Assembly: GCA_965242965.1 (NCBI GenBank) | Contig: OZ251518.1 | Coordinates: 576,001-640,000 of the forward strand | DNA from: Candidatus Poribacteria bacterium | GTDB lineage: Bacteria; Poribacteria; WGA-4E; WGA-3G | Direction of reading: 5' to 3' | Length of the DNA stretch: 64,000 nucleotides | Shown: piece by piece, positions 1 through 64,000 of the stretch | Position numbering within the stretch: position 1 is the stretch's first letter | Layout: every line of letters starts with the position of its first letter | The notes under the pieces: model-generated | What the model was told of the DNA's origin: nothing | Database searches by the model: none | What the model saw: only the letters and a program-made list of their open reading frames with translations | Translations under genes and position numbers: made by a program

Positions 1-89
1 CACTGTGGACAACGCAAGACGGCGTTCACCCGAACGCGGAGGGACATACGTTGATGGCGTTGGAATTTTTGAAATTGGCGGGGTGGTAA
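1..89 (+). CDS. SGNH/GDSL hydrolase, 3' end only (partial)
   Basis: Frame from nt 3 reads LWTTQDGVHPNAEGHTLMALEFLKLAGW*; DGVHPN..GH is the SGNH block V DxxH motif. Confidence 0.75.
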   Translation, partial: LWTTQDGVHPNAEGHTLMALEFLKLAGW

Positions 90-90
90 G

Positions 91-585
91 TTAATCCGTT
101 TCCAACTGTTTCCGCACCTGTGCCTCGCTAGCCGCCCAGACGCGGTGTCCGAGCACCACGAGTTGCGGCGCGAAGCGAGAGTTCTCGATTTCCGTTTTAA
201 ACGTATCGCCGCCGTGCATTTTGAGGAGGATGAGCGCGAACGCAATCAAGACAACGCTTGAAGCGATGCCGAAGCCGATGCCCAACACGCGATTTAACCA
301 CCCTAAAACGCCTTCTTCAAAGATGCGACGGAGACGTTCAAAGAGGAAATCCACGAGAATGGCGGTGACGATAACCAGAGTGACAATGCTCACCCATTTC
401 GCCACGTCAGGATTTTCGATGAATCGTTGGAGATAAGGGGACAGTTTGGGCCAAAAGTAACTGGCTGTCCAGAACCCCGCGCCTAGCGAGAAAATCCCCC
501 AGACGCTGCGGGTGAAACCAGCGCGGTAGCAACTGAACCCCGCTAAGCCGACAAGGATGAGGATGGCGATATCCAGTTTATTCAT
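91..585 (-). CDS. cvpA: CvpA (colicin V production) family membrane protein
   Basis: MNKLDIAILI...RAGF start, four hydrophobic segments, LGWLNRVLGIGFG motif, terminal S-x-x-A-P; start at the ATG at 585. Confidence 0.8.
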   Translation of the reverse strand: MNKLDIAILILVGLAGFSCYRAGFTRSVWGIFSLGAGFWTASYFWPKLSPYLQRFIENPDVAKWVSIVTLVIVTAILVDFLFERLRRIFEEGVLGWLNRVLGIGFGIASSVVLIAFALILLKMHGGDTFKTEIENSRFAPQLVVLGHRVWAASEAQVRKQLETD

Positions 586-619
586 AACGGTTTGGAAGGA
601 AAAATATCCGTGCAACTAA

Positions 620-1756
620 TTATCGCGACAACGAACCTGCTAACGGAATCTCTGCCAACTTTTTGCGAAATGTTTGCGTGAGTGCCGTTTCAATTGGAAC
701 GCTTTCGTTGAGACGTTGCAGGAGTTGACGAATCCCCGCAAAACCGAATTGCTGAACGAAATATGCCACAATCGCCTCGGATTGGAGATACGCCAGTTTC
801 CGTTGCTTGGCAGGTAGATGGCTGAACGGCTGGTTCAATGCCGCGAAGGAATGCAGATAGCCGTTGGCAAAGGCTTGTTGCAAATAGTGCCGTTCATAAG
901 GGAACATCGGACGGGCAATGTGTTGCGCGAGGCCTTCATCAAGCCAGCGCGGACAGGGATGCTGCATCTGCCGGTGAATGAGGAGATGCACCCACTCGTG
1001 CCGAAGCAGCGCGTAGAGAATGCTGAGCACGGGTTCACCTGCCTCCGCGCAATATGTCAATTGAATCTGTCCATCGTAACACCCACTCGCCCAACGGGGC
1101 AGCGGACTTTGCGGTGCTGTGGAAATCCCGCCGGTATTGGTAATTGTGATGGAAATCGGGTTGGTAGGATAAAACCTTAACAGTTTACCAACTTCGGTGG
1201 AGGTTCGCCGCACGAGTTGCGATATATACCACACCGTTTGCGCGCTCATCGCGGCATCACAGACAAGCGTAAAGCGTCCTAAGTCAGCACGCCAATAGGT
1301 GGTGTGGCGATGGGGCGCGCTACGTCCATATTCGCTGCTCGCTTCTTGCAAAACGGGACAAGGATTTCGGGATTCGTTCTCGTCTTTCTCCAAGCAGTTC
1401 AGAAATTCGCGACTCGGCAGTTCCGGACGGTGCAAGATACCGCTCTCGCCGATGAGTGCCTGGAAGCCGTGTTTTTCTTGTAGGAGGCGTTCCTTGCGCC
1501 GGCGCGCCGTGGGCGAATCCGGACACAATTGGAGTGCGATGTCTAAATAGGTTAATGCCCTATCCCATTCCCCCACCATCTCGTATGCCTTGGCAAGATC
1601 GGCGTAGATATGATGCCGCGTCATGTCAAATTTTAAGCCGGCGAGGTAGTGGCGTATTGCTTCAACGTAGCGCGCCTGCTGGTAGCACAGCGCGGCGCGT
1701 TGGAAATGAGAGAGCGCAGGTGATGCGGTGTATCGCATATCTTCATTCGGCGGCAT
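620..1756 (-). CDS. TPR protein with peptidase MA-like zincin domain
   Basis: N-terminal TPR helices; HEWVH...PRWLDEGLA zincin motif; LAYLQSEAIVAYFVQQFG. Confidence 0.75.
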   Translation of the reverse strand: MPPNEDMRYTASPALSHFQRAALCYQQARYVEAIRHYLAGLKFDMTRHHIYADLAKAYEMVGEWDRALTYLDIALQLCPDSPTARRRKERLLQEKHGFQALIGESGILHRPELPSREFLNCLEKDENESRNPCPVLQEASSEYGRSAPHRHTTYWRADLGRFTLVCDAAMSAQTVWYISQLVRRTSTEVGKLLRFYPTNPISITITNTGGISTAPQSPLPRWASGCYDGQIQLTYCAEAGEPVLSILYALLRHEWVHLLIHRQMQHPCPRWLDEGLAQHIARPMFPYERHYLQQAFANGYLHSFAALNQPFSHLPAKQRKLAYLQSEAIVAYFVQQFGFAGIRQLLQRLNESVPIETALTQTFRKKLAEIPLAGSLSR

Positions 1757-1843
1757 CTAGGAATGACGCAAATCCATCGCGGGCATTTGCGTCACTCCTG
1801 ACGCTGTTTTGGGTGCATGCCGTGCACCCAATCGTTCGGCAAT

Positions 1844-2512
1844 TTACGAACGCTTGATGTTAACTACCTTCAAGGTAACTTTCCCGCACGCCACCGTAGC
1901 ATCGTCGTGGATGGCCGCGGTCTTTTCAACGCGTTCGCCTTCAACGTAAGTCGCACCCGAGCCACCCAGGTCGGTGACGTAAACGTCGTCGTCCTTCTGC
2001 TCAAACCGCAGATGCATGCGGGAGAGCGTGCGAATGGTGTCGAAAGGCTTAGCGGCTCTTTCGGCGGCGGCTGCCGGCGGTTCAACGTTCCACCGGTTCA
2101 GTTCGTCTTCTGTCGGCACCGCTGTTATCGGTGGCAGCACGTCGGTGTATTCGCTGCCTGTCTGCTGCGGGCTGTAACCGGGTGCCTCCATGCCTACCGG
2201 TGCGTATGCCGGTTCCGTGGCTTCGCCTCGGATTTCCGCCAAGATTCTTGCGCGGGCACTTTCCTGTGCGCCGGGCCGCGGGGTAACGGTAGCCCGTTCT
2301 TCAAACTGATAGTGCACGGAGTCAACTATCTGCTTTAGCCCGGGAAAACCGACGGCACTCGGCAATTCCTTCATGAGACGTTTTTGCTTGCGTGTCAGCT
2401 TTTCGTTTTTCAGCCAGCGCGTATACGCCTCTAACATTTCTGCCATTCTCATCTCGTCGGCCGTGGGCTTCACTTGATGAGAGTCTGCGAATCGCTTCCA
2501 AAAAAAGCGCAT
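1844..2512 (-). CDS. FHA-like domain protein, possible ECF anti-sigma/partner
   Basis: C-terminal SRMH...VTDLGGSGATYVEG...CG; GGAGG RBS before ATG 2512; follows the sigma gene. Confidence 0.6.
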   Translation of the reverse strand: MRFFWKRFADSHQVKPTADEMRMAEMLEAYTRWLKNEKLTRKQKRLMKELPSAVGFPGLKQIVDSVHYQFEERATVTPRPGAQESARARILAEIRGEATEPAYAPVGMEAPGYSPQQTGSEYTDVLPPITAVPTEDELNRWNVEPPAAAAERAAKPFDTIRTLSRMHLRFEQKDDDVYVTDLGGSGATYVEGERVEKTAAIHDDATVACGKVTLKVVNIKRS

Positions 2513-2588
2513 GAGTTCTTCCTCCAATTGGGCTCGCCGGACCTGGGACTGCGCGGGTTCGTAGCGCGCCTAGACGCTAACCCGAGTC

Positions 2589-3203
2589 TTAATAGATCCA
2601 TTGAATTCCCTTGTTAATGAGAATTTGCCGCAATTCCTGCGTGCACCGGAAGATCCAGATTTTAACGGTTCCGTCCTTCCGGTCCAGAATGCGGGCGATT
2701 TCGGCGATACTGTAGCCTTCCAGGTGGCGCAGCATCCATGCAATGCGATGGTTCGGCTTCGTCACCACTGCGAGCGCGCTCTCCAAGATCTCCTGAGCTT
2801 CGCGTGCCTCAAGTTGCCGGTCTGGTCCCGGGCGCGGGTCCTCGTATTGGCTCAGCGGTACCTCGTCATCATCAGGTTGTCCACTGAGAGGTGCCTCCCG
2901 GATCCGGTCGCGCTTGCGTATCGCGTCAATAATCGTATTTCGCGCTACCGTATTGAGCCAGGCTTGGAAACTCCCCTGGGCTGTGTCCCATTTTTTCAGC
3001 TTCTGCCAAACTTTGATGAACACATCCTGGGTGACCTCTTCGGTGTCTTGATAGTTACCCAACATACGGTAGGCTTTGCTGTAAACCCAACTATAGTGCT
3101 TATCGAAGAGTTGGCTGAACGCGATTTCATCGCCTTCTTTGGCGAGTGTCGCGAGTTCCATGTCTTCATAAGCTGATGACTCGTCAGGTGTTTGGCGCGC
3201 CAT
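2589..3203 (-). CDS. ECF RNA polymerase sigma factor
   Basis: GDEIAFSQLF, EEVTQDVFIKVW, FQAWLNTVARN (region 2); EGYSIAEIARIL..GTVK (region 4.2); AAGGAG RBS. Confidence 0.95.
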   Translation of the reverse strand: MARQTPDESSAYEDMELATLAKEGDEIAFSQLFDKHYSWVYSKAYRMLGNYQDTEEVTQDVFIKVWQKLKKWDTAQGSFQAWLNTVARNTIIDAIRKRDRIREAPLSGQPDDDEVPLSQYEDPRPGPDRQLEAREAQEILESALAVVTKPNHRIAWMLRHLEGYSIAEIARILDRKDGTVKIWIFRCTQELRQILINKGIQWIY

Positions 3204-3255
3204 AACAATCTGCTCCTTTAGTTCATAAGGATTCTTTCAAGTCGACTAATTCTAA

Positions 3256-3283
3256 TAACGCAGTATCCGCAAATCGCGTTACA
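3256..3283 (-). promoter_or_regulatory. ECF-type promoter upstream of the ECF gene (likely autoregulatory)
   Basis: Minus strand TGTAAC-N17-CGTTA matches the AAC/CGT ECF promoter pattern. Confidence 0.6.
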
Positions 3284-3347
3284 AAAAAATGAAAAAAATT
3301 GTTCCTGCACGCCAAGAAAAACTCATGCGTTAATGTGAATGTCCTTA

Positions 3348-3448
3348 ACTCTAACTTTTTGCGCAGAAATTGTCAAGAAAAATAACAATTCTGCTCAAAA
3401 ATATGCTTTATTCTAACGATTCTTGCAAAAATTGTCAAGAAAAATAAT
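3348..3448 (-). promoter_or_regulatory. Two tandem sigma70 promoters for the ECF operon
   Basis: TTGACA-N17-TAGAGT and TTGACA-N17-TAGAAT, sharing the repeated block TTATTTTTCTTGACAATTT. Confidence 0.65.
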
Positions 3449-3582
3449 TTTTTCGGAAGTTTCGGTTATCCTGCAAATTCGCGATTCAGAACAAACAGAA
3501 GAACTCATGAAAAAATAAACGTGACTTCTATGCTAAAATATGGTATCATCCCCCTAAACACAATTTTTCAACCGGAGACATA

Positions 3583-4476
3583 ATGAAAATCGTTGAATAT
3601 ACCCCTGAATTGCTGAAGCCGATAACTGCCTGCTACAACCGCCTCACCGCGAATGTACCGCACTGCTATCCCGTAACCGAAACGGAATTTGGTGAAGAGT
3701 TGGCGAGCACCCCATCAGAGGAGCACCCTGACATCGTTTTGATTTCGCAGGATACCTTTGTTGCGACATCGGACGACATTGTGCTTGGATTTGTCCAAGC
3801 GCGCGTTGACGAATTGAGGCAACATGCGTGCAACCTCGGCATTATCAGGTTTCTCGGCTACCTCCCCGGCGAACGCCGCGTAGGACAAGCACTGCTTGAA
3901 AAAGCGGAGGCACACTTAAAAACGCAAGATTCAACACGCATCGTCGCCGTTCCGCAAAAATACCGCTACCGCTTCTATCATTTCGGACACGCCTATCTCT
4001 CCAATGGACTCGCACCGGTGCAGGCACTCCTCGCCTTCAACGGCTATGAACGTACCGCTGGCGAGGTGTTTTTGGCGTGGGAGAACTACGATGTCGTGCC
4101 AACGCCGCCCGCGCAACCCGTGGAGATTACTGTCGAATGGACAGAAGGTAGAGGCAAACACCCAAACTGCACCGTGCGCGGTGTCCGCGATGGAGAACAG
4201 GTAGGCGTTTGCGAATCGCTCTGTGGCGGCGAATTCTCCAGCCATCCCGACGCGCAAGACTGGCTGCACACCATGTGGCTCGGTATTGAGGAGGAATTCC
4301 AAGGACAAGGAATCGGCCGCTATCTACTCCAATGCGCGCTCCACGAAATGCGCAAGGTAGGATACCGCCACGCGCTCATTAGCACGGCATGGGATAATCA
4401 CCGCGCCTTCCTCTTTTACAGCAACTTCGGCTACCGCGTCACGGATTGGACGTATGAATTTTCAAAACGTTTGTGA
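3583..4476 (+). CDS. Tandem-domain GNAT N-acetyltransferase
   Basis: RRVGQALL and FQGQGIGRYLL acetyl-CoA motifs; N-x-x-A-x-x-FY-x-x-x-GY. Confidence 0.85.
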   Translation: MKIVEYTPELLKPITACYNRLTANVPHCYPVTETEFGEELASTPSEEHPDIVLISQDTFVATSDDIVLGFVQARVDELRQHACNLGIIRFLGYLPGERRVGQALLEKAEAHLKTQDSTRIVAVPQKYRYRFYHFGHAYLSNGLAPVQALLAFNGYERTAGEVFLAWENYDVVPTPPAQPVEITVEWTEGRGKHPNCTVRGVRDGEQVGVCESLCGGEFSSHPDAQDWLHTMWLGIEEEFQGQGIGRYLLQCALHEMRKVGYRHALISTAWDNHRAFLFYSNFGYRVTDWTYEFSKRL

Positions 4477-7400
4477 TACCTATTTGCGAGACATCCGCCG
4501 CACGCATGAGAACCCGCTCGCAACCGGGGAGCTCTCCCTACATCGGCATTTAACGACGTTCTTGGAGCAAGCCGCTGTCTGCCTCGGCCATAATATCACG
4601 ATAACGCATGAACCGCGGTTGCTTGACATCGGCAGACCGGATTTCATCGCCACGGATACGAGCCAAAACGCAGTGGGCTCCATTGAGGCGGAGACGTTTG
4701 GCACCGATTTAGACGCGCTCACCGGCCATGCGAAAACGCAGAACGCGCGGTTCATTGAAAATGTGGATAATTTTATCCTTACCAATTTCGTTGAATTTCG
4801 TCTGTATAGTGGGGGTGCATTGCGTGCAACGTCACAGGTTATCCCGGGGGCGTTGACGAAAGACGAAACACGAACCCTCTTGTCGCGGTTTTTTGGTGCG
4901 GAGACAGTGCCGCTTGCAACACCGGAGGCACTCGCCAAGCACCTCGCACGGCGCACGCGCGAATTACACACGCAAATCGCAACGACATTAACCAACGAAA
5001 ACAGCAACATATACGGCATGTTCTCGGCGTTCAAAGAGATGCTGCTCGTCACTTTAACACCGACAGATTTCGCCGATATGTATGCACAGACATTGACGTA
5101 TGGCCTCTTCGCGGCGCGTTGCACGCTCCCGCATGCAACGCAGTTTTCGCGGTTGACAGCTGCGGCCGCGGTGCCGCGTTCAAACCCGTTTCTGCGGCAA
5201 CTTTTCCACCACATCGCCTCGCCAAATTTGGAGAGCAACATCACGTGGATTTTAGACGAGATTGTGCAGCTTTTGCGGAACGTCTCTGCCGAGATGCTTA
5301 GCACGGCGTTTGACGCGCGCACGCATGCCGCAGATCCGGTTATTCATTTCTACGAGACGTTCCTCGCTGAGTATGACCCGGGGCGGCGCGTGGAGAGAGG
5401 TGTCTACTACACGCCGCAACCCGTGATTTCTTACATTGTCCGTTCTGTAGACGTGCTGCTCAAAACGAAACTCGGCAAGCCGGATGGGCTCGCTGATAAG
5501 GACGCGCTCATTTTAGACCCGGCTACCGGCACCGGTGGTTTCCTGATGGAAGTGCTGAGTTGCATCCGACGGCACGTCATGACAACCTATGGCAGCGGCA
5601 TTTGGGGGCGTTACGTGAACGAGCACTTAGCGCAGCGGCTCATCGGTTTTGAGGTTCTCGTTGCACCCTATACGATTGCGCACCTGAACCTCTGCATCTT
5701 CCTGCAAGCGCAGGGGTGGAATGAGGATATGAACAACGAGCGTCTTCGCATTTACCTCACGAACACGTTGGAGGCACCGGTGCCGCGTGAGCGATATGCG
5801 TTTGCGCAGTTTATCTCTGATGAGGCGAACGCGGCGGTTTCTGTGAAAAAAGACGCGCCTATCCTCGTCATCGTCGGCAATCCGCCGTATCCAGAAAATT
5901 CGGCGAATCCGAGCCGCGATGGCACTGGTGCACTCACGTTTATCGGGCGGCTTATTGAGGACTATAAGCGTATTGATGGGAAACCACTTGGTGAGAGGGC
6001 TTCAACAGTCCTTCAGGGCGACTATGTCAAGTTTATCCGATGGGCGCAGTGGCGAATTGACAAAACCGGTGAAGGGATTTTCGGTTACATTGTCAACAAC
6101 AGTTTCCTTGACGGCCCGGTTTTTCGTGGCATGCGGCAGAGCTTGATGGACAGTTTCACTGCCATTTACCACCTCAATTTGCATGGAAGTGCCAGAAGAA
6201 CATCTGTTGTTCCAGATGGAGAGCGGGACGAAAACGTGTTTGACATCCAACAAGGCGTATCAATCTTGTTGTGTGTTAAAGCGCGCGATGCTGCTGCGCC
6301 TGCGAGAGTCTATTACGCGGATATGTGGGGTAACCGCGCTGAAAAGTATGGCGCGCTTTTGTCCGCGGATGTTAAAACCACCGAATGGGAGGAGGTGCCG
6401 GCTGTCCCGCCGCTCTACCTCTTCGTGCCACAAAGCACTGAACACAAAGCCGAATATGAGGCCGGATGGAAAGTTTCTGACATTTTTCAGGAACATTCGG
6501 TTGGATTTTTCACGCAACGCGATAAATTGGCTGTCCATCTCTCCGAAGAGGCGGTGCGTCGAACGGTGGCAGATTTTGCTTCACTCTCAGAGGAAGAAGC
6601 GCGGGAAAAATATCAGTTGAAAAAGGATAGCCGCGATTGGCAGGTTCGTCTCGCGCAGGCAGATCTTCGTAAGCATTGTGTCAGGGAAGAAGGACATGGT
6701 GTGGTTCGTTATGCGGCAAAAGACGAATACCTCGCGCAGATGTCCTACCGGCCTTTTGATACCCGTTTCACCTACTACACAGGGCAATCGCGCGGGTTTC
6801 ACAGCACGCCGTGTCGTAAGGTTATGCATCATCTGCGTGCCGGAAAAAACCTAGCACTCTGCACATGTCGTATCGTCACGAACTCGGTTTGGCAACACGC
6901 TTTGGTGACAGACCGGATTACCGAAAAGGGATATATCTCAACGCAAAGAAGTGAGTCTTCTCACGTCTTCCCGCTCTATCTTTATCCGCATACGGAAGAA
7001 CTGGAGTTGTCTACGGAGCGTTCGCTCAATCTATCGCCTGCTTTTCTGAAGGTCCTTTCGGAACAGTTGGACTTGCCGCAAACGGCCGGGTCTGGCCTTC
7101 CCGAGGGCATTTCGCCGGAGGCGATTTTGGGGTATCTCTATGCGATTTTGCATAACCCCACCTATCGCGAACGGTATGCCGAGTTCCTAAAATACGACTT
7201 TCCGCGCATTCCGTTGCCGAGAGATTTGGCGCAGTTCCGCCAATTGTCCGCGTTAGGGGAAGAGTTGATTGACGTGCATCTGTTTCGGAACGTTGCAGTG
7301 CTGCCGCGTCATCGTTTTGAGGGCGAAGGCGATGCCGTTGTCTCGAAGTTGCGTTATGAGGCGGGACATGTCTGGATTAATACGACGCAGCATTTTGCCA

Positions 7401-7582
7401 ATGTGCCGTTGGCAGTGTGGGAGTTTGAGGTAGGTGCATATCCGGTCTGCGAGAAATGGCTGCGTGCGCGGCGGCGACAGCGGTTAACGGCTGTGGAGAT
7501 TGTGCGGTATCAGCAGGTGTTGTCTGCTGTGGGAGAGACGCTTCAGTTGATGGGAGAGATAGCGGCTGTCGGCGGCATTTAG
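4454..7582 (+). CDS. Type IIG/ISP-like N6-adenine methyltransferase with TRD; N-terminal nuclease motif altered
   Basis: GVYYTPQPV, LDPATGTGGF, GNPPY, YRPFD, LKYDFPRIP; N-terminal PD...EAE. Confidence 0.9.
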   Translation: MNFQNVCDTYLRDIRRTHENPLATGELSLHRHLTTFLEQAAVCLGHNITITHEPRLLDIGRPDFIATDTSQNAVGSIEAETFGTDLDALTGHAKTQNARFIENVDNFILTNFVEFRLYSGGALRATSQVIPGALTKDETRTLLSRFFGAETVPLATPEALAKHLARRTRELHTQIATTLTNENSNIYGMFSAFKEMLLVTLTPTDFADMYAQTLTYGLFAARCTLPHATQFSRLTAAAAVPRSNPFLRQLFHHIASPNLESNITWILDEIVQLLRNVSAEMLSTAFDARTHAADPVIHFYETFLAEYDPGRRVERGVYYTPQPVISYIVRSVDVLLKTKLGKPDGLADKDALILDPATGTGGFLMEVLSCIRRHVMTTYGSGIWGRYVNEHLAQRLIGFEVLVAPYTIAHLNLCIFLQAQGWNEDMNNERLRIYLTNTLEAPVPRERYAFAQFISDEANAAVSVKKDAPILVIVGNPPYPENSANPSRDGTGALTFIGRLIEDYKRIDGKPLGERASTVLQGDYVKFIRWAQWRIDKTGEGIFGYIVNNSFLDGPVFRGMRQSLMDSFTAIYHLNLHGSARRTSVVPDGERDENVFDIQQGVSILLCVKARDAAAPARVYYADMWGNRAEKYGALLSADVKTTEWEEVPAVPPLYLFVPQSTEHKAEYEAGWKVSDIFQEHSVGFFTQRDKLAVHLSEEAVRRTVADFASLSEEEAREKYQLKKDSRDWQVRLAQADLRKHCVREEGHGVVRYAAKDEYLAQMSYRPFDTRFTYYTGQSRGFHSTPCRKVMHHLRAGKNLALCTCRIVTNSVWQHALVTDRITEKGYISTQRSESSHVFPLYLYPHTEELELSTERSLNLSPAFLKVLSEQLDLPQTAGSGLPEGISPEAILGYLYAILHNPTYRERYAEFLKYDFPRIPLPRDLAQFRQLSALGEELIDVHLFRNVAVLPRHRFEGEGDAVVSKLRYEAGHVWINTTQHFANVPLAVWEFEVGAYPVCEKWLRARRRQRLTAVEIVRYQQVLSAVGETLQLMGEIAAVGGI

Positions 7583-7628
7583 GTTTCTCAAATCTGTCGT
7601 TTGAGTTCGCCTAATCTCAAATTGGGAA

Positions 7629-7657
7629 TTGATTTTTACAGCGCGATGTGATATAAT
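7629..7657 (+). promoter_or_regulatory. sigma70 promoter
   Basis: TTGATT-N17-TATAAT with TG extension, followed by AAGGAGG RBS and ATG 7680. Confidence 0.6.
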
Positions 7658-7679
7658 AATAACTAAGGAGGAAGTATCT

Positions 7680-9341
7680 ATGGAAAACCGACAAACTAAA
7701 ACCTTTGAAACCCGCGGGCCCGTGAAACCCGAACGCAACTATGTTGTCGCACGCACGGAGGAACTTGCCGATTTCATTGCCCGCGTGAAAGAGGGCCGTT
7801 ACGTCGTCATCTTCGCGCCGCGGCAAACAGGGAAGACGACGTTTTTCCGGCGTGCCTTGGAGCAGTTCGCCCCCGAAGATTCGGGCTATTTTCCGCTTGC
7901 GTTGAGTTTCCAGATCTACCAAAACGTCGCGCCTGCCGTCTTCTACAAGCAGGTGTGCCGCAAGATGCGCCAAGGCATTGAGAAGGTTTTCTCTCAGCGC
8001 GGCCAGGTCCCGTCGGATGCCCTCGCGCAATTTTTGGCGAATACGACGATTGCCGATCACGTCGACATGCTCAATTTCTTTGAGGAGTTGGCAGGCTTGC
8101 TGACGCAACGGGTGGTGATTATCATTGATGAATTTGATGGTATCCCACAAGCCGCCTTGAGCGATTTTCTTTACACGCTTCGCGATATCTACCTCGAAGG
8201 CGACACATCCATGCGGTGTCCTTACAGCGTCGGCATCGTCGGCGTTAAAAGCATTACGCAGCTGAATTACGACAGGAGTATCTCGCCGTTCAATATTCAG
8301 GATGAGTTCGCGCTGCCGAATTTCACACTCGCACAAGTGCAGGAACTCTTCGGACAGTATACCGACGAGGTGGGACAGGCGTTCGCACCGGAGGTGATTG
8401 AAATGCTGCATCGGCAGACAGCGGGGCAGCCGTTTCTTGTCAACCGCCTCGCACAAATTCTCACCGCTGAACTGGATATCCCGAAAACGGAGACGATTAT
8501 TAGTGCGCATTTTGCAAAGGCGCATACCGCGCTCCTCTTAGAAGAAAACGTCAACTTCCATCATCTGACTACCAATGTCCGCCGGGACCCGCGGTTTGAA
8601 CGCATCCTCATGGACATTGCCACGTCGGAAAAAGGTGTCAAGTTCAAGCCGCGCGATGAACTCATGAGCGAGCTCGCTTCTTACGGTGTTATCAAGAAAG
8701 GAGCCGGTGACATGTGTGAGATTGTCAATCCGATTTATCAGGTGTGCATCCTGCAGGCGTTTGAACATGGGATTAACGGGCTGCAGCATGCCTACTTCCC
8801 TGAAGACAGCGGCATCCGGTTTTCGGATTACCTCACCGCTGATGGGCATCTCGCCATGGAGCCGCTGTTGGATAACTTCCGCGACTTCGTCGCGCGCATC
8901 GGATTCCGAATCCTCCAAGAACCAGATCTTCCGAGAGAATCGATTGGACAACATCTGCTGGCGACATATCTCGATGCGTTCGTGCGGACGACGCGCGGAA
9001 ACATGTATCTGGAACTGCCGACAGGGCGGGGCCGGATGGATCTGGTAGTGTTGCACCGCGACCGGAAGTATGTCGTGGAGTTCAAGATATGGGGCAGTGA
9101 ACGGGGGTATCAGAGCGGCAAGAAACAGTTGGCTGCCTATCTCCAGTTAGAGGGGGCATCGGAAGGCTACTATGTCGTGTTCGACCATCGTGAGAATCCG
9201 GAGCCGCGCACGGAGACAGAGACGGTGGACGGTTCCCGTATTCGGAGTTATGTGATTCCGGTGGTGCAGGAGCGGCCGTCCGATCTCGCGGAGGAAGAGG
9301 AAGCATATCGCCGTGCAGTTGTCAGGAAACACAGGTTCTGA
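7680..9341 (+). CDS. AAA-like ATPase fused to C-terminal PD-(D/E)XK-type nuclease domain
   Basis: Walker A APRQTGKTT, Walker B IIIDEFD, SPFNI, GQPFLV; C-terminal E..TGRGRMD...VVEFK...G..QL..Y. Confidence 0.85.
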   Translation: MENRQTKTFETRGPVKPERNYVVARTEELADFIARVKEGRYVVIFAPRQTGKTTFFRRALEQFAPEDSGYFPLALSFQIYQNVAPAVFYKQVCRKMRQGIEKVFSQRGQVPSDALAQFLANTTIADHVDMLNFFEELAGLLTQRVVIIIDEFDGIPQAALSDFLYTLRDIYLEGDTSMRCPYSVGIVGVKSITQLNYDRSISPFNIQDEFALPNFTLAQVQELFGQYTDEVGQAFAPEVIEMLHRQTAGQPFLVNRLAQILTAELDIPKTETIISAHFAKAHTALLLEENVNFHHLTTNVRRDPRFERILMDIATSEKGVKFKPRDELMSELASYGVIKKGAGDMCEIVNPIYQVCILQAFEHGINGLQHAYFPEDSGIRFSDYLTADGHLAMEPLLDNFRDFVARIGFRILQEPDLPRESIGQHLLATYLDAFVRTTRGNMYLELPTGRGRMDLVVLHRDRKYVVEFKIWGSERGYQSGKKQLAAYLQLEGASEGYYVVFDHRENPEPRTETETVDGSRIRSYVIPVVQERPSDLAEEEEAYRRAVVRKHRF

Positions 9342-9344
9342 AAT

Positions 9345-9899
9345 TCAGACAGGGATTTTGGTTACGTCAATGAACCATCGCGCTTCTATCATCCTTTTCG
9401 CTGCTTCGGCGGTTGCTGGCTGATACGTTGCGAATTTCACTTTGTCGCAATTAACGAGGAAATGCCGGATTTTGTCTACGTAAAGCGCGCCTAATTGTCC
9501 TTCTGATTGTCCTTCTGTTAGTTGCGCGAGCAGCTGCGTCGTTGTCAATTCCAATGCAGGGATACGGTAGCGCGCCTCAATGTATTCGCGTATCACGTGT
9601 GAGATTTGCGTGTGATACGCGTTCAATTCACCTCGCGTGAGCCATTCGGATGCCTCAATCGCTGCGAGGCGTTCATAAGCGATTTCGTGCGGCGGACAGA
9701 CTTCCCCCTCTTCAATTGACGTGGGTGCCGATGTCTGCCGGCGTTGCTGCAGGTAAAACCAGACGAGCATCGCAATAATGACGACGAGAATGCCGCCGGC
9801 GACAAAATAGGGGAATAGACTTGGCTGTGGCTCAAGTGGCGGTTTGATGTCGCGCAGGCTTGACGGTGCTTGCGAAAGGAGTTGATAGAAGGAGGACAT
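9345..9899 (-). CDS. Single-TM membrane protein (BatD-like/DUF4381-like)
   Basis: LRDIKPP + TM helix + PPHEIA...IREYIE.RY...ALELTT...CD.VKFA. Confidence 0.55.
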   Translation of the reverse strand: MSSFYQLLSQAPSSLRDIKPPLEPQPSLFPYFVAGGILVVIIAMLVWFYLQQRRQTSAPTSIEEGEVCPPHEIAYERLAAIEASEWLTRGELNAYHTQISHVIREYIEARYRIPALELTTTQLLAQLTEGQSEGQLGALYVDKIRHFLVNCDKVKFATYQPATAEAAKRMIEARWFIDVTKIPV

Positions 9900-9944
9900 G
9901 ACGCGGTTTTTGCCGGTAGGCGTGCTTTGCAAGCGCGCAGCGGG

Positions 9945-10523
9945 TTATCGTAACGGTTCAATGACTATTGACTTCGGAGACGTAGGACAAACGTGCTGGC
10001 AGACACCGCACCCCGTGCATCCCGGTGTCAGCACCTCAACCATGCCTGTCGGTGAGAAGGCGATGGCATCCACGCCGATAGGACAACTGTCCACGCAGTA
10101 AGTGCAGGTAATCTCTTTGGAACGGAGGCAGGTTTCTGCGGTGAAGACAGCCACCCCCATCGCGATGTCTTCGGCGAAAACACTCTGAAGCGCGCCACTA
10201 GGACAGACATACATGCACGCCAACGAATCGCAGATGACGCACGGCTGCATGTCCGGGTTGATATAGGGTGTCTGCATCAGGCCCGGGTCATCGCTTTCCA
10301 ATGGCCGTATTGCTTCGGCGGGACAATTTTTGACGCAGTTGCCGCAACGGAGACATTTCTCTAAGAACTCTTCCTCCGGTAGCGCGCCGGGCGGCCGTAA
10401 CAACATCGCCGCGGGCGTTTCTACCGTCGCCGGAACCCGTTCGTCTAAAATTTCCGCGACCGGCTGGAGGATTTGGCTGAGTGCCTCCTTAAAAAAGCCG
10501 CGTCTCCCGTGTTTGTCGGACAT
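9945..10523 (-). CDS. 4Fe-4S dicluster ferredoxin-type protein (NapF/NapG/MauM family)
   Basis: RRGFF, LRPPGA..E..F...CLRCGNC...CP and three more Cys clusters. Confidence 0.85.
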   Translation of the reverse strand: MSDKHGRRGFFKEALSQILQPVAEILDERVPATVETPAAMLLRPPGALPEEEFLEKCLRCGNCVKNCPAEAIRPLESDDPGLMQTPYINPDMQPCVICDSLACMYVCPSGALQSVFAEDIAMGVAVFTAETCLRSKEITCTYCVDSCPIGVDAIAFSPTGMVEVLTPGCTGCGVCQHVCPTSPKSIVIEPLR

Positions 10524-10541
10524 GGAGATACCCTTCACATT

Positions 10542-11183
10542 TTAAGCGGTTTCGTCTTGACTGGTTTTCGGAATGCGATAGCAACACCGATGGCTGTCCC
10601 GCAGTAGATGCTCTTCTCGGTAGACTTTAGCACCTAAGGTCTGCCGGAAAAGTGCCAACTCCATTTCGCACACGTGCGGATATTCCTCGGCAATTGCGGC
10701 GATGGGGCAGTTGTGTTCAATGAGGAAATAATCGGTGCCGTTTTCGTCAACGCGCGCCATGTATCCTTCTTCGTCACGGATCAGCGCGAGTTCTTTCACG
10801 CGAATTGGGAGCGTTTTTCCTTGGACGCGCTGTTGGTATGTCACCATTTGCGACTGCATGCGGCTCCGAAACACCTTATTGATAAATCCGGGGCCGTTAA
10901 ATTTCGCGACTTCGTGCATCAACTCCACTGCAAAGTTGGCGTAAGTCGTTGGGAAGAGGCTGTGCGCCTCGTCCGTGAGGCGATAGAGATGATGTGGGCG
11001 GCCGCGTTCCTGTTTTTCGGATCGATATTCCACTAAGCCTTCGGCTTCTAGAATCGCCAGGTGTTGCCGGGTGCCGACAGAACTGATGGGCAGTGCATCT
11101 GTGAGTTCCCCCACGCTCATCTGTGCGCGCATTTTCAGCAGTTGCAAGATGCGCATGCGCGTTTCGCTCATTTCGTAGTTCAT
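10542..11183 (-). CDS. SufR-like HTH transcriptional regulator
   Basis: N-terminal wHTH (RQHL..LE..GLV...GRP...Y.LT); EHNCPI...CEME...CCY Cys motif. Confidence 0.8.
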   Translation of the reverse strand: MNYEMSETRMRILQLLKMRAQMSVGELTDALPISSVGTRQHLAILEAEGLVEYRSEKQERGRPHHLYRLTDEAHSLFPTTYANFAVELMHEVAKFNGPGFINKVFRSRMQSQMVTYQQRVQGKTLPIRVKELALIRDEEGYMARVDENGTDYFLIEHNCPIAAIAEEYPHVCEMELALFRQTLGAKVYREEHLLRDSHRCCYRIPKTSQDETA

Positions 11184-11334
11184 AGTGCTATCCTTTTTGA
11201 CAAGTTGCTGCAATTATACCATAATTGCACATATCAATGCAACGATAAATAACGTTTTCTGAATCAAGACGGCGCAATTTTCTTGCAAAAAATATGAAAG
11301 ATACGTTAAACTAAAAAACTGCACCGGATCCGGT

Positions 11335-11452
11335 CCGGATACCGTAGCGCGAGGGCCTGTCCCTCGCGAACAACCGCTTAAGACAAAAACCGGTCCGGAT
11401 ACCGTAGCGCGAGGGCCTGTCCCTCGCGAATGTCCACTTGAAACGAAAACCG
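11335..11452 (+). repeat. Two tandem 60-bp units, each with a GTAG-REP palindrome
   Basis: CCGGATACCGTAGCGCGAGGGCCTGTCCCTCGCGAA... repeated at a 60-bp period. Confidence 0.9.
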
Positions 11453-11498
11453 GAAAAAAAGGGATTTCCGGCAAAAAAAACGGTCAAGGAGTATACTC

Positions 11499-12977
11499 AT
11501 GAAAAAATGGTTGTCCTGCAAACTCGGTATCGCTCTCGCGGCGATTGTGATGTTGTCCCTCGGTGTTACGGCGATGGGGCACGGCGCGGCACGCGTCTCA
11601 ATAGCACCCGCTGAGATTCCCTCCCCGGCAGTCGGGGAGCAGTTACGCGTTGATATTCACATCACGGACGGCGTGGGTGTCGCGGGCTATGAACTGAGCC
11701 TAGCTTTCGATGCCGCTTCGCTGCGCTATCTAGAAGCGACAAACGCCGATTACCTCCCGCTCGGCGCACTCACAGTAGCACAATTTGACGAGAAAAACAA
11801 CGTCTATCTGACCGCGATTTCCCAGAGCGGCCCCGGCACAGCCAACGATGGCACCCTCGCAACAGTGACGTTTGAAGTAGTGGCAATTAACGCTTCAACG
11901 CTAAAACTCAATGACGTGACGCTCTGGGATAGTAATTCAAAACCGTTGGAAGTCAGGACGGTAGATGGGAAAATTGTGGCTTCGCCCGCGTGGGACGTGA
12001 ATCAGGACGGCGAGGTGAATACGCAAGATCTGGCACTTGTCCGAAAGAACCTGCGGACCTCGGCACCGAATCCCCCGCGCGCCGATGTCAACGGGGATGG
12101 CACGGTGAATATTCTCGATCTGGCACTTGTTGAAAAACACCTCGGTGAATCAACCGGCATGACTTCTTCCGCTGCCGAAACTGTCCCCGAAGGCATGGTG
12201 CTGATTCCCGCCGGTGAATTTCAGATGGGAAGCGATGACAAATCCGCCTATAGCGACGAACGTCCCCTGCATCCTGTCTACGTTGATGCCTTTTATATGG
12301 ATACACACGAGGTGACGAACGCGCAATATCAGGCGTTTGTGCTTGCGAACCCGGCATGGCAAAAAGGGAACGTTCCACGGAAATATCACAACGGCTATTA
12401 CCTCCATTTCTGGAATGGCAATGACTATCCGAGCGACAAAGCAGAACATCCCGTTGTTTATGTCAGTTGGTATGCGGCGATGGCGTATGCAGACTGGGTA
12501 GGGAAACGACTACCGACGGAGGCGGAGTGGGAGAAAGCGCAACGCGGTGGTGTCAGTGTTAATGTCAATGCCAGTGTCAATGCCAATGTCAATGGAAACC
12601 AGTATCCTTGGGGTAATGACATTGATACCAGCATGGCAAATTACGGTTGGGCAATCGGTGACACGGCGGCGGTTGGCAGTTACGCACCCAACGGCTATGG
12701 GCTCTATGACATGGCGGGTAACGTCTGGGAGTGGTGCCTCGATGCATATCAGCGCAATTTTTACGTCACTTCGCCGATGAAGAACCCGGTTTCGGGTGCT
12801 GAGACTACCGCAGAAGTTATTGATAACTACACCGACATCCGTTCATACCGGGTGTTGCGGGGTGGTTCTTGGAGCAGCTCCTCGCAGCATCTGCGGGTAT
12901 CCTATCGCTTCCGGCTCACGCCATCTGTCGCCATCAGCGATTTCGGATTTCGCTGCGTGAAGTCCGTATCGCCTTAA
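11499..12977 (+). CDS. Secreted cohesin + dockerin + FGE/SUMF1-type domain protein
   Basis: Signal peptide; cohesin-like ...LAFD...L.Y...GTLATVTFEV; paired DVNxDGxVNxxDL loops; MVLIPAGEFQMG, RLPTEAEWEKA, DMAGNVWEW, GFRC. Confidence 0.85.
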   Translation: MKKWLSCKLGIALAAIVMLSLGVTAMGHGAARVSIAPAEIPSPAVGEQLRVDIHITDGVGVAGYELSLAFDAASLRYLEATNADYLPLGALTVAQFDEKNNVYLTAISQSGPGTANDGTLATVTFEVVAINASTLKLNDVTLWDSNSKPLEVRTVDGKIVASPAWDVNQDGEVNTQDLALVRKNLRTSAPNPPRADVNGDGTVNILDLALVEKHLGESTGMTSSAAETVPEGMVLIPAGEFQMGSDDKSAYSDERPLHPVYVDAFYMDTHEVTNAQYQAFVLANPAWQKGNVPRKYHNGYYLHFWNGNDYPSDKAEHPVVYVSWYAAMAYADWVGKRLPTEAEWEKAQRGGVSVNVNASVNANVNGNQYPWGNDIDTSMANYGWAIGDTAAVGSYAPNGYGLYDMAGNVWEWCLDAYQRNFYVTSPMKNPVSGAETTAEVIDNYTDIRSYRVLRGGSWSSSSQHLRVSYRFRLTPSVAISDFGFRCVKSVSP

Positions 12978-12987
12978 CGGGATAAGC

Positions 12988-13767
12988 ATGAAACAACTCG
13001 CTTTTATCCTCTGCGGAATTTTGGTGCTCCTGCCCGGGTGCGGTTCCAATGAAAGTGTCTCACCGGCGCAATCTACGGAGCAGCAGGCACTACCTAACTA
13101 CTTCCCCGATGCGCTCGGGAGCCGGTGGGTATATAGCACACCTGTTGGCAAGCAGTGGACGCGGCAAGTTACGCATGAGCGGACTATAGACGAAAATGTC
13201 TATCGTGTCTTTACGTATACACCCCCTATTGAAGAGTCCACGTTCGATCTGTTGAGAATCTCACAGTATCGCGTAACCCAGAATCGCGTGCTCACCTTCG
13301 TTGAAGAAGACATTGACAGGTATGTGAAAGCCAAGGTGCCGGAATTTCAGGTGCAGGGTGCGTTTGAGGGAATTGAACTTGAGGTGCAGGTGAACTCAAT
13401 ATCGGAGCGTGAACTCGTTTTCTACCGTATTCCACCGACTCCCAACGTGCAATGGGATGTCCTTGACGTGAAGGTGGAAGGAAGCGTTGTTTTGCAAGGA
13501 TTAGCACTCCTACAACTCCCTTTTGAGATGTATTTTCGCATCAAAGGGACAGTTGTGGGCCGTCCAATAACCGTGCAAACGCCCGCCGGCATCTTTGAAA
13601 ATACTTACAAGATTGAATACCTGTCGGGATATACCTTCTCTATGATGGATAAAGAGGAGACAACCCCCGATTTAACCAACACCGTCTGGCTGGCACCGCA
13701 CGTTGGCATTGTCCGATTTGAAAACGAGCGGGGGATAACCGAATTAGTGGACTACACCCTCCCGTAG
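12988..13767 (+). CDS. Hypothetical lipoprotein
   Basis: Lipobox LLPGC; YFP...G..W.Y, TPAGIF, WLAPHVGIV motifs. Confidence 0.7.
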   Translation: MKQLAFILCGILVLLPGCGSNESVSPAQSTEQQALPNYFPDALGSRWVYSTPVGKQWTRQVTHERTIDENVYRVFTYTPPIEESTFDLLRISQYRVTQNRVLTFVEEDIDRYVKAKVPEFQVQGAFEGIELEVQVNSISERELVFYRIPPTPNVQWDVLDVKVEGSVVLQGLALLQLPFEMYFRIKGTVVGRPITVQTPAGIFENTYKIEYLSGYTFSMMDKEETTPDLTNTVWLAPHVGIVRFENERGITELVDYTLP

Positions 13768-13777
13768 GAATCGTGCG

Positions 13778-14836
13778 ATGAAAATCGTTGTCTTAAGCGA
13801 TGGCAAACCGGGGCACTACAATCAATCCCTCGGCATCGTCCAACGCCTGCCGGCGTGCGAGGCACACTGGATAAACGTGGGTTTCCGCAGCAAATCCCGC
13901 GATAACCTCCTCCGCTGTCTGATGTGCCTCATCGGATGGATGCCGCTCCCGCGTTCATTGAGGCACGCACTCCTCCGCTGGAGCCTCCACCGCGATACTT
14001 ATGTCGCTATTTCAGACATCAAATCCGCCGAGCTCATCCTCTCAACCGGTTCCTCTGTCGCTGCCGTTAACCTCCTTCTCGGCAGAATTTTGCGGGCGAG
14101 AACGGTAACGTGCCGCCGCCCCTCGCCGTTAGGCACTCGCGATTTTGACTTGGCTATTCTTCCGATGCTCTCCTGGCCGCGCAGACATCGCAAAAACGTA
14201 TGCAAAACCGTCGGAGTCCCGAACCAAATCTTGCCAGCCAATTTAGACACGTTGAAAGCTGCTCTGGCGCATCCGGATTGCCCGCGCATCGGTGTCCTCA
14301 TAGGCGGTGCAGATAAACATGAAGACATCACCGAAGAGGACGCGGTGCTGCTGTTTGAACTCTTGTCTGTCGTCGCTGAGAAGATTGGCGCGGAGGTGCT
14401 AGTGACAACCTCTCGCCGAACACCGCCGCCCGTGAGAGACTGTCTCGCGAATATCCTCAAATCCGCGCCGTGGTGTCCTCTATTCGTCGGACCGGAAGAC
14501 TGTGCCTTGTCTGCAACTGGGAACCCCTATCAGGCCATCCTCGCCTTAAGCGAACTGCTCATCGTCACGGCGGATAGTTTCTCGATGGTATGCGAGGCGG
14601 CGAGCAGCGGCAGACCGGTTATCGTGCTAACGCTAAGTCCCGCGCGCACTCGGGAACCCAAGCGATACCAGGTCTACCGTTATCTAGTGGAGCGTTCCAT
14701 CGTGCATCAATGCGGTTTGCACGATTTAGGGGAACGGGTTTTGCAATTGTTGCAGGAAAAGCGGAAGCCTCATCCCCTTGATGATACGGCGACAGCAGTA
14801 GACGCTATCCGTCGCCTTTTTGACAGTGCCATTTAG
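13778..14836 (+). CDS. ELM1/GtrOC1-family putative glycosyltransferase-fold protein
   Basis: LSDGKPGHYNQSLG, VLIGG, TTSRRTP, NPY, TADSFSMVCEA..SG.PV. Confidence 0.85.
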   Translation: MKIVVLSDGKPGHYNQSLGIVQRLPACEAHWINVGFRSKSRDNLLRCLMCLIGWMPLPRSLRHALLRWSLHRDTYVAISDIKSAELILSTGSSVAAVNLLLGRILRARTVTCRRPSPLGTRDFDLAILPMLSWPRRHRKNVCKTVGVPNQILPANLDTLKAALAHPDCPRIGVLIGGADKHEDITEEDAVLLFELLSVVAEKIGAEVLVTTSRRTPPPVRDCLANILKSAPWCPLFVGPEDCALSATGNPYQAILALSELLIVTADSFSMVCEAASSGRPVIVLTLSPARTREPKRYQVYRYLVERSIVHQCGLHDLGERVLQLLQEKRKPHPLDDTATAVDAIRRLFDSAI

Positions 14837-14837
14837 T

Positions 14838-15265
14838 TGAGGGTGTTTTATATTTCAATGCGTTCGGTAGGATAGTCCTCCGGGTCTTGATGTCTTCTCG
14901 GTAGGAGAGACCTCCCGGTCTCGACATCTTCGGGTAGGAGGGACCTCCCGATAAGGCGTGCATTCTCTTAACCCGTTCGGGTGCAGGCGCACCCGAACTA
15001 CAGGGCCAGCGGGCGCACCCCGACTGTAGTTCAGGATCGCCTGATCCTGACCCGTTTGTGATCAGGCGATCACAAACTACAGTTTGATGTTCCCGTAGCG
15101 CGGGAGCCTGTCCCTCGCGAGCGTTGGAGTGCGTGAGCGATGGCGAGGGACAGGCCCTCGCCCTACGATGAAGGGGCTTCCTGCCGCCGCGTCCCCGGTA
15201 GGTGCGCCGCCCTATTGCATCGAGACCGGGAGGTCTCGCCTACGGGGATTTATGAAACACCCTCA
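14838..15265. mobile_element. MITE-like element: 15-bp TIRs enclosing REP mosaic, 6-bp direct repeat TTTAGT
   Basis: TTTAGT|TGAGGGTGTTTTATA ... TATGAAACACCCTCA|TTTAGT; interior made of GTAG palindromes. Confidence 0.75.
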
Positions 15266-15307
15266 TTTAGTTTTCGGTTTTGATCAGGAGAACTGAACAT
15301 CTCTGAC

Positions 15308-15336
15308 TTGACATATTTTTGCATTGGTGCTATGCT
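15308..15336 (+). promoter_or_regulatory. sigma70 promoter of glpK
   Basis: TTGACA-N17-TATGCT with TG extension. Confidence 0.6.
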
Positions 15337-15385
15337 AATGCACAACGCGCCAGTTGGTAAGAAACTATTTTTTAGGAACCGAAAA

Positions 15386-16912
15386 ATGCCGAATTCTACC
15401 TACCTTCTCTCCATCGACCAGGGCACCACCGGCACCACTGTCCTCCTCGTTGATGCACACGGCGACATAGGCGCGCAAGGATACCGCGAATTTACGCAGC
15501 ACTATCCGCGTCCCGGCTGGGTAGAGCACGACGCGGCGGAAATCTGGGAAGTGACACAGCACACCATCACCGATGCGCTCACTTCGCTTCCCTCCGATAC
15601 GCGCGCGGACATCGCCGCCATCGGAATTGCCAATCAGCGCGAAACCACCGTCGTCTGGGAACGCAAAACCGGGAAACCCATCCATCCCGCTATTGTGTGG
15701 CAGTGCCGCCGAACCGCAGAGAGATGTGCGGCCCTCAAACAGCAGGGACTTGAGGAACTGGTTAAGGCAAAAACCGGTTTGGTGCTGGACCCTTATTTTT
15801 CAGGGACAAAGGTGGCGTGGATTCTTGACCGAGTAGCAGGCGCGCGGGAACGCGCCGCGCGCGGCGAACTCGCCTTCGGCACAATAGATACGTGGCTCCT
15901 CTGGAATTTGACAGATGGAGAGGTTCACAAAACCGACTACACCAATGCCTCGCGAACACTGCTGTTTAACATTGAGACGCTCGCCTGGGACGATATGTTG
16001 TTGGAGATGTTCAACGTCCCGAAAGCAATTTTGCCGGAAGTTTGTCCATCTAGCGGAATCTTTGGGGAGGCGGAAATATCGGCACAGGGAGGAAAGGGAA
16101 AGATAGTGCCGATTGCGGGAATTGCGGGGGACCAGCAGGCCGCTCTTTTCGGGCAGTTGTGTCTGGAACCAGGGATGGCGAAAAATACCTATGGCACCGG
16201 CTGTTTCCTGATGCTCAATACCGGTTCACAACGGGTGCATTCAACCGCAGGTCTGTTAACGACGCTCGCCTGTGGATTAACGGATACCCCTGTCTATGCG
16301 CTGGAGGGAAGTGTCTTCGTCGCGGGTGCCGCCGTGCAGTGGCTCCGCGATGGCATCCAAATCGTTGAGACTGCCGCGGAGACAGAAAGTGCCGCAAACC
16401 GAGTTGCGGACTCCGATGGTGTTTTCGTCGTGCCTGCATTTACCGGGCTCGGCGCGCCATATTGGGATGCAGCGGCGCGGGGGGCCATCTTCGGCTTAAC
16501 GCGCGGCACCACGCGCGAGCATATTATCCGCGCAACCTTGGAAGCAATCGCCTTTCAATCCACAGATGTCGTCACGGCAATGTTAGCCGATGCAAACGTG
16601 ACGCTGGAGACATTGCGCGTTGATGGCGGTGCTGTTGCGAACGACTTCTTGATGCAGTTTCAGGCAGACATTTTGGGGATAGCGGTGGAACGTCCACGCC
16701 GCATTGAGACGACTGGACTCGGTGCTGCCTATCTCGCCGGGCTTGCAACCGGTATCTGGGGAGACACGATGGAATTGGAGGCATACCGCACGACTGAGAG
16801 AATCTTTGCGCCACAGATGAATGCGAACCGTCGCGCCGAGAAATTAGCGGGTTGGAAAGACGCGGTGCGGCGGGTAATGTTCCACGATGCCGAAGAATTC
16901 CACACACCGTAG
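15386..16912 (+). CDS. glpK: Glycerol kinase
   Basis: IDQGTT, PGWVEHD, NQRETT, IVWQCRRT, DPYFSGTK, GDQQAALFGQ, KNTYGTGCF, PAFTGLGAPYWD. Confidence 0.97.
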   Translation: MPNSTYLLSIDQGTTGTTVLLVDAHGDIGAQGYREFTQHYPRPGWVEHDAAEIWEVTQHTITDALTSLPSDTRADIAAIGIANQRETTVVWERKTGKPIHPAIVWQCRRTAERCAALKQQGLEELVKAKTGLVLDPYFSGTKVAWILDRVAGARERAARGELAFGTIDTWLLWNLTDGEVHKTDYTNASRTLLFNIETLAWDDMLLEMFNVPKAILPEVCPSSGIFGEAEISAQGGKGKIVPIAGIAGDQQAALFGQLCLEPGMAKNTYGTGCFLMLNTGSQRVHSTAGLLTTLACGLTDTPVYALEGSVFVAGAAVQWLRDGIQIVETAAETESAANRVADSDGVFVVPAFTGLGAPYWDAAARGAIFGLTRGTTREHIIRATLEAIAFQSTDVVTAMLADANVTLETLRVDGGAVANDFLMQFQADILGIAVERPRRIETTGLGAAYLAGLATGIWGDTMELEAYRTTERIFAPQMNANRRAEKLAGWKDAVRRVMFHDAEEFHTP

Positions 16913-17140
16913 GGCGAGGGCCTGTCCCTCGCTAGGCCTCGGGTACAAGAACGATCGCGGGGGAAACCCGCTCGGATGCGCGTGTGGCATCCGAGGGCCC
17001 CGCGCTACGGGAAAAAAAACGCCGCCCCCCTCCGTAGGGCGAGGGCCTGTCCCTCGCCGGGCCTCGGGTACAAGAACGATCGCGGTGCGGGTCTAAGAAC
17101 GGTTTCTTTCACCGTAGGGCGAGGGCCTGTCCCTCGCCAG
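16909..17140. repeat. GTAG-REP cluster between glpK and the histidine kinase
   Basis: Three GTAGGGCGAGGGCCTGTCCCTCGC copies plus one loop-expanded copy in reverse orientation. Confidence 0.9.
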
Positions 17141-17158
17141 GCACCGACAGTGAGAAAA

Positions 17159-18856
17159 ATGCGACTTCAATGGAAATACTCCCTCGTGATTAACCTCACC
17201 GTCGTCGCGGTGCTGGTAGCATTCTACTTCTTTGATAGCATCCGTGTGCGGCGCGAGATGAACGCTTTGCACGCCTTAGGGGCAGAACGCGGCGCGGAAC
17301 TCAAAAAAATCGCAGAAGTGACGATTCTGAGTGCTGTTCTCCGCGAACTAGAGGCAACGCGAACTTTTGATGCAGAACGCGTTGACGCGGTGCTCCGGCA
17401 ACTCAAGCAAGAACATCCCGATATGAAGGACGTAATCAACGTTCACGTTTCTTTGGACGATACCCGCATCCACGCGAGTTTATTGCCACGCAATCACGAT
17501 ACGACAGGGATTAACCTTGACGCAGCAGACCTGGCGCAAATCGAGGCGAAAGGCGCGAAGATAGACACGATAGAAGGTCAGAACGCCACCGCTATCGTGA
17601 TTAAATACCTCGTGCCACTAGTTGCTCCGAAACAGATTGAACTGTCCGGCGGCTACGGCGAACCTCCCTTGCAGAAGACTTATGAAACGATGTTGGATAG
17701 CGGGAGTATCCATTTTGAGTTGTGGAAGGCACTTGTCGCCAACGACATTTATGTCCTTGATGCGGCGGTAACGGTGGAGAAACCCGGCACCCGATGGCAA
17801 ATTACGGACATGGAGAAGGGTAATACCTATATCCTCTCCAAACAGGATGAGACGCTCTGGGTGCAAAAACTGCAAACCGGTTATGTCCAAGTGCTTTTCA
17901 ATGTCCCGGATATTGACAAATCGATCCGATACTCGCTGTTGATGCATGCAGTACTGATTGTGATTGTCGGCGCGTTGCTTGTCATCCTCATCGATTTGAC
18001 GACAAACCATCTCGTCATGAAACCGCTGGAACGGATGACGCGGATTATCCAGAGTGGCGGGGAGATGGCTGCGCATCAGCAGACCTATTCTTCCGATGAA
18101 ATCGGGAGGGCGACGCATAACCTCGTGCGGATGTTATGGCAGTTGCGGGAATCACACTCCAAACGGATTGCGGCGTTGGGGCAGTTTGCCGCCGGCATTG
18201 CACACGAGATTCGGAATCCGCTGAATTCCATCGGGATGACAGCGCAGCATCTCAAGGCAGTCTTCTCGCAGCCGAAGGTGGAGCCGGACGATATTGAGGA
18301 GGCGAAGGAGCTCCTTGACATCGTCAACCAGAAAATCGATGAATTGAAGCAGATTTCACAGCAGTTTCTCACCTTAAACCGTCCTCGGAAATTGAACGTG
18401 GCACCGGTTGCGCTCAATTCCCTCGTGGAGCGGGTGTTATCGGAATTCGCGCTGATTGCGGAAGAAGCGAAGGTGCAGTTGATTCAGCATTACGATGCCG
18501 ACTTGCCGGAAATCTCGCTGGATGCAGCGTTAATGCGGCAGACGCTCTTCAACCTCATTCAAAACAGCATCCAAGCGATGCCGAAGGGTGGAAGTATCTA
18601 TATCACGACAACGCTTGAGCAGCCGAACGCCGTGCTTGAGATTCGGGATACCGGCATCGGCATCCCAGAGGAATTTCAGGAACAGATTTACGATGCCTAT
18701 TTCACGACAAAGGAGGCGAGTGGCGGCATCGGGCTCGGGCTCGCCATTTCGCACCAGATTATCGCCGCGCACAACGGCCAGATTGAAATGCGTAGCAAAA
18801 TGGGCATGGGCACCGCTTTTAAAATCAGGCTTCCTCTCAAGCCGCGAAACCTGTAG
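17159..18856 (+). CDS. Membrane sensor histidine kinase (NtrB-like)
   Basis: Two TM helices; AAGIAHEIRNPL H-box; NLIQNSIQAM, DTGIGI, FTTK, GLGLAIS; the longer ORF extension is REP-derived. Confidence 0.92.
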   Translation: MRLQWKYSLVINLTVVAVLVAFYFFDSIRVRREMNALHALGAERGAELKKIAEVTILSAVLRELEATRTFDAERVDAVLRQLKQEHPDMKDVINVHVSLDDTRIHASLLPRNHDTTGINLDAADLAQIEAKGAKIDTIEGQNATAIVIKYLVPLVAPKQIELSGGYGEPPLQKTYETMLDSGSIHFELWKALVANDIYVLDAAVTVEKPGTRWQITDMEKGNTYILSKQDETLWVQKLQTGYVQVLFNVPDIDKSIRYSLLMHAVLIVIVGALLVILIDLTTNHLVMKPLERMTRIIQSGGEMAAHQQTYSSDEIGRATHNLVRMLWQLRESHSKRIAALGQFAAGIAHEIRNPLNSIGMTAQHLKAVFSQPKVEPDDIEEAKELLDIVNQKIDELKQISQQFLTLNRPRKLNVAPVALNSLVERVLSEFALIAEEAKVQLIQHYDADLPEISLDAALMRQTLFNLIQNSIQAMPKGGSIYITTTLEQPNAVLEIRDTGIGIPEEFQEQIYDAYFTTKEASGGIGLGLAISHQIIAAHNGQIEMRSKMGMGTAFKIRLPLKPRNL

Positions 18857-18910
18857 ACGCGGTTTTCAACCGCGCCCGTTATAGCATGCGCGCTTGCAAA
18901 TCCCGCCTAC
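18853..18910. repeat. Convergent pair of GTAG-REP variants
   Basis: GTAGACGCGGTTTTCAACCGCGC and reverse GTAGGCGGGATTTGCAAGCGCGC. Confidence 0.6.
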
Positions 18911-18936
18911 TGTTAAAAACTCACGGAGAACACAAA

Positions 18937-20343
18937 ATGCCATCAATACTCATTGTAGACGACGATGCCGCGCAACTCACCATCTTGCAGCGCATCCTAA
19001 AGCGTGAAGGCTACACCGTCCAAACCGTGGGCGACAGCAACACTGCCCTCGCCGCTATGGAAGAAAAAATGTTTGATCTGGTTATCAGCGACATGTGGAT
19101 GTCCTCGCGTTTTGAAGGCCGCGAACTGCTCCGGGCGGTAAAACAGAAGGACCCGGACCTGCCGGTGCTTATCATGACGGCGTTCGCTGAACTTAACGAT
19201 GCCGTGAACCTCGTCGCGCACGAAGGCGCGTTTTATTACCTTGAGAAACCAATCCAGATCGATGTCCTCAAGCGCGAGGTGCAGCGCGCCTTGAAAACCC
19301 GCGGCGTGCTCATTTCCCCAAGCAATACCGATAGCGATAAGGCACCGCCGGACATCCGCTTTAAGAACATCATCGGTGAAAGCGAGCAGATGCAACACCT
19401 CTTCAAAAACATGTCCCGTATCATCCACCGCGGTGTCACGCAGGTGCTGATTACTGGTGAGACAGGGACAGGGAAGAGCCTTATCGCGCGCGCACTTCAT
19501 CAACACGGTGCCCGAGCGAAACAGCCGTTCGTCGCAATTAACTGCGGGGCCATTCCCGATACGCTGATTGAGAGCGAACTTTTTGGCCATGAAAAGGGTG
19601 CGTTTACCGATGCAGTGACAGAAAAAAAGGGACTGTTTGAGGTGGCACATCGCGGGGTGCTCTTCCTTGACGAGATAGGCGATATGCCTATTCAGACGCA
19701 GAGCAAACTGCTGCACGTGCTGGAAGAACGCGAAATCCGCAGAATCGGGGGAACCGAGAGTCTAAAGGTGGATGTGTGCGTGCTTGCCGCCACTAACAAA
19801 AACCTGGTCGAGGCAGTGCAAAATAGTGCCTTCCGGGAAGATCTCTACTTTCGGTTGAACGTCATCCCGCTACACGTGCCGCCGCTTCGAGAACGGCCTG
19901 ATGAGGTCCCGCAACTCGTGAATTTCTTCATCCAGAAATTCAGCACTGAATACGCGGGCGCGCCAACGAAAAAGGTCACGCCGCAAGCGATGTCCGCGCT
20001 CAGACGGTATCAATGGCCCGGCAACATCCGCCAACTGGAGAACTATCTCCGCCGCATCTTTGTCCTTTCGGAAAACGTGGTGATTGACATGGAGGAATTG
20101 CCCCCCGAAATTTTGGATACCTCACTACCCGTAACTGACGTTGAATTCGATATTCCAGAAGATGGGGTCTCTTTGGAGGAGATCATTAAGGAATACGTGT
20201 GCAGCGCGTTGACGAAGACGCACGGACAGCAGATCAAAGCGGCGCAATTGTTAGGCATTTCGCGCCGCAAACTGCAACACCGGATGCAGAAATATGGCTT
20301 GCATAGCCAAGATTTCAAGGGCGGCGCGGCGGAATCGGATTAG
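18937..20343 (+). CDS. Sigma-54-dependent response regulator (NtrC/AtoC family)
   Basis: Receiver ILIVDDD...VISD; [48 protein letters not shown]; Fis HTH. Confidence 0.95.
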
Positions 20344-20369
20344 CATCAGATGCCTTAGACACGCCAGAT

Positions 20370-22481
20370 TTAGAACGTCACCGTAACCCCCAACGTCGGT
20401 AGAATAGGGAGTTGCGGTTCTTCGTCAATTTCACATCCGATGACTGCACCCGTATTTTCATCGCGCGCTACACTGAAAGCGTATTGATCTACGTTCGTGT
20501 GGTTATAGAGGTTTAAGATTTGGAAATACCACGTGAGTTCCCACCGCCGATACGGGCGCCGTTTGGTAATCCGAAAATCGAGGCTATGATACGCAGGCAG
20601 TCTTTCCGAATGCGTTTCGCCGAACTGCCTGTCGCAAGCGAGCGTTCTGTCAGGTAATCGCACCTCTGAGTGAATCAGCGGTGTTCTCGGTTCACCGGTA
20701 TGGAACCGCCAACTGACATAGAGATGCCACGTCTGCGAGAGTTGGTGACTGCTGCTCAGGGACAGTGAATGTCGCCGGTCGCGCTGTCGGAAGATGGTTT
20801 CCCCATCAGTCACCTCTTCTGCTATTCCGTAAGCGTAGCCGAGACTCCATGTCCCCCGTTCAGAAAAGGCGTGCGTTACGAAGAGGTTCATCCCGCGCGC
20901 GTCCCCAGATTCGGGTGGGAAGAAAACTTGATTTTGTCGTCCAAACTCCCGAATCCTACCGGCGAGATTGGCGAAGCGGTTGTAGTATCCTTCCACCTGC
21001 ATCAAGAAATTATCGGCTGGCGAGTATTCACCGCCGAGGATGTAGTGCGTGGCTTGCTCAGCGCGTCCCGCCGTGCGTATGCCATCTTCCACCGGCACCC
21101 CCATCAGGTGAATCGGTTGATGGTAGATTCCCCACGCACCCCGCAAAACTAGGGCATCTGTCGCTTGCAGTGCCAGCGCGACGCGCGGCCCGACTTCATA
21201 ACGCTGAACGCCTGTCTCCCGATAGTCCTGAAACACGTAACGTCCACCGACATTGAGAGCGAGTTTTGGATGCAGTTGCCATTCATCTTGCAGAAACGCC
21301 TTGAATTCGTTGCCGGTATCCTCAAAATCGACTCGGATTGGTTGATAGACATTGACTCCCGCCTGTCGTTCCCGCACGTCATAATCGTATTGCGCCGCTA
21401 GCCATCGCCACGAAATCCCGCTGCGGAAAGTGTGTTGTTCCAGCAGGTTCGCTGTGAGTTCCGCCTTTGTGCCGAGGAAGCGAAAGTCGCGATTGTCAAA
21501 ATCTGCCTTCCCGGTGGTTCTATCCTGTTGCGCAGTGCCGCCGAAAACATACACATCTGTCCAGTGCGTCGCGCCGAGTTTGTGCCGCCACTTCGCCCAC
21601 ACCGTTGCATTATGATAAAGGGAATCCAAGTTGTTATCAGTGTCATCAACGCGGATGCGGTTCTGATCCCAGCCGTATAACCCGTTGAGCGTGAGCGTGT
21701 CTGTATCTGTGAGTTGATACGTCAGTTTTCCGTAGGCATCGGCGTATTGCGGGTTATACATCTCGTCAATATCCATGAGCGCGAGGATGAAATCGACGTA
21801 GCCGCGGCGTGCAGACAAGAGCCAGCCGCCTTTGTCTGTAAGCGGTCCTTCGAGCATCGCGGTTGCATTAATCAGGTCCAACCCGAAATTAGCGGAGATT
21901 TTCTCGGCGTTTATCGCCTTTGTGGTGATGTCAAACACGCCGGACATTTTCTCGCCGTATGCTGCAGGGAAGCCGCCCATGAACATTTCGGCTCGCTGGA
22001 TGAGCCCGAGCCCTATCAGCGATACTGCGCCGCCGAAGTCTTGAAGATGGTAGGGGTTATAGAGTTCCATCCCGTCAAGTCTGACAGAGATGTCCTCTTT
22101 TTCTCCGCCGCGCACGCTGAACCGCGCGCTGTAATCCGCCGCTACCACACCGGGAAAGATGTGCCCGGCACGCATAATATCGTTGTCAACGAGGGGAATG
22201 CGTTCGATCTCCTGTTTTGATAGCGACAGCCGTGCCGCCGTGCCATCGTAAATCGTAAATCGTCCTGGGGTAACGACGATTTTTGGGAGTTGGATGGGTT
22301 CTTCCTCCTCTTGCGCGAAAACTACGCCGCCTACAGTTAGCAAAGTTGTCCATCCCCAAAATAGGATGGGAAGCATTAGATATATTGAGAACCGACATCG
22401 GGATGTGTCCATTCGGTTGCACCTTTCAAAAAGATTGTTTTTAAGACAGACGCAGATGAACTCGGTGGTAGCCTCTGGCAT
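20370..22481 (-). CDS. TonB-dependent receptor
   Basis: Plug FSVRGG...LDG..LYNPYH, GGFPAAYG..MSGV; barrel FLQDEW, RLPAYHSLD, NLYN; terminal Phe; start could be 22412. Confidence 0.9.
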   Translation of the reverse strand: MPEATTEFICVCLKNNLFERCNRMDTSRCRFSIYLMLPILFWGWTTLLTVGGVVFAQEEEEPIQLPKIVVTPGRFTIYDGTAARLSLSKQEIERIPLVDNDIMRAGHIFPGVVAADYSARFSVRGGEKEDISVRLDGMELYNPYHLQDFGGAVSLIGLGLIQRAEMFMGGFPAAYGEKMSGVFDITTKAINAEKISANFGLDLINATAMLEGPLTDKGGWLLSARRGYVDFILALMDIDEMYNPQYADAYGKLTYQLTDTDTLTLNGLYGWDQNRIRVDDTDNNLDSLYHNATVWAKWRHKLGATHWTDVYVFGGTAQQDRTTGKADFDNRDFRFLGTKAELTANLLEQHTFRSGISWRWLAAQYDYDVRERQAGVNVYQPIRVDFEDTGNEFKAFLQDEWQLHPKLALNVGGRYVFQDYRETGVQRYEVGPRVALALQATDALVLRGAWGIYHQPIHLMGVPVEDGIRTAGRAEQATHYILGGEYSPADNFLMQVEGYYNRFANLAGRIREFGRQNQVFFPPESGDARGMNLFVTHAFSERGTWSLGYAYGIAEEVTDGETIFRQRDRRHSLSLSSSHQLSQTWHLYVSWRFHTGEPRTPLIHSEVRLPDRTLACDRQFGETHSERLPAYHSLDFRITKRRPYRRWELTWYFQILNLYNHTNVDQYAFSVARDENTGAVIGCEIDEEPQLPILPTLGVTVTF

Positions 22482-22501
22482 TTGCGTCCGGATTATTTTA
22501 A

Positions 22502-23299
22502 TGCGGGTGTTTCATATTTTGATGTTTTCCCGGTAGGAGAGACCTCCTGGTCTCGATGTAATACCGTAGGGGAAACCGCCTAGTCTTGATATTGTCCGCA
22601 CAATCCATCGATCGCGGGGGACAGGCCCCCGCGCTACGATAAAAAAACGCCACTTCACCGTAGGGCGAGGGCCTGTCCCTCGCCATGCTTTTCGCTGTCA
22701 GACTGCATCACCCCTGTAGGTCAGGATCGCCTGCTCCCGACCCGTTTGTGATCAGGCGATCACAAACTACAGATGGGGAAACACACATCGGGACGATGGA
22801 CAACGCGGGGGCCTGTCCCCCGCGCTACGATGAAAAAACGCCACTTCACCGTAGGGCTTGGGCCCTCGGATGCCACACGCGCATGCGAGCGGGTTTCCCT
22901 CGCCATCGTTCGCGCTCCGGAAAAAACGTCTCTTAGGTCCGTAGGACCTTAATGTCTATAGCGCGCGTGCTAGCGAAGAATCCTAAGGTCCTTTAGGTCC
23001 TTAATAGGTTTTGCCAGGTCTGCTCGTTTTTTATTAAGGACCTAAAGGACCTTGACAACGGCACTGCACGTTTTTCTATAGACATTAAGGACCTAAAGGA
23101 CCTAAAACGCACCTCGTAATGATGGCACTCGCGGGGGACAGGCCCCCGCGCTACGATAAAAAAAACGGTTCTTGAGCCATCGCGGAGGTCTGTCCCCCGC
23201 GCTAGGGGAAAATCGAGACCGGGAGGTCTCTCCTACCGAGGATCCCTCAAGACCAGGAGGTCTTTCCTACCGAACACATCAAGATATGAAACACCCTCA
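22502..23299. mobile_element. MITE-like element (798 bp): TIRs enclosing REP mosaic, 6-bp direct repeat TTTTAA
   Basis: TTTTAA|TGCGGGTGTTTCATA ... TATGAAACACCCTCA|TTTTAA; imperfect inverted symmetry extends about 50 bp. Confidence 0.8.
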
Positions 23300-23310
23300 T
23301 TTTAATGCAC

Positions 23311-23340
23311 ATTATAGCATAAGATAGGACGGATTGTCAA
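23311..23340 (-). promoter_or_regulatory. sigma70 promoter facing the TonB receptor gene
   Basis: TTGACA-N18-TATAAT with TG extension on the minus strand. Confidence 0.65.
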
Positions 23341-23537
23341 CGTGGTAAGTCCGCGCTCAAGACGATTCAGTTCTGTTCGGGTTCGCCTAATCGCACCCGG
23401 GTCAAGAGCAGGCAATCTGGTTTCCCCACGCGGGCCAGGGCCACTGCCGCTTTTTCATTTCAGAACAAAAATCTTGGCAGATTTTCCGAAAAATGCTATA
23501 CTTTCGTTAAATTTCATGCACGGATGGATAACGAGTT

Positions 23538-24317
23538 ATGCTTTCTACAAAATGGTTCTACGCTTTTGCATGCGTGTGCCTTCTCTTTTCAACAACCACT
23601 AGCAGTTTCGCCGCGAAAGGGTTTGATTATCTTCCCGATGACGACACACTCGGCCTTTGGCATTTTGATGATGCCAAGGGGGTAGATGCCTCCGAAAACG
23701 GAGTGGAGTCGGACGTTGAAGGGAAAGCGGCGTGGGATGCAAATCAAGATTGGAACAGAGAGGCTAAGCCCGGTAAATCGTTCGTCTTTGATGGAAACAC
23801 GGTGATTTCGCTCGGAGAAGCGGACGTGCTGATTCCTAAAGTTGCGATTACTATTGAAGCCTGGGTCTACCCTGAGGATTTGTCGGGGTGGCGGCTCATC
23901 TGCACGAATTGGGACGGACCGCCGGGTGCCTATCACTTAGGCGTTGAAAACGGCATCGCCAAATTCCATATTAACACCGAGAAAGGCGTGGCGTTTGCAG
24001 GCGCAGCGAAACCTCTTGAGTTGGAACAGTGGCAGCACGTCGCCGGCACCTATGATTCCAATGAAATTAAACTCTACATTGATGGCAAAGAGGTGGGTGC
24101 GACGAACCACGGCGGAAAACTCGTCGGCGCGGGATTTGATGTCATCATAGGCAGTAAAAATACGCGACAGTTTAATTGGAAAGGCTTGATGGACGAAGTG
24201 CGGATAAGCGGTATCGCCAGGGATGCAGACGTGCTGAGCCCAAACTTAGCCGCGCCGCAAGCCGTTGAATTCACGGCAGTCTCTTTGCCAATCCGATGGG
24301 GGCAACTCAAACAATGA
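23538..24317 (+). CDS. Secreted LamG-like jellyroll protein with C-terminal WG-x-LK motif
   Basis: Signal peptide; GLWHFD, TIEAWV, WQHVAGTYD...LYIDG, G.MDEVRIS; ends QAVEFTAVSLPIRWGQLKQ. Confidence 0.9.
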   Translation: MLSTKWFYAFACVCLLFSTTTSSFAAKGFDYLPDDDTLGLWHFDDAKGVDASENGVESDVEGKAAWDANQDWNREAKPGKSFVFDGNTVISLGEADVLIPKVAITIEAWVYPEDLSGWRLICTNWDGPPGAYHLGVENGIAKFHINTEKGVAFAGAAKPLELEQWQHVAGTYDSNEIKLYIDGKEVGATNHGGKLVGAGFDVIIGSKNTRQFNWKGLMDEVRISGIARDADVLSPNLAAPQAVEFTAVSLPIRWGQLKQ

Positions 24318-26059
24318 GCGAAAACGCCGTATCCGCTTTACAACGAGGCATCGCTTTCTTACGCAGACAACAACGCGCAGCGGGAAACTTTGAAGGACAG
24401 CTCTCCTCCAGCACCTTTCCTTCTTGCGCTTATGCATGGGTGCAACTCGCCCAAGGCGAAACACCGGACAAATCCCAACTTGACTGGTTTATCGCAAACC
24501 AAAACGGCGAGGGGAAATGGGGTTTGGATGTCGCGAACATCTCCAATACGGAAGCAACGCTGTTTGCGAAACTCATCTTGTCAGAGACGCATCGGCGCGA
24601 ACCGAACGCTGTCCCAGCGGAACTGCTGGAATCAATTCCGCCGCACCCACTCAACTTGGCACTCGTCAAATTGGCTTACGCCGATTTCAATCAATTTGAC
24701 TGGAACGAACTCACCTTCTCAGAAAAAGCGTTGCCGTTGATGAAAATGGCGAAGCGGTTAACTAAACTCCCTTTCCTTCGCGGCAGGCTGCAGCCGCCGA
24801 GGCATCGTTTGCCCCCGGTCGCGATGTTCAACACGCCGCTGTTTGACGAACTGTTCATTGCAGAACAACATACCCTCGTCCCGGTCTTCCTCATGATCGA
24901 ACTGCAGACGAAAAAGCGGCCGGAACTCATCGCATCGCTTGCGGCGTGGCTGAAAGCGCGCGTGCTGAGCGATGGCAGTTGGTTTCGTGTAAACTATATC
25001 ACCGCGCTTTCGGTATTAGCACTGATTGCATTGCAGAAAGAGGGTTCGCAATCCGATGAGGAGATTGCGGGGCTCATTGCACGCGGCATCGCGTGGCTGC
25101 GTGCGACGCAGAACCCTGACGGTGGCTGCAGGGAGGCGGTGAATCTTAATGTCTGGGATACCGCGCTGAGTATCATCGCGCTGACCGAGGGGCACGCCGA
25201 AACAGCAACGGGCAACGATAGAAACGATAGAAACGATAGAAATGGTGGTGAAATTTTGGAAGATGCGGCGCAATGGCTGGTTGCGCATCAAAATTCCGAT
25301 GGTGGATGGGCATTTTCGGGATTGCGCGATAGTTCACTTCCTAGCGATGCAGACGATTCGGCTTTGGCGACGCTGGCATTAATTCGGGTAACCGCCGCTC
25401 CCACCGGGATAGAGGATGCTATCCAGCGGGGCATCGCTTGGTTGAAGGCGAATCAAGGGGCTGATGGCAGTTGGAGCACCTATCAACCCGGGCAGGGTGA
25501 TGTCGGGTGTGTCAGCATCACGACGCATGCGATAGAGGCGTTGCTCGCATCCGGTGAGAATGAGGCGTGCATTGCGCGCGGCATTCGCTGGCTACGCGCC
25601 GAAATTCAGAGCGACGGCTATTGGCAAGATCTTTGGCTGGCGAAGCGGACATACGGCACGGCGTGCGCCATCATCGCTCTTCTTAAAACAGGAATGACGG
25701 ATGCACCGGAGATCATGCGAGGCGTGCGTTGGCTGGAAAGCATGCAAAATGCTGATGGCGGCTGGGGTGAAGATATGTTCGGTAACCCTACCGGTAGCAC
25801 GGTGGAGCAGACGGCGTGGAGCACTTACGCGCTGTTGTTAGCTGATAGCGCGCCTACCGGTGGAGCTGCCCAAACCGGCACTGCTGCACAGAAGGGAATA
25901 GACTATCTCTGTCGGCATCAAACGGAAGAGGGTTCGTGGCAGGAAAGTTGCGTTGGTATCTATTGGGAAATCATCGGTGGTTACGCCGACCCGATTAATG
26001 CTTCCGTTTTTCCGTTGTTGGCATTGCATCAGTACACGCAGGGCATGCAAAAAATATAA
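24314..26059 (+). CDS. Squalene-hopene cyclase-like class II terpene cyclase
   Basis: Several QW repeats (WLRATQNPDGG, WLVAHQNSDGGW, WLESMQNADGGW), VWDTA, DADDS motif; ATGA overlap with the LamG gene. Confidence 0.8.
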   Translation: MSENAVSALQRGIAFLRRQQRAAGNFEGQLSSSTFPSCAYAWVQLAQGETPDKSQLDWFIANQNGEGKWGLDVANISNTEATLFAKLILSETHRREPNAVPAELLESIPPHPLNLALVKLAYADFNQFDWNELTFSEKALPLMKMAKRLTKLPFLRGRLQPPRHRLPPVAMFNTPLFDELFIAEQHTLVPVFLMIELQTKKRPELIASLAAWLKARVLSDGSWFRVNYITALSVLALIALQKEGSQSDEEIAGLIARGIAWLRATQNPDGGCREAVNLNVWDTALSIIALTEGHAETATGNDRNDRNDRNGGEILEDAAQWLVAHQNSDGGWAFSGLRDSSLPSDADDSALATLALIRVTAAPTGIEDAIQRGIAWLKANQGADGSWSTYQPGQGDVGCVSITTHAIEALLASGENEACIARGIRWLRAEIQSDGYWQDLWLAKRTYGTACAIIALLKTGMTDAPEIMRGVRWLESMQNADGGWGEDMFGNPTGSTVEQTAWSTYALLLADSAPTGGAAQTGTAAQKGIDYLCRHQTEEGSWQESCVGIYWEIIGGYADPINASVFPLLALHQYTQGMQKI

Positions 26060-26069
26060 CCCCTCGAAT

Positions 26070-26600
26070 CCGTAGGGGATCCGGTGGAGATCAGGCGATC
26101 GCCACCTACAGAAAAATATAACCCCCCGAATCCGTAGGGCGAGGGCCTGTCCCTCGCCAGCGTCCGCGTAATCCAACATTCGCGGGGGACAGGCCCCCGC
26201 CCTACGATGAAAAAATGCATGCCCGCGTTCACGAACAAAAAACGCCCCTTTCACCGTAGGGCGAGGGCCTGTCCCTCGCCATGCCGCGATCGCCGCGCTG
26301 ATTGTGTTTATTATTTTCACCGATTTGCAGGTTTTTGTCAATTATTTTGGACGACTATGATCGCGAGGGACAGACCCTCGCGCTACGGTGAAAAAACGCG
26401 CGCCTTTACGTTCGCGAGGGACAGGCCCTCGCGCTACGGTGAAAAAACACGTGTCTTTACGATCGCGGGGGACAGGCCCTCGCGCTACGATGAAAAAACG
26501 CGTGCCTTTACGATCGCGAGGGACAGGCCCTCGCGCTACGGTAGGAGAAAAGCCCCTCTTCACCGTAGGGCAAGGATGGCAAAGACCTGTCCCTCGCCAT
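26070..26600. repeat. REP mosaic including four tandem 51-bp units
   Basis: TCGCGAGGGACAGGCCCTCGCGCTACG at a 51-bp period from about 26360 to 26540, flanked by GTAGGGCGAGGG copies. Confidence 0.9.
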
Positions 26601-26644
26601 GCCGCGACCGCGAAGAACATTCCCCCATCCAACGACTGTTTAAC

Positions 26645-27316
26645 ATGAATTCCATCATCATCCCCGTTCTAAACGAAGAAAAAATCTTATCGCAAACCCT
26701 CAATCGGCTTCAACCCGAATTGGCGAACCATGAACTCATCATTGTTGATGGCGGCAGCACGGATGCTTCGGTGAGCATCGCGCAAAAATTCGGGAAGGTA
26801 GTCTTTTCCGAACGCGGACGCGCGAAACAACTCAACGCTGGTGCCGCAGCGGCGACCGGGGATATTCTCATTTTCTTACACGCCGATGTTTGGCTGGAAC
26901 CGGGCGCGATGGCCGCCGTAGAAACCGCGCTCGCCAACGGGGACATCGGCGGCGCATTCCGACAAAAGATTGACTGCAAGCATTTTTTATATCGGTTCAT
27001 TGAGGCAGCCGCCAACTTTCGGGCAAAACGGTTGCGGGTGTTTTACGGCGATGGCGGCATTTTTCTGGCGCGGACCCATTTTCAGCAGATTGGCGGGTTT
27101 CCTGACGTTCCGATTTTAGAGGAAATGGGATTTTCAAAGGCACTGCGCCGACTCGGCAAAACCACCCTCATTTCACCGTGTATCCATATCTCACCACGGC
27201 GCTGGGAAGAAGGTGGGCTCGTCAGGACGACGTTGAACAATTGGCTGATAACGCTGCTCTATTTTCTGGGGGTTTCGCCGGAACGGCTTGCGAAGTTGTA
27301 TCGGCACATTCGGTAG
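26645..27316 (+). CDS. Family 2 glycosyltransferase (TIGR04283-like)
   Basis: SIIIPVLNEE, VDGGSTD, GRAKQLNAGA, FLHAD, YGD.GIF, GGFPD.PI.E, S.RRWE, L..LY; upstream ORF extension is REP-derived. Confidence 0.88.
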   Translation: MNSIIIPVLNEEKILSQTLNRLQPELANHELIIVDGGSTDASVSIAQKFGKVVFSERGRAKQLNAGAAAATGDILIFLHADVWLEPGAMAAVETALANGDIGGAFRQKIDCKHFLYRFIEAAANFRAKRLRVFYGDGGIFLARTHFQQIGGFPDVPILEEMGFSKALRRLGKTTLISPCIHISPRRWEEGGLVRTTLNNWLITLLYFLGVSPERLAKLYRHIR

Positions 27317-27324
27317 GTTGAACC

Positions 27325-27376
27325 ATCGAGACCAGGAGGTCTCTCCTACTGTTGAGACGCAGGAGGTCTCTCCTAC
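27325..27376 (-). repeat. Two GTAGGAGAGACCTCCTG-type REPs between convergent genes
   Basis: GAGGTCTCTCCTAC twice; the second supplies the TAG stop of 27373..28329. Confidence 0.8.
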
Positions 27377-28329
27377 TGACGCTTCATTTTACCCCAGACC
27401 GTGGTTAACTGCGATGCTTTCGGCGCAACGGGCAACGCTACTTCGTCAAACCAGTCCGCATCGGTATTGTTTCCCTTGGTTGTGAGTTGTATCGGTTTCC
27501 CGCGTCCTGTCACAGCGACTTTGTAGAGCTGCGTCCGTCCTCCCTCTTTTCTCTCATACAGGATCTCATCGCCGTGCGGGGACCAGGTTGGATGATTGAC
27601 AATCCGATCTTTCACGAGATGCTTCACCTGAACGCCATCGCGAGACGTAATGTAGAGCGACATCTTATCGTCTACGCGCAGCGGACCGACTTGATTCCGC
27701 GGCCACTTGAAGCCGGCAAACGCGAGCCCATCACCGGCAGGAGACCAGGCGGGGTGTTTCATGATATACTTTTGTTCCCGAAGTAGCACATCTACGCTGC
27801 CTGTGTAGACATTGATGAGGTAAATATCCATACTCCCTCCCCAACCGTAGGCGATTTCTGTTCCATCAGGTGACCAGGTTGGATAGGCATATCTCCAATC
27901 AATTCGCGCCAATTGTTTGGCACCTGCGCCGGTGCGAGTCGCAGTCTTTATCATGTTTTTGTCGTGCCGCACGTAGGCAATCTGGATGTTGTCAGGAGAC
28001 CAGGTGGGTTCGGCGCGGTGTCTCGCGTTTTTAAAGACAGGACGCACTCTACTTCCATCCGCACGCATCAAATATAAATCCGGTATCCTGTCGCGAGTTG
28101 ACACAAATAGGATATGCTTGCCATCGGGGGACCAGGCCGGGTCAAAATCTTCCGCAGGGTGACGGGTTAAATTCGTCTGTTTGCGTCCATCGGGATTCAT
28201 GACGTAGATGTCTCTGTTCCCATCTCGGTTTGAGGTAAAGGCAATTTTGTGTTGGGTTCGCGCGTGTGCATGTAGACACAATAGGGAGAGGATTAGGACG
28301 CAAAAAAGCGTTAGACAGAGAGGTTTCAT
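27373..28329 (-). CDS. Secreted TolB-like (PD40) beta-propeller with C-terminal WG-x-MK motif
   Basis: KIAFTSNRDGN.DIYVM, repeated P.WSPDG; ends LPVAPKASQLTTVWGKMKRQ. Confidence 0.88.
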   Translation of the reverse strand: MKPLCLTLFCVLILSLLCLHAHARTQHKIAFTSNRDGNRDIYVMNPDGRKQTNLTRHPAEDFDPAWSPDGKHILFVSTRDRIPDLYLMRADGSRVRPVFKNARHRAEPTWSPDNIQIAYVRHDKNMIKTATRTGAGAKQLARIDWRYAYPTWSPDGTEIAYGWGGSMDIYLINVYTGSVDVLLREQKYIMKHPAWSPAGDGLAFAGFKWPRNQVGPLRVDDKMSLYITSRDGVQVKHLVKDRIVNHPTWSPHGDEILYERKEGGRTQLYKVAVTGRGKPIQLTTKGNNTDADWFDEVALPVAPKASQLTTVWGKMKRQ

Positions 28330-28381
28330 GATGAAAAGAAAATGAGTGCCGGGAGGGCACGATGCCCTCCCGAACGCGAAA

Positions 28382-29248
28382 TTAGCGCACCTGTTTAATC
28401 GAACCCCAGGTTGTCGCTAACTTGTTCTTGGCTTCGACATCAAACGTGCCGTTTTCAGCGAGCCAGTTGTTGATGAACTCGGCGACACCGACACCACGGA
28501 TGTCGGGCTTATCGGCCCACACCGGGGCACCGAGCTGCCACATCGCGGCAATCATGCCAGTGCCATCTTTTCCAGGCGTTTTACTGACTGCCACCGCCGG
28601 GTCTGCCGTGTTTTTATCCGATTGTGCGAAAACGACGACATCCCAATCTGAACCATCAAACTGTTCAAGATGCCACGGACGGGTGGATTTGAAAGGCTTC
28701 ATCGAGGGAATAGCCTTTTTCCCGATGTCTGTCGGTTCCGAATTACCACCCCGGTCGGCGAAGGTGAGGTTATCAATGTCAAAGACATTTGCGGCTCCCG
28801 CTGCGCCATTATCGGGGCTCCGAACGCCGCCTTCGTAGCTCATGTAGAAAATCCAGTCGGCGACGTTAATGACGACGTTGCCTTCTTCAACGAAGTTTTC
28901 CACGTTAGAGCCATCAGGCTTTTTGTTCGGGAACGGATACAACGCGCTCGGTGTTGTGCCGCACGCGAGGATGATAACGTCTTGCTGCCCGTTGCCGGTA
29001 TGTTCAACGCACCACTGCGCGAGTGGGGAATTGTCACCCTCTTCGTCGCCATCACCGAAATCTTCGATGCTGTTGAAGAGTGCCTTGATACCGGCATCGT
29101 TCTTGATCGCCTTAACATTTTCTGCTACCGCACCGTCGGAAATCCAACCGGGATTCGTCGGGCCGGAGTAAAATGCCAAGTCATTGGCTTGAACGATAGC
29201 CATGCTGCTCATGAGAGCAAAAATGGCTAGACACACATAGAATTTCAT
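28382..29248 (-). CDS. Secreted hypothetical protein (paralogue of 29410..30285) with C-terminal WG motif
   Basis: Signal peptide, GGAGG RBS; ends FDVEAKNKLATTWGSIKQVR. Confidence 0.85.
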   Translation of the reverse strand: MKFYVCLAIFALMSSMAIVQANDLAFYSGPTNPGWISDGAVAENVKAIKNDAGIKALFNSIEDFGDGDEEGDNSPLAQWCVEHTGNGQQDVIILACGTTPSALYPFPNKKPDGSNVENFVEEGNVVINVADWIFYMSYEGGVRSPDNGAAGAANVFDIDNLTFADRGGNSEPTDIGKKAIPSMKPFKSTRPWHLEQFDGSDWDVVVFAQSDKNTADPAVAVSKTPGKDGTGMIAAMWQLGAPVWADKPDIRGVGVAEFINNWLAENGTFDVEAKNKLATTWGSIKQVR

Positions 29249-29409
29249 GATATGGAATTCCTCCTAGTTGTTGGAGCGGTTCGTTAGGAACAGCTCTATT
29301 TATCTTTATCGGACAGACGTGGCACCGTTTCCCATGTAATAGGCGCGCTAGTTCAGTGGCGCGGCGCAAACCGCGCCTACTAACTAGCGTCTGTCCTGTC
29401 GATCGAATA

Positions 29410-30285
29410 CTAGCGACCGGATTTGATTCGTCCCCAGGTTGTCGCTACTTTGTCCTGGGCTTCTACCGGGGTTGTGGTGATTTCGCCGTTTTCAACGAGC
29501 CAGTTGGCGATAAATTCAATAACGCCGGCGGCTCTCGGGTCATCGCCTTCCCAGTCTGGTTGTGCTTTCTGCCACATCGCGGCGATAATACCGCCGTATG
29601 TCTGGTTCACGGCGACGGCCGGGTCTGCAGAATTCGGGTCATCGTTTGAAATAGCAAACGGGGTGACTTCCCAATCCGTGCCTTCAAATTGCTCAAGGTG
29701 CCACGGCCGGTCAGACTGAAATTCCACGAGCGAGGGGATATATTTACTCCCCATGTCTGTGGGCACCGCCGGGCCGCCCCGGTTGCCGAAACTGAGTCCC
29801 GGTATATCAAACACGTTAGCGGCACCGTCCGCGCCGTTATCAGCACTTCGCGAACCGCCTTCGTAACTCATATACAGAATCCAATCGGCGACGTTGATGA
29901 AGACGTTCCCGTCCTCAACGAAGTTCTCGATGTTGGACCCGTCGGGATCGGCGTTTGGAAATTGGTAAATCGCGCTCGGCGCGGTGCCGGAAGCAGCGAT
30001 GAAGACATCCTGCTGGCCGTTGCCTGTGTGTTCCTGCATCCACAGGCCGAGTGCGGAATCGTATCCGACTTCGTCGCCATCACCGTAAACGTTGATGGTT
30101 TCAAAGATGGCTTTCATATCGGCATCGTTTGCGACGGCCTCACCGTTCGCGATGGCGGCTTCCTGCGAGATCCAGCCGGGGTTCGTCGGACCCGAGTAGA
30201 TTGCCAAGTCCGCCGCGGGCGCGTTGGATAAGCCAATGAGTGAAAGCGATAAACTCAGTATCGCTACGAGGAAAATTTTTCGCAT
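29410..30285 (-). CDS. Secreted hypothetical protein (paralogue of 28382..29248) with C-terminal WG motif
   Basis: Signal peptide, AAGGAG RBS; ends PVEAQDKVATTWGRIKSGR. Confidence 0.85.
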   Translation of the reverse strand: MRKIFLVAILSLSLSLIGLSNAPAADLAIYSGPTNPGWISQEAAIANGEAVANDADMKAIFETINVYGDGDEVGYDSALGLWMQEHTGNGQQDVFIAASGTAPSAIYQFPNADPDGSNIENFVEDGNVFINVADWILYMSYEGGSRSADNGADGAANVFDIPGLSFGNRGGPAVPTDMGSKYIPSLVEFQSDRPWHLEQFEGTDWEVTPFAISNDDPNSADPAVAVNQTYGGIIAAMWQKAQPDWEGDDPRAAGVIEFIANWLVENGEITTTPVEAQDKVATTWGRIKSGR

Positions 30286-30620
30286 GAATCAGCTCCTTTT
30301 GCATCCAGTCTGCGCAAAACAGATTGCGCAGAACAGGCAAAACAGAATAGCCCGCGACAAAACTCCCCGTGTGATACGGAGAGTGCGCGGGCACAATGAT
30401 AGTGACAGGACGGCAGCAGCTGCCGACGCGTCGTTATGATAATAGGAAGAGTAATAGTTGTTAAGTGAGGGGGGGGTGGTTAGCGATGCGTCACGAGCGT
30501 TACGGACACGGTGAGGCGCAAAGAGGTGTCGTCCCCACGATGCGTGGAGCCTTCCTTGCACGTTCCCTATTTTCACTGAGGTTTTGACACTGCAGTTTTT
30601 CACGCTCGTTTTCCCGTTCG

Positions 30621-31349
30621 TTATCGCTTGAGTTCTCCCCACGTCACGGCGAGTTTGTCATGGGGTTCAACCGCGAGGTTTACCCCGTTAGGATTATCGT
30701 AAAGATAGACGTTGTCAATATAGTAGTGCTGGAGTTGGTTCGTATGAATCCCGAGCACCCCCATCGGATGGAGGTCCTTCGGGTCACTCCATTCTACTAC
30801 TTTTTCAAAGACGAGCGCGCCCTGCCTCTTGATGAAGAGTTGGAAGTTGTTCCCATCGCCAAGCAGCGAGAGCGTATACCACTCCTTGCTTACAACCTGC
30901 ATCGGGAATTCGGCCCGATGGTCCCGATATTCAGTCCAGGTCCCCCGGTCGTTTCCTTCGCGTTTATACCAGCGTGCGGAATTCGGGCGACCGGCACCGT
31001 CAGCCGGCGTGATGATCAGTTGATAGAAATGGTAGTCCCTGTCAGCGCGAAACAAGAGTTCCATCTTGCTCGGGAACGGATCAACCAGCAGTTGGAAATC
31101 CAGTTGGAGCCCGAAGTTTTCAAACTCTATCTTGCCGTACCCGAAGTCGACTTCGCCATTTCCATCGCCGGCAATCCGGTGGATTTCCAGTTTGCCGCCC
31201 TTCACATCCCACGATTCTTTCTGGCCTTCCCAGAAATTATTTTTCAATTTGCCTGTGAAGTCATCTGCCATGAGCAGGCCCGCCTCACTCTGCGGACACA
31301 GCAAAAGCACAGATGCTAGCAGGCAGGAAAGAATAACAATCTTTCGCAC
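30621..31349 (-). CDS. Secreted concanavalin-fold (DUF1080-like) protein with C-terminal WG motif
   Basis: GGAGG RBS then GTG 31349; DDF...W.V..G, WY.L...G..F, G.LG...YIDNV; ends LAVEPHDKLAVTWGELKR. Confidence 0.75.
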   Translation of the reverse strand: MRKIVILSCLLASVLLLCPQSEAGLLMADDFTGKLKNNFWEGQKESWDVKGGKLEIHRIAGDGNGEVDFGYGKIEFENFGLQLDFQLLVDPFPSKMELLFRADRDYHFYQLIITPADGAGRPNSARWYKREGNDRGTWTEYRDHRAEFPMQVVSKEWYTLSLLGDGNNFQLFIKRQGALVFEKVVEWSDPKDLHPMGVLGIHTNQLQHYYIDNVYLYDNPNGVNLAVEPHDKLAVTWGELKR

Positions 31350-31381
31350 AGCGATTTCCTCCGTTGAAATAAGCATTATTG

Positions 31382-31712
31382 TTGACATACTCCCTACACG
31401 CTAAAGCGTGGGGATTCAATGGTGTCGGTATCCCGTTGCTTCGTGTGGAATTCTGCGATGTGTGCGACCGACCGCACGCGTGAGATGCGCGGTTACCCGC
31501 GCCTGACACTCACTCTCACACTAGACTGATGCCCCGCCTAGATGATGGGTGGTAGATAACCGAACGATGCAGCATGACCCGACTTTCGCTCAGTCATCTA
31601 CCGTCGATGTTTTACAGGGTCTCACCTGCAACCCGCCAACGCCTCTTTCCACAGAGACAGATAGGCACCGCGACTTAGAATGCCGCGGGTGGAAACGCCT
31701 ATCTGGCAGGTT
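31382..31712 (-). ncRNA. Candidate structured ncRNA (omega-RNA-like) within the IS605 derivative
   Basis: Own promoter; stems CAGATAGGC/GCCTATCTG, CCTGCCA/TGGCGGG, GGTAGATGACTGAGCGA/TCGTTCGGTTATCTACC; ends at the right-end hairpin. Confidence 0.5.
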
Positions 31713-31718
31713 ATAGAT

Positions 31719-31747
31719 ATTATACCACATTTCTTTTTGGAATGCAA
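31719..31747 (-). promoter_or_regulatory. Internal sigma70 promoter of the IS605 derivative
   Basis: TTGCAT-N17-TATAAT with TG extension. Confidence 0.7.
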
Positions 31748-31827
31748 GTCTTTTTGATTTCATACCGTTAGCAATGTCTACATCCCGCAGTCTGAAGACT
31801 GGGGATTTGACATCAAAGATGATATTA

Positions 31828-31857
31828 ATTATAACGTATTGGAACGGCATTTGTCAA
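31828..31857 (-). promoter_or_regulatory. Native sigma70 promoter of gene 30621..31349
   Basis: TTGACA-N18-TATAAT just outside the IS left end. Confidence 0.7.
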
Positions 31858-31939
31858 GTTTTTTTGCAAAATTCCGCGAAAAATGTTATTTTTTTTATGA
31901 GACATGCCAAATCGAAAAAAGTTCGTGAAAGGATAGAGT

Positions 31940-32827
31940 ATGCAATTGAAACGTAAAACCGTAGAGCGTTGGCTGCAAACCGTGCTCGCTTTTGTGCTGC
32001 TGAGCATTAGCGTGACATGCCTTGCGGCGTTACCGCCTGCTATCGTCAATGAGAACGATGGCGGGGAGATGGTGCTGATTCCGGCAGGTGCCTATCTCAT
32101 GGGAAGCACCTCGGAACAGACTGCCGCATTGGTGGCGAAAGACGCGCGCCTCTCCCCCGATTTTTTCCACGCCGAAAGTCCGCAGCATTCTGTCCAACTC
32201 TCCGATTTCTACATCGACCGGCATCCGGTGACGAATGCGCAGTATGCCGCTTTTATGGCGGCGACCGGGCATCCCGCACCGAAGTATTGGACAGACGCGC
32301 CTCAGATGGGTGCGGCGGAACCGTTTCCGATCGGCGCGCGGCACGGCAGTCACCCTGTTGTCGGTATCTCTTACGCCGATGCTTTGGCATATTGCAAGTG
32401 GACAGGGAAACGGCTCCCGACAGAAGCGGAATGGGAGAAGGCGGCGCGCGGCGGACTCGTCAATCAGCAATATCCGTGGGGCAATGAACCCTCCCGTAAT
32501 TATGCCAACACCGGCGGCGTATGGGGAAAAGATAGGTGGTTCTGGACCGCGGTTGTCGGCAGCTTCCTTCCCAATGCTTACGGCTTGTCTGACATGGCAG
32601 GCAACGTGTTTGAGTGGTGCGCCGATTGGTATGCCGCCGATTACTATCCGCAGAGCCCATCTCGCAATCCGCGGGGCCCTGAAACCGGACAGACGCGCGT
32701 TCTCCGCGGCGGTTCGTGGAGCAACAATATCTTGGGCATTTATCAGATGCGGTGTGCTTATCGCTTCCATGCGCGTCCTGATACTCGCAATCTGATTATT
32801 GGTTTCCGCTGCGCGTTAACGCCTTAA
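31940..32827 (+). CDS. Secreted FGE/SUMF1-type domain protein
   Basis: MVLIPAG.Y.MGS, VTNAQY, RLPTEAEWEKAARG, DMAGNVFEW, RGGSW, GFRC. Confidence 0.92.
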   Translation: MQLKRKTVERWLQTVLAFVLLSISVTCLAALPPAIVNENDGGEMVLIPAGAYLMGSTSEQTAALVAKDARLSPDFFHAESPQHSVQLSDFYIDRHPVTNAQYAAFMAATGHPAPKYWTDAPQMGAAEPFPIGARHGSHPVVGISYADALAYCKWTGKRLPTEAEWEKAARGGLVNQQYPWGNEPSRNYANTGGVWGKDRWFWTAVVGSFLPNAYGLSDMAGNVFEWCADWYAADYYPQSPSRNPRGPETGQTRVLRGGSWSNNILGIYQMRCAYRFHARPDTRNLIIGFRCALTP

Positions 32828-32829
32828 TC

Positions 32830-34112
32830 CGGTAGGAGACCTCCTGGTCTCAATTCCCCCGCCGTATCGGGACAAGGGCCCACCTCTGTAGTTCGGGAGC
32901 ACCCGCTCCCGAACAGGTCAGGATCTGTTTTTTTTCGTAGCGCGGGGGCCTGTCCCCCGCGATCGTTGCATGGCGAGGGACAGGCCCTCGCCCTACGGTG
33001 AAGGGGCGGCGTTTTTTATCGCAGCGCGGTTGCCTGTTCTCCGCGAGCGGGCGTTTTTTTTCGTAGCGCGGGGGCCTGTCCCCCGCGATCTCCATCGTCA
33101 AGAGGCCATCTTAGGTCCTTTAGGACCTACATGTCTATAGCAGCCCGTGTCGGCCCGTTTTCAAGGTCCTTTAGGACCTTAATAAAAAACACGCCGCATC
33201 TCAAAACCTATTAAGGACCTAAAGGACCTTAAGCTTCTTCGCCAGCGCGCGTGCTATAGACATTAAGGTCTTACAGACCTTTTTGTTCTCCCCTCTCTGT
33301 AGTTTGTGATCGCCTGATCACAAACGGGTGAGGATCGCTTGGTAAATATGCCAGAGCTTCAGGCGATCTTAACCTACAGAGCCTGGCGAGCCAGCGAGCG
33401 ATGGCGAGGGACAGGCCCTCGCCCCTACGTGAAAGGGTGACCTTTTTTACCGTAGCGCGGGGGCCTGTCCCCCGCGATCTCCATCGTCAAGAGTGGCGTT
33501 TTAGGTCCGTTAGGACCTACATGTCTATAGAAAAACATGCCGGCTCACGTCAAGGTCCGTTAGGACCTTAATAAAAAAAACACGCCGCATTTCAAAGCCT
33601 ATTAAGGACCTAAAGGACCTTAGCGTTTTTCACAGCCTCACGTGCTATAGACATTCAGGTCCTACGGACCTGAAGAGAACCAGAGACGTTTTTCCAGAGA
33701 GCGAACGATGGCGAGGGATGGCGTTTTTTTTCGTAGCGCGGGGGCCTGTCCCCCGCGATCTCCATCGTCAAGAGGCCATCTTAGGTCCTTTAGGACCTAC
33801 ATGTCTATAGCAGCCCGTGTCGGCCCGTTTTCAAGGTCCTTTAGGTCCTTAATAAAAAACGCGCGGACCCAGCAAAATCTATTAAGGACCTAAAGGACCT
33901 TAGGCTTCTTCGCCAGCGCGCGTGCTATAGACATTAAGGTCTTACAGACCTAAGAAGCGTTTTTTTTCGTAGCGCGTGGGCCCTCGGATGCGATACGCGC
34001 ATCCGAGCGGGTTTCCCCCGCGATCGTTACATGGCGAGGGACAGGCCCTCGCCCTACGGTGAAGGGGGCTCTCTGCCGCCCTATTGCATCGAGACCAGGA
34101 GGTCTCTCCTAC
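32830..34112. repeat. 1.3-kb intergenic REP mosaic with three ~170-bp long palindromes
   Basis: GTAG-REP families interleaved with TTAGGTCC(T/G)TTAGGACC...CTATAG units at about 33110, 33500 and 33780. Confidence 0.9.
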
Positions 34113-34132
34113 CGGGGAAAACAACATCCCCC

Positions 34133-36025
34133 TCACAATTCAATCAATTCATCAACGCCTTCAACAATTTTCAAAAACCGATTCACTTTGACACCGGAAA
34201 AACGATGCACGGTGCCACTAGGCCACCGAATCTCCAATGCCACGTTATCTCTCATCCCCAAGCCGAAATGCACGCGCAGGTCGTTTTGTGAGAGATAACT
34301 TGAACCACTCCGCACCTCTCTCACTTGACGATGCTCACCAGCCGTGAGGACGACACGCGCACCGATGGATTTGCCGCGCAACGTGAGAATTAACCAATTC
34401 CCCATGCGAGCTCCGCCATCGTTCCGTAAAATATCCACGCTATCGCCGACATTGGAGACGACGATATCCAGATCTCCATCGTTATCCAGGTCCCCCACCG
34501 CGCTGCCGCGACTGGAACGAATTAACGCCAACCCTGAACCGCTCTCCTCGGCGACATCGATGAACGTGCCATCGCCTTTGTTCCAAAAAAGGTGGTTTCG
34601 CTGCGCATACGTCGTTGAACTATCGATGAGCGTGACGTTGTCGTGGATATGTCCATTCGCGACGAAAATGTCCTGAAACCCATCCTGGTCAAAGTCAAAA
34701 AAATTCACACCCCATGCTAAATAGGGGAGGCTGACGGTTGCGGTACGCGAGGCATCTGTCCTGTCCGTGAAAAACCCATCGCCGTCATTGTGATAGAGCG
34801 TGTTGGTTTGGTGCTGGAAGTTGGTAACCCCGAGGTCAAGGCGCGCGTCGTTGTCGTAATCACCGAAGGCGACACCCATGCCGTTTTCAACTAGACCGTG
34901 CTCGCTGAGCGCAACGCCCGCGAGTTGACTCTGCTCCTGAAACTTACCGTTCCCATCGTTGACATAAAGGAAATTGGCATCGGCATCGTTGGCGACGTAA
35001 AGTTCAGCATCACCATCGTTGTCAACATCGCCGAAGGTTACGCCTAAGCCGCGCGCCGCAAAAGTGCCAAACCCAGCCTCGCGCGTCGCTTCGGTAAATG
35101 TGCCATCGCCGTTATTCCGAAAGAAAACGTCTTTCACGCCGTGATATGCACGCGGACTGCAGTAGACCAGGATGCCGTTGACCCGGCACGGCGTATGCGT
35201 TTCCACTGAAAATGTAACGTAGTTCGCGACGTAAAGTTCCAGGTCTCCATCAGCGTCCACATCTGCGAAGGCACAGCCTGCGCTCCACGCCGGCACCTCA
35301 ACGCCTGCCGCCGCCGTTGTATCGGTAAACGTCCCATCACCGTTATTCCGATAAAGCACGTTCGGACCGAAGTTCGTCACGTAAATATCCAGCCAACCGT
35401 CATTATCATAATCGCCGACGCAGACCCCTACCCCGTAACCGCGATGTCCCACGCCGCTCGCTTCAGTAACATCAACGAAATGCCCGTTGCCATCGTTGCG
35501 ATAGAGACGATTCATCGCCGTAGGAGAGACCTCCCGGTCTCGATTCCCCGTAGGAGAGCCCTCCTGGTCTCGACTCCCCCCGTATCGGGACAAGGATGTC
35601 CCTCCTACCCGGACATCAGTAGGAGAGACCTCCCGGTCTCGACTCCTCCCCGTAGGAGAGCCCTCCTGGTCTCGATGTGTTTCGTATCGGGACAAGGATG
35701 TCCCTCCTACCCGGACATCGGTAGGCGCGCCCTCCTGGTCTCGATGCAACCTCCCCGTAGGAGAGACCTCCCGGTCTCGATTCCCCCCTGCATCCAAATT
35801 CGCGCCGTTAACGAGATAGATATCGACATCGTCATCGTTATCGTAATCAAACAACGCAACCCCAGAACCCAGCGTTTCAACGAAATACTTCTTGTAGCTG
35901 CGGCCATCTACGTGCGTGAAACTAACGCCGCTTTGCGCAGTTACGTCTGTGAATGTGACAGCCGGGCGCGCGTTCGCATAAGAAATAATAAGAGAGATGG
36001 AAATGAATAGGTATCCGATTTTCAT
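34133..36025 (-). CDS. CRTAC1-family FG-GAP / ASPIC-UnbV protein with in-frame REP insert
   Basis: Repeated DYDNDGxxD motifs; IGARV...Q.REV..GSSYLSQ...HFGLG...WPSG; insert of RD(R/Q)E(V/G)SPT repeats. Confidence 0.92.
   Translation of the reverse strand: MKIGYLFISISLIISYANARPAVTFTDVTAQSGVSFTHVDGRSYKKYFVETLGSGVALFDYDNDDDVDIYLVNGANLDAGGNRDREVSPTGRLHRDQEGAPTDVRVGGTSLSRYETHRDQEGSPTGRSRDREVSPTDVRVGGTSLSRYGGSRDQEGSPTGNRDREVSPTAMNRLYRNDGNGHFVDVTEASGVGHRGYGVGVCVGDYDNDGWLDIYVTNFGPNVLYRNNGDGTFTDTTAAAGVEVPAWSAGCAFADVDADGDLELYVANYVTFSVETHTPCRVNGILVYCSPRAYHGVKDVFFRNNGDGTFTEATREAGFGTFAARGLGVTFGDVDNDGDAELYVANDADANFLYVNDGNGKFQEQSQLAGVALSEHGLVENGMGVAFGDYDNDARLDLGVTNFQHQTNTLYHNDGDGFFTDRTDASRTATVSLPYLAWGVNFFDFDQDGFQDIFVANGHIHDNVTLIDSSTTYAQRNHLFWNKGDGTFIDVAEESGSGLALIRSSRGSAVGDLDNDGDLDIVVSNVGDSVDILRNDGGARMGNWLILTLRGKSIGARVVLTAGEHRQVREVRSGSSYLSQNDLRVHFGLGMRDNVALEIRWPSGTVHRFSGVKVNRFLKIVEGVDELIEL
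35520..35781. repeat. Eight REP palindromes inside the CRTAC1 CDS
   Basis: Six GTAGGAGAG(A/C)CCTCC(C/T)GGTCTCGA-type copies plus two reverse GTAGGAGGGACATCCTTGTCCCGAT. Confidence 0.92.
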
Positions 36026-39000
36026 AGGCGCAGTTCCGGCAATCCCTCCACAATCCGCAACGTCTCCAAACTCACCGTAATCACCGAACCGATGAGTTCC
36101 ACGAGATACCGCGGGCGCGCCGCATCGTTCGGATCGTTGACAATGCCACTCCGTTTATCTGTCTTCACCTGATACTGATCGATCACCCACTCCAACGCTG
36201 AACGGGTGCCGAGCCGATACGCAAACGCCTCTGCCGGAATATCTGCCAACGTGAGATACTCGTTATATTTCAGTTGCGTTTTGTCCTTGGATAACCGCAT
36301 CCGTTCCACGCGCAAGTCAAGCGGCGCATCAGGTTTGGTGATGAAATTGAGCGGATACTGGGGCGATGTCTCATAATTGAGGTGCAGTTCGGCGAGTTGC
36401 GCACCGGCGTTCGCGAATGCCCAGAAGTCCTCGGCATAGGGGATGTGCGGTAAATCGCGCTTCATGTCGGCGGCGTAACGTTCGCGATATTCGGGATGGT
36501 GCAAGACAGCGTAATTATAGTGGAAAATATCCCACTTTGTGATAGTGGTATCGCCGTAATGTGCGCGGAAGTCTTGCAACGCCCAGTCGGTGATGTTTTC
36601 GCGGCGGTTAGTGCCATCTTCATCGTAAATATAGAAGGGGAAGCATTGTGAACCGCTTTGCGGCATGCTGTCGCAAATTTTGTTCGTCATGAGCGCGAAC
36701 ATGGGCCAGTCTTGCCCCGTTTTGAGCCAGATGACCTGGTTTTCTCTTTCGGTATCAAGAATGGGAAAGATAGAGGGAAATCTCCCAACCCGTTCGTTAA
36801 GCGTTCTGTCAAAATAGAGAGTTGACTTTGTAAACGGACGATAGAGGGTTGTCCGAATGTTCTCGGGCACGAATTCAATGGGCATCCCTTTTTCCAATGC
36901 CGATTTCAGTTTGGTGCTCCACTTGATTTTCGTGCCATCGGTATTCACGAAATTATCGACATCGACATCCTGAACTGTCCGCCGTTTCCATTTGCCCTCT
37001 TCTGCATGGTAGAAGTCGAGCATCTCGGTTAGTTTTTCGGTGAGAGTCTGTCGGTTGAAGTTGTAAACCCATGCATCGCGACTTGTTGTAACACCGAGGC
37101 TAAACGAGTGGAAGATCACTCCCTCTGCTTGTCCCTTCGTGCGTTTGGCTGATTTACTACCTATCGGGATGAAGGTTGTCCATTCGTCGCGGAGTCCTTC
37201 GGTGAGCCACGTGTGCCGTTCGTCAGGCGTGAGTGTTTGCCACGGGATATTCCCGAGGTTTTCGACTTGCGCGAGGAAGTCGAATTTCTGGTTTTTGTTC
37301 CACGCGTCATCGGTGCGGTAGTAGAAAATACGAGCAGAATTGTCCCTGTTACCGTAGGGCGAGGGCCTGTCCCTCGCCATGTCATGATCGCGGGGGACAG
37401 GCCCCCGCGCTACGGTAGAGAGCGGTTCTTCTGCGTCATGATCGCGGGGGACAGGATTGTCCCCGTTACCGTAGGGCGAGGGCCTGTCCCTCGCCATGTC
37501 ATGATCGCGGGGGACAGGCCCCCGCGCTACGGTAGAAAACGGTTCTTCTGCGTCGCGCTCGCGGGGGACAGGATTGTCCCCGTTACCGTAGGGCGAGGGC
37601 CTGTCCCTCGCCATGTCATGATCGCGGGGGACAGGCCCCCGCGCTACGGTAGAAAACGGTTCTTCTGCGTCATGCTCGCGGGGGACAGGCCCCCGCGCTA
37701 CGGTAGAAAACGGCTCCTTCGCCGTGTTCTTGACGAAGATGTTGATGCTTACGCCGACCTGGATGCCGAAGACGCTTGCATCGGAGACGAGTTTACCTCG
37801 CCGCGCATTTCCGCCGAGGTCGAGGATATAGATCTCGTCAAAATCGGTGGCAAGATGCTTTCGCATTCCATCAAACGCCTTTGCGTCAAGAAAACCGTTG
37901 TTCGTCACTAAGGCGACGATACCCGACTTGCCGATTCTGTCCGATGCCCAGCGAATCGATTTGACATACGTATCGTAGAGTGTATTCTTGGCACTGGCTT
38001 TTGAGTCCAAGGCGTAGGTTTCCCGCAGTCGTTTGTCCATCGCGGGATACTTCCGATTTTGGTTGTTATCGTTCGCGTTCTGCTGTCCGACGTTATAAGG
38101 CGGGTTACCGATAATCACGAACATCGGTGCAGTCTTCTGTTTCTCGACGCGCGCCGTGTTTTCGGCGGTTAAGAGGGACAGCTGCCGGTCTTCCGCCAGA
38201 TCGAACGTGTCGACAAGCGAGATGCCTTCAAACGGGAGATAGGTGTTGGTGGCACTGTAAAACTCGCGTTCGATGTTGAGGCTGGCGATGTAATACGGTA
38301 GCAACAGCACTTCGTTGCACCAGAGTTCGGAACGATATTTCGCTTCCAGTTTGAACGTGTCAATTTCGCGCATCAGGCGGACAATGAAATTGCCGGTGCC
38401 GACGAACGGATCGATGATATGAACGCCTTCATCGGAAAGCGAACGTCCGAACTCGGTTTGGAGGAGATGGTTTACGCTCTTCACCATGAAGTCAACGATA
38501 GGTTGCGGCGTATAGACGATGCCGTGCGTATCGGCAACGTCGGCGGATGCGCCTTGGAAAAATTGTTCGTAGACGGTATTGAGGAAGTGCTGCTTCTGCG
38601 AGAAATCGACGAGGGTGGCTGCCTCGCGTTCGATTTCGCGATAGAACCGGTCGAGGCTTTGGAGGAACTCGCCTCGGCTAAACGCCTGCGCTGCAAGGGC
38701 ATCGATGACCTTTTCGATTTCGCGGGCGATGATATTGCGGCGCGTGAAATCAGGATTGTTAAACACCGTGCGGAAGGTGCGTTCTGTCAAGAGATGCTGG
38801 ACGAGCATCTTCTCCACCGCCGCTTCGGAGAGGTTGGGGTTGATGGCGGTTTGGCAGAGTTGATGGAAATCGGCGAATGCGTTACGGAATTGCGGGTTCG
38901 TTTCGTGTTGCGTCCGGATGAGACCCGCGACCTCGCGCTCCAGTTCCGGCACGAGGGTTTTGAATTCGGCGACGGCGGCTTCCCACTTGGCGGCGTTTTC

Positions 39001-39450
39001 GCGTTCATAGCCGAAGAATAGTTGTAAAACATCGACGAGAGTGCCCGGGTCGGTGATGTCCGCGTCCAGCACTTCCTTGCCGTTCTGATAGAGAATGGCG
39101 CGTTCCGGCGTTTGGAAGAGGATGTTGTCCTGTGGGTAATCGGCATCGAACTTGGTTTGGATTTCGGCACGGAGGTTTCCGTGAACGCCTTTCGCCTCCC
39201 AAGTGCCGCGCGGTAACCGGTGCCGGTCGAACAGCATGCCATCTAAACGGATAGGATTTCTGCCGGGGACGCGAAGCGTTTGCTCACAGATGAGCGTCCA
39301 CTTTACCTGTCGTGCACAGGTTTCCAGCAGTGTTTGGAAGGCGGCGCGCACGGCGGTCTCGTGCGTGGCGCGCTGGTGCCGGTATTCGTCCAGCGCGGTG
39401 TAATAGGTAGTCACCACTTTGTGGTGCGGTTTGAGATTCAATGTCGGCAT
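36022..39450 (-). CDS. Type IIG/ISP-like restriction-modification enzyme (N6-adenine MTase + TRD) with in-frame REP insert
   Basis: IRLDG...WEAK nuclease motif; GIVYTPQPIV, IDPFVGTGNF, GNPPY, TSRDAW, YRPF, SALEWVIDQY, SGIVNDPN. Confidence 0.92.
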   Translation of the reverse strand: MPTLNLKPHHKVVTTYYTALDEYRHQRATHETAVRAAFQTLLETCARQVKWTLICEQTLRVPGRNPIRLDGMLFDRHRLPRGTWEAKGVHGNLRAEIQTKFDADYPQDNILFQTPERAILYQNGKEVLDADITDPGTLVDVLQLFFGYERENAAKWEAAVAEFKTLVPELEREVAGLIRTQHETNPQFRNAFADFHQLCQTAINPNLSEAAVEKMLVQHLLTERTFRTVFNNPDFTRRNIIAREIEKVIDALAAQAFSRGEFLQSLDRFYREIEREAATLVDFSQKQHFLNTVYEQFFQGASADVADTHGIVYTPQPIVDFMVKSVNHLLQTEFGRSLSDEGVHIIDPFVGTGNFIVRLMREIDTFKLEAKYRSELWCNEVLLLPYYIASLNIEREFYSATNTYLPFEGISLVDTFDLAEDRQLSLLTAENTARVEKQKTAPMFVIIGNPPYNVGQQNANDNNQNRKYPAMDKRLRETYALDSKASAKNTLYDTYVKSIRWASDRIGKSGIVALVTNNGFLDAKAFDGMRKHLATDFDEIYILDLGGNARRGKLVSDASVFGIQVGVSINIFVKNTAKEPFSTVARGPVPREHDAEEPFSTVARGPVPRDHDMARDRPSPYGNGDNPVPRERDAEEPFSTVARGPVPRDHDMARDRPSPYGNGDNPVPRDHDAEEPLSTVARGPVPRDHDMARDRPSPYGNRDNSARIFYYRTDDAWNKNQKFDFLAQVENLGNIPWQTLTPDERHTWLTEGLRDEWTTFIPIGSKSAKRTKGQAEGVIFHSFSLGVTTSRDAWVYNFNRQTLTEKLTEMLDFYHAEEGKWKRRTVQDVDVDNFVNTDGTKIKWSTKLKSALEKGMPIEFVPENIRTTLYRPFTKSTLYFDRTLNERVGRFPSIFPILDTERENQVIWLKTGQDWPMFALMTNKICDSMPQSGSQCFPFYIYDEDGTNRRENITDWALQDFRAHYGDTTITKWDIFHYNYAVLHHPEYRERYAADMKRDLPHIPYAEDFWAFANAGAQLAELHLNYETSPQYPLNFITKPDAPLDLRVERMRLSKDKTQLKYNEYLTLADIPAEAFAYRLGTRSALEWVIDQYQVKTDKRSGIVNDPNDAARPRYLVELIGSVITVSLETLRIVEGLPELRL
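37345..37715. repeat. Three tandem 117-bp REP-doublet units plus a partial unit inside the R-M CDS
   Basis: ACCGTAGGGCGAGGG at 37351, 37468 and 37585 (period 117 bp = 39 codons). Confidence 0.93.
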
Positions 39451-39458
39451 ATTTTCTC

Positions 39459-40235
39459 CTATGCAGCGTTCGGGAGTTGTAACGTTGTGCGGATAGCGTG
39501 GCGGACTTCAGTGCAGATATACACGGCATGTTCAACCTCCGCTTCTGTTGCATAATAGGTTTCATAGCGGACATCCATGGCGTGTGGTTTGAATCTCTCG
39601 AAGTCAAGCCGCCATGCGCGCCACTCGGGGCGCGTCGGGACGATCAGATTCAACAATTCGTTTAAATCGTGCGTCCGCGGCACCGGCAAGTTTGCCTCTT
39701 GTAGCCACGCCTTGAGGTATTTCTCGATACACATCTGCGCGTGGGACCAGATTAAGTCATAGAGTTTGGATGTCAATGCCTGTTGAAACCGCTCGATTCC
39801 TGCCCAATGTGATTCGGCTGGCCTCACTTTTTCGAGCGTCAAGGGATTGATAACCCCGTTTTCCTCCCAGATGGGCACCAAAGCATCTTCGGCGAGTTCT
39901 ATCGGCGGCAATGCGTTTTCTGTGTCGTAAAGCACGCTGCCTTTTTCGATTACCTCTCGCAGAAACCAGTCGTTGTGTGAGACGCGATACGCAATATCTG
40001 CAGGTGAACGGACGAGTAAGTCCATCGGGAACCGCTGCGGAATACGCCGCTGAATCTCGTTTCTTTTCTCTCGCCGTTCTGTCTCGGTGACATCCATCAC
40101 CACGAACAGGTCGACATCCGATTCTTCTGTCGGCGGGTTGCCATACGCGTAAGAACCGAAGAGGATAACCTGCAGCGGCGCGAATTCGCGGACAATGTCA
40201 TCGCAAGTGGCTTGAATCTGTTTTGCGGAAATCAT
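39459..40235 (-). CDS. Fused nucleotidyltransferase (MNT)-HEPN protein, copy 2
   Basis: ILFGSYAYG...ESDVDL; HAQMCIEKYLKA, PRTHDL, RY. Confidence 0.88.
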   Translation of the reverse strand: MISAKQIQATCDDIVREFAPLQVILFGSYAYGNPPTEESDVDLFVVMDVTETERREKRNEIQRRIPQRFPMDLLVRSPADIAYRVSHNDWFLREVIEKGSVLYDTENALPPIELAEDALVPIWEENGVINPLTLEKVRPAESHWAGIERFQQALTSKLYDLIWSHAQMCIEKYLKAWLQEANLPVPRTHDLNELLNLIVPTRPEWRAWRLDFERFKPHAMDVRYETYYATEAEVEHAVYICTEVRHAIRTTLQLPNAA

Positions 40236-41017
40236 GAGGTTGTATCTCCGTTGTTCGGGAGTTGTAGCGTTGTGCGGATAGCGTGGCGGACTTCGGTGCA
40301 GATATGCACAGCATGTTCAGCGTCTGCCTCCGTCGCGGAATAGGTTTCATAGCGGACATCCACGGCGTGTGGCTTGAATCTCTCGAAGTCAAACCGCCAT
40401 GCATGCCACTCGGGGCGCGTCCGCACAATCAGGCGCAACAACTCGTTTAAATTGTGCGTCCGAGGCACACGCAGATTCGCCTCCTGCAGCCACGCCTTCA
40501 GGTATTTTTCGACACACTGCTGCGCGTGGAAACAGATTTGATCGCGGAGAGGTCTGGGTGCCTGCTGCACCAGTGTCAGCATCGTATCCCAATCATCCTC
40601 AGCATTCTGCACTTTCTCGCGTGTCAATGGATTCATGGTCCCGTTTTCTTCCCAGACCGGCACCAAAGCATCCTCGGCGAGTGTCATCGGCGGCAATGCG
40701 TCTTCTGTCTCGTAAAGCACGTGCCCTTTTTCGATTACCTCGCGGAGGAACCAGTCGTTATGCGAGAAACGATACGCGATATCCTCCCGCGAACGAACCT
40801 GCAAATCGAGAGGGAAACGTTCGGGGATACGTTCTTTAATCTCGCATCGCTGCTGCCACGTCTCTGATTTTAGAATATCCATCACAACGAGCAGATCGAT
40901 GTCGGAGTCTTCAGTTGGCGCGCCATATGCGTAAGAACCGAAGAGGATAACCTGCAGCGGCGCGAATTCGCGAACGATGTCATCGCAGGTGGCTTGAATT
41001 TCTTTTGCGGAAATCAT
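40232..41017 (-). CDS. Fused nucleotidyltransferase (MNT)-HEPN protein, copy 1
   Basis: ILFGSYAYG...DSDIDL; CFHAQQCVEKYLKA, PRTHNL, RY; ATGA overlap with copy 2. Confidence 0.88.
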   Translation of the reverse strand: MISAKEIQATCDDIVREFAPLQVILFGSYAYGAPTEDSDIDLLVVMDILKSETWQQRCEIKERIPERFPLDLQVRSREDIAYRFSHNDWFLREVIEKGHVLYETEDALPPMTLAEDALVPVWEENGTMNPLTREKVQNAEDDWDTMLTLVQQAPRPLRDQICFHAQQCVEKYLKAWLQEANLRVPRTHNLNELLRLIVRTRPEWHAWRFDFERFKPHAVDVRYETYSATEADAEHAVHICTEVRHAIRTTLQLPNNGDTTS

Positions 41018-41054
41018 GAGGTTGTGTCTCCGTTTTTTTTGGGGTTTTGATTTT

Positions 41055-41084
41055 AGTATAACATGCAAAGGTCGGAAATGTCAA
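41055..41084 (-). promoter_or_regulatory. sigma70 promoter of the MNT-HEPN / R-M / CRTAC1 run
   Basis: TTGACA-N18-TATACT with TG extension. Confidence 0.6.
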
Positions 41085-41118
41085 GATGTTTTGCAATAAA
41101 ACGATTTTCGTGGTAAAC

Positions 41119-41335
41119 TGAGGGTGTTTCATAACTCCGTTTCAGAATTTATCCCGCCTTGGAGGGCGGGCGAATACCGGCAGGCATTGGGCCCACCTCT
41201 GTAGTTCGGGATCGCCAGATCCCGAACAGGTCAGGATCAGGCGATCCTGACCTACAGAGGAGATGAGGTCTGACACCAAAACGCATGGCGAGGGACAGGC
41301 CCTCGCCCTACGGTACCGGATGCCGTTTTTTTTAC
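41119..41335. mobile_element. One-ended MITE-like element (TIR + ~100-bp subterminal module + REPs)
   Basis: TGAGGGTGTTTCATAACTCCGTTTCAGAATTTATCCCGCC..., near-identical to the reverse complement of the ends at 54985 and 59591. Confidence 0.65.
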
Positions 41336-41382
41336 GCCTCGTTTTAGGTCCTTAAAATCGCCTGTGGATAGGAAAAGATACC

Positions 41383-43200
41383 ATGCGCCAACCTCAACAC
41401 ATCATTCAGATATGTCTCCTTCTCATTGCGCTGTGCGGGAACACCGCGCGAGGCGATGACATGATGTCCCTCTTTGCGCAAGGCATCGAAGAATTAAACG
41501 CCGGACAATTGGACGCTGCCCTTGAAACGTTCAAGCAGGTAACGACAACCGCGCCGAATTTTCCTGACGCGCACTATCACCTCGGGCTCGTCTATTATCA
41601 GAAGGCACAATTCCGAGAAGCAGTGGCAGCGTTCAAGGAAACCTTGAAATTCCTGCCGCGCGATGTTGAGGCACTCGTCAACCTCGGGCTGGCATATTAC
41701 AGAGCAGAGGAGGTGACGCAGGCAGTAAACGCATACCGGACCGCGCTGGAAATCCAGCCGCATAACGTTGAGGCACTCAACAACCTTGGACTTGCTTATC
41801 AGGAATTGGGACAAGTTGAAGAGGCGATTGCCGCTTATCAGGAGGCGTTGCGGCTCAGACCGGATTTGCCAGAGGTGCAGGCAAACCTCGCGACCGCGGG
41901 GGAGTTGCAACGCGGCACCTATTCGCTTGCCGCCTATCGGCATTATCGCACCGGCATGCAGTTGAAGCGCGCGGGACAAACCGAAGCAGCCGTCGCCGCA
42001 TGGAAACAGGCTATTGCCGAAAGTCCGCGCTATCGACTCGCGCACCTCCAATTGGCGGAAACTTATTTTGAGGGAGGGACATACGAACGCGCAATCTCTG
42101 CCTACTTAGCGGCACTTGAACTGCATCCGGATGCTGGGACAGCGATAGAAAGCCACTCTTACAATCGTTCAGATGATGCCGACATCTTCTACAATCTCGG
42201 CAACAGTTATCTCTACGCGGAGAAGTTGGAATCGGCGGTTTCGGCGTATCAGCGCGCCGTGGAGATAAACCCGAAGTTGGCATCTGCTTGGGCGAATATG
42301 GGGACGGTGCTTCTGGAATTAGAACGTATTGATGCCGCCATTGCGGCGTGCGAAAATGCCTTGGAAATCGTGCCCGCCGCGCACCAAATCCGAACCACAC
42401 TGATTTCCGCGCAAGGCATCAAATTGGGCCAGTGGACGATGCAGGCGTATCGCTTGTGGAAGCGCGGGGTTGCTGCCGCAAACCGCGGCGAAACGCAAAC
42501 GGCAATTGAATTGTGGAGACAGGCGGTCGCGCTGAGTCCAAACTATACCCAAGCATACGAGAATTTGGGATGGACATACTTCACTCTCCAGCGGTTTGAC
42601 GATGCTATCCAAGCGTGTCAAGCGGCGCAGACCTCTTTCTCCGCGCAGCTCATCACCTTCGCGCGAGAACTGAAGGCTGGAAAATATCCGTTCAGAGCCT
42701 ATCAACTTTGGGAACAAGGCAGGCGCGCGAGTGCCGCTGGCGAACTTGAAAAAGCAGTCGCGCTCTTGGCACAAGCGGTTGCGAAAGGACCCGAGTTTAT
42801 TGAGGCGGCCAATACGCTGGCGTGGCTCTACGCCGACAAGTTAGGCACAAACCTCGCGGAAGCAGAAAAATTAGCGCGACGTGCAATTTCGTTATCAGAG
42901 GGTGCGGATGTGCCAGACCTGCCGCATTTGCATCACACGCTGGGGTGGATTCTTTACAAGCAGGGACGCTATGTGGAAGCACGCAATGCCTTTGCTGTTG
43001 CACTGCGCTATTCCCCGAACAACGCCGAATATCTGTATCATGCCAGTTTAGCGGCGGTGAAAAATGGCGCGACACCGCAGGCGTTGGAATATCTCGCGCA
43101 AGCCATTAAACAGGATGCGCGTTGGATAGAGATGGCGCGAACGCAATCGGAGTTTGATGCGATTCGTTTTCAGGCGCGGTTTCGGGCTCTGGTCCCATAA
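41383..43200 (+). CDS. Secreted TPR repeat protein
   Basis: Signal peptide; many TPRs (AHYHLGLVY, ALNNLGLAY, IFYNLGNSY); C-terminal A..F..IR...RF..L cap. Confidence 0.92.
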   Translation: MRQPQHIIQICLLLIALCGNTARGDDMMSLFAQGIEELNAGQLDAALETFKQVTTTAPNFPDAHYHLGLVYYQKAQFREAVAAFKETLKFLPRDVEALVNLGLAYYRAEEVTQAVNAYRTALEIQPHNVEALNNLGLAYQELGQVEEAIAAYQEALRLRPDLPEVQANLATAGELQRGTYSLAAYRHYRTGMQLKRAGQTEAAVAAWKQAIAESPRYRLAHLQLAETYFEGGTYERAISAYLAALELHPDAGTAIESHSYNRSDDADIFYNLGNSYLYAEKLESAVSAYQRAVEINPKLASAWANMGTVLLELERIDAAIAACENALEIVPAAHQIRTTLISAQGIKLGQWTMQAYRLWKRGVAAANRGETQTAIELWRQAVALSPNYTQAYENLGWTYFTLQRFDDAIQACQAAQTSFSAQLITFARELKAGKYPFRAYQLWEQGRRASAAGELEKAVALLAQAVAKGPEFIEAANTLAWLYADKLGTNLAEAEKLARRAISLSEGADVPDLPHLHHTLGWILYKQGRYVEARNAFAVALRYSPNNAEYLYHASLAAVKNGATPQALEYLAQAIKQDARWIEMARTQSEFDAIRFQARFRALVP

Positions 43201-43215
43201 AAGCGTAGGACAAGC

Positions 43216-43985
43216 GTAGGAGAGACCTCCTGGTCTCGATGCAATAGGGCGGCGGAAAGCCTCCCTTCATCGTAGGGCGAGGGCCTGTCCCTCGCCATCG
43301 TCCGCGTAATCCAACGATCGCGGGGGACAGGCCCCCGCGCTACGATAAAAAACGCCCCCCCTTCACCGTAGGGCGAGGGCCTGTCCCTCGCCATCGTTCA
43401 CGCGCCAGGCTCTGTAGGTCAAGAGCACCTGCTCTTGACCCGTTTGTGATCAGGCGATCACAAACTACAGAGGAGGAAACACACATCATGACGATGGGGA
43501 TCGCGGGGGACAGGCCCCCGCGCTACGATAAAAAAACGGTTCCCGAACCATCGCGGGGGAAACCCGCTCGGATGCGCGTGTGGCATCCGAGGGCCCCCGC
43601 GCTGCGATAAAAACGTCCCCCTCACCGTAGGGCGAGGGCCTGTCCCTCGCCATGTGTTTTTGTGTCAGAGCGCATCACACCTGTAGGTCAGGATCGCCTG
43701 ATCCTGACCCGTTTGTGATCAGGCGATCACAAACTACAGAGGGGGAAACACACATCATGACGATGGAGATCGCGGGGGCAACCCTCTCGGATGCGCGTGT
43801 GGCATCCGAGGGCCCCCGCGCTACGATAAAAAACGTCCCGCTCACCGTAGGGCGAGGGCCTGTCCCTCGCCATCGTTCACGCGCCGGGCTCTGTAGGTCA
43901 AGAGTGCCTGCTCTTGACCCGTTCGGGAGCGGGCGCTCCCGAACTACTTTCATGTTCGTAGTGCGGGGGCCTGTCCCCCGCGCTC
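43216..43985. repeat. REP mosaic between the convergent TPR and gspD genes
   Basis: About 240-bp composite unit repeated, built from GTAG palindromes of several families. Confidence 0.9.
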
Positions 43986-44004
43986 GGTGCGTGAGGAGGG
44001 ACAT

Positions 44005-46959
44005 CTATTCCTCCTCTTCTGTCGTCTCCTTCGGCTCAATCAGCTCCATACCGTTGTTTTGCCAATTGTCCGCCTTCTCTTTCAACTTCTCGATGTCCCC
44101 CGGATTCTTGATGTCCACGATGTGCGGCGTGATGATAATCACAATCTCCGCGTTCTCAATTTTGGTGTCTGTCTTCTTGAAAAAGCGGCCGATAAGCGGA
44201 ATATCACCCAGAATCGGGAGTTTCACCTCAACGTTAGTCTGCTTCTGGCGGATAATGCCGCCGACGACAATTTGCTGTCCATCTTCAACATCAATATAGC
44301 TGCTGATGGAGTTGTCCTCGGTGATCGGCGCGTTGAAATCCGTGAACTCCACGAAGTTGCTAGCACTGATATTGGCAATGTCCAAGCCAATCGTGCGGGT
44401 GCCATCTTCGCTCGCCTGCGATTTGGCGATGTACGGCGTGATATCGATGTTGATGCCGACAGGCGGATCGATGAAATCGTAGTTGAAAAGCGGCTGCGAG
44501 ACTCCCTCGCCGAGGATGCTGTTCGTATCAACGCTTTGCAGATAGGGGATGCGCCGCCCACTGCTCCATGTAGCTGGCTGGCTATCGCGCGTCAGCAGCG
44601 ACGGTGTGGAGAGCGTCCGCACCTTGTTCTCACGAATCATCGCGTGGAGCAGTGCCATATACTCATTCGTCGCCAAACTGATATTAAAACCCGAGACTTC
44701 TCGTTCAAGTGCCAACTCCGGTGTCAGTTCCCCGACGAGGGGGTTGCCGCGGCGCGGTTCAATGCCGAAAATTCTATTCTCCTCTACCGTCAATTCAATG
44801 CCGAGTTTCGTGGTATCGTCAAGCGTGACCTCAAGGATGCGGATGTCTATCCACACCTGCCCGCGCACGAAATCTAATTTGGCGATGAGGGCTCGGACAT
44901 CGGGGAGATACCGCTGCAGTGTGGTGACAACCAGCGTGTTTGTGTCCTCGTCGGCGTGAACCGTGACTTTGCCGCGCAGCGAGTTAATGTCTTTCTGCTC
45001 CATGCGGCCGCCGGTGGCGAAGAACCGGCTAAAACTGAAGCGGTTTTGACTGTCATCGCCTTCCCAAACGTCTTCAAGCACATCCTCAAGTTCTTCGGCG
45101 TTGGCGTATTCCAACCGAATCGTCTCTGTCACCTCTTTTTGGCCCTGCGGTGTCGGCACATCTAAGTCCTTGATGAACTGCGTAATGAGGTCGAAGTTAC
45201 GCTGTGTGGAGGTAGAAATGATGACAGCGTTCAGCGTGATGTAGGGCTCTGCCGTAACATTGCCGGCGAGTGAACCTTGCGTCTGGTTGCGCTGCCGTTC
45301 CGCGAGAAAGAAGAAAAAGTTGCCGCTGTCCCCTGAACCCCCTTGGTAAGTATTGTTAATGATATTTGCGATGTTTTCTGCATCGGCGTATTGGAGTTTA
45401 AATATCTCAGTGCCCCATTCCTGGTCTGGCATGGCGACATCCACTTTGCTGAGGAGGTCATCGATAACCTCAAAGTTTTGCGCGGAGGTGGATACCATGA
45501 GCGCGTTGAGGCGGGCATCGGGGACAATGTGGACTTCGCCCTGGATGCCGAATCCGGTGCTACCACTCGGTTCGCGTCGTGCTCTGGCCCACCAAGGTCT
45601 TTCCCTGTCTGCGCCAGCACTGCCGCCTTCAAAAAGGTCTTGAAGACTCGGCGCGAGGGTATCCGCAATGGCATACTTCAGGTAATAGATTTTGATTTCT
45701 GTCTGCGTTTGCTCCTGGTCCAGCGCGTTGATAACTTTGTCAATGATAGAGAAATTCCTCGGGTCTGATGCAACGACGACAACGTTCAGCCTGTCATCCC
45801 GCGAGACTCTCACGTCACCGACGATGCCTTGATTTTCAACGCCTTGTTCCCGCCGAAACGCGCGGATTTTCGCCCGGTCCCACGGGTCTGCCCTGCCGGT
45901 GTTCCGACTGCTTTCGCCGGTGATTACCTCCTGCAATACGCTTGCAACATCTTCGGCGGTGGCGTTCTTGAGACGAAATATCCGAATCTCGGTGCGCAAG
46001 GTCGGCGAGATGTCTAACTGACGGATGAGCTCTCGGAGGAGGACCAGGTTCGCTTCAGATGCCTTCACGACAAGCGAGTTGGAGTTGGCATCGGCATAGA
46101 TTTGCACGGTGCCTTGGAACATTTCAAAATCAGTCCCTTGTTCGATGGCTAGCCGTGCGTCGTCTGCATCGCCGATTCTTTTACCACCGCTCGTCTTCTG
46201 CTCGTCTTCCTCTTCCTGAAAGACTCGCGTGAGCATTTGCGCGAGTTCGGTTGCATCGGCGTAAGTTAGCGGGATAATCGCGATGCGCAACGGGAACCGT
46301 TCCCCTTCATCGGCGATTTGCAAGATAGAGACGATTCTGCGGATATTGGAGGCAACGTCGGTGATGACGAGCGCGTTCGTGGTAGCCTCCGCGAAAATGA
46401 CAGCCTGTTTGTTGAGCAAGGGCCGCAACGCTTCCACTTGTTCGGAAGCGACAGCGTTCTCCAGTTGCACAACATAAGTCTGGATTTCGTCTGTCTCCTC
46501 CACTTGTGCCGGATCGGCGAAGATGTGGTTAAACGGCACTTTCATCACCATCGCCTTCTCAAAAGTGGTGATGAGGAGCGTGCTGTCAGTGCGAATGAGC
46601 GTCAGGTTATACTGCGCGAGGATAGTTTTGATTCTTTCGATGACCTGGTCCAACGTGACGTTTTTGAGATTAATCAGTGAGAACCGTTTATCGCGGAGGT
46701 CCTCTTCACTCGCGATGATGGTGAGTTCTGTTTCACGTGACAGCCATTCCAAGAGCCCTTTGAGTTCTTGTCCGGTGAAGTTAAAGTCAAAGCGGATGGC
46801 GCGTCCTTCGTCATCAGTTTCGGCGACGCGCATCGGCGGTTCTTGCTGGTTCTGAGCGGGGAGCTCCGCGAGTAGCCCGAGCAGCAGCCCCACACAAACA
46901 AGTGAGATGAATATTTTTCTATGTCGCAATGCGTTTGATAACGTCTCTGGTGCAATCAT
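44005..46959 (-). CDS. gspD: Type II secretion secretin with expanded N domains
   Basis: About six N-domain repeats (L.YA.A..LA), QVWID.RI.EV, LSTPSLLT.D...A, V.DGQ.IVVGG, KLPILGDIPLIGRFFK, ITPHI. Confidence 0.92.
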   Translation of the reverse strand: MIAPETLSNALRHRKIFISLVCVGLLLGLLAELPAQNQQEPPMRVAETDDEGRAIRFDFNFTGQELKGLLEWLSRETELTIIASEEDLRDKRFSLINLKNVTLDQVIERIKTILAQYNLTLIRTDSTLLITTFEKAMVMKVPFNHIFADPAQVEETDEIQTYVVQLENAVASEQVEALRPLLNKQAVIFAEATTNALVITDVASNIRRIVSILQIADEGERFPLRIAIIPLTYADATELAQMLTRVFQEEEDEQKTSGGKRIGDADDARLAIEQGTDFEMFQGTVQIYADANSNSLVVKASEANLVLLRELIRQLDISPTLRTEIRIFRLKNATAEDVASVLQEVITGESSRNTGRADPWDRAKIRAFRREQGVENQGIVGDVRVSRDDRLNVVVVASDPRNFSIIDKVINALDQEQTQTEIKIYYLKYAIADTLAPSLQDLFEGGSAGADRERPWWARARREPSGSTGFGIQGEVHIVPDARLNALMVSTSAQNFEVIDDLLSKVDVAMPDQEWGTEIFKLQYADAENIANIINNTYQGGSGDSGNFFFFLAERQRNQTQGSLAGNVTAEPYITLNAVIISTSTQRNFDLITQFIKDLDVPTPQGQKEVTETIRLEYANAEELEDVLEDVWEGDDSQNRFSFSRFFATGGRMEQKDINSLRGKVTVHADEDTNTLVVTTLQRYLPDVRALIAKLDFVRGQVWIDIRILEVTLDDTTKLGIELTVEENRIFGIEPRRGNPLVGELTPELALEREVSGFNISLATNEYMALLHAMIRENKVRTLSTPSLLTRDSQPATWSSGRRIPYLQSVDTNSILGEGVSQPLFNYDFIDPPVGINIDITPYIAKSQASEDGTRTIGLDIANISASNFVEFTDFNAPITEDNSISSYIDVEDGQQIVVGGIIRQKQTNVEVKLPILGDIPLIGRFFKKTDTKIENAEIVIIITPHIVDIKNPGDIEKLKEKADNWQNNGMELIEPKETTEEEE

Positions 46960-47059
46960 GTTTCTCTCCGTATATCTGTCATCAAGGGTGTTGATGACTC
47001 CGTTTTTGGTTTATTTACGTCTTGACACGGTGCGGAACAAGTTTTCCTCGCTCTACACT

Positions 47060-47180
47060 TTGACATGGCGCAGGACAGGCCCGCGCCCTACGAAATGAAG
47101 GTGCCCCTCTCTGTAGGGCAAGATCGCCTGATCTTGACTCCTGACACTTTGACATGGCGCGGGACAGGCCCGCGCCCTAC
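47060..47180 (-). repeat. REP cluster upstream of gspD
   Basis: Two CACTTTGACATGGCGC(A/G)GGACAGGCCCGCGCCCTACG copies flanking one GTAGGGCAAGATCGCCTGATCTTGAC. Confidence 0.85.
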
Positions 47181-47198
47181 GGACTAACGGCGAATCTG

Positions 47199-48431
47199 TC
47201 AAAAAATACGTGCGATCATCTGCACATTTACGCTCAATGTAGCTTCACGCTGCTGCCTGGGCGCGCCCGGCCGCCCGGGCCTCGCGCCTGTCTCACGCTG
47301 CTTTTCCACAGCGATCCTTAAATCTTTGACAGACAACCATTTCGTGCTGGTTTCGATGAGGTGGTTGAGCCGCACCAACTTTTCCATATCGGTTTTGAAT
47401 TTCATCTCGACGATGTAAGTCTCGGACTGATACGTCGCGGGTGCGAGAGCCAGCTGCTCTACTAGTCTTCTCCGCTGTTCCAGAATTGCCTCAACGTATT
47501 CTAACGTCGCCAAAATGAGATTTTCCTCATTGAACGGCATGGTGGGAATGCTAGGCACATTCTCTCCAGCCTCCGCCGCGTGTTGCTGTTGTTGCGCGGT
47601 GTAAGCCGCCGCGGCTTTCACTAGCAATTCCAATAGCGTGCTATCCTCTAGGAACTGCACTTCAACCGATGCCGGTGTTCCGCCGATGCCGAAAATGCCG
47701 GGGCTCGCAACCGTAGTTCGTTCGTGAATCTGTGACGCAAAGAAACCGCGCTTCTGATTTGCCGCGCCACGCAATTCTTGGACAACCATCGCATGGATGA
47801 AAGTGGCGAGTTGAACGCGGATATCCACGGGTATCATCTCCGGCAACGAGGCGAACGTCTGCGGCTTTTTCGCCTTCGCAGTTGCTGTGGCATCTTTTTC
47901 GGGTTCATCTTCTCCGAGCCATGCCGACATCATCTTGCCGAACATGTCCTCGCCTGCTGTTAACTCTTTCTCAAGTGCCGCTTTCTCCGCCTCCAAGTGT
48001 TTCAGGTAGAGGTAAAGGACGAGATGTTCTCGCGTTTGCATGGAGAGGTTCGTCGTCTGTTTGCCGGGTGCAGGCTTCGTCTGAATCTGATAATTTTGTT
48101 GCACGCCAGCGCGTTTGACAAGCGCGTCGATGCGCCGCCGGATTACCGTTTCCGGATGCTCCCGTTTGAAAATGGTGGCAACATTCGGCCGATTCTGAAC
48201 GGCTAACCCGGTATCCTTGTAGATTTCGGCTTCGACCTTTTCCAGCAGTTTCGCAGCCGCAATCAAATTTTCAGTTTTCTGCAGCTGCGCCTCTTTCGCA
48301 TCCATGTTGCTGATGGAAAAGATGCCCAAGAACGCCGGTCCGACTTGCATCGCGAGCGCAGCCAAGAGGACGACACCTAAGACGATAAGCAAGACTCGGG
48401 TCATCGGGGTTAATTGGATATTGACATCCAT
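47199..48431 (-). CDS. GspM/PilO-like inner-membrane platform protein
   Basis: N-terminal TM helix, coiled coil, C-terminal ferredoxin-like strands (IE...WLSVKDLRI); position in operon. Confidence 0.55.
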   Translation of the reverse strand: MDVNIQLTPMTRVLLIVLGVVLLAALAMQVGPAFLGIFSISNMDAKEAQLQKTENLIAAAKLLEKVEAEIYKDTGLAVQNRPNVATIFKREHPETVIRRRIDALVKRAGVQQNYQIQTKPAPGKQTTNLSMQTREHLVLYLYLKHLEAEKAALEKELTAGEDMFGKMMSAWLGEDEPEKDATATAKAKKPQTFASLPEMIPVDIRVQLATFIHAMVVQELRGAANQKRGFFASQIHERTTVASPGIFGIGGTPASVEVQFLEDSTLLELLVKAAAAYTAQQQQHAAEAGENVPSIPTMPFNEENLILATLEYVEAILEQRRRLVEQLALAPATYQSETYIVEMKFKTDMEKLVRLNHLIETSTKWLSVKDLRIAVEKQRETGARPGRPGAPRQQREATLSVNVQMIARIF

Positions 48432-48437
48432 GTTGTG

Positions 48438-50273
48438 TTATTTTTTCTCCTGCTGAGGCGTGTCCTCTTTTTTTTCGGGAGTTGGCGCAACTTCCGTTTC
48501 CGCCTTTTCCGCTTTTTTCGTGGGTGCGGCTTTCTCGTCCGCCTTGTCTTCATCCGGTTTGTCTTCTTCCAGCGTTGATGTAGGCGGTTCAATGTCCAAT
48601 TCCGCTTCCACGTTGGGGTCCAACTCCGCTTCCGCGTTGGGTTCCGCCTCTTCAAATGTTGGAAGTTCCGGTGTCGGATACCGTTTTTGCGCGAACGCTT
48701 TCACCGCCGATGCAGAGAGTCCACAGCGCACCTGCACCTGAAAGACGGTTTTCCGATTTTCAGATGCCGATGTGACTTCTCCCAGTTGCACGTTCGTAAA
48801 TACGGAGGAACGGTTGAGCGCGCTGAACAGGGAGTTGATAGCGTTATGAGAGGCGGCTTCTAGGTTAAAAGTGATACGCGCTTGCCCCGGGTCGTTCAGG
48901 TTTGTTACGTTGAGGTTAGTCCAGGCCACCTGCGTCCGGTCGGCGAATGTCGCACTGAGCGCGTGCAAAATGTCCAGCGGCGATGCGTGATGCACCAGCA
49001 TATCCGTGAGTGCCAATTCGCGCGCGAGCTGTGTTTGGACAGTATCCATTGAGCGGGTGAAATCCGTGAGGCGGATATCCATGGATTCAGCCCGATGCTG
49101 ATGCAATCGCTGTAGGGTAAGTCCTCCGAAAAGGATGCCGACTGCCATCGCGCCGCCGAAAGCACTTGCAACCAGCACCTGCCGTTTGCGCGTCGTTTGC
49201 GTGAGCGTCTGCTCCGCTTCTTTCGGTAGAAGTGAGACGCGCGCGTCCGCGTCTAGCGCGTTGAGCGCGACACCGAACGGGACAGCAAACATATCCCCGT
49301 GTTCCTCAAGTCCATCGGCAGACGCGACATCCATCTCCGCGCGCATCGCGCCGAACGGATTCCACAAGCGCGTTGGCATGTTCAGTGCTTCTTCACACAC
49401 TTCGGCGAGTTCGGGCACTCGCGCGCCGCCGCCACACAGCCAGAGTTCCGGAGTCGCAGGGTGTCCTGCTCCTTCTGTCATCTCGCGTTGCGCTGCTGCG
49501 ATAGAACGTTGGATTTCACCGATGAACCGCGCTGTCCAGCCTTGCATCGGTGCATCTCGTGCGGAGAGGTGCCGTTTTTCCTCTTCCGCCGTTTCAAAAT
49601 CAACGTTCTGTGCCTCCATGACGTTTTCTGTTAGGTGGTTGCCGCCGATGCGGAAACTCCGTGAGAAACGCAAGGAGTCGTTCTGCATGAGGCAGAAGTC
49701 TGTCTGTCCGGCACCGATGTCAACGATGATTCTGTCCGGCGAACGGGTTTCTTCTAATCGGGACACTTCCGCGATTGCCACCATTGATGGAATCACCGCC
49801 GTGGGCAACGCGCCCTTCTGTTTCAACGGTTCCATATACTGCTCAACTGCCTGCCGCCGGGCTGATACCAGTTCCACCGACGTTGCTTCCCCGTTCCGCT
49901 GCACGTTGTGATAGGTGAAGATGGCTTCCTCTACCCGGAACGGGAGTTCTGTTTCCGCTGCGAGCGCGACGACGTTCGCGAGCTGCGCATCTGTCGCCGC
50001 CGGCAAATTGACGAGGCGTTTGGTGTTCACCAAATGCCGCGGCAGTGCCACGCCGACTTCGGTTTTCTGCCTGCTGAAAATCGCTTGGATGCCGGTGGGC
50101 GCGCGGTAAGATAAGCGTGCCCACAGCGCGGCAACCGACTGCATCTTATCTCCGCCTGCATGCGCAATGAGACTGGCATGGACGAGGCGGAGTCCTGCCG
50201 CGGTCCGCTCTAATTGAACGATTTTCGCTGTGTTTGTGCCGATGTCTATCGCCACTACCTGATTTTTCGCCAT
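48438..50273 (-). CDS. GspL-like protein (PilM actin-like domain fused to TM/PilN-like domain)
   Basis: VAIDIGTNTAKIV, LPF...E, VDIGAG, IGG..LT, LCGGGA, WNPF, VSLLP + TM + periplasmic domain with acidic tail. Confidence 0.85.
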   Translation of the reverse strand: MAKNQVVAIDIGTNTAKIVQLERTAAGLRLVHASLIAHAGGDKMQSVAALWARLSYRAPTGIQAIFSRQKTEVGVALPRHLVNTKRLVNLPAATDAQLANVVALAAETELPFRVEEAIFTYHNVQRNGEATSVELVSARRQAVEQYMEPLKQKGALPTAVIPSMVAIAEVSRLEETRSPDRIIVDIGAGQTDFCLMQNDSLRFSRSFRIGGNHLTENVMEAQNVDFETAEEEKRHLSARDAPMQGWTARFIGEIQRSIAAAQREMTEGAGHPATPELWLCGGGARVPELAEVCEEALNMPTRLWNPFGAMRAEMDVASADGLEEHGDMFAVPFGVALNALDADARVSLLPKEAEQTLTQTTRKRQVLVASAFGGAMAVGILFGGLTLQRLHQHRAESMDIRLTDFTRSMDTVQTQLARELALTDMLVHHASPLDILHALSATFADRTQVAWTNLNVTNLNDPGQARITFNLEAASHNAINSLFSALNRSSVFTNVQLGEVTSASENRKTVFQVQVRCGLSASAVKAFAQKRYPTPELPTFEEAEPNAEAELDPNVEAELDIEPPTSTLEEDKPDEDKADEKAAPTKKAEKAETEVAPTPEKKEDTPQQEKK

Positions 50274-50306
50274 TTTGTCCCTTTAGGGCTTGCGTAAGTC
50301 CTATCC

Positions 50307-51800
50307 TCAGTCCTGCCGCCAATATTGCACGGTTACCGGGTCGCGGCTTCTGTCAAGGATGCCGACGCACGTCGCTATGACTTTGTTGTTCATATCGATG
50401 CCGGATGCCTCAATGCGATACCCGTGTGAACGATACGTCACCCAATCCACCATTTCGCGGAACGTGCCAAAATCGATTTCCTGCAACTCCATCAGTTGTG
50501 CAATGTCCGTAAAAGGGTTGCCTTGGATACCTTGTTCCGCTAAATCTTGTGCCTGCTGGCTGTCAGCGGGTGGCTCTTCTCGGCGCGCCACGATGGCTTG
50601 CGCCTTTGTGTCGTCCATCCCCGGTAACAAAGCCAGCGTTTCCTGCGATGCAGTATTGATGTTAATTAAACCGCTGAGCGTCTCTCCATCTTTTACAGTC
50701 AATTTATCAACGATGTTGACGAACTCCTCCTGCGTCAACAACTTTACCTCTTTGAGCGCATCGACGTTTTGGAATGTGCCTTGCGTGTCGCGATGATTCA
50801 CGATGCGTTCCGCAATGCCTTCGTCAATGCCATCTAACGATTGTAACTCCCCCCTATCGGCAGTGTTGATATTCACCTGTCCGCCGCCTGACTGCTCTTC
50901 TTTTCCTTCCTCAGCGTTGCCGCCCTGGCCGCCTTCTACCGTGATTCGTTCTCGGATGTTATTGAAACGTTCGTCGGAAACGGCTTGGATATCTGCTAGT
51001 GCAGAGAGCGTCTCAAATTCACGTTGCTGGATGAGCGATTCCGCCTCGGCTTGCGAAAAGACCGGTTGCTCCTCTTTCGTCCGAATCCCGGTGAGTTGCC
51101 CTGCATCTGCCGTGTTCACATTGACGCGCGCTTCCCCGTTCGCATCGGTGTTCGCATCTACCGAGTAGACGGTTGCTAAATGAACGAGCCCTGTCGGCGC
51201 AAGTGCTTCCTGTGTTCCAAAAGATGTCGGCTGCGATAGCTCTTGTTCTGGCGAGACTGGAAGACTGCTCGCCGGTTGCTGTTCTCCTTCTCCATACAGC
51301 AGCTCCTCTGTCATCCCCTCTATTCTGGCGAGATCGCCCACGGTGCGATAAGGTTGTCCCTCCTGAATCTGGTTAGCCAACGTCTGAGTGAGACTATCGT
51401 CCGGGGGCGCGCCCGCCAAAGCGAGTAGGTTGAGGATAAGTCCAGCATCTGCCGTATTGACGTTAACTTTTGCCGATTCGTCCGTGACTGCGACGTGATA
51501 GGCGATTAGATTTCCCTGTTGGATGCCGTCTTCCACCTGTCCCTCACGCGGTTCTGCCCACTCCTCACCGAGTGAGTCAAACGGTGTCTGGTCTTCACGT
51601 AGCACGGCGAGTGTCCATTCAAACCCGGCTTTAGCGGCGTAGTGATACTTGGCGCGTTCCAAAAAGTTCCGCTGCGCGCGCTGTTCCAAGTGAATGGAAT
51701 AGAGCATCTGCATCGCGAGGATAGAGAGGATAGTCAATATCCACAGGGTTGAGATGAGAGAGAGTCCTTCATCATTCAAGCGGCTTTTTCGCGATGTCAT
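50307..51800 (-). CDS. gspK: Minor pseudopilin GspK with multiple helix-hairpin-helix modules
   Basis: G|LSLISTLWIL leader, D.L.E.W, DESAKVNVN, GLININTAS...L..LPG. Confidence 0.88.
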   Translation of the reverse strand: MTSRKSRLNDEGLSLISTLWILTILSILAMQMLYSIHLEQRAQRNFLERAKYHYAAKAGFEWTLAVLREDQTPFDSLGEEWAEPREGQVEDGIQQGNLIAYHVAVTDESAKVNVNTADAGLILNLLALAGAPPDDSLTQTLANQIQEGQPYRTVGDLARIEGMTEELLYGEGEQQPASSLPVSPEQELSQPTSFGTQEALAPTGLVHLATVYSVDANTDANGEARVNVNTADAGQLTGIRTKEEQPVFSQAEAESLIQQREFETLSALADIQAVSDERFNNIRERITVEGGQGGNAEEGKEEQSGGGQVNINTADRGELQSLDGIDEGIAERIVNHRDTQGTFQNVDALKEVKLLTQEEFVNIVDKLTVKDGETLSGLININTASQETLALLPGMDDTKAQAIVARREEPPADSQQAQDLAEQGIQGNPFTDIAQLMELQEIDFGTFREMVDWVTYRSHGYRIEASGIDMNNKVIATCVGILDRSRDPVTVQYWRQD

Positions 51801-52678
51801 TGCGGTGGCCCTCCCTGTCCTTCTTGTGCGGGTGGAGCTTGCGGCAAAGCAACCATCGTCGTCTGGCTCATCGTGTTGGGCGGCGTTCCCGTTTGCATCT
51901 GCGTTGTCTCAACGCTTTGAGGACGCGAATCTTCCCCTTTCACGGTGATTAAAACGCGCACGGCATAAGGGTTGCTGTCTTCCTGTTCCCATGAATCATA
52001 CCAAGTCCCTTCGTCACCGAGGTATTTCAGATCGAAGTTGACAATTCCGGTGACGAGTGTTGCACTCTGAAAGTAGACAGGCTCGCCGTTTTCGTCGGTT
52101 TGTGGGACCGTGCCGGTATCCATCAAGGAACCGATAACCACTTCCGGATTAAGCGCAGTAGTTGTCACCCGGTAAAGTGCTAGTTCCTCTGTCTCTGTTG
52201 CGGCGTTCGGGAGTTGGAAGTTGTTCCCGCCGGTGCCTCCCGGCGGCATCTCTGCCCGAACGAAATAGGCGACGCGCTGAACATCGCTCATCAACGGCGG
52301 CACAGCCAAACTGCTGCTCGTTTGTTGGCGACTGGCGTTGAGTTGCGCCAAAAACGGATCTGGGGCTGTCCTCACCAACGTGACGAAACTGAGCATATCC
52401 CGTTCTCCCGAATCAGAAGGCACGTCTTGTGTGTATAGCACAAAATCGGGCTCTTCCGGTGCGGCTTGGAAGTGCTTCAGATCGGTCGCGAGCGTATCTA
52501 ACGCTACCCGAGTCCGCTGAGCGGCGAGTATCTTCGCCCCAGTCTGGTGATAGGCATCAAGCGAGGTTTTGAATACGGCATAGGCTGCACCGGCGATAAT
52601 GGCGAGCACGCTCACAGAGACGAGCATCTCGACGAGGGTAAAGCCGCTTTCATGGGGTGCTGTGTAACGCGTATGCAT
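51797..52678 (-). CDS. gspJ: Minor pseudopilin GspJ-like
   Basis: SG|FTLVEMLV; ..DL..; V.Y; W.DSW...P.AV.V. Confidence 0.8.
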   Translation of the reverse strand: MHTRYTAPHESGFTLVEMLVSVSVLAIIAGAAYAVFKTSLDAYHQTGAKILAAQRTRVALDTLATDLKHFQAAPEEPDFVLYTQDVPSDSGERDMLSFVTLVRTAPDPFLAQLNASRQQTSSSLAVPPLMSDVQRVAYFVRAEMPPGGTGGNNFQLPNAATETEELALYRVTTTALNPEVVIGSLMDTGTVPQTDENGEPVYFQSATLVTGIVNFDLKYLGDEGTWYDSWEQEDSNPYAVRVLITVKGEDSRPQSVETTQMQTGTPPNTMSQTTMVALPQAPPAQEGQGGPPQ

Positions 52679-52743
52679 CCGATGTTCCTCGCTCAGTGGA
52701 CAGTGGACAGTGGACGCAGTTTTTAACCGCGCCCACCGGTTTT

Positions 52744-53136
52744 TTATTGCCCCTGCTGTTTCTGCCTATCCGCCACGTATGTGTGCATAGACATTGAACG
52801 TTCCTTGCCGAGGTGCTGCCATGATACTGTCATCTGAACCCGCCGCACGCCTTGCACCTCTTCGGATTGGACATCTTCCACGATAGACTGCCACTGATAG
52901 CGCGAGTTTTCCCCGAATTCGCCGCTCTCTTCACCCACCTCCGGATAGCCGTTCACCTCAATATCCTCCAGCCGAAATTTGATGAGGTAGAGGGCTGTCG
53001 TCTGATTATCGGAGAGTGCCTGATTTCGGGCTGTTGAGGAGAAAACTTGCAACAGCGCGGGTAGCACGGCGGACAAAATCGCCAGGGTTACCAAGATTTC
53101 AACGAGCGTAAACCCGTGTTCGTTGGAAGTGTGCAT
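52744..53136 (-). CDS. gspI: Minor pseudopilin GspI-like
   Basis: HG|FTLVEILV; G.F...Y.W...V.V.W; start MHTS at 53136. Confidence 0.8.
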   Translation of the reverse strand: MHTSNEHGFTLVEILVTLAILSAVLPALLQVFSSTARNQALSDNQTTALYLIKFRLEDIEVNGYPEVGEESGEFGENSRYQWQSIVEDVQSEEVQGVRRVQMTVSWQHLGKERSMSMHTYVADRQKQQGQ

Positions 53137-53159
53137 GGTTTTTATTTTGCTTCCGCACA

Positions 53160-53300
53160 GCGAGGGACAGGCCCTCGCCCTACGGGACAGGTGCCCAGAG
53201 ACCGTAGTTCGGGATCGCCTGATCCCGAACGGGTACCGTCGCACGGCGAGGGAAACCCGCTCGCATGCGCGTGTGGCATGCGAGGGCCCTCGCCCTACGG
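53160..53300. repeat. REP cluster between gspH and gspI
   Basis: Reverse GTAGGGCGAGGG copies (one loop-expanded) and GTAGTTCGGGATCGCCTGATCCCGAAC. Confidence 0.85.
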
Positions 53301-53333
53301 GACGGGTACCGTGTGTTGTGGAATGCAGTTGGT

Positions 53334-54287
53334 TTATTGAGAACGTTCATTATCTTCAAACCCCAGTTCTGCAACTTCTTCATTCGTAAGTTGTCGGACG
53401 CTGACGCGCCCACTCGCCGCCTCAACGGTGACAGACATCACCCGATTTTGACGATTACGAAGATAAATCTGTGTATCCTCAGAAGACGCAGTCGGCGAGA
53501 AGTAGACATACTCCACTCCCGAATTGGCGTGCGCTGTCTGTCCGTTATGGTTCGTTATCACTGCTTCAAGCGTCACCTGCTGTTCCAACGCCTGCGGCAC
53601 GCCGAGGATGCCGCCCGTGCGCGTTAATCCCTGTTGGACAGTTTCCGCTGCGGTGGTGTTTTGTCGAAAAGTCGTTCCCTCTGTCAGCACCGAAGCCAGC
53701 GGTTCTTGCGGATTGAACGTTTCGCTGGAGGCGAGCCAGCACTGCTCCCTGTCCAGGTCTAACACGACGAGATGCCCTGTCCGTTCCGTGATGGCCATAT
53801 CTCGCGCGAAAACGAGCAGGTTGCGGACAGTTTGCGCCGATGCCTTCAATCGGCGTGTCGAAGCAAAGCCTTTCAGCGCGGGCATGGAAATCGCGGACAG
53901 CACGGCGATGATTGCCATGACGAGGAGTAGTTCCATCATCGTGAAGCCGTGCGCGGAAACGTTTTTGGTTTCTGTCGGGCGATCGCGAGGGACAGGCCCT
54001 CGCGCTACGGCAGCCGGAGCGGTTTTTGTCTTAAACTGGCGATCGCGAGGGACAGGCCCTCGCGCTACGGTGTCCGGAGCGGCTTTCGTCTTAAGCGGAT
54101 GTTCGCGAGGGACAGGCCCTCGCGCTACGGTGTCCGGAGCGGTTTTTGTTTCAAGCGGGCGATCGCGAGGGACAGGCCCTCGCGCTACGGTAGCCGGATA
54201 GACGGTATCCGGATAGGACGAGTGTGCGTCAGTTGTTCGCCTGCTGCCCTGACTGCCAATTGGTAATGTCCGCGTCAAAATTCTCAC
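53334..54287 (-). CDS. gspH: Minor pseudopilin GspH-like with REP-expanded leader (start uncertain)
   Basis: HG|FTMMELLLV, L...A..V...L.FAR..AI, F.P, V....GRV; only in-frame starts seen are GTG 54287 and TTG 54278. Confidence 0.75.
   Translation of the reverse strand: MRILTRTLPIGSQGSRRTTDAHSSYPDTVYPATVARGPVPRDRPLETKTAPDTVARGPVPREHPLKTKAAPDTVARGPVPRDRQFKTKTAPAAVARGPVPRDRPTETKNVSAHGFTMMELLLVMAIIAVLSAISMPALKGFASTRRLKASAQTVRNLLVFARDMAITERTGHLVVLDLDREQCWLASSETFNPQEPLASVLTEGTTFRQNTTAAETVQQGLTRTGGILGVPQALEQQVTLEAVITNHNGQTAHANSGVEYVYFSPTASSEDTQIYLRNRQNRVMSVTVEAASGRVSVRQLTNEEVAELGFEDNERSQ
53980..54192 (-). repeat. Four tandem 60-bp REP units
   Basis: TCGCGAGGGACAGGCCCTCGCGCTACGG at an exact 60-bp period. 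Confidence 0.93.
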
Positions 54288-54717
54288 CCCCTACTCTGCC
54301 ATCTTTGCCGAGGGAATAAAGATCATAGTCGTAGCCAGGGTGTGTGCCTGGATAACGATAGACATAGGCGTTGTTCCAAGGGTCCAGAAAACTCTCGCTT
54401 TTGATATAAGGCCCAGACCAGTTTTGCGGTGTGGGGCTCGGTGCCCGCCACAACGCATCCAAGCCTTGCTCAGTCGACGGGTAATCGCCAATTTGCACGG
54501 CGTAGAGGTCCAAGGCGGTTTTGAGGTTTCCGATTTCAAGCCGTGCTTTTGAGACGCGCGCCCGTTGCGGTGCATCCATGATGCGCGGCGCGATGAACGT
54601 CGCCAAAATGCCTAAAATCACGATAACGATGGTAAGTTCAATCAGGGTTAACCCTGATTCATCCGCAAGGAGAGCATTCCGCTTGCGGGAATTGGCTGTT
54701 CTGCGTTGCGTTTGCAT
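54229..54717 (-). CDS. gspG: Major pseudopilin GspG
   Basis: G|LTLIEL, ALDLY...G.YPSTEQGL.AL, W.GPY, DPW...Y.Y..PG, S.G.DG..GG...DADI.NW. Confidence 0.95.
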   Translation of the reverse strand: MQTQRRTANSRKRNALLADESGLTLIELTIVIVILGILATFIAPRIMDAPQRARVSKARLEIGNLKTALDLYAVQIGDYPSTEQGLDALWRAPSPTPQNWSGPYIKSESFLDPWNNAYVYRYPGTHPGYDYDLYSLGKDGRVGGENFDADITNWQSGQQANN

Positions 54718-54814
54718 GTCAATCTCCTATAACAGTGGCAATCCTCACGGACTGCTGTTGGACTTTAGACCCGGTTAAGGGTAGAAGGTTCTTTTTTTTT
54801 AGGGCTTGCGATTT

Positions 54815-54985
54815 CCGTGAGCGCGTTTTCAAACCGCGCCTAACCTCTGTAGTTCAGGATCGCCTGATCCTGATCCGTTCGGGAGCGGGCACTCCCGAAC
54901 TACAGAAGTGGGCCCGATGCTTTCCGGTATTCGCCCGCCCTCCACGGCGGGATAAATACCGAAACGGAGTTATGAAACACTCTCA
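54815..54985. mobile_element. One-ended MITE-like element between gspF and gspG
   Basis: Ends GAAACGGAGTTATGAAACACTCTCA; same subterminal module as at 41119 and 59591. Confidence 0.65.
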
Positions 54986-54997
54986 CCTAAATCCTTT

Positions 54998-56221
54998 TCA
55001 ACCGCTGAGCAATTGCTGCGCCTCGAAAATCGGCAGAATCATCGCCACAGCGATGAAGCCGATAATGAGCCCCATCAGCAAGATGACGAGTGGGCCGATT
55101 GAACCTGTCAACCGTTCCAGACTCTTCTTAATTTCCAGATCGTAGTATTCCGATAGTTTTGTGAGCATGTGCGCCGGCTCACCGGATTCCTCGCCTACGG
55201 CTACCATGTGCGTGACAAAGGGTGGAAAATCGCTGTTCCTGCTGAGTTCACGGGAGAGCGTGGAGCCTTGTTCGACCTCTTTCTCTGCGGCGGCAACGGC
55301 GTTGCTATACACCTTATTCCCGATTGTATCCTTGGCGACCTGGAGTGCTGGCAGCATGCGCACACCGTTTTCCAAAAGCGTTGCCATCGTGCGCGTAAAG
55401 CGAACAATCGCGAAGGTGCTGAAAATCGAACCGATGAGGGGCAGTTTAATCTTGAATTTATCGAACCAGACCTGGCCTGCCTCCATCTGCATCGCGCGCC
55501 GGACTGCGAAAACGGTGGCAATCACGGCGAGGAGCCCTACCCACCAATATTGCCGAAACGCCCCGGTCGTGCTGATCAGCACTTGTGTGGGGAGCGGCAG
55601 TGCAACGCCTAAGTCGGTAAACATTGCGGCGAACTGCGGCACGACAACAACCATCAGCACTGCGACGGCGGTGATGCTGAGTGTCAACAGAATCGCGGGA
55701 TAGAAGAGCGCGGAGATAACATCGTTTTTGAGGAGGCGCTGCCGTTCGGCGAATTCCGCTAAACGTTCCAGGACTAGCCCAAGCACACCGCCGCTCTCGC
55801 CTGCCTTCACCATGTTAATGTAAAGGTTCGAGAATACCTTCGGATGTTGATTCAGCGCGTCGTGAAACGTCGCGCCGTGCTCGACATCGTGCTTGACTTG
55901 CGAGACGATGCGGCGCAGCGCGGGGCTGTGAATCTGTCCCAGCGTCACCTCCAACGCCCGCGGCAGCGCGACGTGCGCGCTCACCAAGGTAGCGAGTTGG
56001 TAGGTAAAGAACTCGACATCGGCCGATTTGACTTTGCCTTGCCCAATGCGCATCCACCGCGTCACATCGGTTTTCGCATCTTCACCCTCCTCCACAATTT
56101 GCGTGGGCCAGTAGCCCATCTGCCTTAATCGGGAGATGAGTTCGGCTTTGGAGTCCGCCTCCAACGTATTTTTAACGGTACCGCCCCCATGCGTGAGGGC
56201 CTCATATCGGAATCGTGGCAT
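54998..56221 (-). CDS. gspF: Type II secretion inner-membrane protein GspF
   Basis: MPRFRYEA, FTYQLATL, MVKAGESGG.L, YP, VVPQF, RFTRTMATLL, VGEESG, AMILPIF. Confidence 0.95.
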   Translation of the reverse strand: MPRFRYEALTHGGGTVKNTLEADSKAELISRLRQMGYWPTQIVEEGEDAKTDVTRWMRIGQGKVKSADVEFFTYQLATLVSAHVALPRALEVTLGQIHSPALRRIVSQVKHDVEHGATFHDALNQHPKVFSNLYINMVKAGESGGVLGLVLERLAEFAERQRLLKNDVISALFYPAILLTLSITAVAVLMVVVVPQFAAMFTDLGVALPLPTQVLISTTGAFRQYWWVGLLAVIATVFAVRRAMQMEAGQVWFDKFKIKLPLIGSIFSTFAIVRFTRTMATLLENGVRMLPALQVAKDTIGNKVYSNAVAAAEKEVEQGSTLSRELSRNSDFPPFVTHMVAVGEESGEPAHMLTKLSEYYDLEIKKSLERLTGSIGPLVILLMGLIIGFIAVAMILPIFEAQQLLSG

Positions 56222-56320
56222 TTTTTGTTGTTCCTCTCGCTATTGGGACGGACACAAATTCCATACTTGCTCGTTAGTAGACGCGGTTTGCAACCGAAGG
56301 TGCCCTGCGTGAGTCCTCCG

Positions 56321-58114
56321 CTAAACAACGTCCCCCAGGTCGATCTCTTCTTCCTGTGTCAACCGAACGATTTCATCGACGGTAGTCAAGCCAGCGGCAA
56401 CTTTGCGCCAGCCATCTTCGCGGAGGCTCTTCATCCCGAGTTGGATTGCCAGTCGGCGGATCTCGCTCGTTGATGCTTGTTTGAGTGCCAATCCCCGAAT
56501 TTCTTCGTTCATGAACAGCACTTCAAAAATGCCGATTCTGCCTCTGTAACCTCTGCCGCGGCATTCTTGGCATCCTACCGCGCGCGGAATCAGCTGGTCT
56601 GCCGCCACACGCGTTCCGTTATGTCCATTGAAAATGCTGGCGATTTCGTGCATATCGGGTTGATACATTTCACAACACGCGCTGCAGACGCGCCGCGCCA
56701 GCCGCTGCGCGATGATACCTTCTACCGTCGACGAAACGAGATACGGTTCAACCTTCATATCAACGAGCCGCGTGATGGCACCCGGTGCATCGTTGGTGTG
56801 CAGCGTGCTGAAGACGAGGTGTCCTGTCAGCGACGTATGAATCGCCATCTCCGCTGTTTCATAATCGCGAATTTCGCCGACTAGCACCTTGTCCGGGTCT
56901 TGACGTAAGATGTGTCTCAATCCCTCGGCGAAGGTGAAGTCAATATCCGGATTAACTTGGATCTGGTTAATCCCCTCCAACTCGTATTCCACCGGGTCTT
57001 CCAGCGTGATAATTTTGACATCGGGTGTGTTGATTTCTTTCAGGCAGGCGTAAAGCGAAGTGGTTTTCCCACTCCCGGTCGGTCCCGTGGCGAGGATAAT
57101 GCCGTGCGGTTTGCGAATCATTCTGTGAAAAAGCGCGAGGTTATCCTCAGTCAAACCGAGTTCGGCGAGCCCGAATTCAATGGACTGCCGGTCGAGGATA
57201 CGGAGGACGACGCTCTCGCCGTGAAGCGTTGCAACAGTAGGGACTGTCGATACACGCAGGTCGATCTGCCGGTTCCCGACGCTGCCGATTTGTCGGCTAA
57301 TTTTGCCATCCTGCGGCCGCCGACGTTCGGCGACATCCATCCCCGCCATAATTTTGATACGCGAGGTAATGGCGGATTGCAGATACGCGGGCGGTTGCGG
57401 CTGGTCCTCCAAGACACCGTCCACTCGAAACCGAATCTTGAGTTGCGTCGGATAGGGCTCAATGTGGATGTCGCTCGCGCCCATGCGGACAGCATCAATG
57501 ATCATCTGGTCTACGGCGTTAATCACCGTCGGATCTTGACTGAGGTCCTTCTCATCAATGCCGAAGTCATCAATAGTCTCGCGTTCAAAGGTATCGGTTG
57601 CGCCGACAGGGCCTTTGATACCGGCACTCAGCAGGCTTTCTGCTGTTCTGCCGTAAAGTCGGACAATTGCCTCATCAATTTCCGCTTCATCGGCGAGGAG
57701 CGGGGTGATTTGGCAATCAGTGACGAGTTGGATTTCGTCAATGAGCACCACGTTCAGCACATCTGCCATTGCGATGGTGAGGACATCGCCGTCTAACCGC
57801 ACTGGCACGATTTTATTGCGATAGGCGAATCCGGGGGAGACCTTCTCGAGTGCCTCCGGTTCCGGTGTTACGCCTTCCAATTGGATGCACGGTGTGCTGT
57901 ATTCAATGCTTTTCTTGGCGAGTGCGAGTGCTTCGGGCGGCACGTGCTTGGCTAGCACCGCGCTCTCCGATGCCCCGGTCTGCTGCATTTCCGCTAAGAT
58001 TTCCTCGGAGGCTTGTTCCGAGATAAGGGCTGCTTGCCGCATTGTATCAACGATGGAATTATTCAAGTTATGTTGCATTTTAGTGAGTCCTGCTGGCAAT
58101 CTATCAGCCAACAT
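56321..58114 (-). CDS. gspE: Type II secretion ATPase GspE
   Basis: ASDIHIEP, RRPQDG, GPTGSGKTT, TLEDPVEY, LRQDPD, TGHLVFSTLHTN, Cys4 Zn motif; start 58114 or 58078. Confidence 0.95.
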   Translation of the reverse strand: MLADRLPAGLTKMQHNLNNSIVDTMRQAALISEQASEEILAEMQQTGASESAVLAKHVPPEALALAKKSIEYSTPCIQLEGVTPEPEALEKVSPGFAYRNKIVPVRLDGDVLTIAMADVLNVVLIDEIQLVTDCQITPLLADEAEIDEAIVRLYGRTAESLLSAGIKGPVGATDTFERETIDDFGIDEKDLSQDPTVINAVDQMIIDAVRMGASDIHIEPYPTQLKIRFRVDGVLEDQPQPPAYLQSAITSRIKIMAGMDVAERRRPQDGKISRQIGSVGNRQIDLRVSTVPTVATLHGESVVLRILDRQSIEFGLAELGLTEDNLALFHRMIRKPHGIILATGPTGSGKTTSLYACLKEINTPDVKIITLEDPVEYELEGINQIQVNPDIDFTFAEGLRHILRQDPDKVLVGEIRDYETAEMAIHTSLTGHLVFSTLHTNDAPGAITRLVDMKVEPYLVSSTVEGIIAQRLARRVCSACCEMYQPDMHEIASIFNGHNGTRVAADQLIPRAVGCQECRGRGYRGRIGIFEVLFMNEEIRGLALKQASTSEIRRLAIQLGMKSLREDGWRKVAAGLTTVDEIVRLTQEEEIDLGDVV

Positions 58115-58290
58115 TGCTTGTGTATTTTTACCGATGCGCGGGTCTATTATATGATTTTGACGTGAATAGGAGCAAATAGGTTTAATAAAAATGCAGGACG
58201 ATTCAGTTTCAGAGGAATTGTTGGGACAAATTTCTGTTTGTGCCGAGTGTGAGGCGGATATAGAAATCCGCCCTAACCCATTATTTGATA

Positions 58291-59124
58291 TTATTGGCTC
58301 GCCTTCTCAATCCGCCGGATTGCCTTTTGCGCGGCGCGTCGAACAGATTTGGAAGAATCGGTGAGCGCGCCTCTCAAAGCGGCGAGAGTTTCATCTGAGT
58401 TATCGTGCATATCAGACAATTCTTCTATCGCATTGGTTCGGACTTTCGAGGAATTGTCGGTGAGGCTTGCGATGAGCGCGTCACGGATAGTGGCGGTAGG
58501 TTGTCCCTTTTCCGCCAACTTCTCGCCGATACGTCCTAACGCGTCAAGGACATCAGAACGTTCGCGTGAAGAGCCGATGGTTCGCCTTGCGATGAGCGCG
58601 GGGACGACAACAGCGAGGGATTCCGGGGATGTCGGGCGCACATCCTTGAGTTCTTCGAGTGCCTCGCGCCGGACCCTTTCGGCAGGATCGCTGAGGGCTG
58701 CCGCCAAGCCGCTGGCGATAGCATCCGTATTCTGTCCCGCTTTCCGCGCGTCTTCTCCGATTTCGCCTAACGCTTCTACGACTTTCTCGCGCACGCGTTC
58801 AGACGAGTCGTTGAGCATCTCGATAAGGGCGGCGGTGGCAGGTGTTCCGAGTTCTTTGAGGAAATCGAGGAATTGCTGTTTCACCGCTCTGGATTCATCG
58901 GCTAGCGTTGGCGCGAGTTGCGCGAGCAATTCTGCCTGCCAGGTTGCCTTGAGCGTTTCGTGCTCGGCTTTAATCGCGTTGAATTTTTCGGTAAGTTGGG
59001 CGAATTCCTCGCCGCGTGCCTCCGCTGTGCCGGTGTGGAATTGCGACATTTGGCTCATGCCTACGCCGATGGACAGGACGCTGGCGAGTATGACTATGAA
59101 CCATGTTGAGGGTCTGAGTCTCAT
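58291..59124 (-). CDS. Exported/membrane-anchored HEAT-repeat protein
   Basis: N-terminal hydrophobic segment; repeated L.D....VR..A..AL. Confidence 0.85.
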   Translation of the reverse strand: MRLRPSTWFIVILASVLSIGVGMSQMSQFHTGTAEARGEEFAQLTEKFNAIKAEHETLKATWQAELLAQLAPTLADESRAVKQQFLDFLKELGTPATAALIEMLNDSSERVREKVVEALGEIGEDARKAGQNTDAIASGLAAALSDPAERVRREALEELKDVRPTSPESLAVVVPALIARRTIGSSRERSDVLDALGRIGEKLAEKGQPTATIRDALIASLTDNSSKVRTNAIEELSDMHDNSDETLAALRGALTDSSKSVRRAAQKAIRRIEKASQ

Positions 59125-59208
59125 GTTGTTTTCCTCCTAGCGTGATTCGTGATTAACTTCGGGGATTATCATTTTAACATGAATGCCGAAGTTTTTGCCA
59201 CATTAACT

Positions 59209-59591
59209 TGAGGGTGCTTCATAAATCGCTCAACGCGCGCGGGGACATGCCTTCGCGATACGGTAAAAAACGCCTTCTTTCACGTAGGGCGAGGGCCTGT
59301 CCCTCGCCATGCCTCGCGCAATCCAGCGATCGCGGGTGAAACCCTCTCGGATGCGCGTGTGGCATCCGAGGGCCCCCGCGCTCCGATGAAAATAACGCCT
59401 TCCCTTTACGTAGGGCGAGGGCCTGTCCCTCGCCATCGTTCACGCGCCAGGCCCTGTAGGTCAAGATCGCCTGATCTTGACCCGTTCGGGAGCGGGTGCT
59501 CCCGAACTACAGAAGTGGGCCCGATGCCTGCTGGTATTCGTCCTTCCCCAAGGCGGGATAAATTCCGAAACGGAGTTATGAAACACCCGCA
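59209..59591. mobile_element. MITE-like element (383 bp): TIRs enclosing REP mosaic, no flanking direct repeat
   Basis: TGAGGGTGCTTCATA ... TATGAAACACCCGCA; flanks TTAACT and ATTATT differ. Confidence 0.7.
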
Positions 59592-59592
59592 A

Positions 59593-61500
59593 TTATTCTC
59601 CATAAAATGCGCGGTTCAAAACTTTATCCTCATCGCCGACTCGGAAATCCTCATCCTCCATCTCCGAGAGGTTGACGTAGAGCTGATTCTTATCTAGCAG
59701 CTCCATCAGCAGTGCCCGCTGCTTTTCTATGTCCCCAATGGCGATGAAATCTGCCACCGCCTCTTCGGGAACCTCAGGATTGACATACCAATTCAGGAAC
59801 GACTCTCGTGCCATATCGCGCCAGAGTTGCACCAGTTCGTCGCTGGTGCGCGCCGCTTGAATGCGCGCAACAAAAATGGCGTTGTAGGGCATCAGTTCAC
59901 AAGAAAGAAAATCTGTTTTGACAAGTCCCTCTTGCGCGAGGACCTTTTCAAGCCGCTCTCTGCAGACAGCGACATGCTCTTCCAATTGTTCGACGAGGAT
60001 AAACTGCCTTTTACCCCCCCCTTTACATCTATTAAGTTCAACTACGGCGTGGCCTGTTGTGCCAGAGCCTGCGAAGAAATCCACGATGATGTCGCCAGCA
60101 TTCGTCGTGAGTTTCAGGATGTCCATGACGGTATAGAGGGATTTGGGATAACTAAACAAGTTTCTCCCATCGAACATCTTTTTTAAGAGTCCAGTCCCGT
60201 GATGGTTCGCATCATACCGTGCGTCTGTCCACATGGTTTTCGCCTTGTTCTTTTTGCGGACGATTTTCCGATAAACCTTGTATTCGCTCCCGACTTTTCG
60301 CACGTAGATTTTCCCCTCGTTCAGTTCCTCCAGAAAGGATTCTCTGATCAACTTCCACGTTCGCATCCCATTTTTCCCCATCGGCAAGAGTTTCACGAAG
60401 TCTTCGCCGCCATCTTTCAAGGTAATTTCTTGAGTTGTGGGGTTGTAAAAAATAGGATAATAGAGTGACGGGCGTGTGTCAGGAGTTGCGTCTTCTCTGG
60501 CACGGACGAAAGATTCCTCTTCGATTTCGTCAGTCGTTTCAAATCGGAAATCTTCTTGAATCCTTTTCGCGTCTTTGGCGTAAATGAGCGCGTACTCATG
60601 AACCGTGGAGAAAAAACGGCTTTGAGTTGTTCCCCTCGGATGATGCCTAATGCAAAGAACACCGATTTTGTTCTCTCTGCCGAAAACCTCATCCAAAAGC
60701 ACTCCCAAGTAAAATAATTCGGCATCATTAATTGCAACGGTAATCATGCCATCGTCTCTCAACAATTCCTTCGCCACCTCTAATCGGTTCCTCATGAAGG
60801 TTAACCACGTGGAATGATTAAAGGTGTTGTTGTAGGTAAAGCTGTCCGCTGCACCGCCGGTGTTATACGGCGGATCGATGTAGACACACTTCACCTTACT
60901 CCGGAACTGCAACTTCAGACTATGAAGTGCCAACAGATTGTTCCCCTTGACAAGTAGGTTTTCACGAATCGTGCCGGTTGTGTCGCGTCTGATAGCAGAT
61001 ACTGGCTGTGCGCCGGCGGCCGTGTGCCGTTTCCAATTCGTGAGCACCTTCGGCGCGAGGAGCCGGTTAATCTCATCAGGCGCAAGGAGTTCGTTGAAGA
61101 ATATCTCGGTGCGTTTCTCTTCTTCGCGCGTTTGGCCGCCTTCTAAGACGCAGTCCTTGTAAGGCCAGACGAGTGCGACTTCGCCGCGTTCAGGTAGAAA
61201 CTTCTCGTCAATGTTTAAGCCGATCTTGTTGCGGAATCGGGTATATGCATCGGCGAGGAAGTTTTTGTCGGAGAGGTAGGTAATGAAGGCGTTGTAGTTG
61301 AAAATCCAGTGTCCATCGATTTCGGTGAAAAACTTCGCCTTGCATTCGGGTTCGCTGAGGAGGTGTTTGATGAGTGCGGTGTCCAGTTTCCACGCGCTAT
61401 CTTTAGCGGCGGCGGGGATGAATTCACCTGCGTTATCAACGAAACGTCTGTCGGTTTTCAGGCGTGCGATGAGTTTTTGGTTGAAGTTATCTGTTGGCAT
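59593..61500 (-). CDS. mod: Type III R-M Mod-like adenine methyltransferase (no res gene adjacent)
   Basis: WPYKDCVLEGGQ, NLLVKGNNL.AL, YIDPPYNT, HSTWL.FM..RL, FSYPK, DFFAGSGTTG, LDKNQLYVN. Confidence 0.92.
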   Translation of the reverse strand: MPTDNFNQKLIARLKTDRRFVDNAGEFIPAAAKDSAWKLDTALIKHLLSEPECKAKFFTEIDGHWIFNYNAFITYLSDKNFLADAYTRFRNKIGLNIDEKFLPERGEVALVWPYKDCVLEGGQTREEEKRTEIFFNELLAPDEINRLLAPKVLTNWKRHTAAGAQPVSAIRRDTTGTIRENLLVKGNNLLALHSLKLQFRSKVKCVYIDPPYNTGGAADSFTYNNTFNHSTWLTFMRNRLEVAKELLRDDGMITVAINDAELFYLGVLLDEVFGRENKIGVLCIRHHPRGTTQSRFFSTVHEYALIYAKDAKRIQEDFRFETTDEIEEESFVRAREDATPDTRPSLYYPIFYNPTTQEITLKDGGEDFVKLLPMGKNGMRTWKLIRESFLEELNEGKIYVRKVGSEYKVYRKIVRKKNKAKTMWTDARYDANHHGTGLLKKMFDGRNLFSYPKSLYTVMDILKLTTNAGDIIVDFFAGSGTTGHAVVELNRCKGGGKRQFILVEQLEEHVAVCRERLEKVLAQEGLVKTDFLSCELMPYNAIFVARIQAARTSDELVQLWRDMARESFLNWYVNPEVPEEAVADFIAIGDIEKQRALLMELLDKNQLYVNLSEMEDEDFRVGDEDKVLNRAFYGE

Positions 61501-61554
61501 AGTGGTTTCCTTTGCGGCGGTTCAACGTTCGCCGAGATGTTGTCGATGAATACT

Positions 61555-61583
61555 ATTTTACCCGAAATTGCGATTTGTGTCAA
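61555..61583 (-). promoter_or_regulatory. sigma70 promoter of mod
   Basis: TTGACA-N17-TAAAAT. Confidence 0.65.
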
Positions 61584-61599
61584 CTATTTTTCTACTATG

Positions 61600-62160
61600 T
61601 CAAGACCGGGAGGTCTTGATATCGTCTGCGCAATCCAACGCTCGCGGGGGAAACCCGCTCGGATGCGCGTGTGGCATCCGAGGGCCCCCGCGCTACGAAA
61701 AAAATAACGCCTGCCTTTCACCGTAGGGCGAGGGCCTGTCCCTCGCCATCGTTCATGCACGCGTCATTTGACGCTCGCGGAGGACAGGCCCCCGCGCTAC
61801 GGGGAAAAAAACGGCACTTCACCGTAGGGCGAGGGCCTGTCCCTCGCCATCGTGCGTGCGCCAGGCTCTGTAAGTCAGGATCGCCTGATCCTGACCCGTT
61901 TGTGATCAGGCGATCACAAACTACAGAGGTGGAAACACACATCGTGACAATGGAGATCGCGGGGGACAGGCCCCCGCGCTACGATGAAAAAACGGTTCTT
62001 GAACCATCGCGGGGGACAGGCCCCCGCGCTACGATAAAAACGCCCCCCCCTCACCGTAGGGCGAGGGCCTGTCCCTCGCCATCGTGCGTGCACCCCAACG
62101 CTCGCGGGAGACAGGCCCCCGCGCTACGGAACATCGAGACCAGGAGGTCTCTCCTACCGG
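61600..62160. repeat. REP mosaic upstream of mod
   Basis: More than ten GTAG palindromes; same composite unit as 43216..43985 and the interior of 22502..23299. Confidence 0.9.
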
Positions 62161-62192
62161 AGCATCTGTCGATTTCCGAATACTGAATTGTC

Positions 62193-63413
62193 CTATCTCA
62201 AATCAAATGCGGTTTTAACTGATGCAGACTGCCCCGTGTTTAGCGCAGTCTGGATGGCGCGCTTGTAATCCGGCAGCGAAAAGAGGGGCCCTACTAATGG
62301 ACGCAATGTATCCCCTATCTGCTGTAAAAGCCGCATGCCGAGGGCAAAAGTGTGAATTTTTTCGCCGAGATGCGTTTCGATGCCATACGTATAGGCACCT
62401 TTAACCCTCAGCTGCTTATACCAGATCGAGTTCCAATCGACATTTTTCGGGATGCCCGGCATGCCGAGCAGGACTACCTCGCCGCCAGCGCGGGTGAAAC
62501 GGAGTGCATCGTCAATAGTCGTGCTAGAACCGATGCAGTCGAAGGTGACATCTACGCCGCCGAGCAAGACCTGTTGTCCTAACTCCGGTTGATACGCTGT
62601 CGCGCCTGTCAATCGGCAAAATTCTGCATATCTACCGGCATTCGGTGATAACACTTCATCTGCACCGAGTTCCCGCGCGAGTTGCTGTTGGTGCGGATGT
62701 TTGGCGAAGATGAGGACGCGGTTCCGGTGCCCGAGTCCGCGAAGCGCGGCGACGGTTAGCAATCCGATGCTCCCGCCGCCGATGACGACGATGTCATCTG
62801 TTTTTTTCAGTTCTGCCTTCAACACACCGTGCAGCGCGCAGGCGAACGGTTCAAGAAGCACCGCGCTCTCATCTGAAATAGCGTCAGGAACGACGTGCAG
62901 TTGCGTCCGATGCGCCACGAGGTATTCGCTCCAACCGCCGCCAGTATCGCGACAATATCCGGTTTGGACACCCTCCGAAATGCTCCCCTTTGTGATATTT
63001 TCACAATTGGAGAAGGAAGCGTTTTGGCATTGATGGCACGGCGGCGTAATCCCTCGCACTTCGCAAGATAGTGCCGGTTCGACCACCACTCGCGTGCCGA
63101 TATGCATATCGTCCACTGCTGCACCTACTTCCACCACATTCCCGACGATTTCGTGTCCCAGCACGAATGGGAAGGAGGTGAAGGGTGAAAAGTAGGGGCT
63201 TCCCTTCGCCGTGATCGTCGCCAGATCTGAGCCGCAGATGCCGCTGACTCGGGTCTGGATTTTCACCCATTCGGGTGTTGGCAGTTGCGGCGCGTCCATC
63301 TGAACGCGCCGCACGCTGGAAACGGGTGACGTATAGATGCTACGCCACCGGTTTCCAAGGTAGCGCGCGGCTAAGTAGCGAGGGATGCTTTTGGTGTATT
63401 GGATGGCTTGCAC
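62193..63413 (-). CDS. Zn-dependent alcohol dehydrogenase (MDR family)
   Basis: GICGSD, LGHEIVG, C....C..C...C, EPFACALH, GGGSIG; GTG start at 63413 assumed. Confidence 0.9.
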   Translation of the reverse strand: MQAIQYTKSIPRYLAARYLGNRWRSIYTSPVSSVRRVQMDAPQLPTPEWVKIQTRVSGICGSDLATITAKGSPYFSPFTSFPFVLGHEIVGNVVEVGAAVDDMHIGTRVVVEPALSCEVRGITPPCHQCQNASFSNCENITKGSISEGVQTGYCRDTGGGWSEYLVAHRTQLHVVPDAISDESAVLLEPFACALHGVLKAELKKTDDIVVIGGGSIGLLTVAALRGLGHRNRVLIFAKHPHQQQLARELGADEVLSPNAGRYAEFCRLTGATAYQPELGQQVLLGGVDVTFDCIGSSTTIDDALRFTRAGGEVVLLGMPGIPKNVDWNSIWYKQLRVKGAYTYGIETHLGEKIHTFALGMRLLQQIGDTLRPLVGPLFSLPDYKRAIQTALNTGQSASVKTAFDLR

Positions 63414-63498
63414 GGTGATGCTTGTGAGGGCGGATTTCTGTATCCGCCCGTTTCCTTCCTTCGGACAGAGCGTGTAGAAATGCGCGCGAACCGCTATG

Positions 63499-64000
63499 CT
63501 AACTCGCCTCATTCTGATAATACGCCATCAGAATCTCCGCCACTTCGGGACGGGCGATTTCCGGGGGCAACGGTTCGCCCGCTGCGAGAATCTCACGCTG
63601 CTTCGTGCCAGAAATGGAGAAGTAGTCATCGCCGCCATGAGCGCAATCGCGCATCATGACGATTTCGTTGCACTCGTTGCACCATACCGTGAAATCACCG
63701 CGGAAAATCTCTATCTCCAGTGCATCCACCGGAATCTCATCGAAGATGGCTTGCGCGTCAAACGGGCCGTAATAATCACCTGCACCGGCGTGGTCCCGGC
63801 CGACGATGAAGTGGGTGCAACCGCAGTTTTGACGGAAAACGGCGTGGAGCAATGCCTCCCGCGGTCCGGCGTAAAGCATGTCAAACCCGTAACCGGTGAT
63901 GGATACCGTGTTTTCGGGGAAATAGTGCTTCACCATGGCACGGATGGAAGCATCGCGAACGGCGGCGGGGATATCGCCCGGCTTGAGTTTGCCGAGCAGC
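63499..64000 (-). CDS. sat: Sulfate adenylyltransferase, 3' part (partial)
   Basis: [52 protein letters not shown]. Confidence 0.95.

Follow-up and report, generated by a model that had tools for sequence, protein, structure and literature searches.

Do transposon-like ends disperse the REP arrays that lie between them, or have REPs colonised elements that moved by themselves? The question is raised by a window of 64 kb of Candidatus Poribacteria DNA (the whole stretch analysed, ~54% G+C), in which a 15-bp motif brackets mosaics of GTAG-REP sequence. Genes of the window include a type II secretion (T2SS) operon, two Type ISP restriction-modification enzymes, and FGE-sulfatase and FG-GAP/ASPIC proteins. 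With up to two mismatches allowed, the motif TGMGGGTGTTTCATA has eight matches in the window against 0.19 expected (100 shuffles, maximum 1), located at 14838 (+), 15251 (-), 22502 (+), 23285 (-), 41119 (+), 54971 (-), 59209 (+) and 59577 (-). They form three inverted pairs, at 14838-15265 (428 bp), 22502-23299 (798 bp) and 59209-59591 (383 bp), and two single ends, at 41119 (+) and 54985 (-); GTAG-REP sequence adjoins all eight. The 15-bp ends, three pairs and two solo ends described in a first-pass annotation are thus all confirmed. That annotation had also proposed a hybrid, non-autonomous element whose DDE-type ends disperse modular REP arrays. Non-autonomous the window copies are, since ORF survey, tblastn and blastn revealed no transposase in any of them. 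Neither a transposase nor a Y1/HUH (RAYT) protein was found among the 47 non-overlapping window ORFs of at least 90 aa, and Rfam at gathering thresholds gave no match over the whole window.

The flanks of the paired elements define their boundaries. The 6-bp direct repeats reported previously, TTTAGT and TTTTAA, are present, but their true length is 8 bp, a reading that requires the TIR to be the 14-mer G(A/C)GGGTGTTTCATA, the leading T of the 15-bp motif being the last base of the duplicated target. The first element, e1, is accordingly laid out as ATTTAGTT / GAGGGTG...CACCCTC / ATTTAGTT, and the second, e2, as ATTTTAAT / GCGGGTG...CACCCTC / ATTTTAAT. The best reading of the boundaries is a TIR of 14-17 bp with an 8-bp target duplication. 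The three window pairs display 0-1 mismatch to the 14-mer, and two further pairs, L032p1 and L032p2, occur in locus L032 of the MAG AGPOR5.

Element e1 (14839-15264, plus strand) measures 426 bp between the outer bases of its TIRs and carries no transposase. Its TIRs, 14 bp each, extend from 14839 to 14852 (1 mismatch) and from 15251 to 15264, and its left and right target duplications, ATTTAGTT at 14831-14838 and 15265-15272, are identical at 8/8 positions, the left one including the TAG stop codon of an upstream ELM1-like gene (ORF 13778-14836); the gene on the other side of this intergenic region is an FGGY kinase gene. The module order, where capital and lower-case letters denote the two orientations, is T A A b1 B2 b3 P c a t. 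In the predicted fold the two TIRs pair with each other and close a single nested hairpin (-237.3 kcal/mol, z = -11.7). Element e2 (22503-23298, plus strand) is larger, at 796 bp, with TIRs at 22503-22516 and 23285-23298 and the module order T A p C B2 b3 P d [S E e s e] p a a t. Its target duplication, ATTTTAAT, is found at 22495-22502, 13 nt from the start codon of a TonB-receptor ORF (20370-22481, minus strand), and again at 23299-23306, towards a Laminin_G_3 gene. The longest ORF overlapping e2 encodes 83 aa and lies within REP sequence.

The third pair bounds e3, a type B element on the minus strand (59210-59590, 381 bp) with TIRs at 59210-59223 and 59577-59590, one mismatch each. Its modules read T X Y B1 b2 c d c t on the minus strand and T C D C B2 b1 y (x) t on the plus strand. 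The target duplication is absent, the flanks matching at 4/8 positions. Both solo ends are also of type B and start T-X-Y-REPIN B, which they have in common for ~140-210 nt. The first, at 41120-41330 on the plus strand, has its TIR at 41120-41133, followed by X, Y, REPIN B and REP C, and its homology to e3 and L032p2 stops after ~210 nt. The second, at 54810-54984 on the minus strand, has its TIR at 54971-54984 (1 mismatch), followed by X, Y and REPIN B, and is located between gspG and gspF of the T2SS operon, its left boundary being undefined. A search for partner TIRs of the solo ends at up to four edits found none, the 83 loci retrieved window-wide at that threshold representing background. 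One candidate partner of the 54984 end, a TIR-like 16-mer at 54818-54833, sits in the right place and was rejected, as it differs by four edits, which is background level, and lacks a duplication. The solo ends at 41120 (+) and 54984 (-) face each other, with a TPR protein gene and most T2SS genes between them. A 13.9-kb composite transposon formed by both is nevertheless unlikely, because their flanks match at only 3/8 positions (by eye) and one end is inside the gsp operon.

The origin of the ends was sought in GTDB species-representative genomes, using as pattern the TIR with four degenerate inner bases, for which ~100 chance matches are expected by simple arithmetic. The scan returned at least 39 loci. 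Among the matches listed, 20 are from 14 Candidatus Poribacteria MAGs, and the other 19 loci are single matches in unrelated taxa with no transposase nearby. A transposase was detected by tblastn at 11 of the 39 listed loci, every one of them in Poribacteria. In L039, positions 10002-11111 constitute an insertion sequence of 1,110 bp with 17-bp TIRs, an 8-bp duplication (AAATAACT) and a single ORF, in whose product Pfam recognises a DDE_Tnp_1_3 domain (33.5 bits; cut-off 27). The proposal that the ends are of DDE type is therefore upheld, as in other Poribacteria the TIR bounds a 1,110-bp IS with such a transposase and an 8-bp duplication. Four full-length IS copies were identified among the listed loci by blastn with the L039 query, two with an intact ORF (L039 and L038) and two frameshifted (L020 and L035). 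In addition, L006 contains a 683-bp internal-deletion derivative with both TIRs, L001, L007, L013, L019, L030 and L034 contain truncated one-ended fragments, and L015 and L031 match the IS only in the TIR, at contig ends. The protein database holds 1,490 homologues of the transposase; among the 120 listed, most have 332 aa and many are on contigs of ~1.1 kb. The suggested search for a TIR-flanked transposase was thus successful in other Poribacteria species, where it is intact in L039 and L038, but none is present in the window or in L032/L033. The similarity of the window and of L032/L033 to the IS is confined to the TIR, with no other blastn or tblastn match. The MAG contigs L004, L005, L014, L015 and L031 break off in the TIR or only a few bases away from it, as expected for a high-copy repeat; short-read assemblies of Poribacteria MAGs may thus often be broken by the IS.

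The best NCBIfam and plasmid-annotation matches of the IS transposase are to the IS982 family. As outlined in the accessible text of Fayad et al. 2020 (PMC7335449), IS982 members are ~1 kb long and possess a single DDE transposase gene, short IRs, with a conserved 5'-AC in 57/69 members, and direct repeats of variable length. The parent IS is alike in size (1,110 bp), in its one DDE transposase ORF and in its short IRs, its duplication being 8 bp. However, its ORF scores 54.8 bits with the curated NCBIfam model transpos_IS982, far under the cut-off of 130, whereas the broader Pfam model DDE_Tnp_1_3 recognises it, and identity to annotated IS982-family plasmid transposases is only 23-25%. Furthermore, all ends begin GAGGGTG, or GCGGGTG/GGGGGTG, and not with the 5'-AC of IS982; the element is therefore termed unclassified and not an IS982 member. 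As judged from its protein and its ends, the parent IS is an unclassified DDE element, distantly IS982-like and outside the IS982 family.

Target preference was derived from 38 ends with at most two mismatches, from 19 Poribacteria loci and the window; L033 was excluded because it overlaps L032. The eight bases outward of the TIR form a palindromic AT-rich consensus, ANTTAAYT, in which A, T, T, A, A, Y and T are found, in that order, at 30/38, 28/38, 32/38, 31/38, 25/38, 29/38 and 37/38 ends, the scan pattern having forced the last T and four inner bases at one seed end per locus. Secondarily found ends and window ends are free of this bias. Perfect 8/8 duplications flank 4 of 10 TIR pairs (e1, e2, L032p1 and the L039 IS), and 7/8 positions match in L038. 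Both complete type-B elements, e3 (4/8) and L032p2 (0/8), are without a target duplication. When real flanks were paired at random (37 ends, with the doubtful L013:9463 left out; 1,312 pairings), 8/8 identity arose in 0.6% of pairings, which gives a binomial P of ~3e-7 for at least 4/10; for the REP-bearing pairs only, 3/5 have perfect duplications (P ~2e-6). The duplications exceed chance even when the target preference is allowed for, and the concern that AT-rich DNA might by itself yield such repeats as often is therefore removed.

Among the 39 listed loci, the REP modules of the window are found only in L032/L033. These loci include no orthologue of the window sites, the sole match being one 1.2-kb gene (82.7%). 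The interiors of the elements, reported initially as different from one another, are REP mosaics as described, but they represent variations on two recurring architectures and not arbitrary cargo. Type A comprises a TIR, one to three REP A, REP P, a variable interior and the mirror image of this arrangement, while type B comprises TIR, X, Y, REPIN B, REP C, REP D and TIR. L032p1 (T A P P ... C p a t) extends over 863 bp and has a perfect duplication, AGTTAATT. The junction TIR + WWTYRATG + REP A is observed at 5 of the 7 aligned type-A ends, and the right ends of e1 and L032p1 lead from the TIR through AAATCC directly into REP A. REP P comes after REP A at 4/7 type-A ends, with both species represented, and the copy number of REP A varies among ends.

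The alignment of the type-B elements e3 (minus strand) and L032p2 (L032:12798-13060; T X Y c d t) extends over their full length, both TIRs included, and they agree in module order and in their two unlike junctions. Identity is 242/290 aligned positions, with 122 gap columns in three indels; two extra REP units in e3 account for a gap of ~95 alignment columns. The neighbours of e3 encode a HEAT-repeat protein and a type III methylase, while L032p2 (L032 12785-13080) is located between jag and mnmE of an rnpA-yidC-jag-mnmE operon. In place of the 8-bp duplication, L032p2 displays a 10-bp direct repeat, AGGTTCCTCT, which abuts the left TIR, lies 5 nt out of register with the right one and, on the coding strand, resembles the mnmE ribosome-binding region. 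No two copies with near-identical interiors were found among those compared. Since TIR-REP architectures recur at non-orthologous loci of two genomes, at least the subterminal REPs appear to have travelled with the ends.

REPs are, however, far more abundant than the ends. With the module library, 16 REP clusters were delimited in the window, totalling 6,198 bp or 9.7% of its length, of which 5 (1,931 bp) have a TIR and 11 (4,267 bp) are TIR-less, so the DDE ends are not the main disperser of REPs. The hybrid proposed by the first-pass annotation is therefore retained in part: TIR-REP junctions recur at non-orthologous loci, but most clusters lack these ends, and REP dispersal in general is independent of them. 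Module counts in the window are 16 for REP A, 53 for C, 55 for P, 14 for B and 8 for D. The interior units are typical of GTAG-REPs and REPINs, presenting a GTAG tag with a G+C-rich palindrome, high copy number, inverted doublets and arrays. By analogy with the literature (the accessible text of PMC3733652), a RAYT is presumably the REP mobiliser, and Y1_Tnp was found neither in the 47 window ORFs nor in 18 ORFs of L032/L033 (~87 kb from two REP-rich genomes). The other Poribacteria loci contain a different GTAG-REP variant at low density, and there the TIR is followed by IS sequence. Related hairpins of the GAGCGACC...GGTCGC type, which partly form inverted doublets, are located in L007 (160-215), L020 (13330-13395) and L035 (512-535 and 5249-5272). 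As these loci are without the REP families of the window, GTAG REPs may be widespread in the phylum, with lineage-specific families.

Multi-REP blocks in the interior of e2 and e3 have counterparts in TIR-less arrays, with 87-89% identity. Three TIR-less arrays, at 32828-34112, 43216-43982 and 61658-62157, have the same outward-facing REP-A edges; the REP-A shell is therefore independent of the TIR. Inspection by eye of the REP-A edges at 32828, 34112, 43216 and 62157 for TIR remnants gave no significant match, and one candidate, CCCTCA at 34130-34135, was dismissed since it agrees at only 7/14 positions, which is not significant. A palindromic composite of ~200 bp (modules E and S), consisting of AGGTCC-type hairpins and ATGTCTATAGC inverted ends, recurs in REP arrays inside and outside TIR-bounded elements (window 33100-33290, 33500-33680, 33780-33950 and 22930-23110; L032 10160-10330 and 10495-10670).

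Several REP arrays of the window are located in ORFs. Three 117-bp units of a REP C/P array (37311-37716) lie in frame in ORF 36022-39450 (minus strand), which encodes a Type ISP restriction-modification enzyme. They separate its methylase domain from its C-terminal specificity domain (~residues 578-713), and their translation, a repeated ...EEPFSTVARGPVPRDHDMARDRPSPYGNGDNPVPR..., does not align with the paralogue encoded at 4454-7582. Another six units, of REP A with hairpins interspersed (~270 bp, 35520-35790), lie inside the FG-GAP/ASPIC ORF 34133-36025 (minus strand); ordinary coding sequence is found on both sides, including a signal-peptide-like N-terminus, and the array thus seems to be intragenic and in frame. 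A tandem array of four 60-bp units, all with a REP C hairpin, is present at 53965-54203 in ORF 53334-54287 (minus strand), a member of the T2SS operon without Pfam match just downstream of gspG. Two adjacent paralogous genes for nucleotidyltransferase and HEPN domain fusions (39459-41068, minus strand), with 74-86% DNA identity over stretches of 286-300 bp, have as neighbours the solo end at 41120 and the Type ISP gene.

The elements are real and MITE-like. Their history is probably one in which the TIRs come from the unclassified Poribacteria DDE IS, the window elements being non-autonomous MITE-like derivatives with REP bodies that act as an occasional REP vehicle. The parent IS, of 1,110 bp and with one gene for a transposase of ~332 aa, inserts at ANTTAAYT and duplicates 8 bp, and the window elements, which keep only its TIRs, would have to be moved in trans by its transposase. 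Neither an autonomous IS nor any fragment of a transposase gene was detected in the window and 23 kb of AGPOR5, and we therefore infer such mobilisation in these genomes. The bodies are GTAG-REP/REPIN arrays of the same families that fill most intergenic space in the lineage. At least two element families, A and B, seem to have inserted at different loci in two species, so that the subterminal REP modules would be part of the transposed unit, their acquisition presumably preceding transposition. The deeper interior would then have been altered by gain and loss of REPs and by recombination with other arrays. REPs may thus be both passengers and colonists of the MITE, which would be an occasional, and not the main, vehicle of REP arrays.

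A competing and considerably less probable view holds that short REP-free MITEs or full-length ISs inserted first and that REPINs later colonised every copy separately, replacing its interior in place, so that the units would never have moved with REPs in them and the ends would disperse no REPs at all. REPs saturate the intergenic DNA regardless of TIRs, as the 11 TIR-less clusters of 16 illustrate; gain or loss of a REP doublet is seen within one element, in the comparison of e3 and L032p2; and Poribacteria loci without the REP families of the window have the same TIR around REP-free IS sequence. The 87-89% identity of interior blocks to TIR-less arrays suits exchange after insertion, but suits cargo equally. 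Later colonisation would, however, require 4-7 separate origins of the same TIR-REP junctions, of types A and B, at non-orthologous sites of two species, and erasure of all IS-internal sequence up to a TIR of 14-20 bp, while TIRs remain intact, as do 8/8 duplications in 3/5 pairs. We conclude that both processes probably operate, in that a MITE family would have gained REPINs and kept transposing with them, while its interior kept changing.

At the other extreme, two unrelated mobilisation systems could be coupled in this lineage: REPINs, which are HUH/RAYT substrates, could have taken over a DDE-type MITE that carries entire REP arrays to new AT-rich sites and seeds further arrays there, the REP-A-edged TIR-less arrays being its decayed descendants and a substantial share of REPs having been laid by DDE transposition instead of RAYT activity; we regard this as rather improbable, somewhat more so than late colonisation. 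It is very doubtful that the paired ends are two independent solo ends, remnants of ISs, flanking pre-existing REP arrays, or recombination composites. The lack of target duplication in e3 (4/8) and L032p2 (0/8), the solo ends at 41120 and 54984 and the frequency of truncated solo IS ends in other Poribacteria would suit such an origin, but the perfect 8-bp duplications of e1, e2 and L032p1 are not expected from two separate insertions, and e3 and L032p2 have unlike ends and interior order in common, so they represent one element family and not a chance juxtaposition. Finally, it is barely credible that the motif is no transposon end but serves the host as a regulatory or structural site, or is similar by chance: an intergenic position and a sigma-70-like match over the left end of e1, itself a mere consensus match, are all that speak for it, against eight matches where 0.19 were expected, the identical motif bounding a transposase gene with target duplications in other genomes, and the lack of any Rfam match across the window.

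As MITE-like derivatives with REP bodies, the elements may be compared with known systems. They share with MITEs the TIRs, the 8-bp duplication (3/5 REP-bearing pairs) and a small, non-coding body (381-796 bp in the window, with no tblastn transposase match). IS-derived MITEs such as Correia/NEMIS, RUP, Nezha and Chunjie, so far as the accessible text of Delihas 2011 (PMC3184786) and Di Nocera 2013 (PMC3733652) describes them, are alike in TIRs identical to those of an IS (here one of other Poribacteria species), target duplication and absence of coding capacity, as well as in intergenic or intra-operon sites, very stable hairpins and presumed mobilisation in trans. Described MITE families have a family-specific interior and 70-300 bp (PMC3733652, in its accessible text), a usual size exceeded by e2 (796 bp) and L032p1 (863 bp). 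In contrast, only the TIR of 14-20 bp is IS-derived here, and the body of 380-860 bp is a mosaic of other, GTAG REP/REPIN families. The likeness to REP, REPIN and BIME arrays includes the GTAG head, the G+C-rich hairpin, inverted doublets, mosaics, abundance and a mostly extragenic location; the accessible text of Bertels & Rainey 2011 (PMC3116915), Nunvar 2010 (PMC2817692) and PMC3733652 does not describe REPINs or BIMEs with DDE-type TIR bounds or target duplications, both of which are seen here.

Variable interiors within IS-type ends have precedents, going by the accessible text of two reports. The mobile insertion cassette of the Aeromonas plasmid pAC3 (PMC5444012) moves as a unit and carries cargo genes, and a Porphyromonas gingivalis MITE (PMC4596501) contains a simple tandem minisatellite. 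In the present elements the cargo is instead non-coding and made of other, presumed mobile palindromic elements; passenger genes, as in the cassette, are lacking, the interior being non-coding REP DNA. The REP-targeting IS1397, IS621 and ISPpu9/10 likewise tie a transposase-driven element to REPs (accessible text of PMC3184786 and PMC12288879), but with the opposite topology, as there the IS is inside the REP (PMC3184786) and here the REPs are inside the TIRs. Insertion of an IS into REPs was considered for the present elements and rejected, as their outer flanks are AT-rich non-REP DNA. A literature search, with subscription journals and supplements outside its scope, retrieved no REP-filled MITEs, and no REPs, MITEs or this IS in Poribacteria. 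Chen et al. 2008 reportedly discuss REP-like features of Chunjie.

In their behaviour the elements are ordinary MITEs, with no sign of a new enzymatic mechanism. The TIR, the 8-bp duplication and the ANTTAAYT target together define an apparently undescribed IS family of Poribacteria, and the window elements provide an example of cross-mobilisation in which GTAG REPs and REPINs are found inside a DDE-type MITE, in an arrangement kept across two species. If the cargo reading is true, REP arrays would reach new loci without RAYT activity, which would bear on how REPs spread and persist.

Follow-up and report, generated by a model that had tools for sequence, protein, structure and literature searches.

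The window analysed here, a stretch of 64,000 nucleotides from the genome of an uncultured sponge-associated Poribacteria symbiont (5.7 Mb, 94.7% complete), contains five ORFs whose translations combine a signal-peptide-like hydrophobic N-terminus with a common C-terminal tail of 17 to 19 residues. In these five proteins, the tail follows the consensus V-E-(P/A)-x2-K-L-x-T-T-W-G-x-(L/I/M)-K, with the core ending one to three residues from the stop. The genes and their tails are arranged as follows.

23538..24317, + strand: protein 1 (259-aa ORF), signal peptide, Laminin_G_3 (LamG) body and tail
24261..24314, + strand: tail of protein 1, AVEFTAVSLPIRWGQLKQ, core W-G-Q-L-K one residue from the stop
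27373..28329, - strand: protein 2 (318-aa ORF), signal peptide, PD40 beta-propeller and tail
27376..27432, - strand: tail of protein 2, PVAPKASQLTTVWGKMKRQ, core two residues from the stop, profile E 2.1e-6
28382..29248, - strand: protein 3 (288-aa ORF), signal peptide, alpha/beta body and tail
28385..28441, - strand: tail of protein 3, DVEAKNKLATTWGSIKQVR, profile E 7.2e-10
29410..30285, - strand: protein 4 (291-aa ORF), paralogue of protein 3, with tail
29413..29469, - strand: tail of protein 4, PVEAQDKVATTWGRIKSGR, profile E 2.4e-10
30621..31388, - strand: protein 5 (255-aa ORF), signal peptide, body without Pfam family and tail
30624..30674, - strand: tail of protein 5, AVEPHDKLAVTWGELKR, profile E 3.2e-10

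The initial annotation of this DNA had described five secreted proteins of the window sharing a C-terminal motif that is missing from its other exported proteins, and both statements are borne out. Indeed, all five ORFs were recovered with their signal-peptide-like N-termini, and the tail profile returns precisely these five tails at E ≤ 0.01, the most divergent being that of protein 1 (E 0.0028), so that the other exported proteins of the window are devoid of it. The LamG and beta-propeller bodies initially assigned to proteins 1 and 2 correspond to Pfam PF13385 Laminin_G_3 (E 2.5e-27, residues 86-231) and PF07676 PD40 (E 3.6e-29), respectively; the TolB-like score of protein 2 in the NCBIfam search (158 bits) is under the 343-bit cut-off. 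Proteins 3 and 4 are the paralogue pair previously noticed (61% identity in alignment), both without Pfam match. Protein 3 has no NCBIfam match either, and those of its 331 homologues that bear a name are all 'Candidatus Poribacteria'. Protein 5, for which a concanavalin fold had been put forward at first, has a body with no Pfam match that is present in just 6 of 41 Poribacteria genomes, and has kept its tail in its three orthologues.

At the scale of the whole genome (27,153 ORFs, 3.83 million residues), the core WGx[ILMV]K occurs 103 times, of which 77 lie within four residues of the stop, 13 at 5-20 residues from it and 13 further in. Since a uniform spread predicts about 4 occurrences next to the stop, this position does not result from chance. 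The HMM that had been suggested at the outset gives 127 C-terminal matches and 9 weak internal ones, 122 of the former being in ORFs of at least 150 aa. A signal-peptide-like N-terminus is found in 117 of these 122 tagged ORFs versus 1194 of all 3712 genes, with the same loose rule applied to both sets. The resulting consensus is (L)-(A/P)-V-(E/D)-(P/A)-x-(G/D)-K-L-(A/T)-T-T-(W/F)-(G/A/S)-x-(L/I/V)-K, after which 1-9 further residues, basic for the most part (R, A, S, Q and K predominate), complete the protein without hydrophobic span. A T-T-F-G variant ends 30 giant adhesin-like proteins of 824-2184 aa, and the tagged total amounts to ∼150 exported proteins. The tag thus exists and is confined to the C-terminus, as proposed for signal-peptide proteins of unrelated folds. 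All conserved tail residues are encoded by mixed synonymous codons (six for Leu at -4, four for Gly at +1), which indicates selection on the peptide and not on a DNA repeat, and third-position identity (0.37) is below amino-acid identity (0.51). Selection is acting on the protein sequence of the tail.

The tag is phylum-wide. It was detected in all 151 Poribacteria genomes sampled, with 22 of 22 genera represented, and in none of 38 genomes of other phyla, the latter having been picked for their related T9SS CTDs and not as a sample of all phyla. Among the best 150 matches in a set of 1.84 billion representative proteins, 145 are true tails, all of them at most 15 residues from the C-terminus. 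The recommended check against Pfam and NCBIfam returned no model matching the tail, and we found no matching description of the motif in the literature. A tag present in every sampled Poribacteria genome and on ∼3% of the genes here is yet without model or name.

The tagged bodies fall into at least 28 sequence families and are mostly non-catalytic binding modules. Pfam matches were obtained for 17 of the 28 family representatives (Laminin_G_3, PD40, CBM_4_9, CBM9_1, F5/8-type-C, NPCBM, 3-keto-disaccharide hydrolase, GH43_C2, PA14/RhaB_D2, HmuY and LTD/fn3/LRR/Big). The three T-T-F-G giants tested all contain LTD, together with fn3, cadherin or Big_12. A HmuY-like tagged protein is encoded directly downstream of a TonB-dependent receptor and adjoins Peripla_BP_2 and ABC-ATPase genes. 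HmuY of Bacteroidota is a surface lipoprotein hemophore; in the protein found here, the tail and a signal peptide of the ordinary kind replace the lipoprotein form. Judging from their domains, the tagged cargo classes appear to point outward.

The tail itself is probably flexible or unstructured in protein 3, as predicted by a single AlphaFold2 model in which pLDDT reaches 77 overall and is below 50 in the tail (residues 271-288), where W-G-x-I-K-x-x-R forms a short helix of equally low confidence (pLDDT below 50). The amphipathic character initially put forward for the tag is thus tentative. Foldseek searches with the AlphaFold2 model of the paralogue pair returned weak matches (E about 1e-3) to class-I glutamine-amidotransferase (GATase1)/ThuA-like alpha/beta folds.

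Homologous bodies end in different ways. Two 499-aa orthologues of protein 3 (76-77% identity, 100% coverage) contain a decayed tail, with W-N for W-G, followed by a dockerin and a FlgD_ig/T9SS CTD. In the same vein, a '..YRLEE.S..G' module of this genome is followed by the tail in proteins of 1157 and 1281 aa and by a dockerin and a CTD in a 7077-aa protein. More generally, a body homologue with a CTD exists for 34 of 107 tagged proteins. These comparisons indicate that the tail and the dockerin plus T9SS CTD have been exchanged on the same bodies in the course of evolution.

We propose, with a probability of about one half, that the tail is a Poribacteria-specific C-terminal tag for surface sorting or anchoring that is read by a receptor of the envelope. 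The tagged protein would first cross the inner membrane by Sec export; the envelope receptor would then recognise its unstructured last ∼18 residues in the form of a free linear peptide, and this recognition would direct the protein to the cell surface or hold it there. The tag would mark a non-catalytic binding repertoire made of standalone carbohydrate-binding modules, lectin-like jelly rolls and propellers, together with the hemophore-like protein and the giant adhesin-like proteins, and would be the functional counterpart of the T9SS C-terminal domain (with dockerin). A surface destination is suggested by domain content and by analogy, recognition presumably involves a protein receptor, and the tag may help the protein across the outer membrane, retain it, or do both. 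To our knowledge, no linear peptide of ∼18 residues has so far been described that sorts Sec-exported proteins to the outer membrane. The analysis brought up no receptor: tagged genes are not enriched beside PorV-like genes or the T2SS, and no conserved neighbour is common to the 27 T-T-F-G giants examined. PD40/TolB-like propellers account for 14 of 122 tagged proteins; those of known systems reside in the periplasm, and part of the cargo would thus fit a periplasmic role.

In a bolder reading, which we consider unlikely, the tail alone would be the outer-membrane translocation signal of ∼150 Sec-exported folded proteins of 20-230 kDa and would work through a Poribacteria-specific adaptor, for example a PorV/PorQ-family barrel at a SprA-like translocon or a component of the T2SS. 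If it were so, two-step secretion in a diderm bacterium would for the first time be seen to use a short linear export tag, and the tail, a compact and transferable export signal of a new type, would define the surface 'interactome' that an uncultured sponge symbiont presents to its host.

The idea of a minimal T9SS-linked signal, in which a PorV/PorQ-family barrel acts as tail adaptor at the SprA-like translocon, is a specific version of the surface tag; we hold it to be less probable still, even if it leads the alternatives. PorV serves type A CTDs and PorP/SprF type B CTDs, and the genome harbours a T9SS-like kit consisting of 42 CTD proteins, 17 PorV_fam matches (4 over cut-off), one SprA-like ORF (about 2200 aa) and three C25 giants resembling PorU. 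The exchange of tail and dockerin plus CTD on the same bodies and the presence of CTDs in the same 151 of 151 Poribacteria genomes speak in its favour. However, the SprA and PorU matches are below curated cut-offs, and tagged genes adjoin PorV-like genes in only 2 of 14 cases, without enrichment. In addition, the tail does not resemble the genome's CTD alignment (hhalign E 0.4 over 4 columns), a faint tail-like peptide precedes the CTD in only 2 of 42 CTD proteins (E 0.07 and 1.9), and T9SS-bearing genomes of other phyla are without tail (0/38). The GldL/M/N models found no match in this genome, nor in T9SS-bearing control genomes.

Somewhat lower in our ranking is a periplasmic tether, in which tagged proteins stay in the periplasm and the basic, Trp-containing tail anchors them to a periplasmic scaffold, the peptidoglycan or the periplasmic side of the outer membrane. 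The propellers among the cargo, the Arg/Lys-rich residues after the core and the fact that no export machinery could be linked to the tag would all fit such a role. Nevertheless, most bodies are carbohydrate-binding modules, discoidin, NPCBM or adhesin-type domains (cadherin/fn3/LTD), the hemophore-like protein adjoins a TonB-dependent receptor, and these bodies are also found joined to a T9SS CTD, itself a signal for export.

The initial annotation had pointed to the T2SS located 13 kb away as a candidate partner, and this linkage is not upheld. A linear export signal for that system appears doubtful, although folded Sec-exported proteins without CTD require an outer-membrane route, the window contains a full cluster (44008-58114) and its GspK-like gene is conserved in 18 of 18 diverse Poribacteria genomes. 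Indeed, in five other Poribacteria genomes, intervals of 80 kb with the T2SS cluster at their centre contain 2, 1, 1, 0 and 0 tails, a density that does not exceed the genome-wide one, and the TPR gene that adjoins the secretin has not been conserved in them. The cluster shows no recognisable PDZ or other domain for peptide binding, and its 410-aa protein, in the GspC position, is without Pfam match. Moreover, we know of no linear signal or defining sequence feature in T2SS substrates, and proteins of the size reached by the cargo (up to 2184 aa) are large for this system.

We regard as very unlikely that the tail is a docking or co-assembly peptide (a 'mini-dockerin') by which standalone binding modules plug into one another or into a scaffold at the surface, which would yield multivalent glycan-capturing complexes exported by means of other features. 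Almost all cargo proteins are non-catalytic binding modules that are useful only if attached to something, the tail occupies the dockerin position of related proteins, cohesin and dockerin modules are present in the genome (e.g. window 11499-12974), and 24 of 42 CTD proteins display a dockerin-like motif. Against this, the tail has neither a dockerin or other Pfam match nor a Ca-binding motif, and the true dockerins of the genome (D-V-N-x-D-G-x-V-N...) look unlike it; tail and dockerin coexist in one protein (P0030), and no scaffold candidate was identified. Finally, cleavage of the tail by a peptidase at the surface or in the periplasm (for instance a PorU-like C25 giant acting as a sortase), whether or not the new C-terminus is then attached covalently, is the least probable of all, since classical sortase and exosortase were not found in the genome and other T9SS phyla have extra C25 paralogues yet no tail, even if 2-4 divergent C25/PorU-like giants are present per genome in 20 of 20 Poribacteria genomes, the arrangement of V-E-P and T-T-W-G is reminiscent of short sortase-type motifs (a resemblance only) and the varying distance between core and stop suggests that recognition does not involve the extreme end.

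Besides, whatever its reader, the tag offers a sequence criterion by which the surface and secreted binding proteins of an uncultured sponge symbiont of ecological importance can easily be listed, among which carbohydrate-binding modules, a hemophore-like protein and cadherin/fn3/LTD giants.

Compared with known sorting systems, the tail resembles the PEP-CTERM/exosortase, LPXTG/sortase, GlyGly-CTERM/rhombosortase and MYXO-CTERM signals in being a short C-terminal motif followed by basic residues and in its presence on large paralogous sets of secreted proteins; such sets include many LamG-type proteins in other phyla. Unlike them, it has, as initially noted, no TM helix between the motif and the basic end, with only 1-9 residues after the core. 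The PEP-CTERM and LPXTG assignments are also at odds with the genome content: exosortase (PF09721) has no match in this 94.7%-complete genome (the control matched in 1 of 14 genomes), nor has sortase (PF04203), for which the controls matched in 3 Gram-positive genomes. A GlyGly-CTERM is dismissed by the absence of both the Gly-Gly motif and the TM helix from the tails. An outer-membrane-protein beta-signal for BAM ends a beta-barrel with a C-terminal aromatic residue, usually Phe; in the tails, the residues that come after the core are mainly R, A, S, Q and K, and the bodies have soluble lectin, propeller or alpha/beta folds. The T11SS model Slam/DUF560 (PF04575) found no match in the genome, and none in control genomes.

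Type I dockerins (PF00404; cohesin PF00963), which attach secreted proteins to a surface scaffold, are C-terminal as well and occupy the same position in related Poribacteria proteins; they differ by their about 60-70 residues and two Ca-binding repeats, neither of which the tail has, and PF00404 has no match on the five window proteins. In mechanism only, the tail may be likened to the secretin S-domain/pilotin pair of the PulD-PulS type, in which a short disordered C-terminal peptide of the secretin becomes ordered on binding the pilotin that takes the protein to the outer membrane, although one protein and one pilotin are involved there versus ∼150 tagged cargo proteins here, and the sequences are unrelated. 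The closest parallel is the T9SS type A CTD (TIGR04183/PF18962 Por_Secre_tail; PF13860), found like the tail at the extreme C-terminus of many unrelated folds, on signal-peptide cargo numbering dozens to hundreds of proteins per genome, in the same genomes and in exchange on the same bodies. It is distinguished by being a folded domain of about 75-100 residues, much longer than the 17-19 residues of a tail that is unstructured in the model, and by its presence in the 38 T9SS-type genomes that are all devoid of the tail; CTD profiles do not match the five window proteins (Pfam E ≤ 0.01, NCBIfam E ≤ 1), and we reject the tail as a type A CTD. LPXTG, PEP-CTERM and the T9SS CTD each led to a dedicated sorting machine, and the tail may in turn be used as a peptide bait for its own.

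The tail noted in the window, a peptide of about 18 residues with a W-G-x-(L/I/M)-K core, terminates five proteins:

23538-24317, plus strand: window protein 1, LamG
27373-28329, minus strand: window protein 2, PD40 propeller
28382-29248, minus strand: window protein 3, first of a paralogue pair
29410-30285, minus strand: window protein 4, second of the pair
30621-31388, minus strand: window protein 5

These ORFs are present as the initial annotation described them. A hydrophobic, signal-peptide-like segment opens each (5/5), in line with the signal peptides that it proposed, and all five end in ..V-E-(P/A)-x2-K-(L/V)-x-(T/V)-(T/V)-W-G-x-(L/I/M)-K with 1-3 further residues before the stop; the tail of the LamG protein is the most divergent. 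Pfam returns Laminin_G_3 for 23538-24317 and PD40 repeats for 27373-28329, which bears out the two folds proposed for them, and no family for window proteins 3, 4 and 5. The body of the paralogue pair is predicted to be an alpha/beta fold, with weak GATase1/ThuA-like Foldseek matches (E about 1e-3). That of window protein 5 occurs in only 6 of 41 genomes and its orthologues keep the tail; bodies turn over fast while the tail persists. Since, at E <= 0.01, a profile of the genome's tails picks these five in the window and no others, the other exported proteins lack it, as had been claimed: at this threshold it was not found on the FGE-sulfatase, cohesin/dockerin, FG-GAP/ASPIC or TPR protein, nor on the TonB-dependent receptor or the secretin. 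The LamG gene overlaps by 22 nt that of a 587-aa squalene-hopene-cyclase/prenyltransferase-like alpha/alpha-toroid protein with no evident signal peptide (window 24296-26059). After the latter comes a GT2 glycosyltransferase (window 26207-27316), whose ORF has a long N-terminus built of REP-derived 'ARDRPSRYGEKTRAFT' repeats that is probably not translated.

Across the genome (5.70 Mb in two contigs, the window being C1:576001-640000), 27,153 ORFs contain between them 103 copies of WGx[ILMV]K. The core is far from equally common at internal positions: 77 occurrences lie at most 4 residues from the stop, against about 4 expected, 13 lie 5-20 residues from it and 13 deeper inside. A profile built from 88 tails, as had been recommended, yields 127 C-terminal matches, W-A and W-S variants among them, and 9 weak internal ones. 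In all, 122 of the C-terminal matches score E < 1 in ORFs no shorter than 150 aa (median length 266 aa); 117 of these 122 have a signal-peptide-like N-terminus, compared with 1194 of all 3712 genes under the same loose rule, and 8 a lipobox-like string. A second form, ..G-P-V-S-x-x-N-R-x-L-T-T-F-G-E-V-K-x-x-E, terminates 30 proteins of 824-2184 aa, the T-T-F-G giants; of 87 occurrences of FGx[ILMV]K, 33 are at the C-terminus, 3 of these apparently by chance. Together, the two forms end about 150 proteins, roughly 3% of genes. Leucine at position -4 is encoded by six codons and glycine at +1 by all four, threonine, valine, proline and lysine codons are mixed, and third-position identity between tails is 0.37 versus an amino-acid identity of 0.51. 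Because codons are mixed and conservation is at the protein level, the tail is not encoded by the REP or MITE elements that abound in this genome, and this codon analysis rules out a DNA repeat as its source. The tail is a real, strongly selected C-terminal tag.

The proteins that bear the tag are diverse. As untrimmed all-against-all comparison gave one giant component, body families were defined by BLAST clustering of tag-trimmed bodies, and the 122 bodies fell into 28 families (sizes 59, 14, 6, 5, 4, 3 and 3, seven pairs and 14 singletons). Pfam matches were obtained for 17 of the 28 representatives and none for the other 11; they comprise Laminin_G_3, PD40, CBM_4_9, CBM9_1 (two), F5/8 type C, NPCBM, 3-keto-disaccharide hydrolase, GH43_C2, RhaB_D2/PA14, HmuY, LTD+Big_12 and fn3+LRR+LTD. 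All three T-T-F-G giants tested contain LTD along with fn3, cadherin or Big_12. By these Pfam contents, the cargo consists overwhelmingly of non-catalytic binding modules and adhesin-like giants. The 30 giant genes are all monocistronic and flanked by REP-rich spacers; examples are:

C1 1166081-1169980: T-T-F-G giant
C1 2217415-2221905: T-T-F-G giant
C1 1749484-1755528: T-T-F-G giant

The tail profile matches in 151 of 151 sampled Poribacteria genomes (9 families, 22/22 genera), with 35 to 356 first-look candidates per genome and, among the scored matches listed, at most 51 per genome; named homologues are from 'Candidatus Poribacteria bacterium'. Outside the phylum, genomes were reached with this genome's own T9SS-type C-terminal domain (CTD; Por_Secre_tail/FlgD_ig) as bait, which led to loci in Zixibacteria, Calditrichia, Ignavibacteria, Cloacimonadota, Bacteroidota, Gemmatimonadota, Marinimicrobia and others at 38-51% identity. 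None of the 38 CTD-bearing genomes of other phyla gave a tail match, and two genomes with Poribacteria-like CTDs gave 150 and 120. A similar motif suspected in other candidate phyla, W-G-x-I-K-x-x-Y, was not supported by these 38 genomes either. Run on 1.84 billion representative proteins, the profile made 257 matches at E <= 0.001; among the best 150 of these are 145 true tails, whose core is at most 15 residues from the end (140 within 9), and 5 false positives from repeat proteins. The tail has no NCBIfam match at E <= 1, its sequence strings were not found in a text search of published papers, and the listings and abstracts retrieved on Poribacteria sorting signals, LamG, C-terminal or secreted proteins and dockerin/cohesin held nothing relevant. 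It is thus phylum-wide, so far phylum-specific, without a database model and in no paper reached by our searches. Three viral-classed IMG/VR contigs, L191, L192 and L199 (20.6, 67.0 and 40.6 kb), encode signal-peptide proteins of 312-375 aa with a true tail; they may be phage or prophage sequences or Poribacteria DNA wrongly classed as viral. Among 2.9 million viral contigs, the exact pattern was matched 11 more times, at internal positions and by chance.

Where the tag leads is suggested by three clues. First, in an AlphaFold2 model built for window protein 3 from 37 aligned sequences (pLDDT 77, pTM 0.79), tail residues 271-288 have a pLDDT below 50 and are unpacked from the body, in this one model of one fold. 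Second, two 499-aa orthologues, 76-77% identical over 100% of window protein 3, retain a decayed tail (..QLATTWNEIKEGR), beyond which lie a dockerin, then a helical linker, then a FlgD_ig/T9SS CTD. Similarly, a '..YRLEE.S..G' module of this genome is followed by the tail in proteins of 1157 and 1281 aa and by a dockerin plus CTD in one of 7077 aa, and in 34 of 107 tagged proteins the body has a homologue with a CTD. Tail and CTD, the latter a proven surface-export module, are thus alternative endings of shared bodies, and W-G decays when the core loses its terminal position. Third, a gene for a TonB-dependent receptor is followed immediately downstream by that of an HmuY-like tagged protein; HmuY of Bacteroidota is a surface lipoprotein hemophore.

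C1:1566200-1566835: HmuY-like tagged protein
C1:1561815-1568763: heme or iron-type uptake locus (TonB-dependent receptor, HmuY-like tagged protein, Peripla_BP_2, ABC ATPase)

All three point outward, to a predicted surface destination. Our main reading, at a probability of about 0.5, is that the tail is an address tag that would take Sec-exported binding proteins to the cell surface or hold them there, read as a free peptide by a putative Poribacteria-specific receptor.

A more specific version would have a T9SS adaptor read the tail. Poribacteria carry a predicted T9SS-like kit, which in this genome includes 42 CTD proteins (NYPNPFNPETW...VASGVYFYTLTAGDFSATRKMVIRK) and 17 PorV/PorQ-family matches:

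C1 1116582-1116872 and 4919344-4919634: CTDs, examples
C1 5273289-5274449 and 1073052-1073984: PorV/PorQ family, examples
C1 3451181-3457804: SprA-like ORF, about 2200 aa, match below cut-off
C1 3236351-3242812, 2333983-2340540 and 92242-96477: three PorU-like C25 giants, below cut-off

Two of its PorV-like barrels are fused, one to a SPOR peptidoglycan-binding domain (578 aa, C1:897947-899683) and one to an SLT lytic transglycosylase domain (614 aa, C1:4400691-4402535). Poribacteria have 2-4 divergent C25 'PorU-like' giants of about 2000 aa, and an orthodox PorU of ~1300 aa scored over the cut-off in 0 of 20 of them versus 35 of 38 genomes of other phyla. A Poribacteria-specific 'tail sortase' among the PorU paralogues was discarded, extra C25 paralogues occurring in other phyla too. 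GldL, GldM and GldN models gave no matches here, nor in T9SS-bearing control genomes, so that they are uninformative; the Slam family likewise matched in none of its control genomes. The listings and abstracts searched contained no paper linking Poribacteria to T9SS, and the passages on type IX secretion seen in PMC7313196 concern Bacteroidetes only. Despite this kit, an adaptor of this sort is unlikely: the tail is unrelated to the CTD (hhalign E 0.4), so that we rejected it as part of the CTD or its linker, and the other T9SS phyla (38/38 genomes) are without it. A faint tail-like peptide precedes the CTD in only 2 of the 42 CTD proteins and, among 80 CTD loci, in one orthologous group (L069/L072, E 0.11 and 4.6). 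As CTDs, like tails, are present in 151/151 Poribacteria, co-occurrence does not discriminate. A dockerin-like motif in 24 of the 42 CTD proteins suggests that a cohesin-dockerin surface system rides on T9SS-like cargo; one exported protein (window 11499-12977) combines cohesin, dockerin and FGE-sulfatase domains. Retention by the tail as a periplasmic tether seems less likely again.

The initial annotation named the T2SS 13 kb away as a candidate machinery, with weak linkage. This system is complete (E, F, G, minor pseudopilins, K, a PilM/N-like fusion, a 410-aa protein and the secretin), and its K-like gene occurs in 18 of 18 diverse Poribacteria. The 984-aa secretin (window 44008-46959) has six Secretin_N stretches, three being usual, and the 410-aa protein, which occupies the GspC position (window 47202-48431), belongs to no Pfam family. 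The linkage was not supported: in five other genomes, 80-kb windows around the T2SS contain 2, 1, 1, 0 and 0 tails, not above the genome-wide mean, about 2 per 80 kb, which makes a T2SS signal, the other specific version of the address tag, improbable; the adjoining TPR gene is not conserved in these five. Other neighbourhoods gave no partner either: a tagged gene lies within five genes of only 2 of 14 PorV-like genes and beside 1 of 5 TonB-dependent-receptor homologues of the window gene, and the 27 T-T-F-G giants examined share no neighbour. A docking or co-assembly peptide is more doubtful still, and a cleaved recognition peptide is the least credible proposal, as the genome yielded no exosortase and, with positive controls, no sortase.

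The address tag that we prefer would work in parallel with the CTD and its dockerin. It differs from sortase and exosortase signals in having no transmembrane helix and, whereas HmuY of Bacteroidota is a lipoprotein, its HmuY-like counterpart here has an ordinary signal peptide and the tail in place of a lipid anchor.

Follow-up and report, generated by a model that had tools for sequence, protein, structure and literature searches.

A PATE-like IS200/IS605 element without a protein gene keeps an omega-RNA scaffold homolog and a putative tnpB leader in a Candidatus Poribacteria genome

The 64,000-nt stretch of Candidatus Poribacteria DNA analysed here (the window) contains, in an intergenic site, a non-autonomous, PATE-like member of the IS200/IS605 family that lacks an ORF of its own. 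With a probability of about 0.72, we take this member to have arisen from a tnpB-only element by loss of tnpB, to have kept the cis-acting ends of a Y1 transposase substrate together with an omega-RNA transcription unit, and to use TnpB supplied in trans. Read on the minus strand, it consists of a left-end hairpin, an A-rich spacer, a promoter, a leader of ~110 nt, a long hairpin, a 165-nt scaffold, a right-end hairpin and a terminal TCAA (Table 1). An ORF-less IS200/IS605-type element had already been suggested by a sequence-only reading of this region, and the assignment holds: both ends carry hairpins, the unit is repeated in the genome, and the largest ORF overlapping the interior is 86 aa long.

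Table 1. Coordinates of the element, its parts and the adjoining host features (positions in the window)
Feature	Position	Strand	Description	Basis
Whole non-autonomous element	31382..31823	-	442 bp (+/-1 nt)	Empty sites, copy alignment, genome copies
Target / presumed TAM pentamer TTAAT	31824..31828	-	Directly 5' of the left end	Empty sites
Left end	31760..31823	-	Imperfect hairpin 31782-31806; contains the TTGAT of the sequence-only reading	
Internal promoter	31719..31747	-	-35 at 31742-31747, 17-nt spacer, TG at 31726-31727, -10 TATAAT at 31719-31724	
Leader RNA (predicted)	31605..31713	-	P0, P1 with inner hairpin, P2, kissing pseudoknot, P3	R1, 100.4 bits
Long hairpin P4	31547..31604	-	Outer stem of ~17 bp	Fold and covariation
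Omega-RNA scaffold homolog	31382..31546	-	Three covarying stem-loops and right-end hairpin 31391-31414	R2, 165.6 bits
Putative flank-derived guide position	31366..31381	-	16 nt after TCAA; host DNA, outside the mobile unit	Homology
Host promoter of the downstream gene	31828..31857	-	TTGACA, 18-nt spacer, TATAAT	Consensus scan, 12/12
Downstream host gene	30621..31349	-	Same orientation as the element; no Pfam family	

The extent of the element was defined by empty sites. An empty allele, which had been anticipated in relatives, is present in two genomes of the same genus (G001 and G002), where the flanks are joined without the element; comparison of the window with these sites placed the insertion 3' of TTAAT without target duplication. 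A 1-nt indel in the intergenic flank of the empty sites causes a doubt of +/-1 nt in the boundaries. Both ends have subterminal imperfect hairpins, which share one strand, and terminal inverted repeats are absent; ~17 nt separate the target from the left hairpin, and ~9 nt the right hairpin from TCAA. The right-end hairpin ending in TCAA had been correctly recognised: TCAA occupies 31382-31385, and beyond it four copies in the window's own genome diverge at once.

The left edge, by contrast with the earlier placement at TTGAT (31812-31816), had to be moved outward. TTGAT had been regarded as target and boundary; it lies inside the element, other pentamers stand in its place in copies B and C and in the G001 copies, and the similarity among copies extends 7 nt further left. 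Since the target and presumed TAM is TTAAT and not TTGAT, the excision joint that had been proposed (TTGAT followed by flank) is wrong as well, and the empty sites give TTAAT followed by the 3' flank. When 26 related loci were aligned, the pentamer 5' of the conserved left end was TTAAC in 14 and TTAAT in 2, and it differed by one or two bases in 7; the left end was unrecognisable in 3. A homologous left end precedes the tnpB genes L009 and L010 and the tnpA-tnpB element of the same genome, and the left ends before this genome's tnpB elements follow the same target pattern as the cassettes. The alignment points to TTAAC as the consensus target and presumed TAM of the family, with TTAAT at the window copy.

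This arrangement resembles that of IS608 from Helicobacter pylori, in which the target, TTAC, lies 17-19 nt 5' of the left hairpin, TCAA follows the right hairpin by 9-10 nt, no target duplication arises and excision is precise. The target-to-hairpin spacing, the TCAA right end and the lack of target duplication are common to both, whereas the element described here targets the pentamer TTAAC instead of TTAC and has neither tnpA nor tnpB inside.

The interior had been described as extensively pairable, and folding supports this. The RNA from 31720 to 31362 has a predicted free energy of -141.3 kcal/mol (z = -4.74), and none of 100 shuffled sequences folded as well. The interior is not simply an eroded tnpB: no significant coding remnant of tnpB was detected, and the RNA structure has been kept by compensatory changes. 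No tRNA or tmRNA was found in the element, a search of the interval 30500-32800 against Rfam gave no match at E <= 1, and nothing relevant was returned for 14 related loci. A group I intron or IStron was considered and rejected, given the Rfam result at this threshold, the presence of an internal promoter and the intergenic site.

An internal promoter does lie where the sequence-only reading had placed its near-consensus promoter, with a TATAAT, a TG and a 17-nt spacer; the -35 hexamer is weaker. In the window copy (copy A) this hexamer matches the consensus at 3 of 6 positions, and the promoter was hence missed by the consensus scan. In nearly all of the 26 related loci, TTGACA or a hexamer close to it, a 17-nt spacer and an extended -10 stand in the same place.

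The 3' 165 nt of the element can be assigned, by alignment and covariance-model matches, as a homolog of the omega-RNA regions linked to tnpB genes. One homologous stretch in G001 is the 3' end of a tnpB gene, where the similarity runs from a conserved C-terminal coding motif to TCAA, and tnpB L009 of the window's genome has a related right end and related stems. In an alignment of 12 gene-less copies with 2 tnpB-linked sequences, 15 of 32 pairs showed compensatory change. Model R2, a covariance model built from 11 gene-less copies only, gave eight matches in the window's genome: the four cassette copies (145-173 bits), the 3' ends of tnpB L010 (64.6 bits, E = 3.8e-13) and tnpB L009 (64.0 bits, E = 5.2e-13), and two weak relics. 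G001 gave 17 matches, which include the tnpB genes at C50 (157.6 bits; this best-matching tnpB of G001 has an internal TAG) and at C204 (74.7 bits). G007 and G004, from other genera, gave 22 matches each, and G002 gave none.

That a model of gene-less copies finds the 3' ends of intact tnpB genes at 64 bits agrees with the earlier suggestion of an omega-RNA scaffold in the 3' part. The covariance side of this suggestion is supported by the covarying stems and the R2 matches at tnpB 3' ends, whereas no Rfam family was matched at E <= 1; the Rfam result limits the claim with respect to a named Rfam family only and does not bear on the homology with tnpB 3' ends. Because the omega-RNA regions of the resident tnpB genes score 64 bits on R2 and the cassettes 145-173 bits, the fit of the cassette RNA to the resident TnpB is uncertain. 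The guide would be positioned directly after TCAA, as had been proposed, if the homology to tnpB-linked omega-RNA regions is followed. Second-site targets for such guides in the window's genome were looked for and discarded: the guide 16-mers of the copies in this genome match exactly only at their own flanks, and a single near-duplicate with 1 mismatch was found, for copy C.

In ISDra2, the omega-RNA scaffold is located at the 3' end of tnpB, extends across the right end and takes its guide from the flank. The scaffold position across the right end with a flank guide is the same here, and L009 matches ISDra2 TnpB structures (E = 1.6e-28); the differences are the target/TAM, which is TTGAT in ISDra2 and TTAAC/TTAAT here, and the scaffold, which stands here without a gene. 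The TnpB omega-RNA of ISDra2 is the subject of PMC8612924 and PMC10097598.

Upstream of the scaffold, the outer stem of hairpin P4 covaries, with 5 of 10 modelled pairs changed on both sides. Copy D and one G001 copy lack P4, and in other copies it contains insertions. P4 was also compared with tnpB as a possible remnant of RuvC-III coding, and this derivation was dropped as the similarity was not significant: for eight segments set against two tnpB 3' regions, 25 to 291 of 300 shuffles were as good or better.

The region between promoter and P4 is best understood from tnpB-only relatives, which have the same left end and promoter followed by an untranslated leader of ~100 nt. When 22 leaders of the two kinds, gene-less and tnpB-linked, were folded, most took the form of a three-way junction made up of a closing helix P0 that starts from about the first bases of the transcript, a long P1 that often holds an inner hairpin, and a short P2. 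The P2 loop has a complementary partner in P1, either the internal or the terminal loop. In the leader of Table 1 the pseudoknot joins the internal loop of P1 to the loop of P2, and P3 contains a second copy of the P0 3' strand.

Alignment counts support this fold. In 39 gene-less leaders, 89.5% of cells were paired as compared with 38-45% in slid controls, and 26 of 34 pairs changed on both sides; a smaller set of gene-less leaders gave the same covariation picture. P1 and P2 were 93.4% and 98.7% paired in the 39 leaders, though the alignment had not been fitted to either helix, and the pseudoknot was 96.3% paired, with one of its pairs showing all four Watson-Crick types (UA 16, AU 10, CG 9, GC 4). 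The same design was 94.0% paired, against 32-48% when slid, in 13 tnpB-linked leaders aligned with MAFFT alone and not fitted to structure. Shuffle tests on single sequences were weak: with loops taken from MFE structures, no more than 35 of 500 shuffles did as well as the real sequence in 14 of the 22 leaders, several leaders were parsed wrongly, and a wider-window version of this loop-loop test was uninformative. The pseudoknot claim therefore rests on the alignment counts.

A covariance model of the leader plus P3 (R1) gave no match to tnpB-linked leaders with default filters; with filters off, 5 of 8 tnpB-linked loci had matches that fell correctly on the leader, though with low scores (6-14 bits). 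The homology of the two kinds of leader therefore rests mainly on shared position and architecture, and it is mainly on these grounds that we interpret the first ~110 nt as a tnpB mRNA leader kept in gene-less cassettes. The sequence-only reading had treated the 5' ~180 nt as an additional domain. This description does not fit the first ~110 nt, which have the architecture of a tnpB mRNA leader and are followed by the long hairpin.

The tnpB-linked leaders contain a further feature at the start of the gene. In these leaders the 3' strand of P0 is present twice in tandem. Copy 1 closes the junction and holds, in 11 of 13 leaders, a start codon followed immediately by TAA (ATG in 7, GTG in 3, TTG in 1); copy 2 carries the real tnpB start codon, and a purine-rich, Shine-Dalgarno-like stretch lies between the two. 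Over the 13 leaders, pairing of the 5' strand reaches 95.7% with copy 1 and 96.6% with copy 2, at the start codon, and 5 of 9 pairs of the latter helix changed on both sides. Two mutually exclusive helices that both covary look like the mark of a switch, in which the real start codon would be free when copy 1 is paired and hidden when copy 2 is paired. In gene-less cassettes, copy 2 forms the 5' arm of hairpin P3, and the alternative closing helix is 90.9% paired and covaries. The pairing with copy 2 thus still covaries where there is no gene, from which it follows that the fold has outlived the gene.

Other copies, which the sequence-only reading had named as a check, were found in the window's genome (5.7 Mb in 2 contigs, 94.66% complete). 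Seven matches comprise three near-full copies, namely A in the window (100% identity), B (94%) and C (82%), one 3'-only copy, D, and three short end pieces. Copy D consists of the last ~165 nt only and stands behind a different promoter, and copy B has a 24-nt palindromic insertion in the loop of the right-end hairpin. The family is large and conserved beyond this genome: of the 112 genomes of the bacterial family, 79 have R1 matches, 324 in total and spread over five of six genera, with up to 33 matches per genome (150 of the 324 matches were listed). None of 39 leader-bearing loci had a frame of TnpB size behind the leader. R1 also found cassettes whose omega-RNA and right end are of another subtype, ending in TCAC. 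Three of the 26 aligned loci keep promoter and leader without the left end. A scan of public genomes with a degenerate motif pattern gave chance matches only, and none of the 80 loci fetched from it resembled the element.

Candidates for a TnpB that could serve the element in trans are encoded in the same genome. L009 and L010 both encode OrfB_IS605 and Cas12f1-like TNB domains without stops. An L009-like TnpB occurs in 99 of the 112 family genomes and in 75 of the 79 cassette-bearing genomes, the other 4 having no TnpB match at E <= 1e-30; TnpB is so common that its co-occurrence with cassettes says little.

The situation of TnpA is different from that in the sequence-only reading, by which the element could borrow TnpA in trans. 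In the assembly as it stands this is not possible: the only IS-type tnpA of the genome is broken by two TGA stops into pieces of 79 aa and 65 aa, the other Y1 protein looks like the REP-associated (RAYT) type, and the genome, at 94.66% completeness, yielded no intact TnpA of the IS type. The copies in this genome may therefore be immobile, and any homing function idle, for want of an intact TnpA. Intact Y1 transposase genes are present in the cassette-rich genomes G082, G114 and G132, G084 has fragments only, and none is present in G001 (86% complete). Within 1.5 kb of the tnpA loci of G082, G114, G132 and G084, similarity to the cassette left end was limited to one 32-nt piece. In four loci (L020, L023, L024 and L031) the frame behind left end and promoter was read by eye as a putative tnpA; the ORF listing of L023 contains no intact frame of at least 100 aa in this position.

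Considering these findings, we propose the following course of events for the preferred reading. A tnpB-only element probably lost its tnpB reading frame. The gene-less product would retain what a Y1 transposase needs in cis, namely the end hairpins, insertion 3' of TTAAC/TTAAT and a right end in TCAA, and also a transcription unit in which a sigma-70-type promoter would drive the tnpB mRNA leader, the long hairpin and the omega-RNA scaffold across the right end into the flank. The resulting transcript of ~335 nt would be trimmed to an omega-RNA whose guide is formed by the 16-20 nt of flank after TCAA. Loaded onto TnpB from elsewhere, for which an intact gene of the L009 type is the candidate in this genome, the omega-RNA would guide this protein to cut the joint left empty by excision (TTAAT plus flank), and the element would thereby be more readily copied back. 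In relatives that have tnpB, the leader may act as a two-state translational switch, its 5' strand lying on either the decoy or the real start codon. In the gene-less cassette, it was most likely retained because it would structurally cap the 5' end of the guide-RNA precursor and serve its folding.

How TnpB elements balance protein and guide RNA made from one transcript is little known, and the leader is a concrete candidate for this balance that can be tested by mutation. A stronger version, which we put forward tentatively and hold to be rather doubtful, is that the leader is a transposon riboregulator with a pseudoknot-locked junction core and an anti-start strand that toggles between decoy and real tnpB start. 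Such a device would set the amount of TnpB obtained from a transcript that must also give the guide RNA. On this view, the retention of both states in the cassettes would hint at a further role, either in controlling how the omega-RNA matures or folds or in titrating a factor that reads the switch, and the cassettes would then be regulators of TnpB and not passive hitch-hikers. Full-text literature searches returned no description of a structured tnpB leader or a start-codon switch in the titles and abstract openings of their results. Any attempt to test cleavage or editing by TnpB of this family depends on the corrected TAM (TTAAC/TTAAT) and on the precise limits of the element, and the cassette offers a compact natural promoter-leader-scaffold unit for expressing omega-RNAs.

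Gene-less IS605 derivatives with guide RNAs are already in print, and the kind of element is not new. PATE-like IS200/IS605 elements without genes have been reported from Geobacillus stearothermophilus, where, according to the available parts of the report, they often encode omega-RNAs that are necessarily used in trans by the TnpB of other elements (PMC10055086). The element described here shares with PATEs, as far as these parts go, the absence of a protein gene, the IS200/IS605-type ends and an omega-RNA that would need TnpB and TnpA in trans; it differs in its strong internal promoter, its leader of ~110 nt with a pseudoknotted three-way junction, and the long hairpin before the omega-RNA, and no comparable 5' module was seen in the available parts of the PATE description. 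What is added is the leader, an RNA fold well supported by covariation, with two apparent alternative states, that seems to be common to tnpB genes and their gene-less derivatives. A partial parallel is the 5' UTR of IS200 tnpA, in which, in the parts of the literature available, mRNA structure blocks translation and a processed 5' RNA is formed (PMC4513863, PMC5435999, PMC12594629). To that extent both are structured transposon leaders that hide a translation start and can outlive the gene as a stable RNA, whereas the leader here precedes tnpB, forms a kissing-loop three-way junction and has an anti-start strand that would choose between decoy and real start. No sequence or Rfam relation between the two was found.

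It could be argued that the element is an inert relic: a tnpB element would have been reduced by deletion and be in decay, and the folds would be leftovers of no use to element or host. The lack of an intact IS-type TnpA in the window's genome is consistent with this, as are the presence of only three full copies there, diverged to 94% and 82%, the palindromic insertion in the right-end hairpin loop of copy B, and the missing left end in 3 of 26 related loci. Against it, the same deletion architecture is kept across five of six genera and in 79 of 112 genomes, compensatory changes maintain every helix and the pseudoknot at 25-30% sequence divergence, and recent spread is indicated by a genome with as many as 33 near-identical copies; we regard this explanation as very unlikely. 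Another explanation places the function in the leader itself, as a payload apart from guide production: a trans-acting or sensor RNA, for instance a processed small RNA or a decoy titrating a switch-reading factor. In its favour, conservation between genera is stronger for leader and P3 than for the 3' module, cassettes of the TCAC subtype are detected by R1, three loci have promoter and leader in the absence of the left end, and both switch states covary though no gene is left to regulate. Against a payload of this kind, copy D has the 3' module alone, so that the omega-RNA part is also maintained by itself, and we know of no ligand, protein partner or target for the leader. Regulatory RNAs derived from the IS200 5' UTR provide a precedent, as far as the available parts of two reports go (PMC5435999, PMC12594629), and we nonetheless consider the payload explanation improbable.

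The position of the window copy raises the possibility that the element is a mobile promoter or 5'-UTR module used by the host, with an outward promoter and a structured RNA that tune the downstream gene and an omega-RNA that is incidental. The element begins 4 nt after the -10 hexamer of a host promoter, which is likewise present at the empty sites in G001 and G002, and, in the orientation of the downstream gene, ends 32 nt ahead of the codon at which this gene presumably starts. This start was assigned by eye as the GTG at 31347-31349 behind GGAGG (31358-31362); the longest frame of the gene reaches 31388 and would begin within the right end of the element. A scan of the element's strand between right end and downstream gene found no terminator-like site, and several cassettes elsewhere lie just upstream of same-strand housekeeping genes. 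Ten downstream frames were scanned, of which 6 matched host families (galactokinase, MutS, ALAD, phosphoribosyltransferase, a Rieske protein and, weakly and below the Pfam cut-off, F5/8 type C), 4 matched nothing and none matched TnpB; the first five of these families are those of the genes with a cassette just upstream on the same strand. An orientation bias toward downstream genes was not convincing: in a rough ORF-based count over 39 loci, the nearest long downstream frame was on the same strand in 15, on the opposite strand in 8 and absent in 16. In addition to this weak bias, the conservation of scaffold and right end equals that in tnpB-linked copies, which would be needless for a mere promoter, and use as a host module thus appears unlikely to us as the explanation of the element. 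The gene on the other side of the element encodes an FGE-sulfatase-domain protein.

Leaders linked to tnpB carry the 3' strand of P0 twice in tandem, and the real tnpB start codon lies in the second copy. In the first copy, the decoy start region, a start codon is followed at once by TAA in 11 of the 13 tnpB-linked leaders (L211-L224). The decoy start codon and its TAA form a minimal start-stop unit immediately 5' of a Shine-Dalgarno-like stretch. Coordinates of this and the other features are collected in the table below.

Some loci keep part of the unit. At three loci, L196 (G110), L202 (G124) and L208 (G024), the promoter and leader were kept and the left end was not recognisable, while copy D, in the own genome, consists of the omega-RNA module only, behind a different, near-consensus promoter. 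These could be immobilised guide-RNA genes. Directly upstream of copy D lie GC-rich tandem repeats of about 41 nt, and elsewhere in the same genome repeat-like sequence stands before a gene with a Y1_Tnp domain and, read through, gives a repetitive peptide; together, the repeats and the gene look like a REP/RAYT system.

Near matches to the copy D guide belong to a short repeat family with more than 25 near-identical sites on G000 C1, which share one 8-nt left context, and a similar piece sits inside one cassette of the sister genome G001 (L053). The 16-nt guide of copy C has a copy with one mismatch, preceded by letters that resemble a right-end terminus; this site is possibly a second copy in decay, or else a flank that was duplicated.

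Insertions were also seen within cassettes. The right-end hairpin loop of copy B contains a 24-nt palindromic insertion that lengthens the stem, and several G001 cassettes (L046, L048, L049, L051 and L052) have runs of short 7-10-nt tandem repeats near the left end or within hairpin P4.

In G022, a T-box leader follows immediately 3' of a cassette, on the same strand; its score of 110.9 bits exceeds the gathering score. Of the tnpB genes, the one on C50 of G001 has the omega-RNA region that matches the cassettes best (157.6 bits); this gene contains one internal TAG, and its closest intact homolog within that genome is at C204.

Coordinates of the decoy start region, repeats, insertion and other elements
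Feature	Position	Strand
Decoy start region	A13 alignment columns 106-131	
Copy D tandem repeats	L004:1130-1300; G000 C1 about 4347600-4347770	
Y1_Tnp-domain gene	L016; G000 C1 about 3147500-3148600	
Copy D guide-like repeat, example sites	G000 C1: 1452743, 1838360, 2089441, 4939592	
Copy C guide, one-mismatch site	G000 C1:2450723	minus
Copy B, with the hairpin insertion	L002:1452-1640; G000 C1 3705001-3705189	
T-box leader	L025:1977-2220	same as cassette
tnpB with internal TAG	G001:C50:3651-4892

Follow-up and report, generated by a model that had tools for sequence, protein, structure and literature searches.

Published work describes intragenic REPs tagged with GTAG or CGTC, among them REPs at a roughly shared site in recB of two Xanthomonas species, and notes that REPtrons can be missing (Di Nocera, De Gregorio and Rocco, 2013, PMC3733652). 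Those elements are short, GC-rich GTAG palindromes of high copy number that are mostly intergenic; some are in frame, often as dimers or clusters, their hosts include DNA-repair genes such as uvrA, and different REPs occur at about one site in related genes. The array described here, from a window of 64,000 nucleotides (the whole stretch of DNA that was analysed) of a Candidatus Poribacteria bacterium, is similar in these respects. Different from the cases given in the parts of that paper used here, where inserts typically add 20–30 aa and clusters 43–82 aa, it encodes 131 aa, and one turn of a multi-copy paralogue family is filled by at least three REP families; the sponge-symbiont (Poribacteria-like) lineage lies outside the coverage of those parts, and no cognate RAYT was found beside REP1. 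A literature search at the abstract level found no paper on REPs in Poribacteria genes. Rickettsia palindromic elements, as summarized in a later article (Ogata et al., 2000, cited in PMC3184786), are likewise selfish palindromes in frame in many unrelated protein genes, with the added peptide tolerated, but they are single elements of ~105–146 bp, some of them CGTC-tagged, whereas the present GTAG cores of ~19–28 bp are in tandem and change in copy number. A REP block inside a gene is an event of a known kind, with many further cases in this genome.

The host protein, P0001, resembles DrdV (7lo5/7lvv), which has an ~1000-aa chain with a PD-ExK nuclease, a helical connector, a gamma-type N6-adenine methylase and a target recognition domain (TRD) at the C terminus. 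DrdV has a 3-residue turn (581–583) where P0001 has 131 residues, and the TRD core is not conserved between them. LlaGI and LlaBIII (PDB 5ffj, 4xqk) share a homologous coupler, methylase and TRD (E 2e-142 and 1e-123), and the insert site corresponds to LlaGI 985/990; unlike them, P0001 lacks the Mrr-type nuclease and RecA-like ATPase, the matches starting at LlaGI 582 and LlaBIII 746. In Type I HsdS (EcoR124I/II type), length-variable central repeats separate two TRDs, by which two half-sites are read. The array has in common with these an in-frame, variable-copy repeat in a restriction–modification (R-M) specificity protein, but P0001 has a single TRD, and its repeat consists of mobile REP DNA placed in a hairpin turn.

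The sole long frame through the array is that of P0001 (Table 1), in which Pfam domains ISP_coupler, N6_Mtase, Eco57I and Type_ISP_C were identified. PADLOC assigned it to REase_MTase_IIG (E 5e-234), and it matched DrdV with E 1.2e-189 in two stretches that break exactly at the insert. In an ungapped alignment (offset 6), D70, E85 and K87 correspond to DrdV D64, E79 and K81, which are named active-site residues (bioRxiv 10.1101/2021.01.06.425610), and all three are invariant in alignment A1 (62 sequences). Methylase motif I (DPFVGTGNF) begins at 347 and NPPY at 449–452 aligns with DrdV N448–Y451; with D70, E85, K87 and NPPY conserved, the claim of the first-pass annotation that the catalytic motifs are retained holds. 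Judged from its sequence, P0001 is a Type IIL R-M enzyme of the DrdV-like kind whose nuclease and methylase motifs are intact: a single chain with an N-terminal PD-ExK, a connector, an N6-adenine methylase (NPPY) and a C-terminal TRD, and no ATPase. The labels Type ISP and MmeI family were dropped in favour of DrdV-like; Type ISP (LlaGI type) failed on the Mrr nuclease and RecA-like ATPase, and no Pfam helicase family was present. Compared with seven paralogues, dN/dS was 0.12–0.15 in the N-part and 0.16–0.26 in the C-part, with dS above 1 and saturated, and the domains flanking the insert are under purifying selection.

Table 1. Features of the REP array and its host gene (positions in the window; residues of P0001)
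Feature	Position	Strand	Details
Single-chain R-M enzyme gene P0001, DrdV-like Type IIL (predicted)	36022..39450	-	1142 aa; ORF, Pfam, PADLOC, PDB
PD-ExK nuclease motif D70 ... E85-A-K87	39190..39243	-	DrdV alignment
Helical connector, Pfam ISP_coupler	38614..38919	-	residues 178–279; E 4.9e-16
N6-adenine methylase core, Pfam N6_Mtase	37888..38595	-	residues 286–521; Pfam
Variable cassette 1	37951..38103	-	residues ~450–500; matches DrdV methylase-domain base contacts Q485, K486, K488
Beta strand VSINIFVK, last before insert	37729..37752	-	residues 567–574; low-confidence AF2 model; aligns to DrdV 569–576
Loop of 131 codons, nearly all REP-derived	37336..37728	-	between SINIFVK (ends 574) and ARIFYY (starts 706)
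Beta strand RIFYYR, hairpin return strand	37315..37332	-	residues 707–712; low-confidence AF2 model; aligns to DrdV 587–592, IWYH
Pfam Type_ISP_C specificity domain	36094..37116	-	residues 779–1119; E 3e-99
Variable cassette 2, TRD core	36661..37113	-	residues ~780–930; matches DrdV TRD contacts N673, R721, Y764, D803, K807
Tandem array	37335..37713	.	117-bp unit x 3.0 (37335–37689) plus a further partial unit
REP1 core GCGAGGGCCTGTCCCTCGC, TACCGTAG before it	37359..37377	.	more copies 37476–37494, 37593–37611
REP1 core GCGGGGGACAGGCCCCCGC, then GCTACGGTAG	37390..37408	.	more copies 37507–37525, 37624–37642, 37678–37696
Hybrid hairpin GGGGACAGGATTGTCCCC	37447..37464	.	second copy 37564–37581

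Tandem Repeats Finder reported the 117-bp period with 96% matches and a score of 661, together with overlapping sub-periods of 54 and 63 bp that extend to 37713. Each 117-bp unit consists of a head-to-head REP1 doublet and a hybrid hairpin, and the array contains seven REP1 cores (four in one orientation, three in the opposite) and two hybrid hairpins. The core has 19 nt, with a 7-bp stem and a 5-nt loop, and GTAG or CTAC lies beside every core of the array; the predicted fold of the insert RNA has −241.9 kcal/mol (z = −13.4 versus 100 shuffles). Repeat finder and reading frame agree with the earlier description of in-frame REP doublets, three units of 117 bp and a partial one, that add ~120 aa. 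A phase-variable contingency locus was considered and rejected, since the unit and both sub-units are all divisible by three.

Among Logan contigs of four public runs, the left array junction is crossed by X2 (37283–37373) and X4 (37300–37374) and the right one by X1 (37689–37852) and X4 (37685–38328), the crossing contigs coming from runs of three studies. The array edges are therefore not an assembly artefact, which had been named as a possible refutation. No contig or read of these runs bridged the array, and the copy number given is that of this assembly; depth in REP bins was swamped by thousands of REP copies, and the junctions alone were confirmable.

The 131-residue loop (393 nt) is rich in P, R and D (22, 18 and 16 residues); relatives usually have 6–10 residues here, so that the addition in P0001 is ~120 aa, and in the distant paralogue at 4454..7582 the sequence here is ILLCVKARDAAAPARVYY. 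Alignment to 7lo5 puts the insert between residues 580 and 584 of DrdV. In DrdV the methylase domain spans 295–635 and the TRD 636–1029 (bioRxiv 10.1101/2021.01.06.425610), and the alignment locates the insert in a methylase-domain beta-hairpin, with ~50 residues left to the MTase/TRD boundary. The first-pass annotation had set it at that junction, which needs correction. Strand VSINIFVK comes just after the residues aligned with DrdV F562, D564 and K567, the residues in contact with the flipped adenine (bioRxiv 10.1101/2021.01.06.425610), and the insert starts 7–12 residues past them; at so short a distance from the flipped-base contacts, an effect on catalysis is conceivable. An AF2 model built on the 62-sequence alignment had a mean pLDDT of 48 and a pTM of 0.33 and was used for local secondary structure alone; in it the loop has a pLDDT of 22–27 and no secondary structure. 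Composition and the DrdV alignment, not this poor model, suggest that the 131 residues most likely form an unstructured surface loop tolerated by the enzyme, and the P0001 protein is presumably made and active with it.

Genome G000 contains 2646 strict copies of the REP1 pattern (core GCGrGGGACAGGCCCyCGC, then nCTACGG), all followed by CTACGG by construction of the pattern, versus none for the reversed pattern used as a control. Two same-genus genomes hold 453 and 346 strict copies, REP1 being present in all three members of this genus that were searched; in 28 others belonging to the same family or order there are none. Contig C1 contains 4106 loose-core REP1 copies and 5416 REP-type matches, the latter grouped in 2301 clusters. 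With a GC-rich palindromic stem-loop, a GTAG/CTAC end tag and a high-copy, dispersed, lineage-specific distribution, the array units are REPs of the GTAG-tagged kind, small palindromic repeats of selfish or RAYT type with which this Candidatus Poribacteria-like genome is saturated. A cognate RAYT gene flanked by the same REP was not found: neither of two Y1_Tnp (PF01797) matches has REP1, REP2 or REP3 within 1.5 kb, one of them is broken, and a different repeat precedes the intact one. The mode of movement of REP1 is one that we infer.

REP-derived peptide occupies the same turn in 8 of the 22 close paralogues of G000, the other 14 having 6–10 residues, and is recognisable in the loop of 96 of 140 family sequences; the homologue set comprises predicted near-full-length proteins, in which broken copies are under-sampled. 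The fillings include REP1 in two orientations and four frames, REP2 (RRDLPVS) and REP3 (GQGCPSYP), and a G002 relative whose N-part is 85% identical carries three REP2 units at this turn. In other genera and phyla, all 44 pattern-matched loci (of 80) have a loop of 6–18 aa without REP1-type peptide. Loops of 53, 129 and 51 aa in P0003, P0004 and P0005, as against 131 aa in P0001, accompany ~95–100% identity outside the loop, and orthologues of independent assemblies keep the frame despite different array lengths. The gene is recognisable, the frame is kept and homologues without the repeat exist, as befits an in-frame REP insertion. Seven of the eight REP-bearing paralogues are intact, and the paralogue at G000:C1:4435286.. 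is frameshifted inside its REP array by a partial deletion. The family tree, built from mosaic proteins, serves to show differences in loop content among close tips and not to number the insertions. Besides tolerance, targeting might contribute to the recurrence of REPs at one turn.

Other genes show the same habit. The spacing between adjacent same-orientation REP1 copies was a multiple of three for 49 of 59 pairs in long open frames versus 433 of 1354 elsewhere, which is best read as selection for frame filtering the spacing of REPs in genes. In 13 of 20 other ORFs tested, an internal REP cluster is either flanked by Pfam domains on each side or spanned by one. Among these 13 are a CCA-adding enzyme, UvrA-like and UvrD-like proteins, QueG, an aminotransferase, an acyl-CoA ligase and a glycosyltransferase; P0002, the gene adjacent to P0001, also has an internal cluster. 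The arrays at 26359–26542 and 53976–54198 were rejected as genic inserts, since the first Pfam domain or the N-terminal methylation motif comes only downstream of them; they are intergenic, inside false ORF extensions.

Sequence variation in the family is concentrated in two cassettes that match DrdV base contacts (Table 1; contacts from bioRxiv 10.1101/2021.01.06.425610). Identity is 60–85% in cassette 1 among homologues otherwise 93–100% identical, and 20–57% in cassette 2 in pairs 93–100% identical elsewhere. Among 1997 informative pairs, the best single breakpoint fell at residues 750–799, the MTase/TRD boundary in DrdV terms, in 1036, at 450–474 in 294, and within 25 residues of the loop in 292. 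The specificity cassettes of this DrdV-like family swap at places other than the insert, and segments matching the base-contacting residues of DrdV are unchanged in near-identical orthologues whose loop length differs 2.5-fold.

We consider it highly probable that the array is a selfish insert that the enzyme tolerates and that selection for frame has filtered, and not a specificity device. Among the options raised earlier, the tolerated loop is the best reading, given the recurrence, the length turnover and the same habit in unrelated genes. That the insertion instead inactivated the enzyme, the frame staying open merely through stop-free REP1 frames, is very unlikely: REP arrays are indeed open in most frames, as in the two arrays swallowed by spurious 5′ ORF extensions, a second ORF covers the array on the plus strand (37213..37911) and one paralogue is broken at its own array, but 445 codons downstream of the array are open and conserved, nearly all REP-bearing paralogues are intact with dN/dS of 0.12–0.26, catalytic residues are invariant in 62 aligned sequences, independent-assembly orthologues are in frame with differing array lengths, and genic REP spacing is a multiple of three. 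A tunable linker was also proposed, in which the number of 39-residue units would set the geometry between methylase core and TRD and through it the recognised sequence or the cleavage distance. Copy number does differ between orthologues at least 95% identical, a unit divisible by three keeps the frame on change, and some Type I HsdS subunits, in which repeat number alters specificity, offer a precedent. However, an HsdS-type tuning repeat needs a place between two TRDs; P0001 has a single TRD, not a bipartite one, with no two half-sites to space, and its insert lies within the methylase domain, in the turn of a hairpin with mutually paired strands, so that length should not move domains. At least 13 unrelated enzymes have similar REP inserts, and loops filled by unrelated REP families, orientations and frames conserve no particular peptide. 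With the base-contact segments constant as well, we regard this proposal as very improbable.

The first-pass annotation further suggested a point of TRD exchange, at which the REP array common to paralogues would act as a homology patch for swapping C-terminal halves, including the TRD, and so shuffle specificities. The family is mosaic, with 181 pairs whose N-parts are at least 90% and C-parts at most 75% identical; identity between P0033 and P0112 falls from 96% to 72% across the loop, and a polymorphic patch at 716–735, just past the loop in near-identical orthologues, partly resembles other paralogues. One G002 gene combines the P0001 TRD core (80–92%) with an N-terminal backbone that is more distant; in a second one the backbone is shared with P0001 but the TRD is not. 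These observations and the 292 pairs with breakpoints near the loop are what speaks for the suggestion, but the seams lie mainly at 750–799 and 450–474, and residues 741–760 of P0006 and P0008 are 97–100% identical to P0001, the drop coming at 781. The pairs are not independent, many coming from shared clades, and the divergent blocks coincide with the DrdV base-contact segments, so that diversifying selection alone could draw such profiles. We regard exchange at the loop as improbable.

Under the favoured reading of a tolerated, frame-filtered insert, a REP would have landed in, or been inherited at, the tight beta-hairpin turn of the methylase domain, and more REPs and the 117-bp doublet unit may have accumulated there via local duplication, insertion and deletion. 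As REP1 is free of stops in five of its six reading frames, length variants divisible by three would be the only ones to persist as intact genes. An unlikely extension is that the REP-filled hairpin is a built-in instability site for these R-M paralogues, where rearrangements would switch enzymes off and seed gene conversion. Hints of this kind are the paralogue frameshifted in its array and the polymorphic patch and identity steps beside the loop; if it were true, selfish repeats would drive turnover of the cell's restriction repertoire.

The locus is a clear, well controlled example of mobile hairpin DNA absorbed into predicted working proteins, and its REP-encoded stretch of 131 aa exceeds the clusters of 43–82 aa reported in the parts of PMC3733652 with which alone it was compared. 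Multiple-of-three spacing offers a simple statistic for selection on translated repeats. For annotation, REP arrays of this lineage hide in real genes and inflate false 5′ ORF extensions. For R-M biology, the finding points to a hairpin where DrdV-like enzymes accommodate large insertions, which could serve engineering.

The first-pass annotation described an in-frame array of REP doublets inside a restriction-modification (R-M) gene, and the repeat finder, the open reading frame and the core counts agree with that description. In genome coordinates the window is G000:C1:576001-640000. The insert fills a loop between SINIFVK and ARIFYY of the R-M protein P0001 and contains seven cores of the palindromic repeat REP1, four of which read GCGGGGGACAGGCCCCCGC, then GCTACGGTAG, while the other three are inverted (GCGAGGGCCTGTCCCTCGC, with TACCGTAG ahead); two hybrid hairpins have the sequence GGGGACAGGATTGTCCCC. 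Sub-periods of 54 and 63 bp overlap the main array and extend to 37713 (Tandem Repeats Finder). The RNA of the insert has a folding energy of -241.9 kcal/mol (z = -13.4 against 100 shuffles), and the loop peptide contains 22 P, 18 R and 16 D among its 131 residues. The short loop noted earlier in the distant paralogue at 4454..7582 was also seen. That the insert is an assembly artefact is countered by contigs from runs of three studies crossing each array edge and by orthologues in independent assemblies that carry an array of the same kind, although none of the contigs compared spans the whole array. We consider it likely that the array is a cluster of selfish REP hairpins that a DrdV-like R-M enzyme tolerates in a permissive hairpin and that selection keeps in frame.

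Features of the R-M locus and of other REP-bearing or neighbouring regions in the window
Feature	Position	Strand	Description
R-M gene (P0001)	36022..39450	-	ORF of 1142 aa, encloses the array
REP1 array	37335..37689		Period 117, 3.0 copies, 96% matches (Tandem Repeats Finder)
Loop	37336..37728	-	131 residues = 393 nt, SINIFVK (ends residue 574) to ARIFYY (starts 706)
Variable cassette 1	37951-38103	-	Residues ~450-500; matches DrdV Q485, K486, K488
Variable cassette 2	36661-37113	-	Residues ~780-930; matches DrdV N673, R721, Y764, D803, K807
Second landing site	about 39250-39273	-	Equivalent position, ~ P0001 residues 60-67
P0002 gene	34133..36025	-	FG-GAP/ASPIC, 630 aa, adjoins the R-M gene
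Array in P0002	35520..35788	-	In frame, REP2 + REP3 hairpins, period 102 x 2.6
Two tandem nucleotidyltransferase-HEPN fusion genes	39459..40235 and 40232..41068	-	Just upstream of the R-M gene
Intergenic REP1 array	26359-26542		Period 51
Intergenic REP1 array	53976-54198		Period 60

REP1 forms a hairpin with a 7-bp stem, a 5-nt loop and a GTAG/CTAC tag, and both orientations adjoin. Its core with a CTACGG tail occurs 2646 times in the genome. The two other genomes of the genus carry 453 and 346 copies, 28 further genomes from the same family or order carry none, and the reversed pattern, used as a control, gave no match. Together with a second family (GAGACC...GGTCTC), REP1 accounts for 5416 matches in 2301 clusters on the contig. 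Stem-loop, tag, paired orientations, high copy number and narrow lineage are marks of GTAG-tagged REPs in the available part of Di Nocera et al. (PMC3733652), and REP1 is assigned to this class because it shares them all, although a defining REP feature is absent: no REP1, nor the other families REP2 and REP3, lies within 1.5 kb of the two Y1-transposase matches of the genome, one of which is broken. The intact one, a RAYT-like Y1 transposase gene (G000:C1:3147583-3147918, reverse strand), is preceded by different repeat arrays, translating as SGAGAPELQ or SSGAPAPE, and is not flanked by REP1.

P0001 contains the Pfam domains ISP_coupler, N6_Mtase, Eco57I and Type_ISP_C and was identified by PADLOC as a Type IIG enzyme-methyltransferase (E 5e-234). 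Its best solved relative is the 1029-aa chain of PDB 7lo5/7lvv (E 1.2e-189), matched in two stretches (28-577 and 702-1138) that are interrupted exactly at the insert. This chain is probably DrdV, as its length and the fit of the published residue numbers to the alignment suggest; the text of the preprint does not name the accession. DrdV is described there as a single-chain Type IIL enzyme with nuclease, helical connector, methylase (295-635) and TRD (636-1029) (bioRxiv 10.1101/2021.01.06.425610). P0001 D70, E85 and K87 align with DrdV D64, E79 and K81, and NPPY 449-452 with N448-Y451; all are invariant among 62 aligned sequences, in keeping with the earlier statement that the catalytic motifs are retained. 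A Type ISP enzyme was ruled out because LlaGI and LlaBIII match P0001 only from their coupler onward.

In the alignment the insert falls between DrdV residues 580 and 584. The strand ahead of it comes directly after F562, D564 and K567, which contact the flipped adenine according to the part of the preprint available (bioRxiv 10.1101/2021.01.06.425610), and the strand IWYH follows it. A poor AF2 model (mean pLDDT 48, pTM 0.33) places strands at 567-574 and 707-712 with no order between them (pLDDT 22-27). Based on the DrdV alignment and the modelled strands on either side, the insertion site is predicted to be a hairpin turn of the methylase domain that precedes the MTase/TRD boundary of the DrdV authors by about 50 residues, and not to lie at the MTase/TRD junction as originally annotated.

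The genome encodes 22 close paralogues of P0001 (N-parts 56-80% identical; 20 intact) and six distant ones, an expansion of roughly 1000-aa DrdV-like enzymes that is striking in itself. Sponge-symbiont MAGs of other phyla are also multi-copy, and one Caldilineaceae chromosome holds 16 of the best 80 loci. REP-derived peptide occupies the turn in eight of the 22 close paralogues (loops of 19 to 131 aa), and the other 14 have 6-10 residues there. Of the 140 sequences compared across the family, 120 of them database homologues and 20 the intact paralogues, 96 have recognisable REP peptide in the loop; the loops range from 8 to 132 aa. REP1 contributes peptides from either orientation and from four frames (STVARGPVPR, ARDRPSPYG, RGTGPRATV, SAGACPPRS), REP2 contributes RRDLPVS and REP3 GQGCPSYP. 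In Latescibacterota, Caldilineaceae and other Poribacteria, the loop is 6-18 aa long in the 44 of 80 loci matched by the loop pattern, none of which has REP1-type peptide.

Outside the loop, each 40-residue window of three homologues (P0003, P0004 and P0005) is ~95-100% identical to P0001, and their loops measure 53, 129 and 51 aa; a gene of a related genome (N-part 85% identical) has three REP2 units at the same turn. Neighbouring tips of the family tree often differ in loop content, and insertion events were not counted from this tree because it was built on mosaic proteins. In some relatives (L001 versus L102) the loop is the 8-residue RGEGQREP, whose DNA matches the single-REP form except that it lacks the 24 nt lying between two direct repeats of ACAG; it therefore looks like a REP deletion scar and not a naive site. 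Turnover at the loop is fast. A second REP landing site lies in the loop just before the nuclease strand bearing the catalytic aspartate, where the paralogues at G000:C1:1984703.. and 4435286.. carry three to four REPs of mixed families; in many database homologues the part upstream of the methylase loop is longer by 19-88 aa.

The first-pass annotation had offered a tolerated loop, a tunable linker or a recombination point for TRD exchange. A linker of the spacing type, as in HsdS, is not supported: it requires two reading heads, and P0001 contains a single TRD. Mosaicism is strong in the family: in 181 pairs the N-parts are at least 90% but the C-parts at most 75% identical. P0001 varies in two blocks matching DrdV residues that the preprint, in its available part, lists as base-contacting (bioRxiv 10.1101/2021.01.06.425610), and both vary together between otherwise near-identical homologues, a pattern suggesting that specificity at the two cassettes is either swapped in modules or diversifies rapidly. 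When the best single breakpoint was placed for each of 1997 informative, non-independent pairs, 1036 fell at residues 750-799, 294 at 450-474 and 292 within 25 residues of the loop. Some pairs drop from ~96% to ~72% identity across the loop, and near-identical orthologues are polymorphic in a patch at 716-735. The loop may thus serve as an occasional recombination anchor, but the main seam, to judge from these alignments, is elsewhere. The tolerated loop is the option that agrees with the same turn being repeatedly filled by varied REPs, with fast length change and with similar insertions in unrelated genes.

By itself an open frame says little, because REP1 is free of stops in five of six frames. 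In long open frames, 49 of 59 pairs of adjacent same-orientation REP1 copies have a spacing divisible by three, versus 433 of 1354 elsewhere. Comparison of P0001 with seven paralogues gave dN/dS of 0.12-0.15 for the N-part and 0.16-0.26 for the C-part, values that are rough because dS exceeds 1. A partial REP deletion has shifted the frame of one paralogue within its array (G000:C1:4437130-4437330), an example of what the frame filter removes. Another (2790506..) has a frameshift near its 3' end.

The ATG of the adjacent P0002 gene overlaps the R-M stop codon, and the repeats encoded by its own array, RDREVSPTG and RDQEGSPTG, lie between FG-GAP repeats. Both nucleotidyltransferase-HEPN genes gave weak PADLOC matches to candidate defence families. 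Across the genome, 160 open frames pass through REP clusters and extend for at least 80 codons beyond them in both directions. Twenty multi-REP ORFs outside the R-M family were chosen from 33 passing stricter limits; Pfam domains flank the cluster on both sides or span it in 13 (glycosyltransferase, acyl-CoA ligase, CCA-adding enzyme, UvrD-like helicase-exonuclease, diacylglycerol-kinase-like, DUF6785, Eco57I/MmeI-type methylase, BNR, UvrA-like, transglutaminase-like, aminotransferase, M28 peptidase and QueG), lie on one side only in three, and are absent from four. Clusters reach six REPs in the CCA-adding enzyme, UvrD-like, UvrA-like, aminotransferase and QueG loci (L116, L118, L125, L127, L132). 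Such clusters in repair and housekeeping genes echo the bias of intragenic REPs towards repair genes reported in the available part of Di Nocera et al. (PMC3733652). The two intergenic REP1 arrays are also open, lying inside false 5' extensions of GT2 glycosyltransferase and prepilin-type ORFs, and arrays of this kind are a likely annotation trap. In-frame REPs are an already known phenomenon to which the present case adds a new example, and in this genome their insertion is a genome-wide habit.
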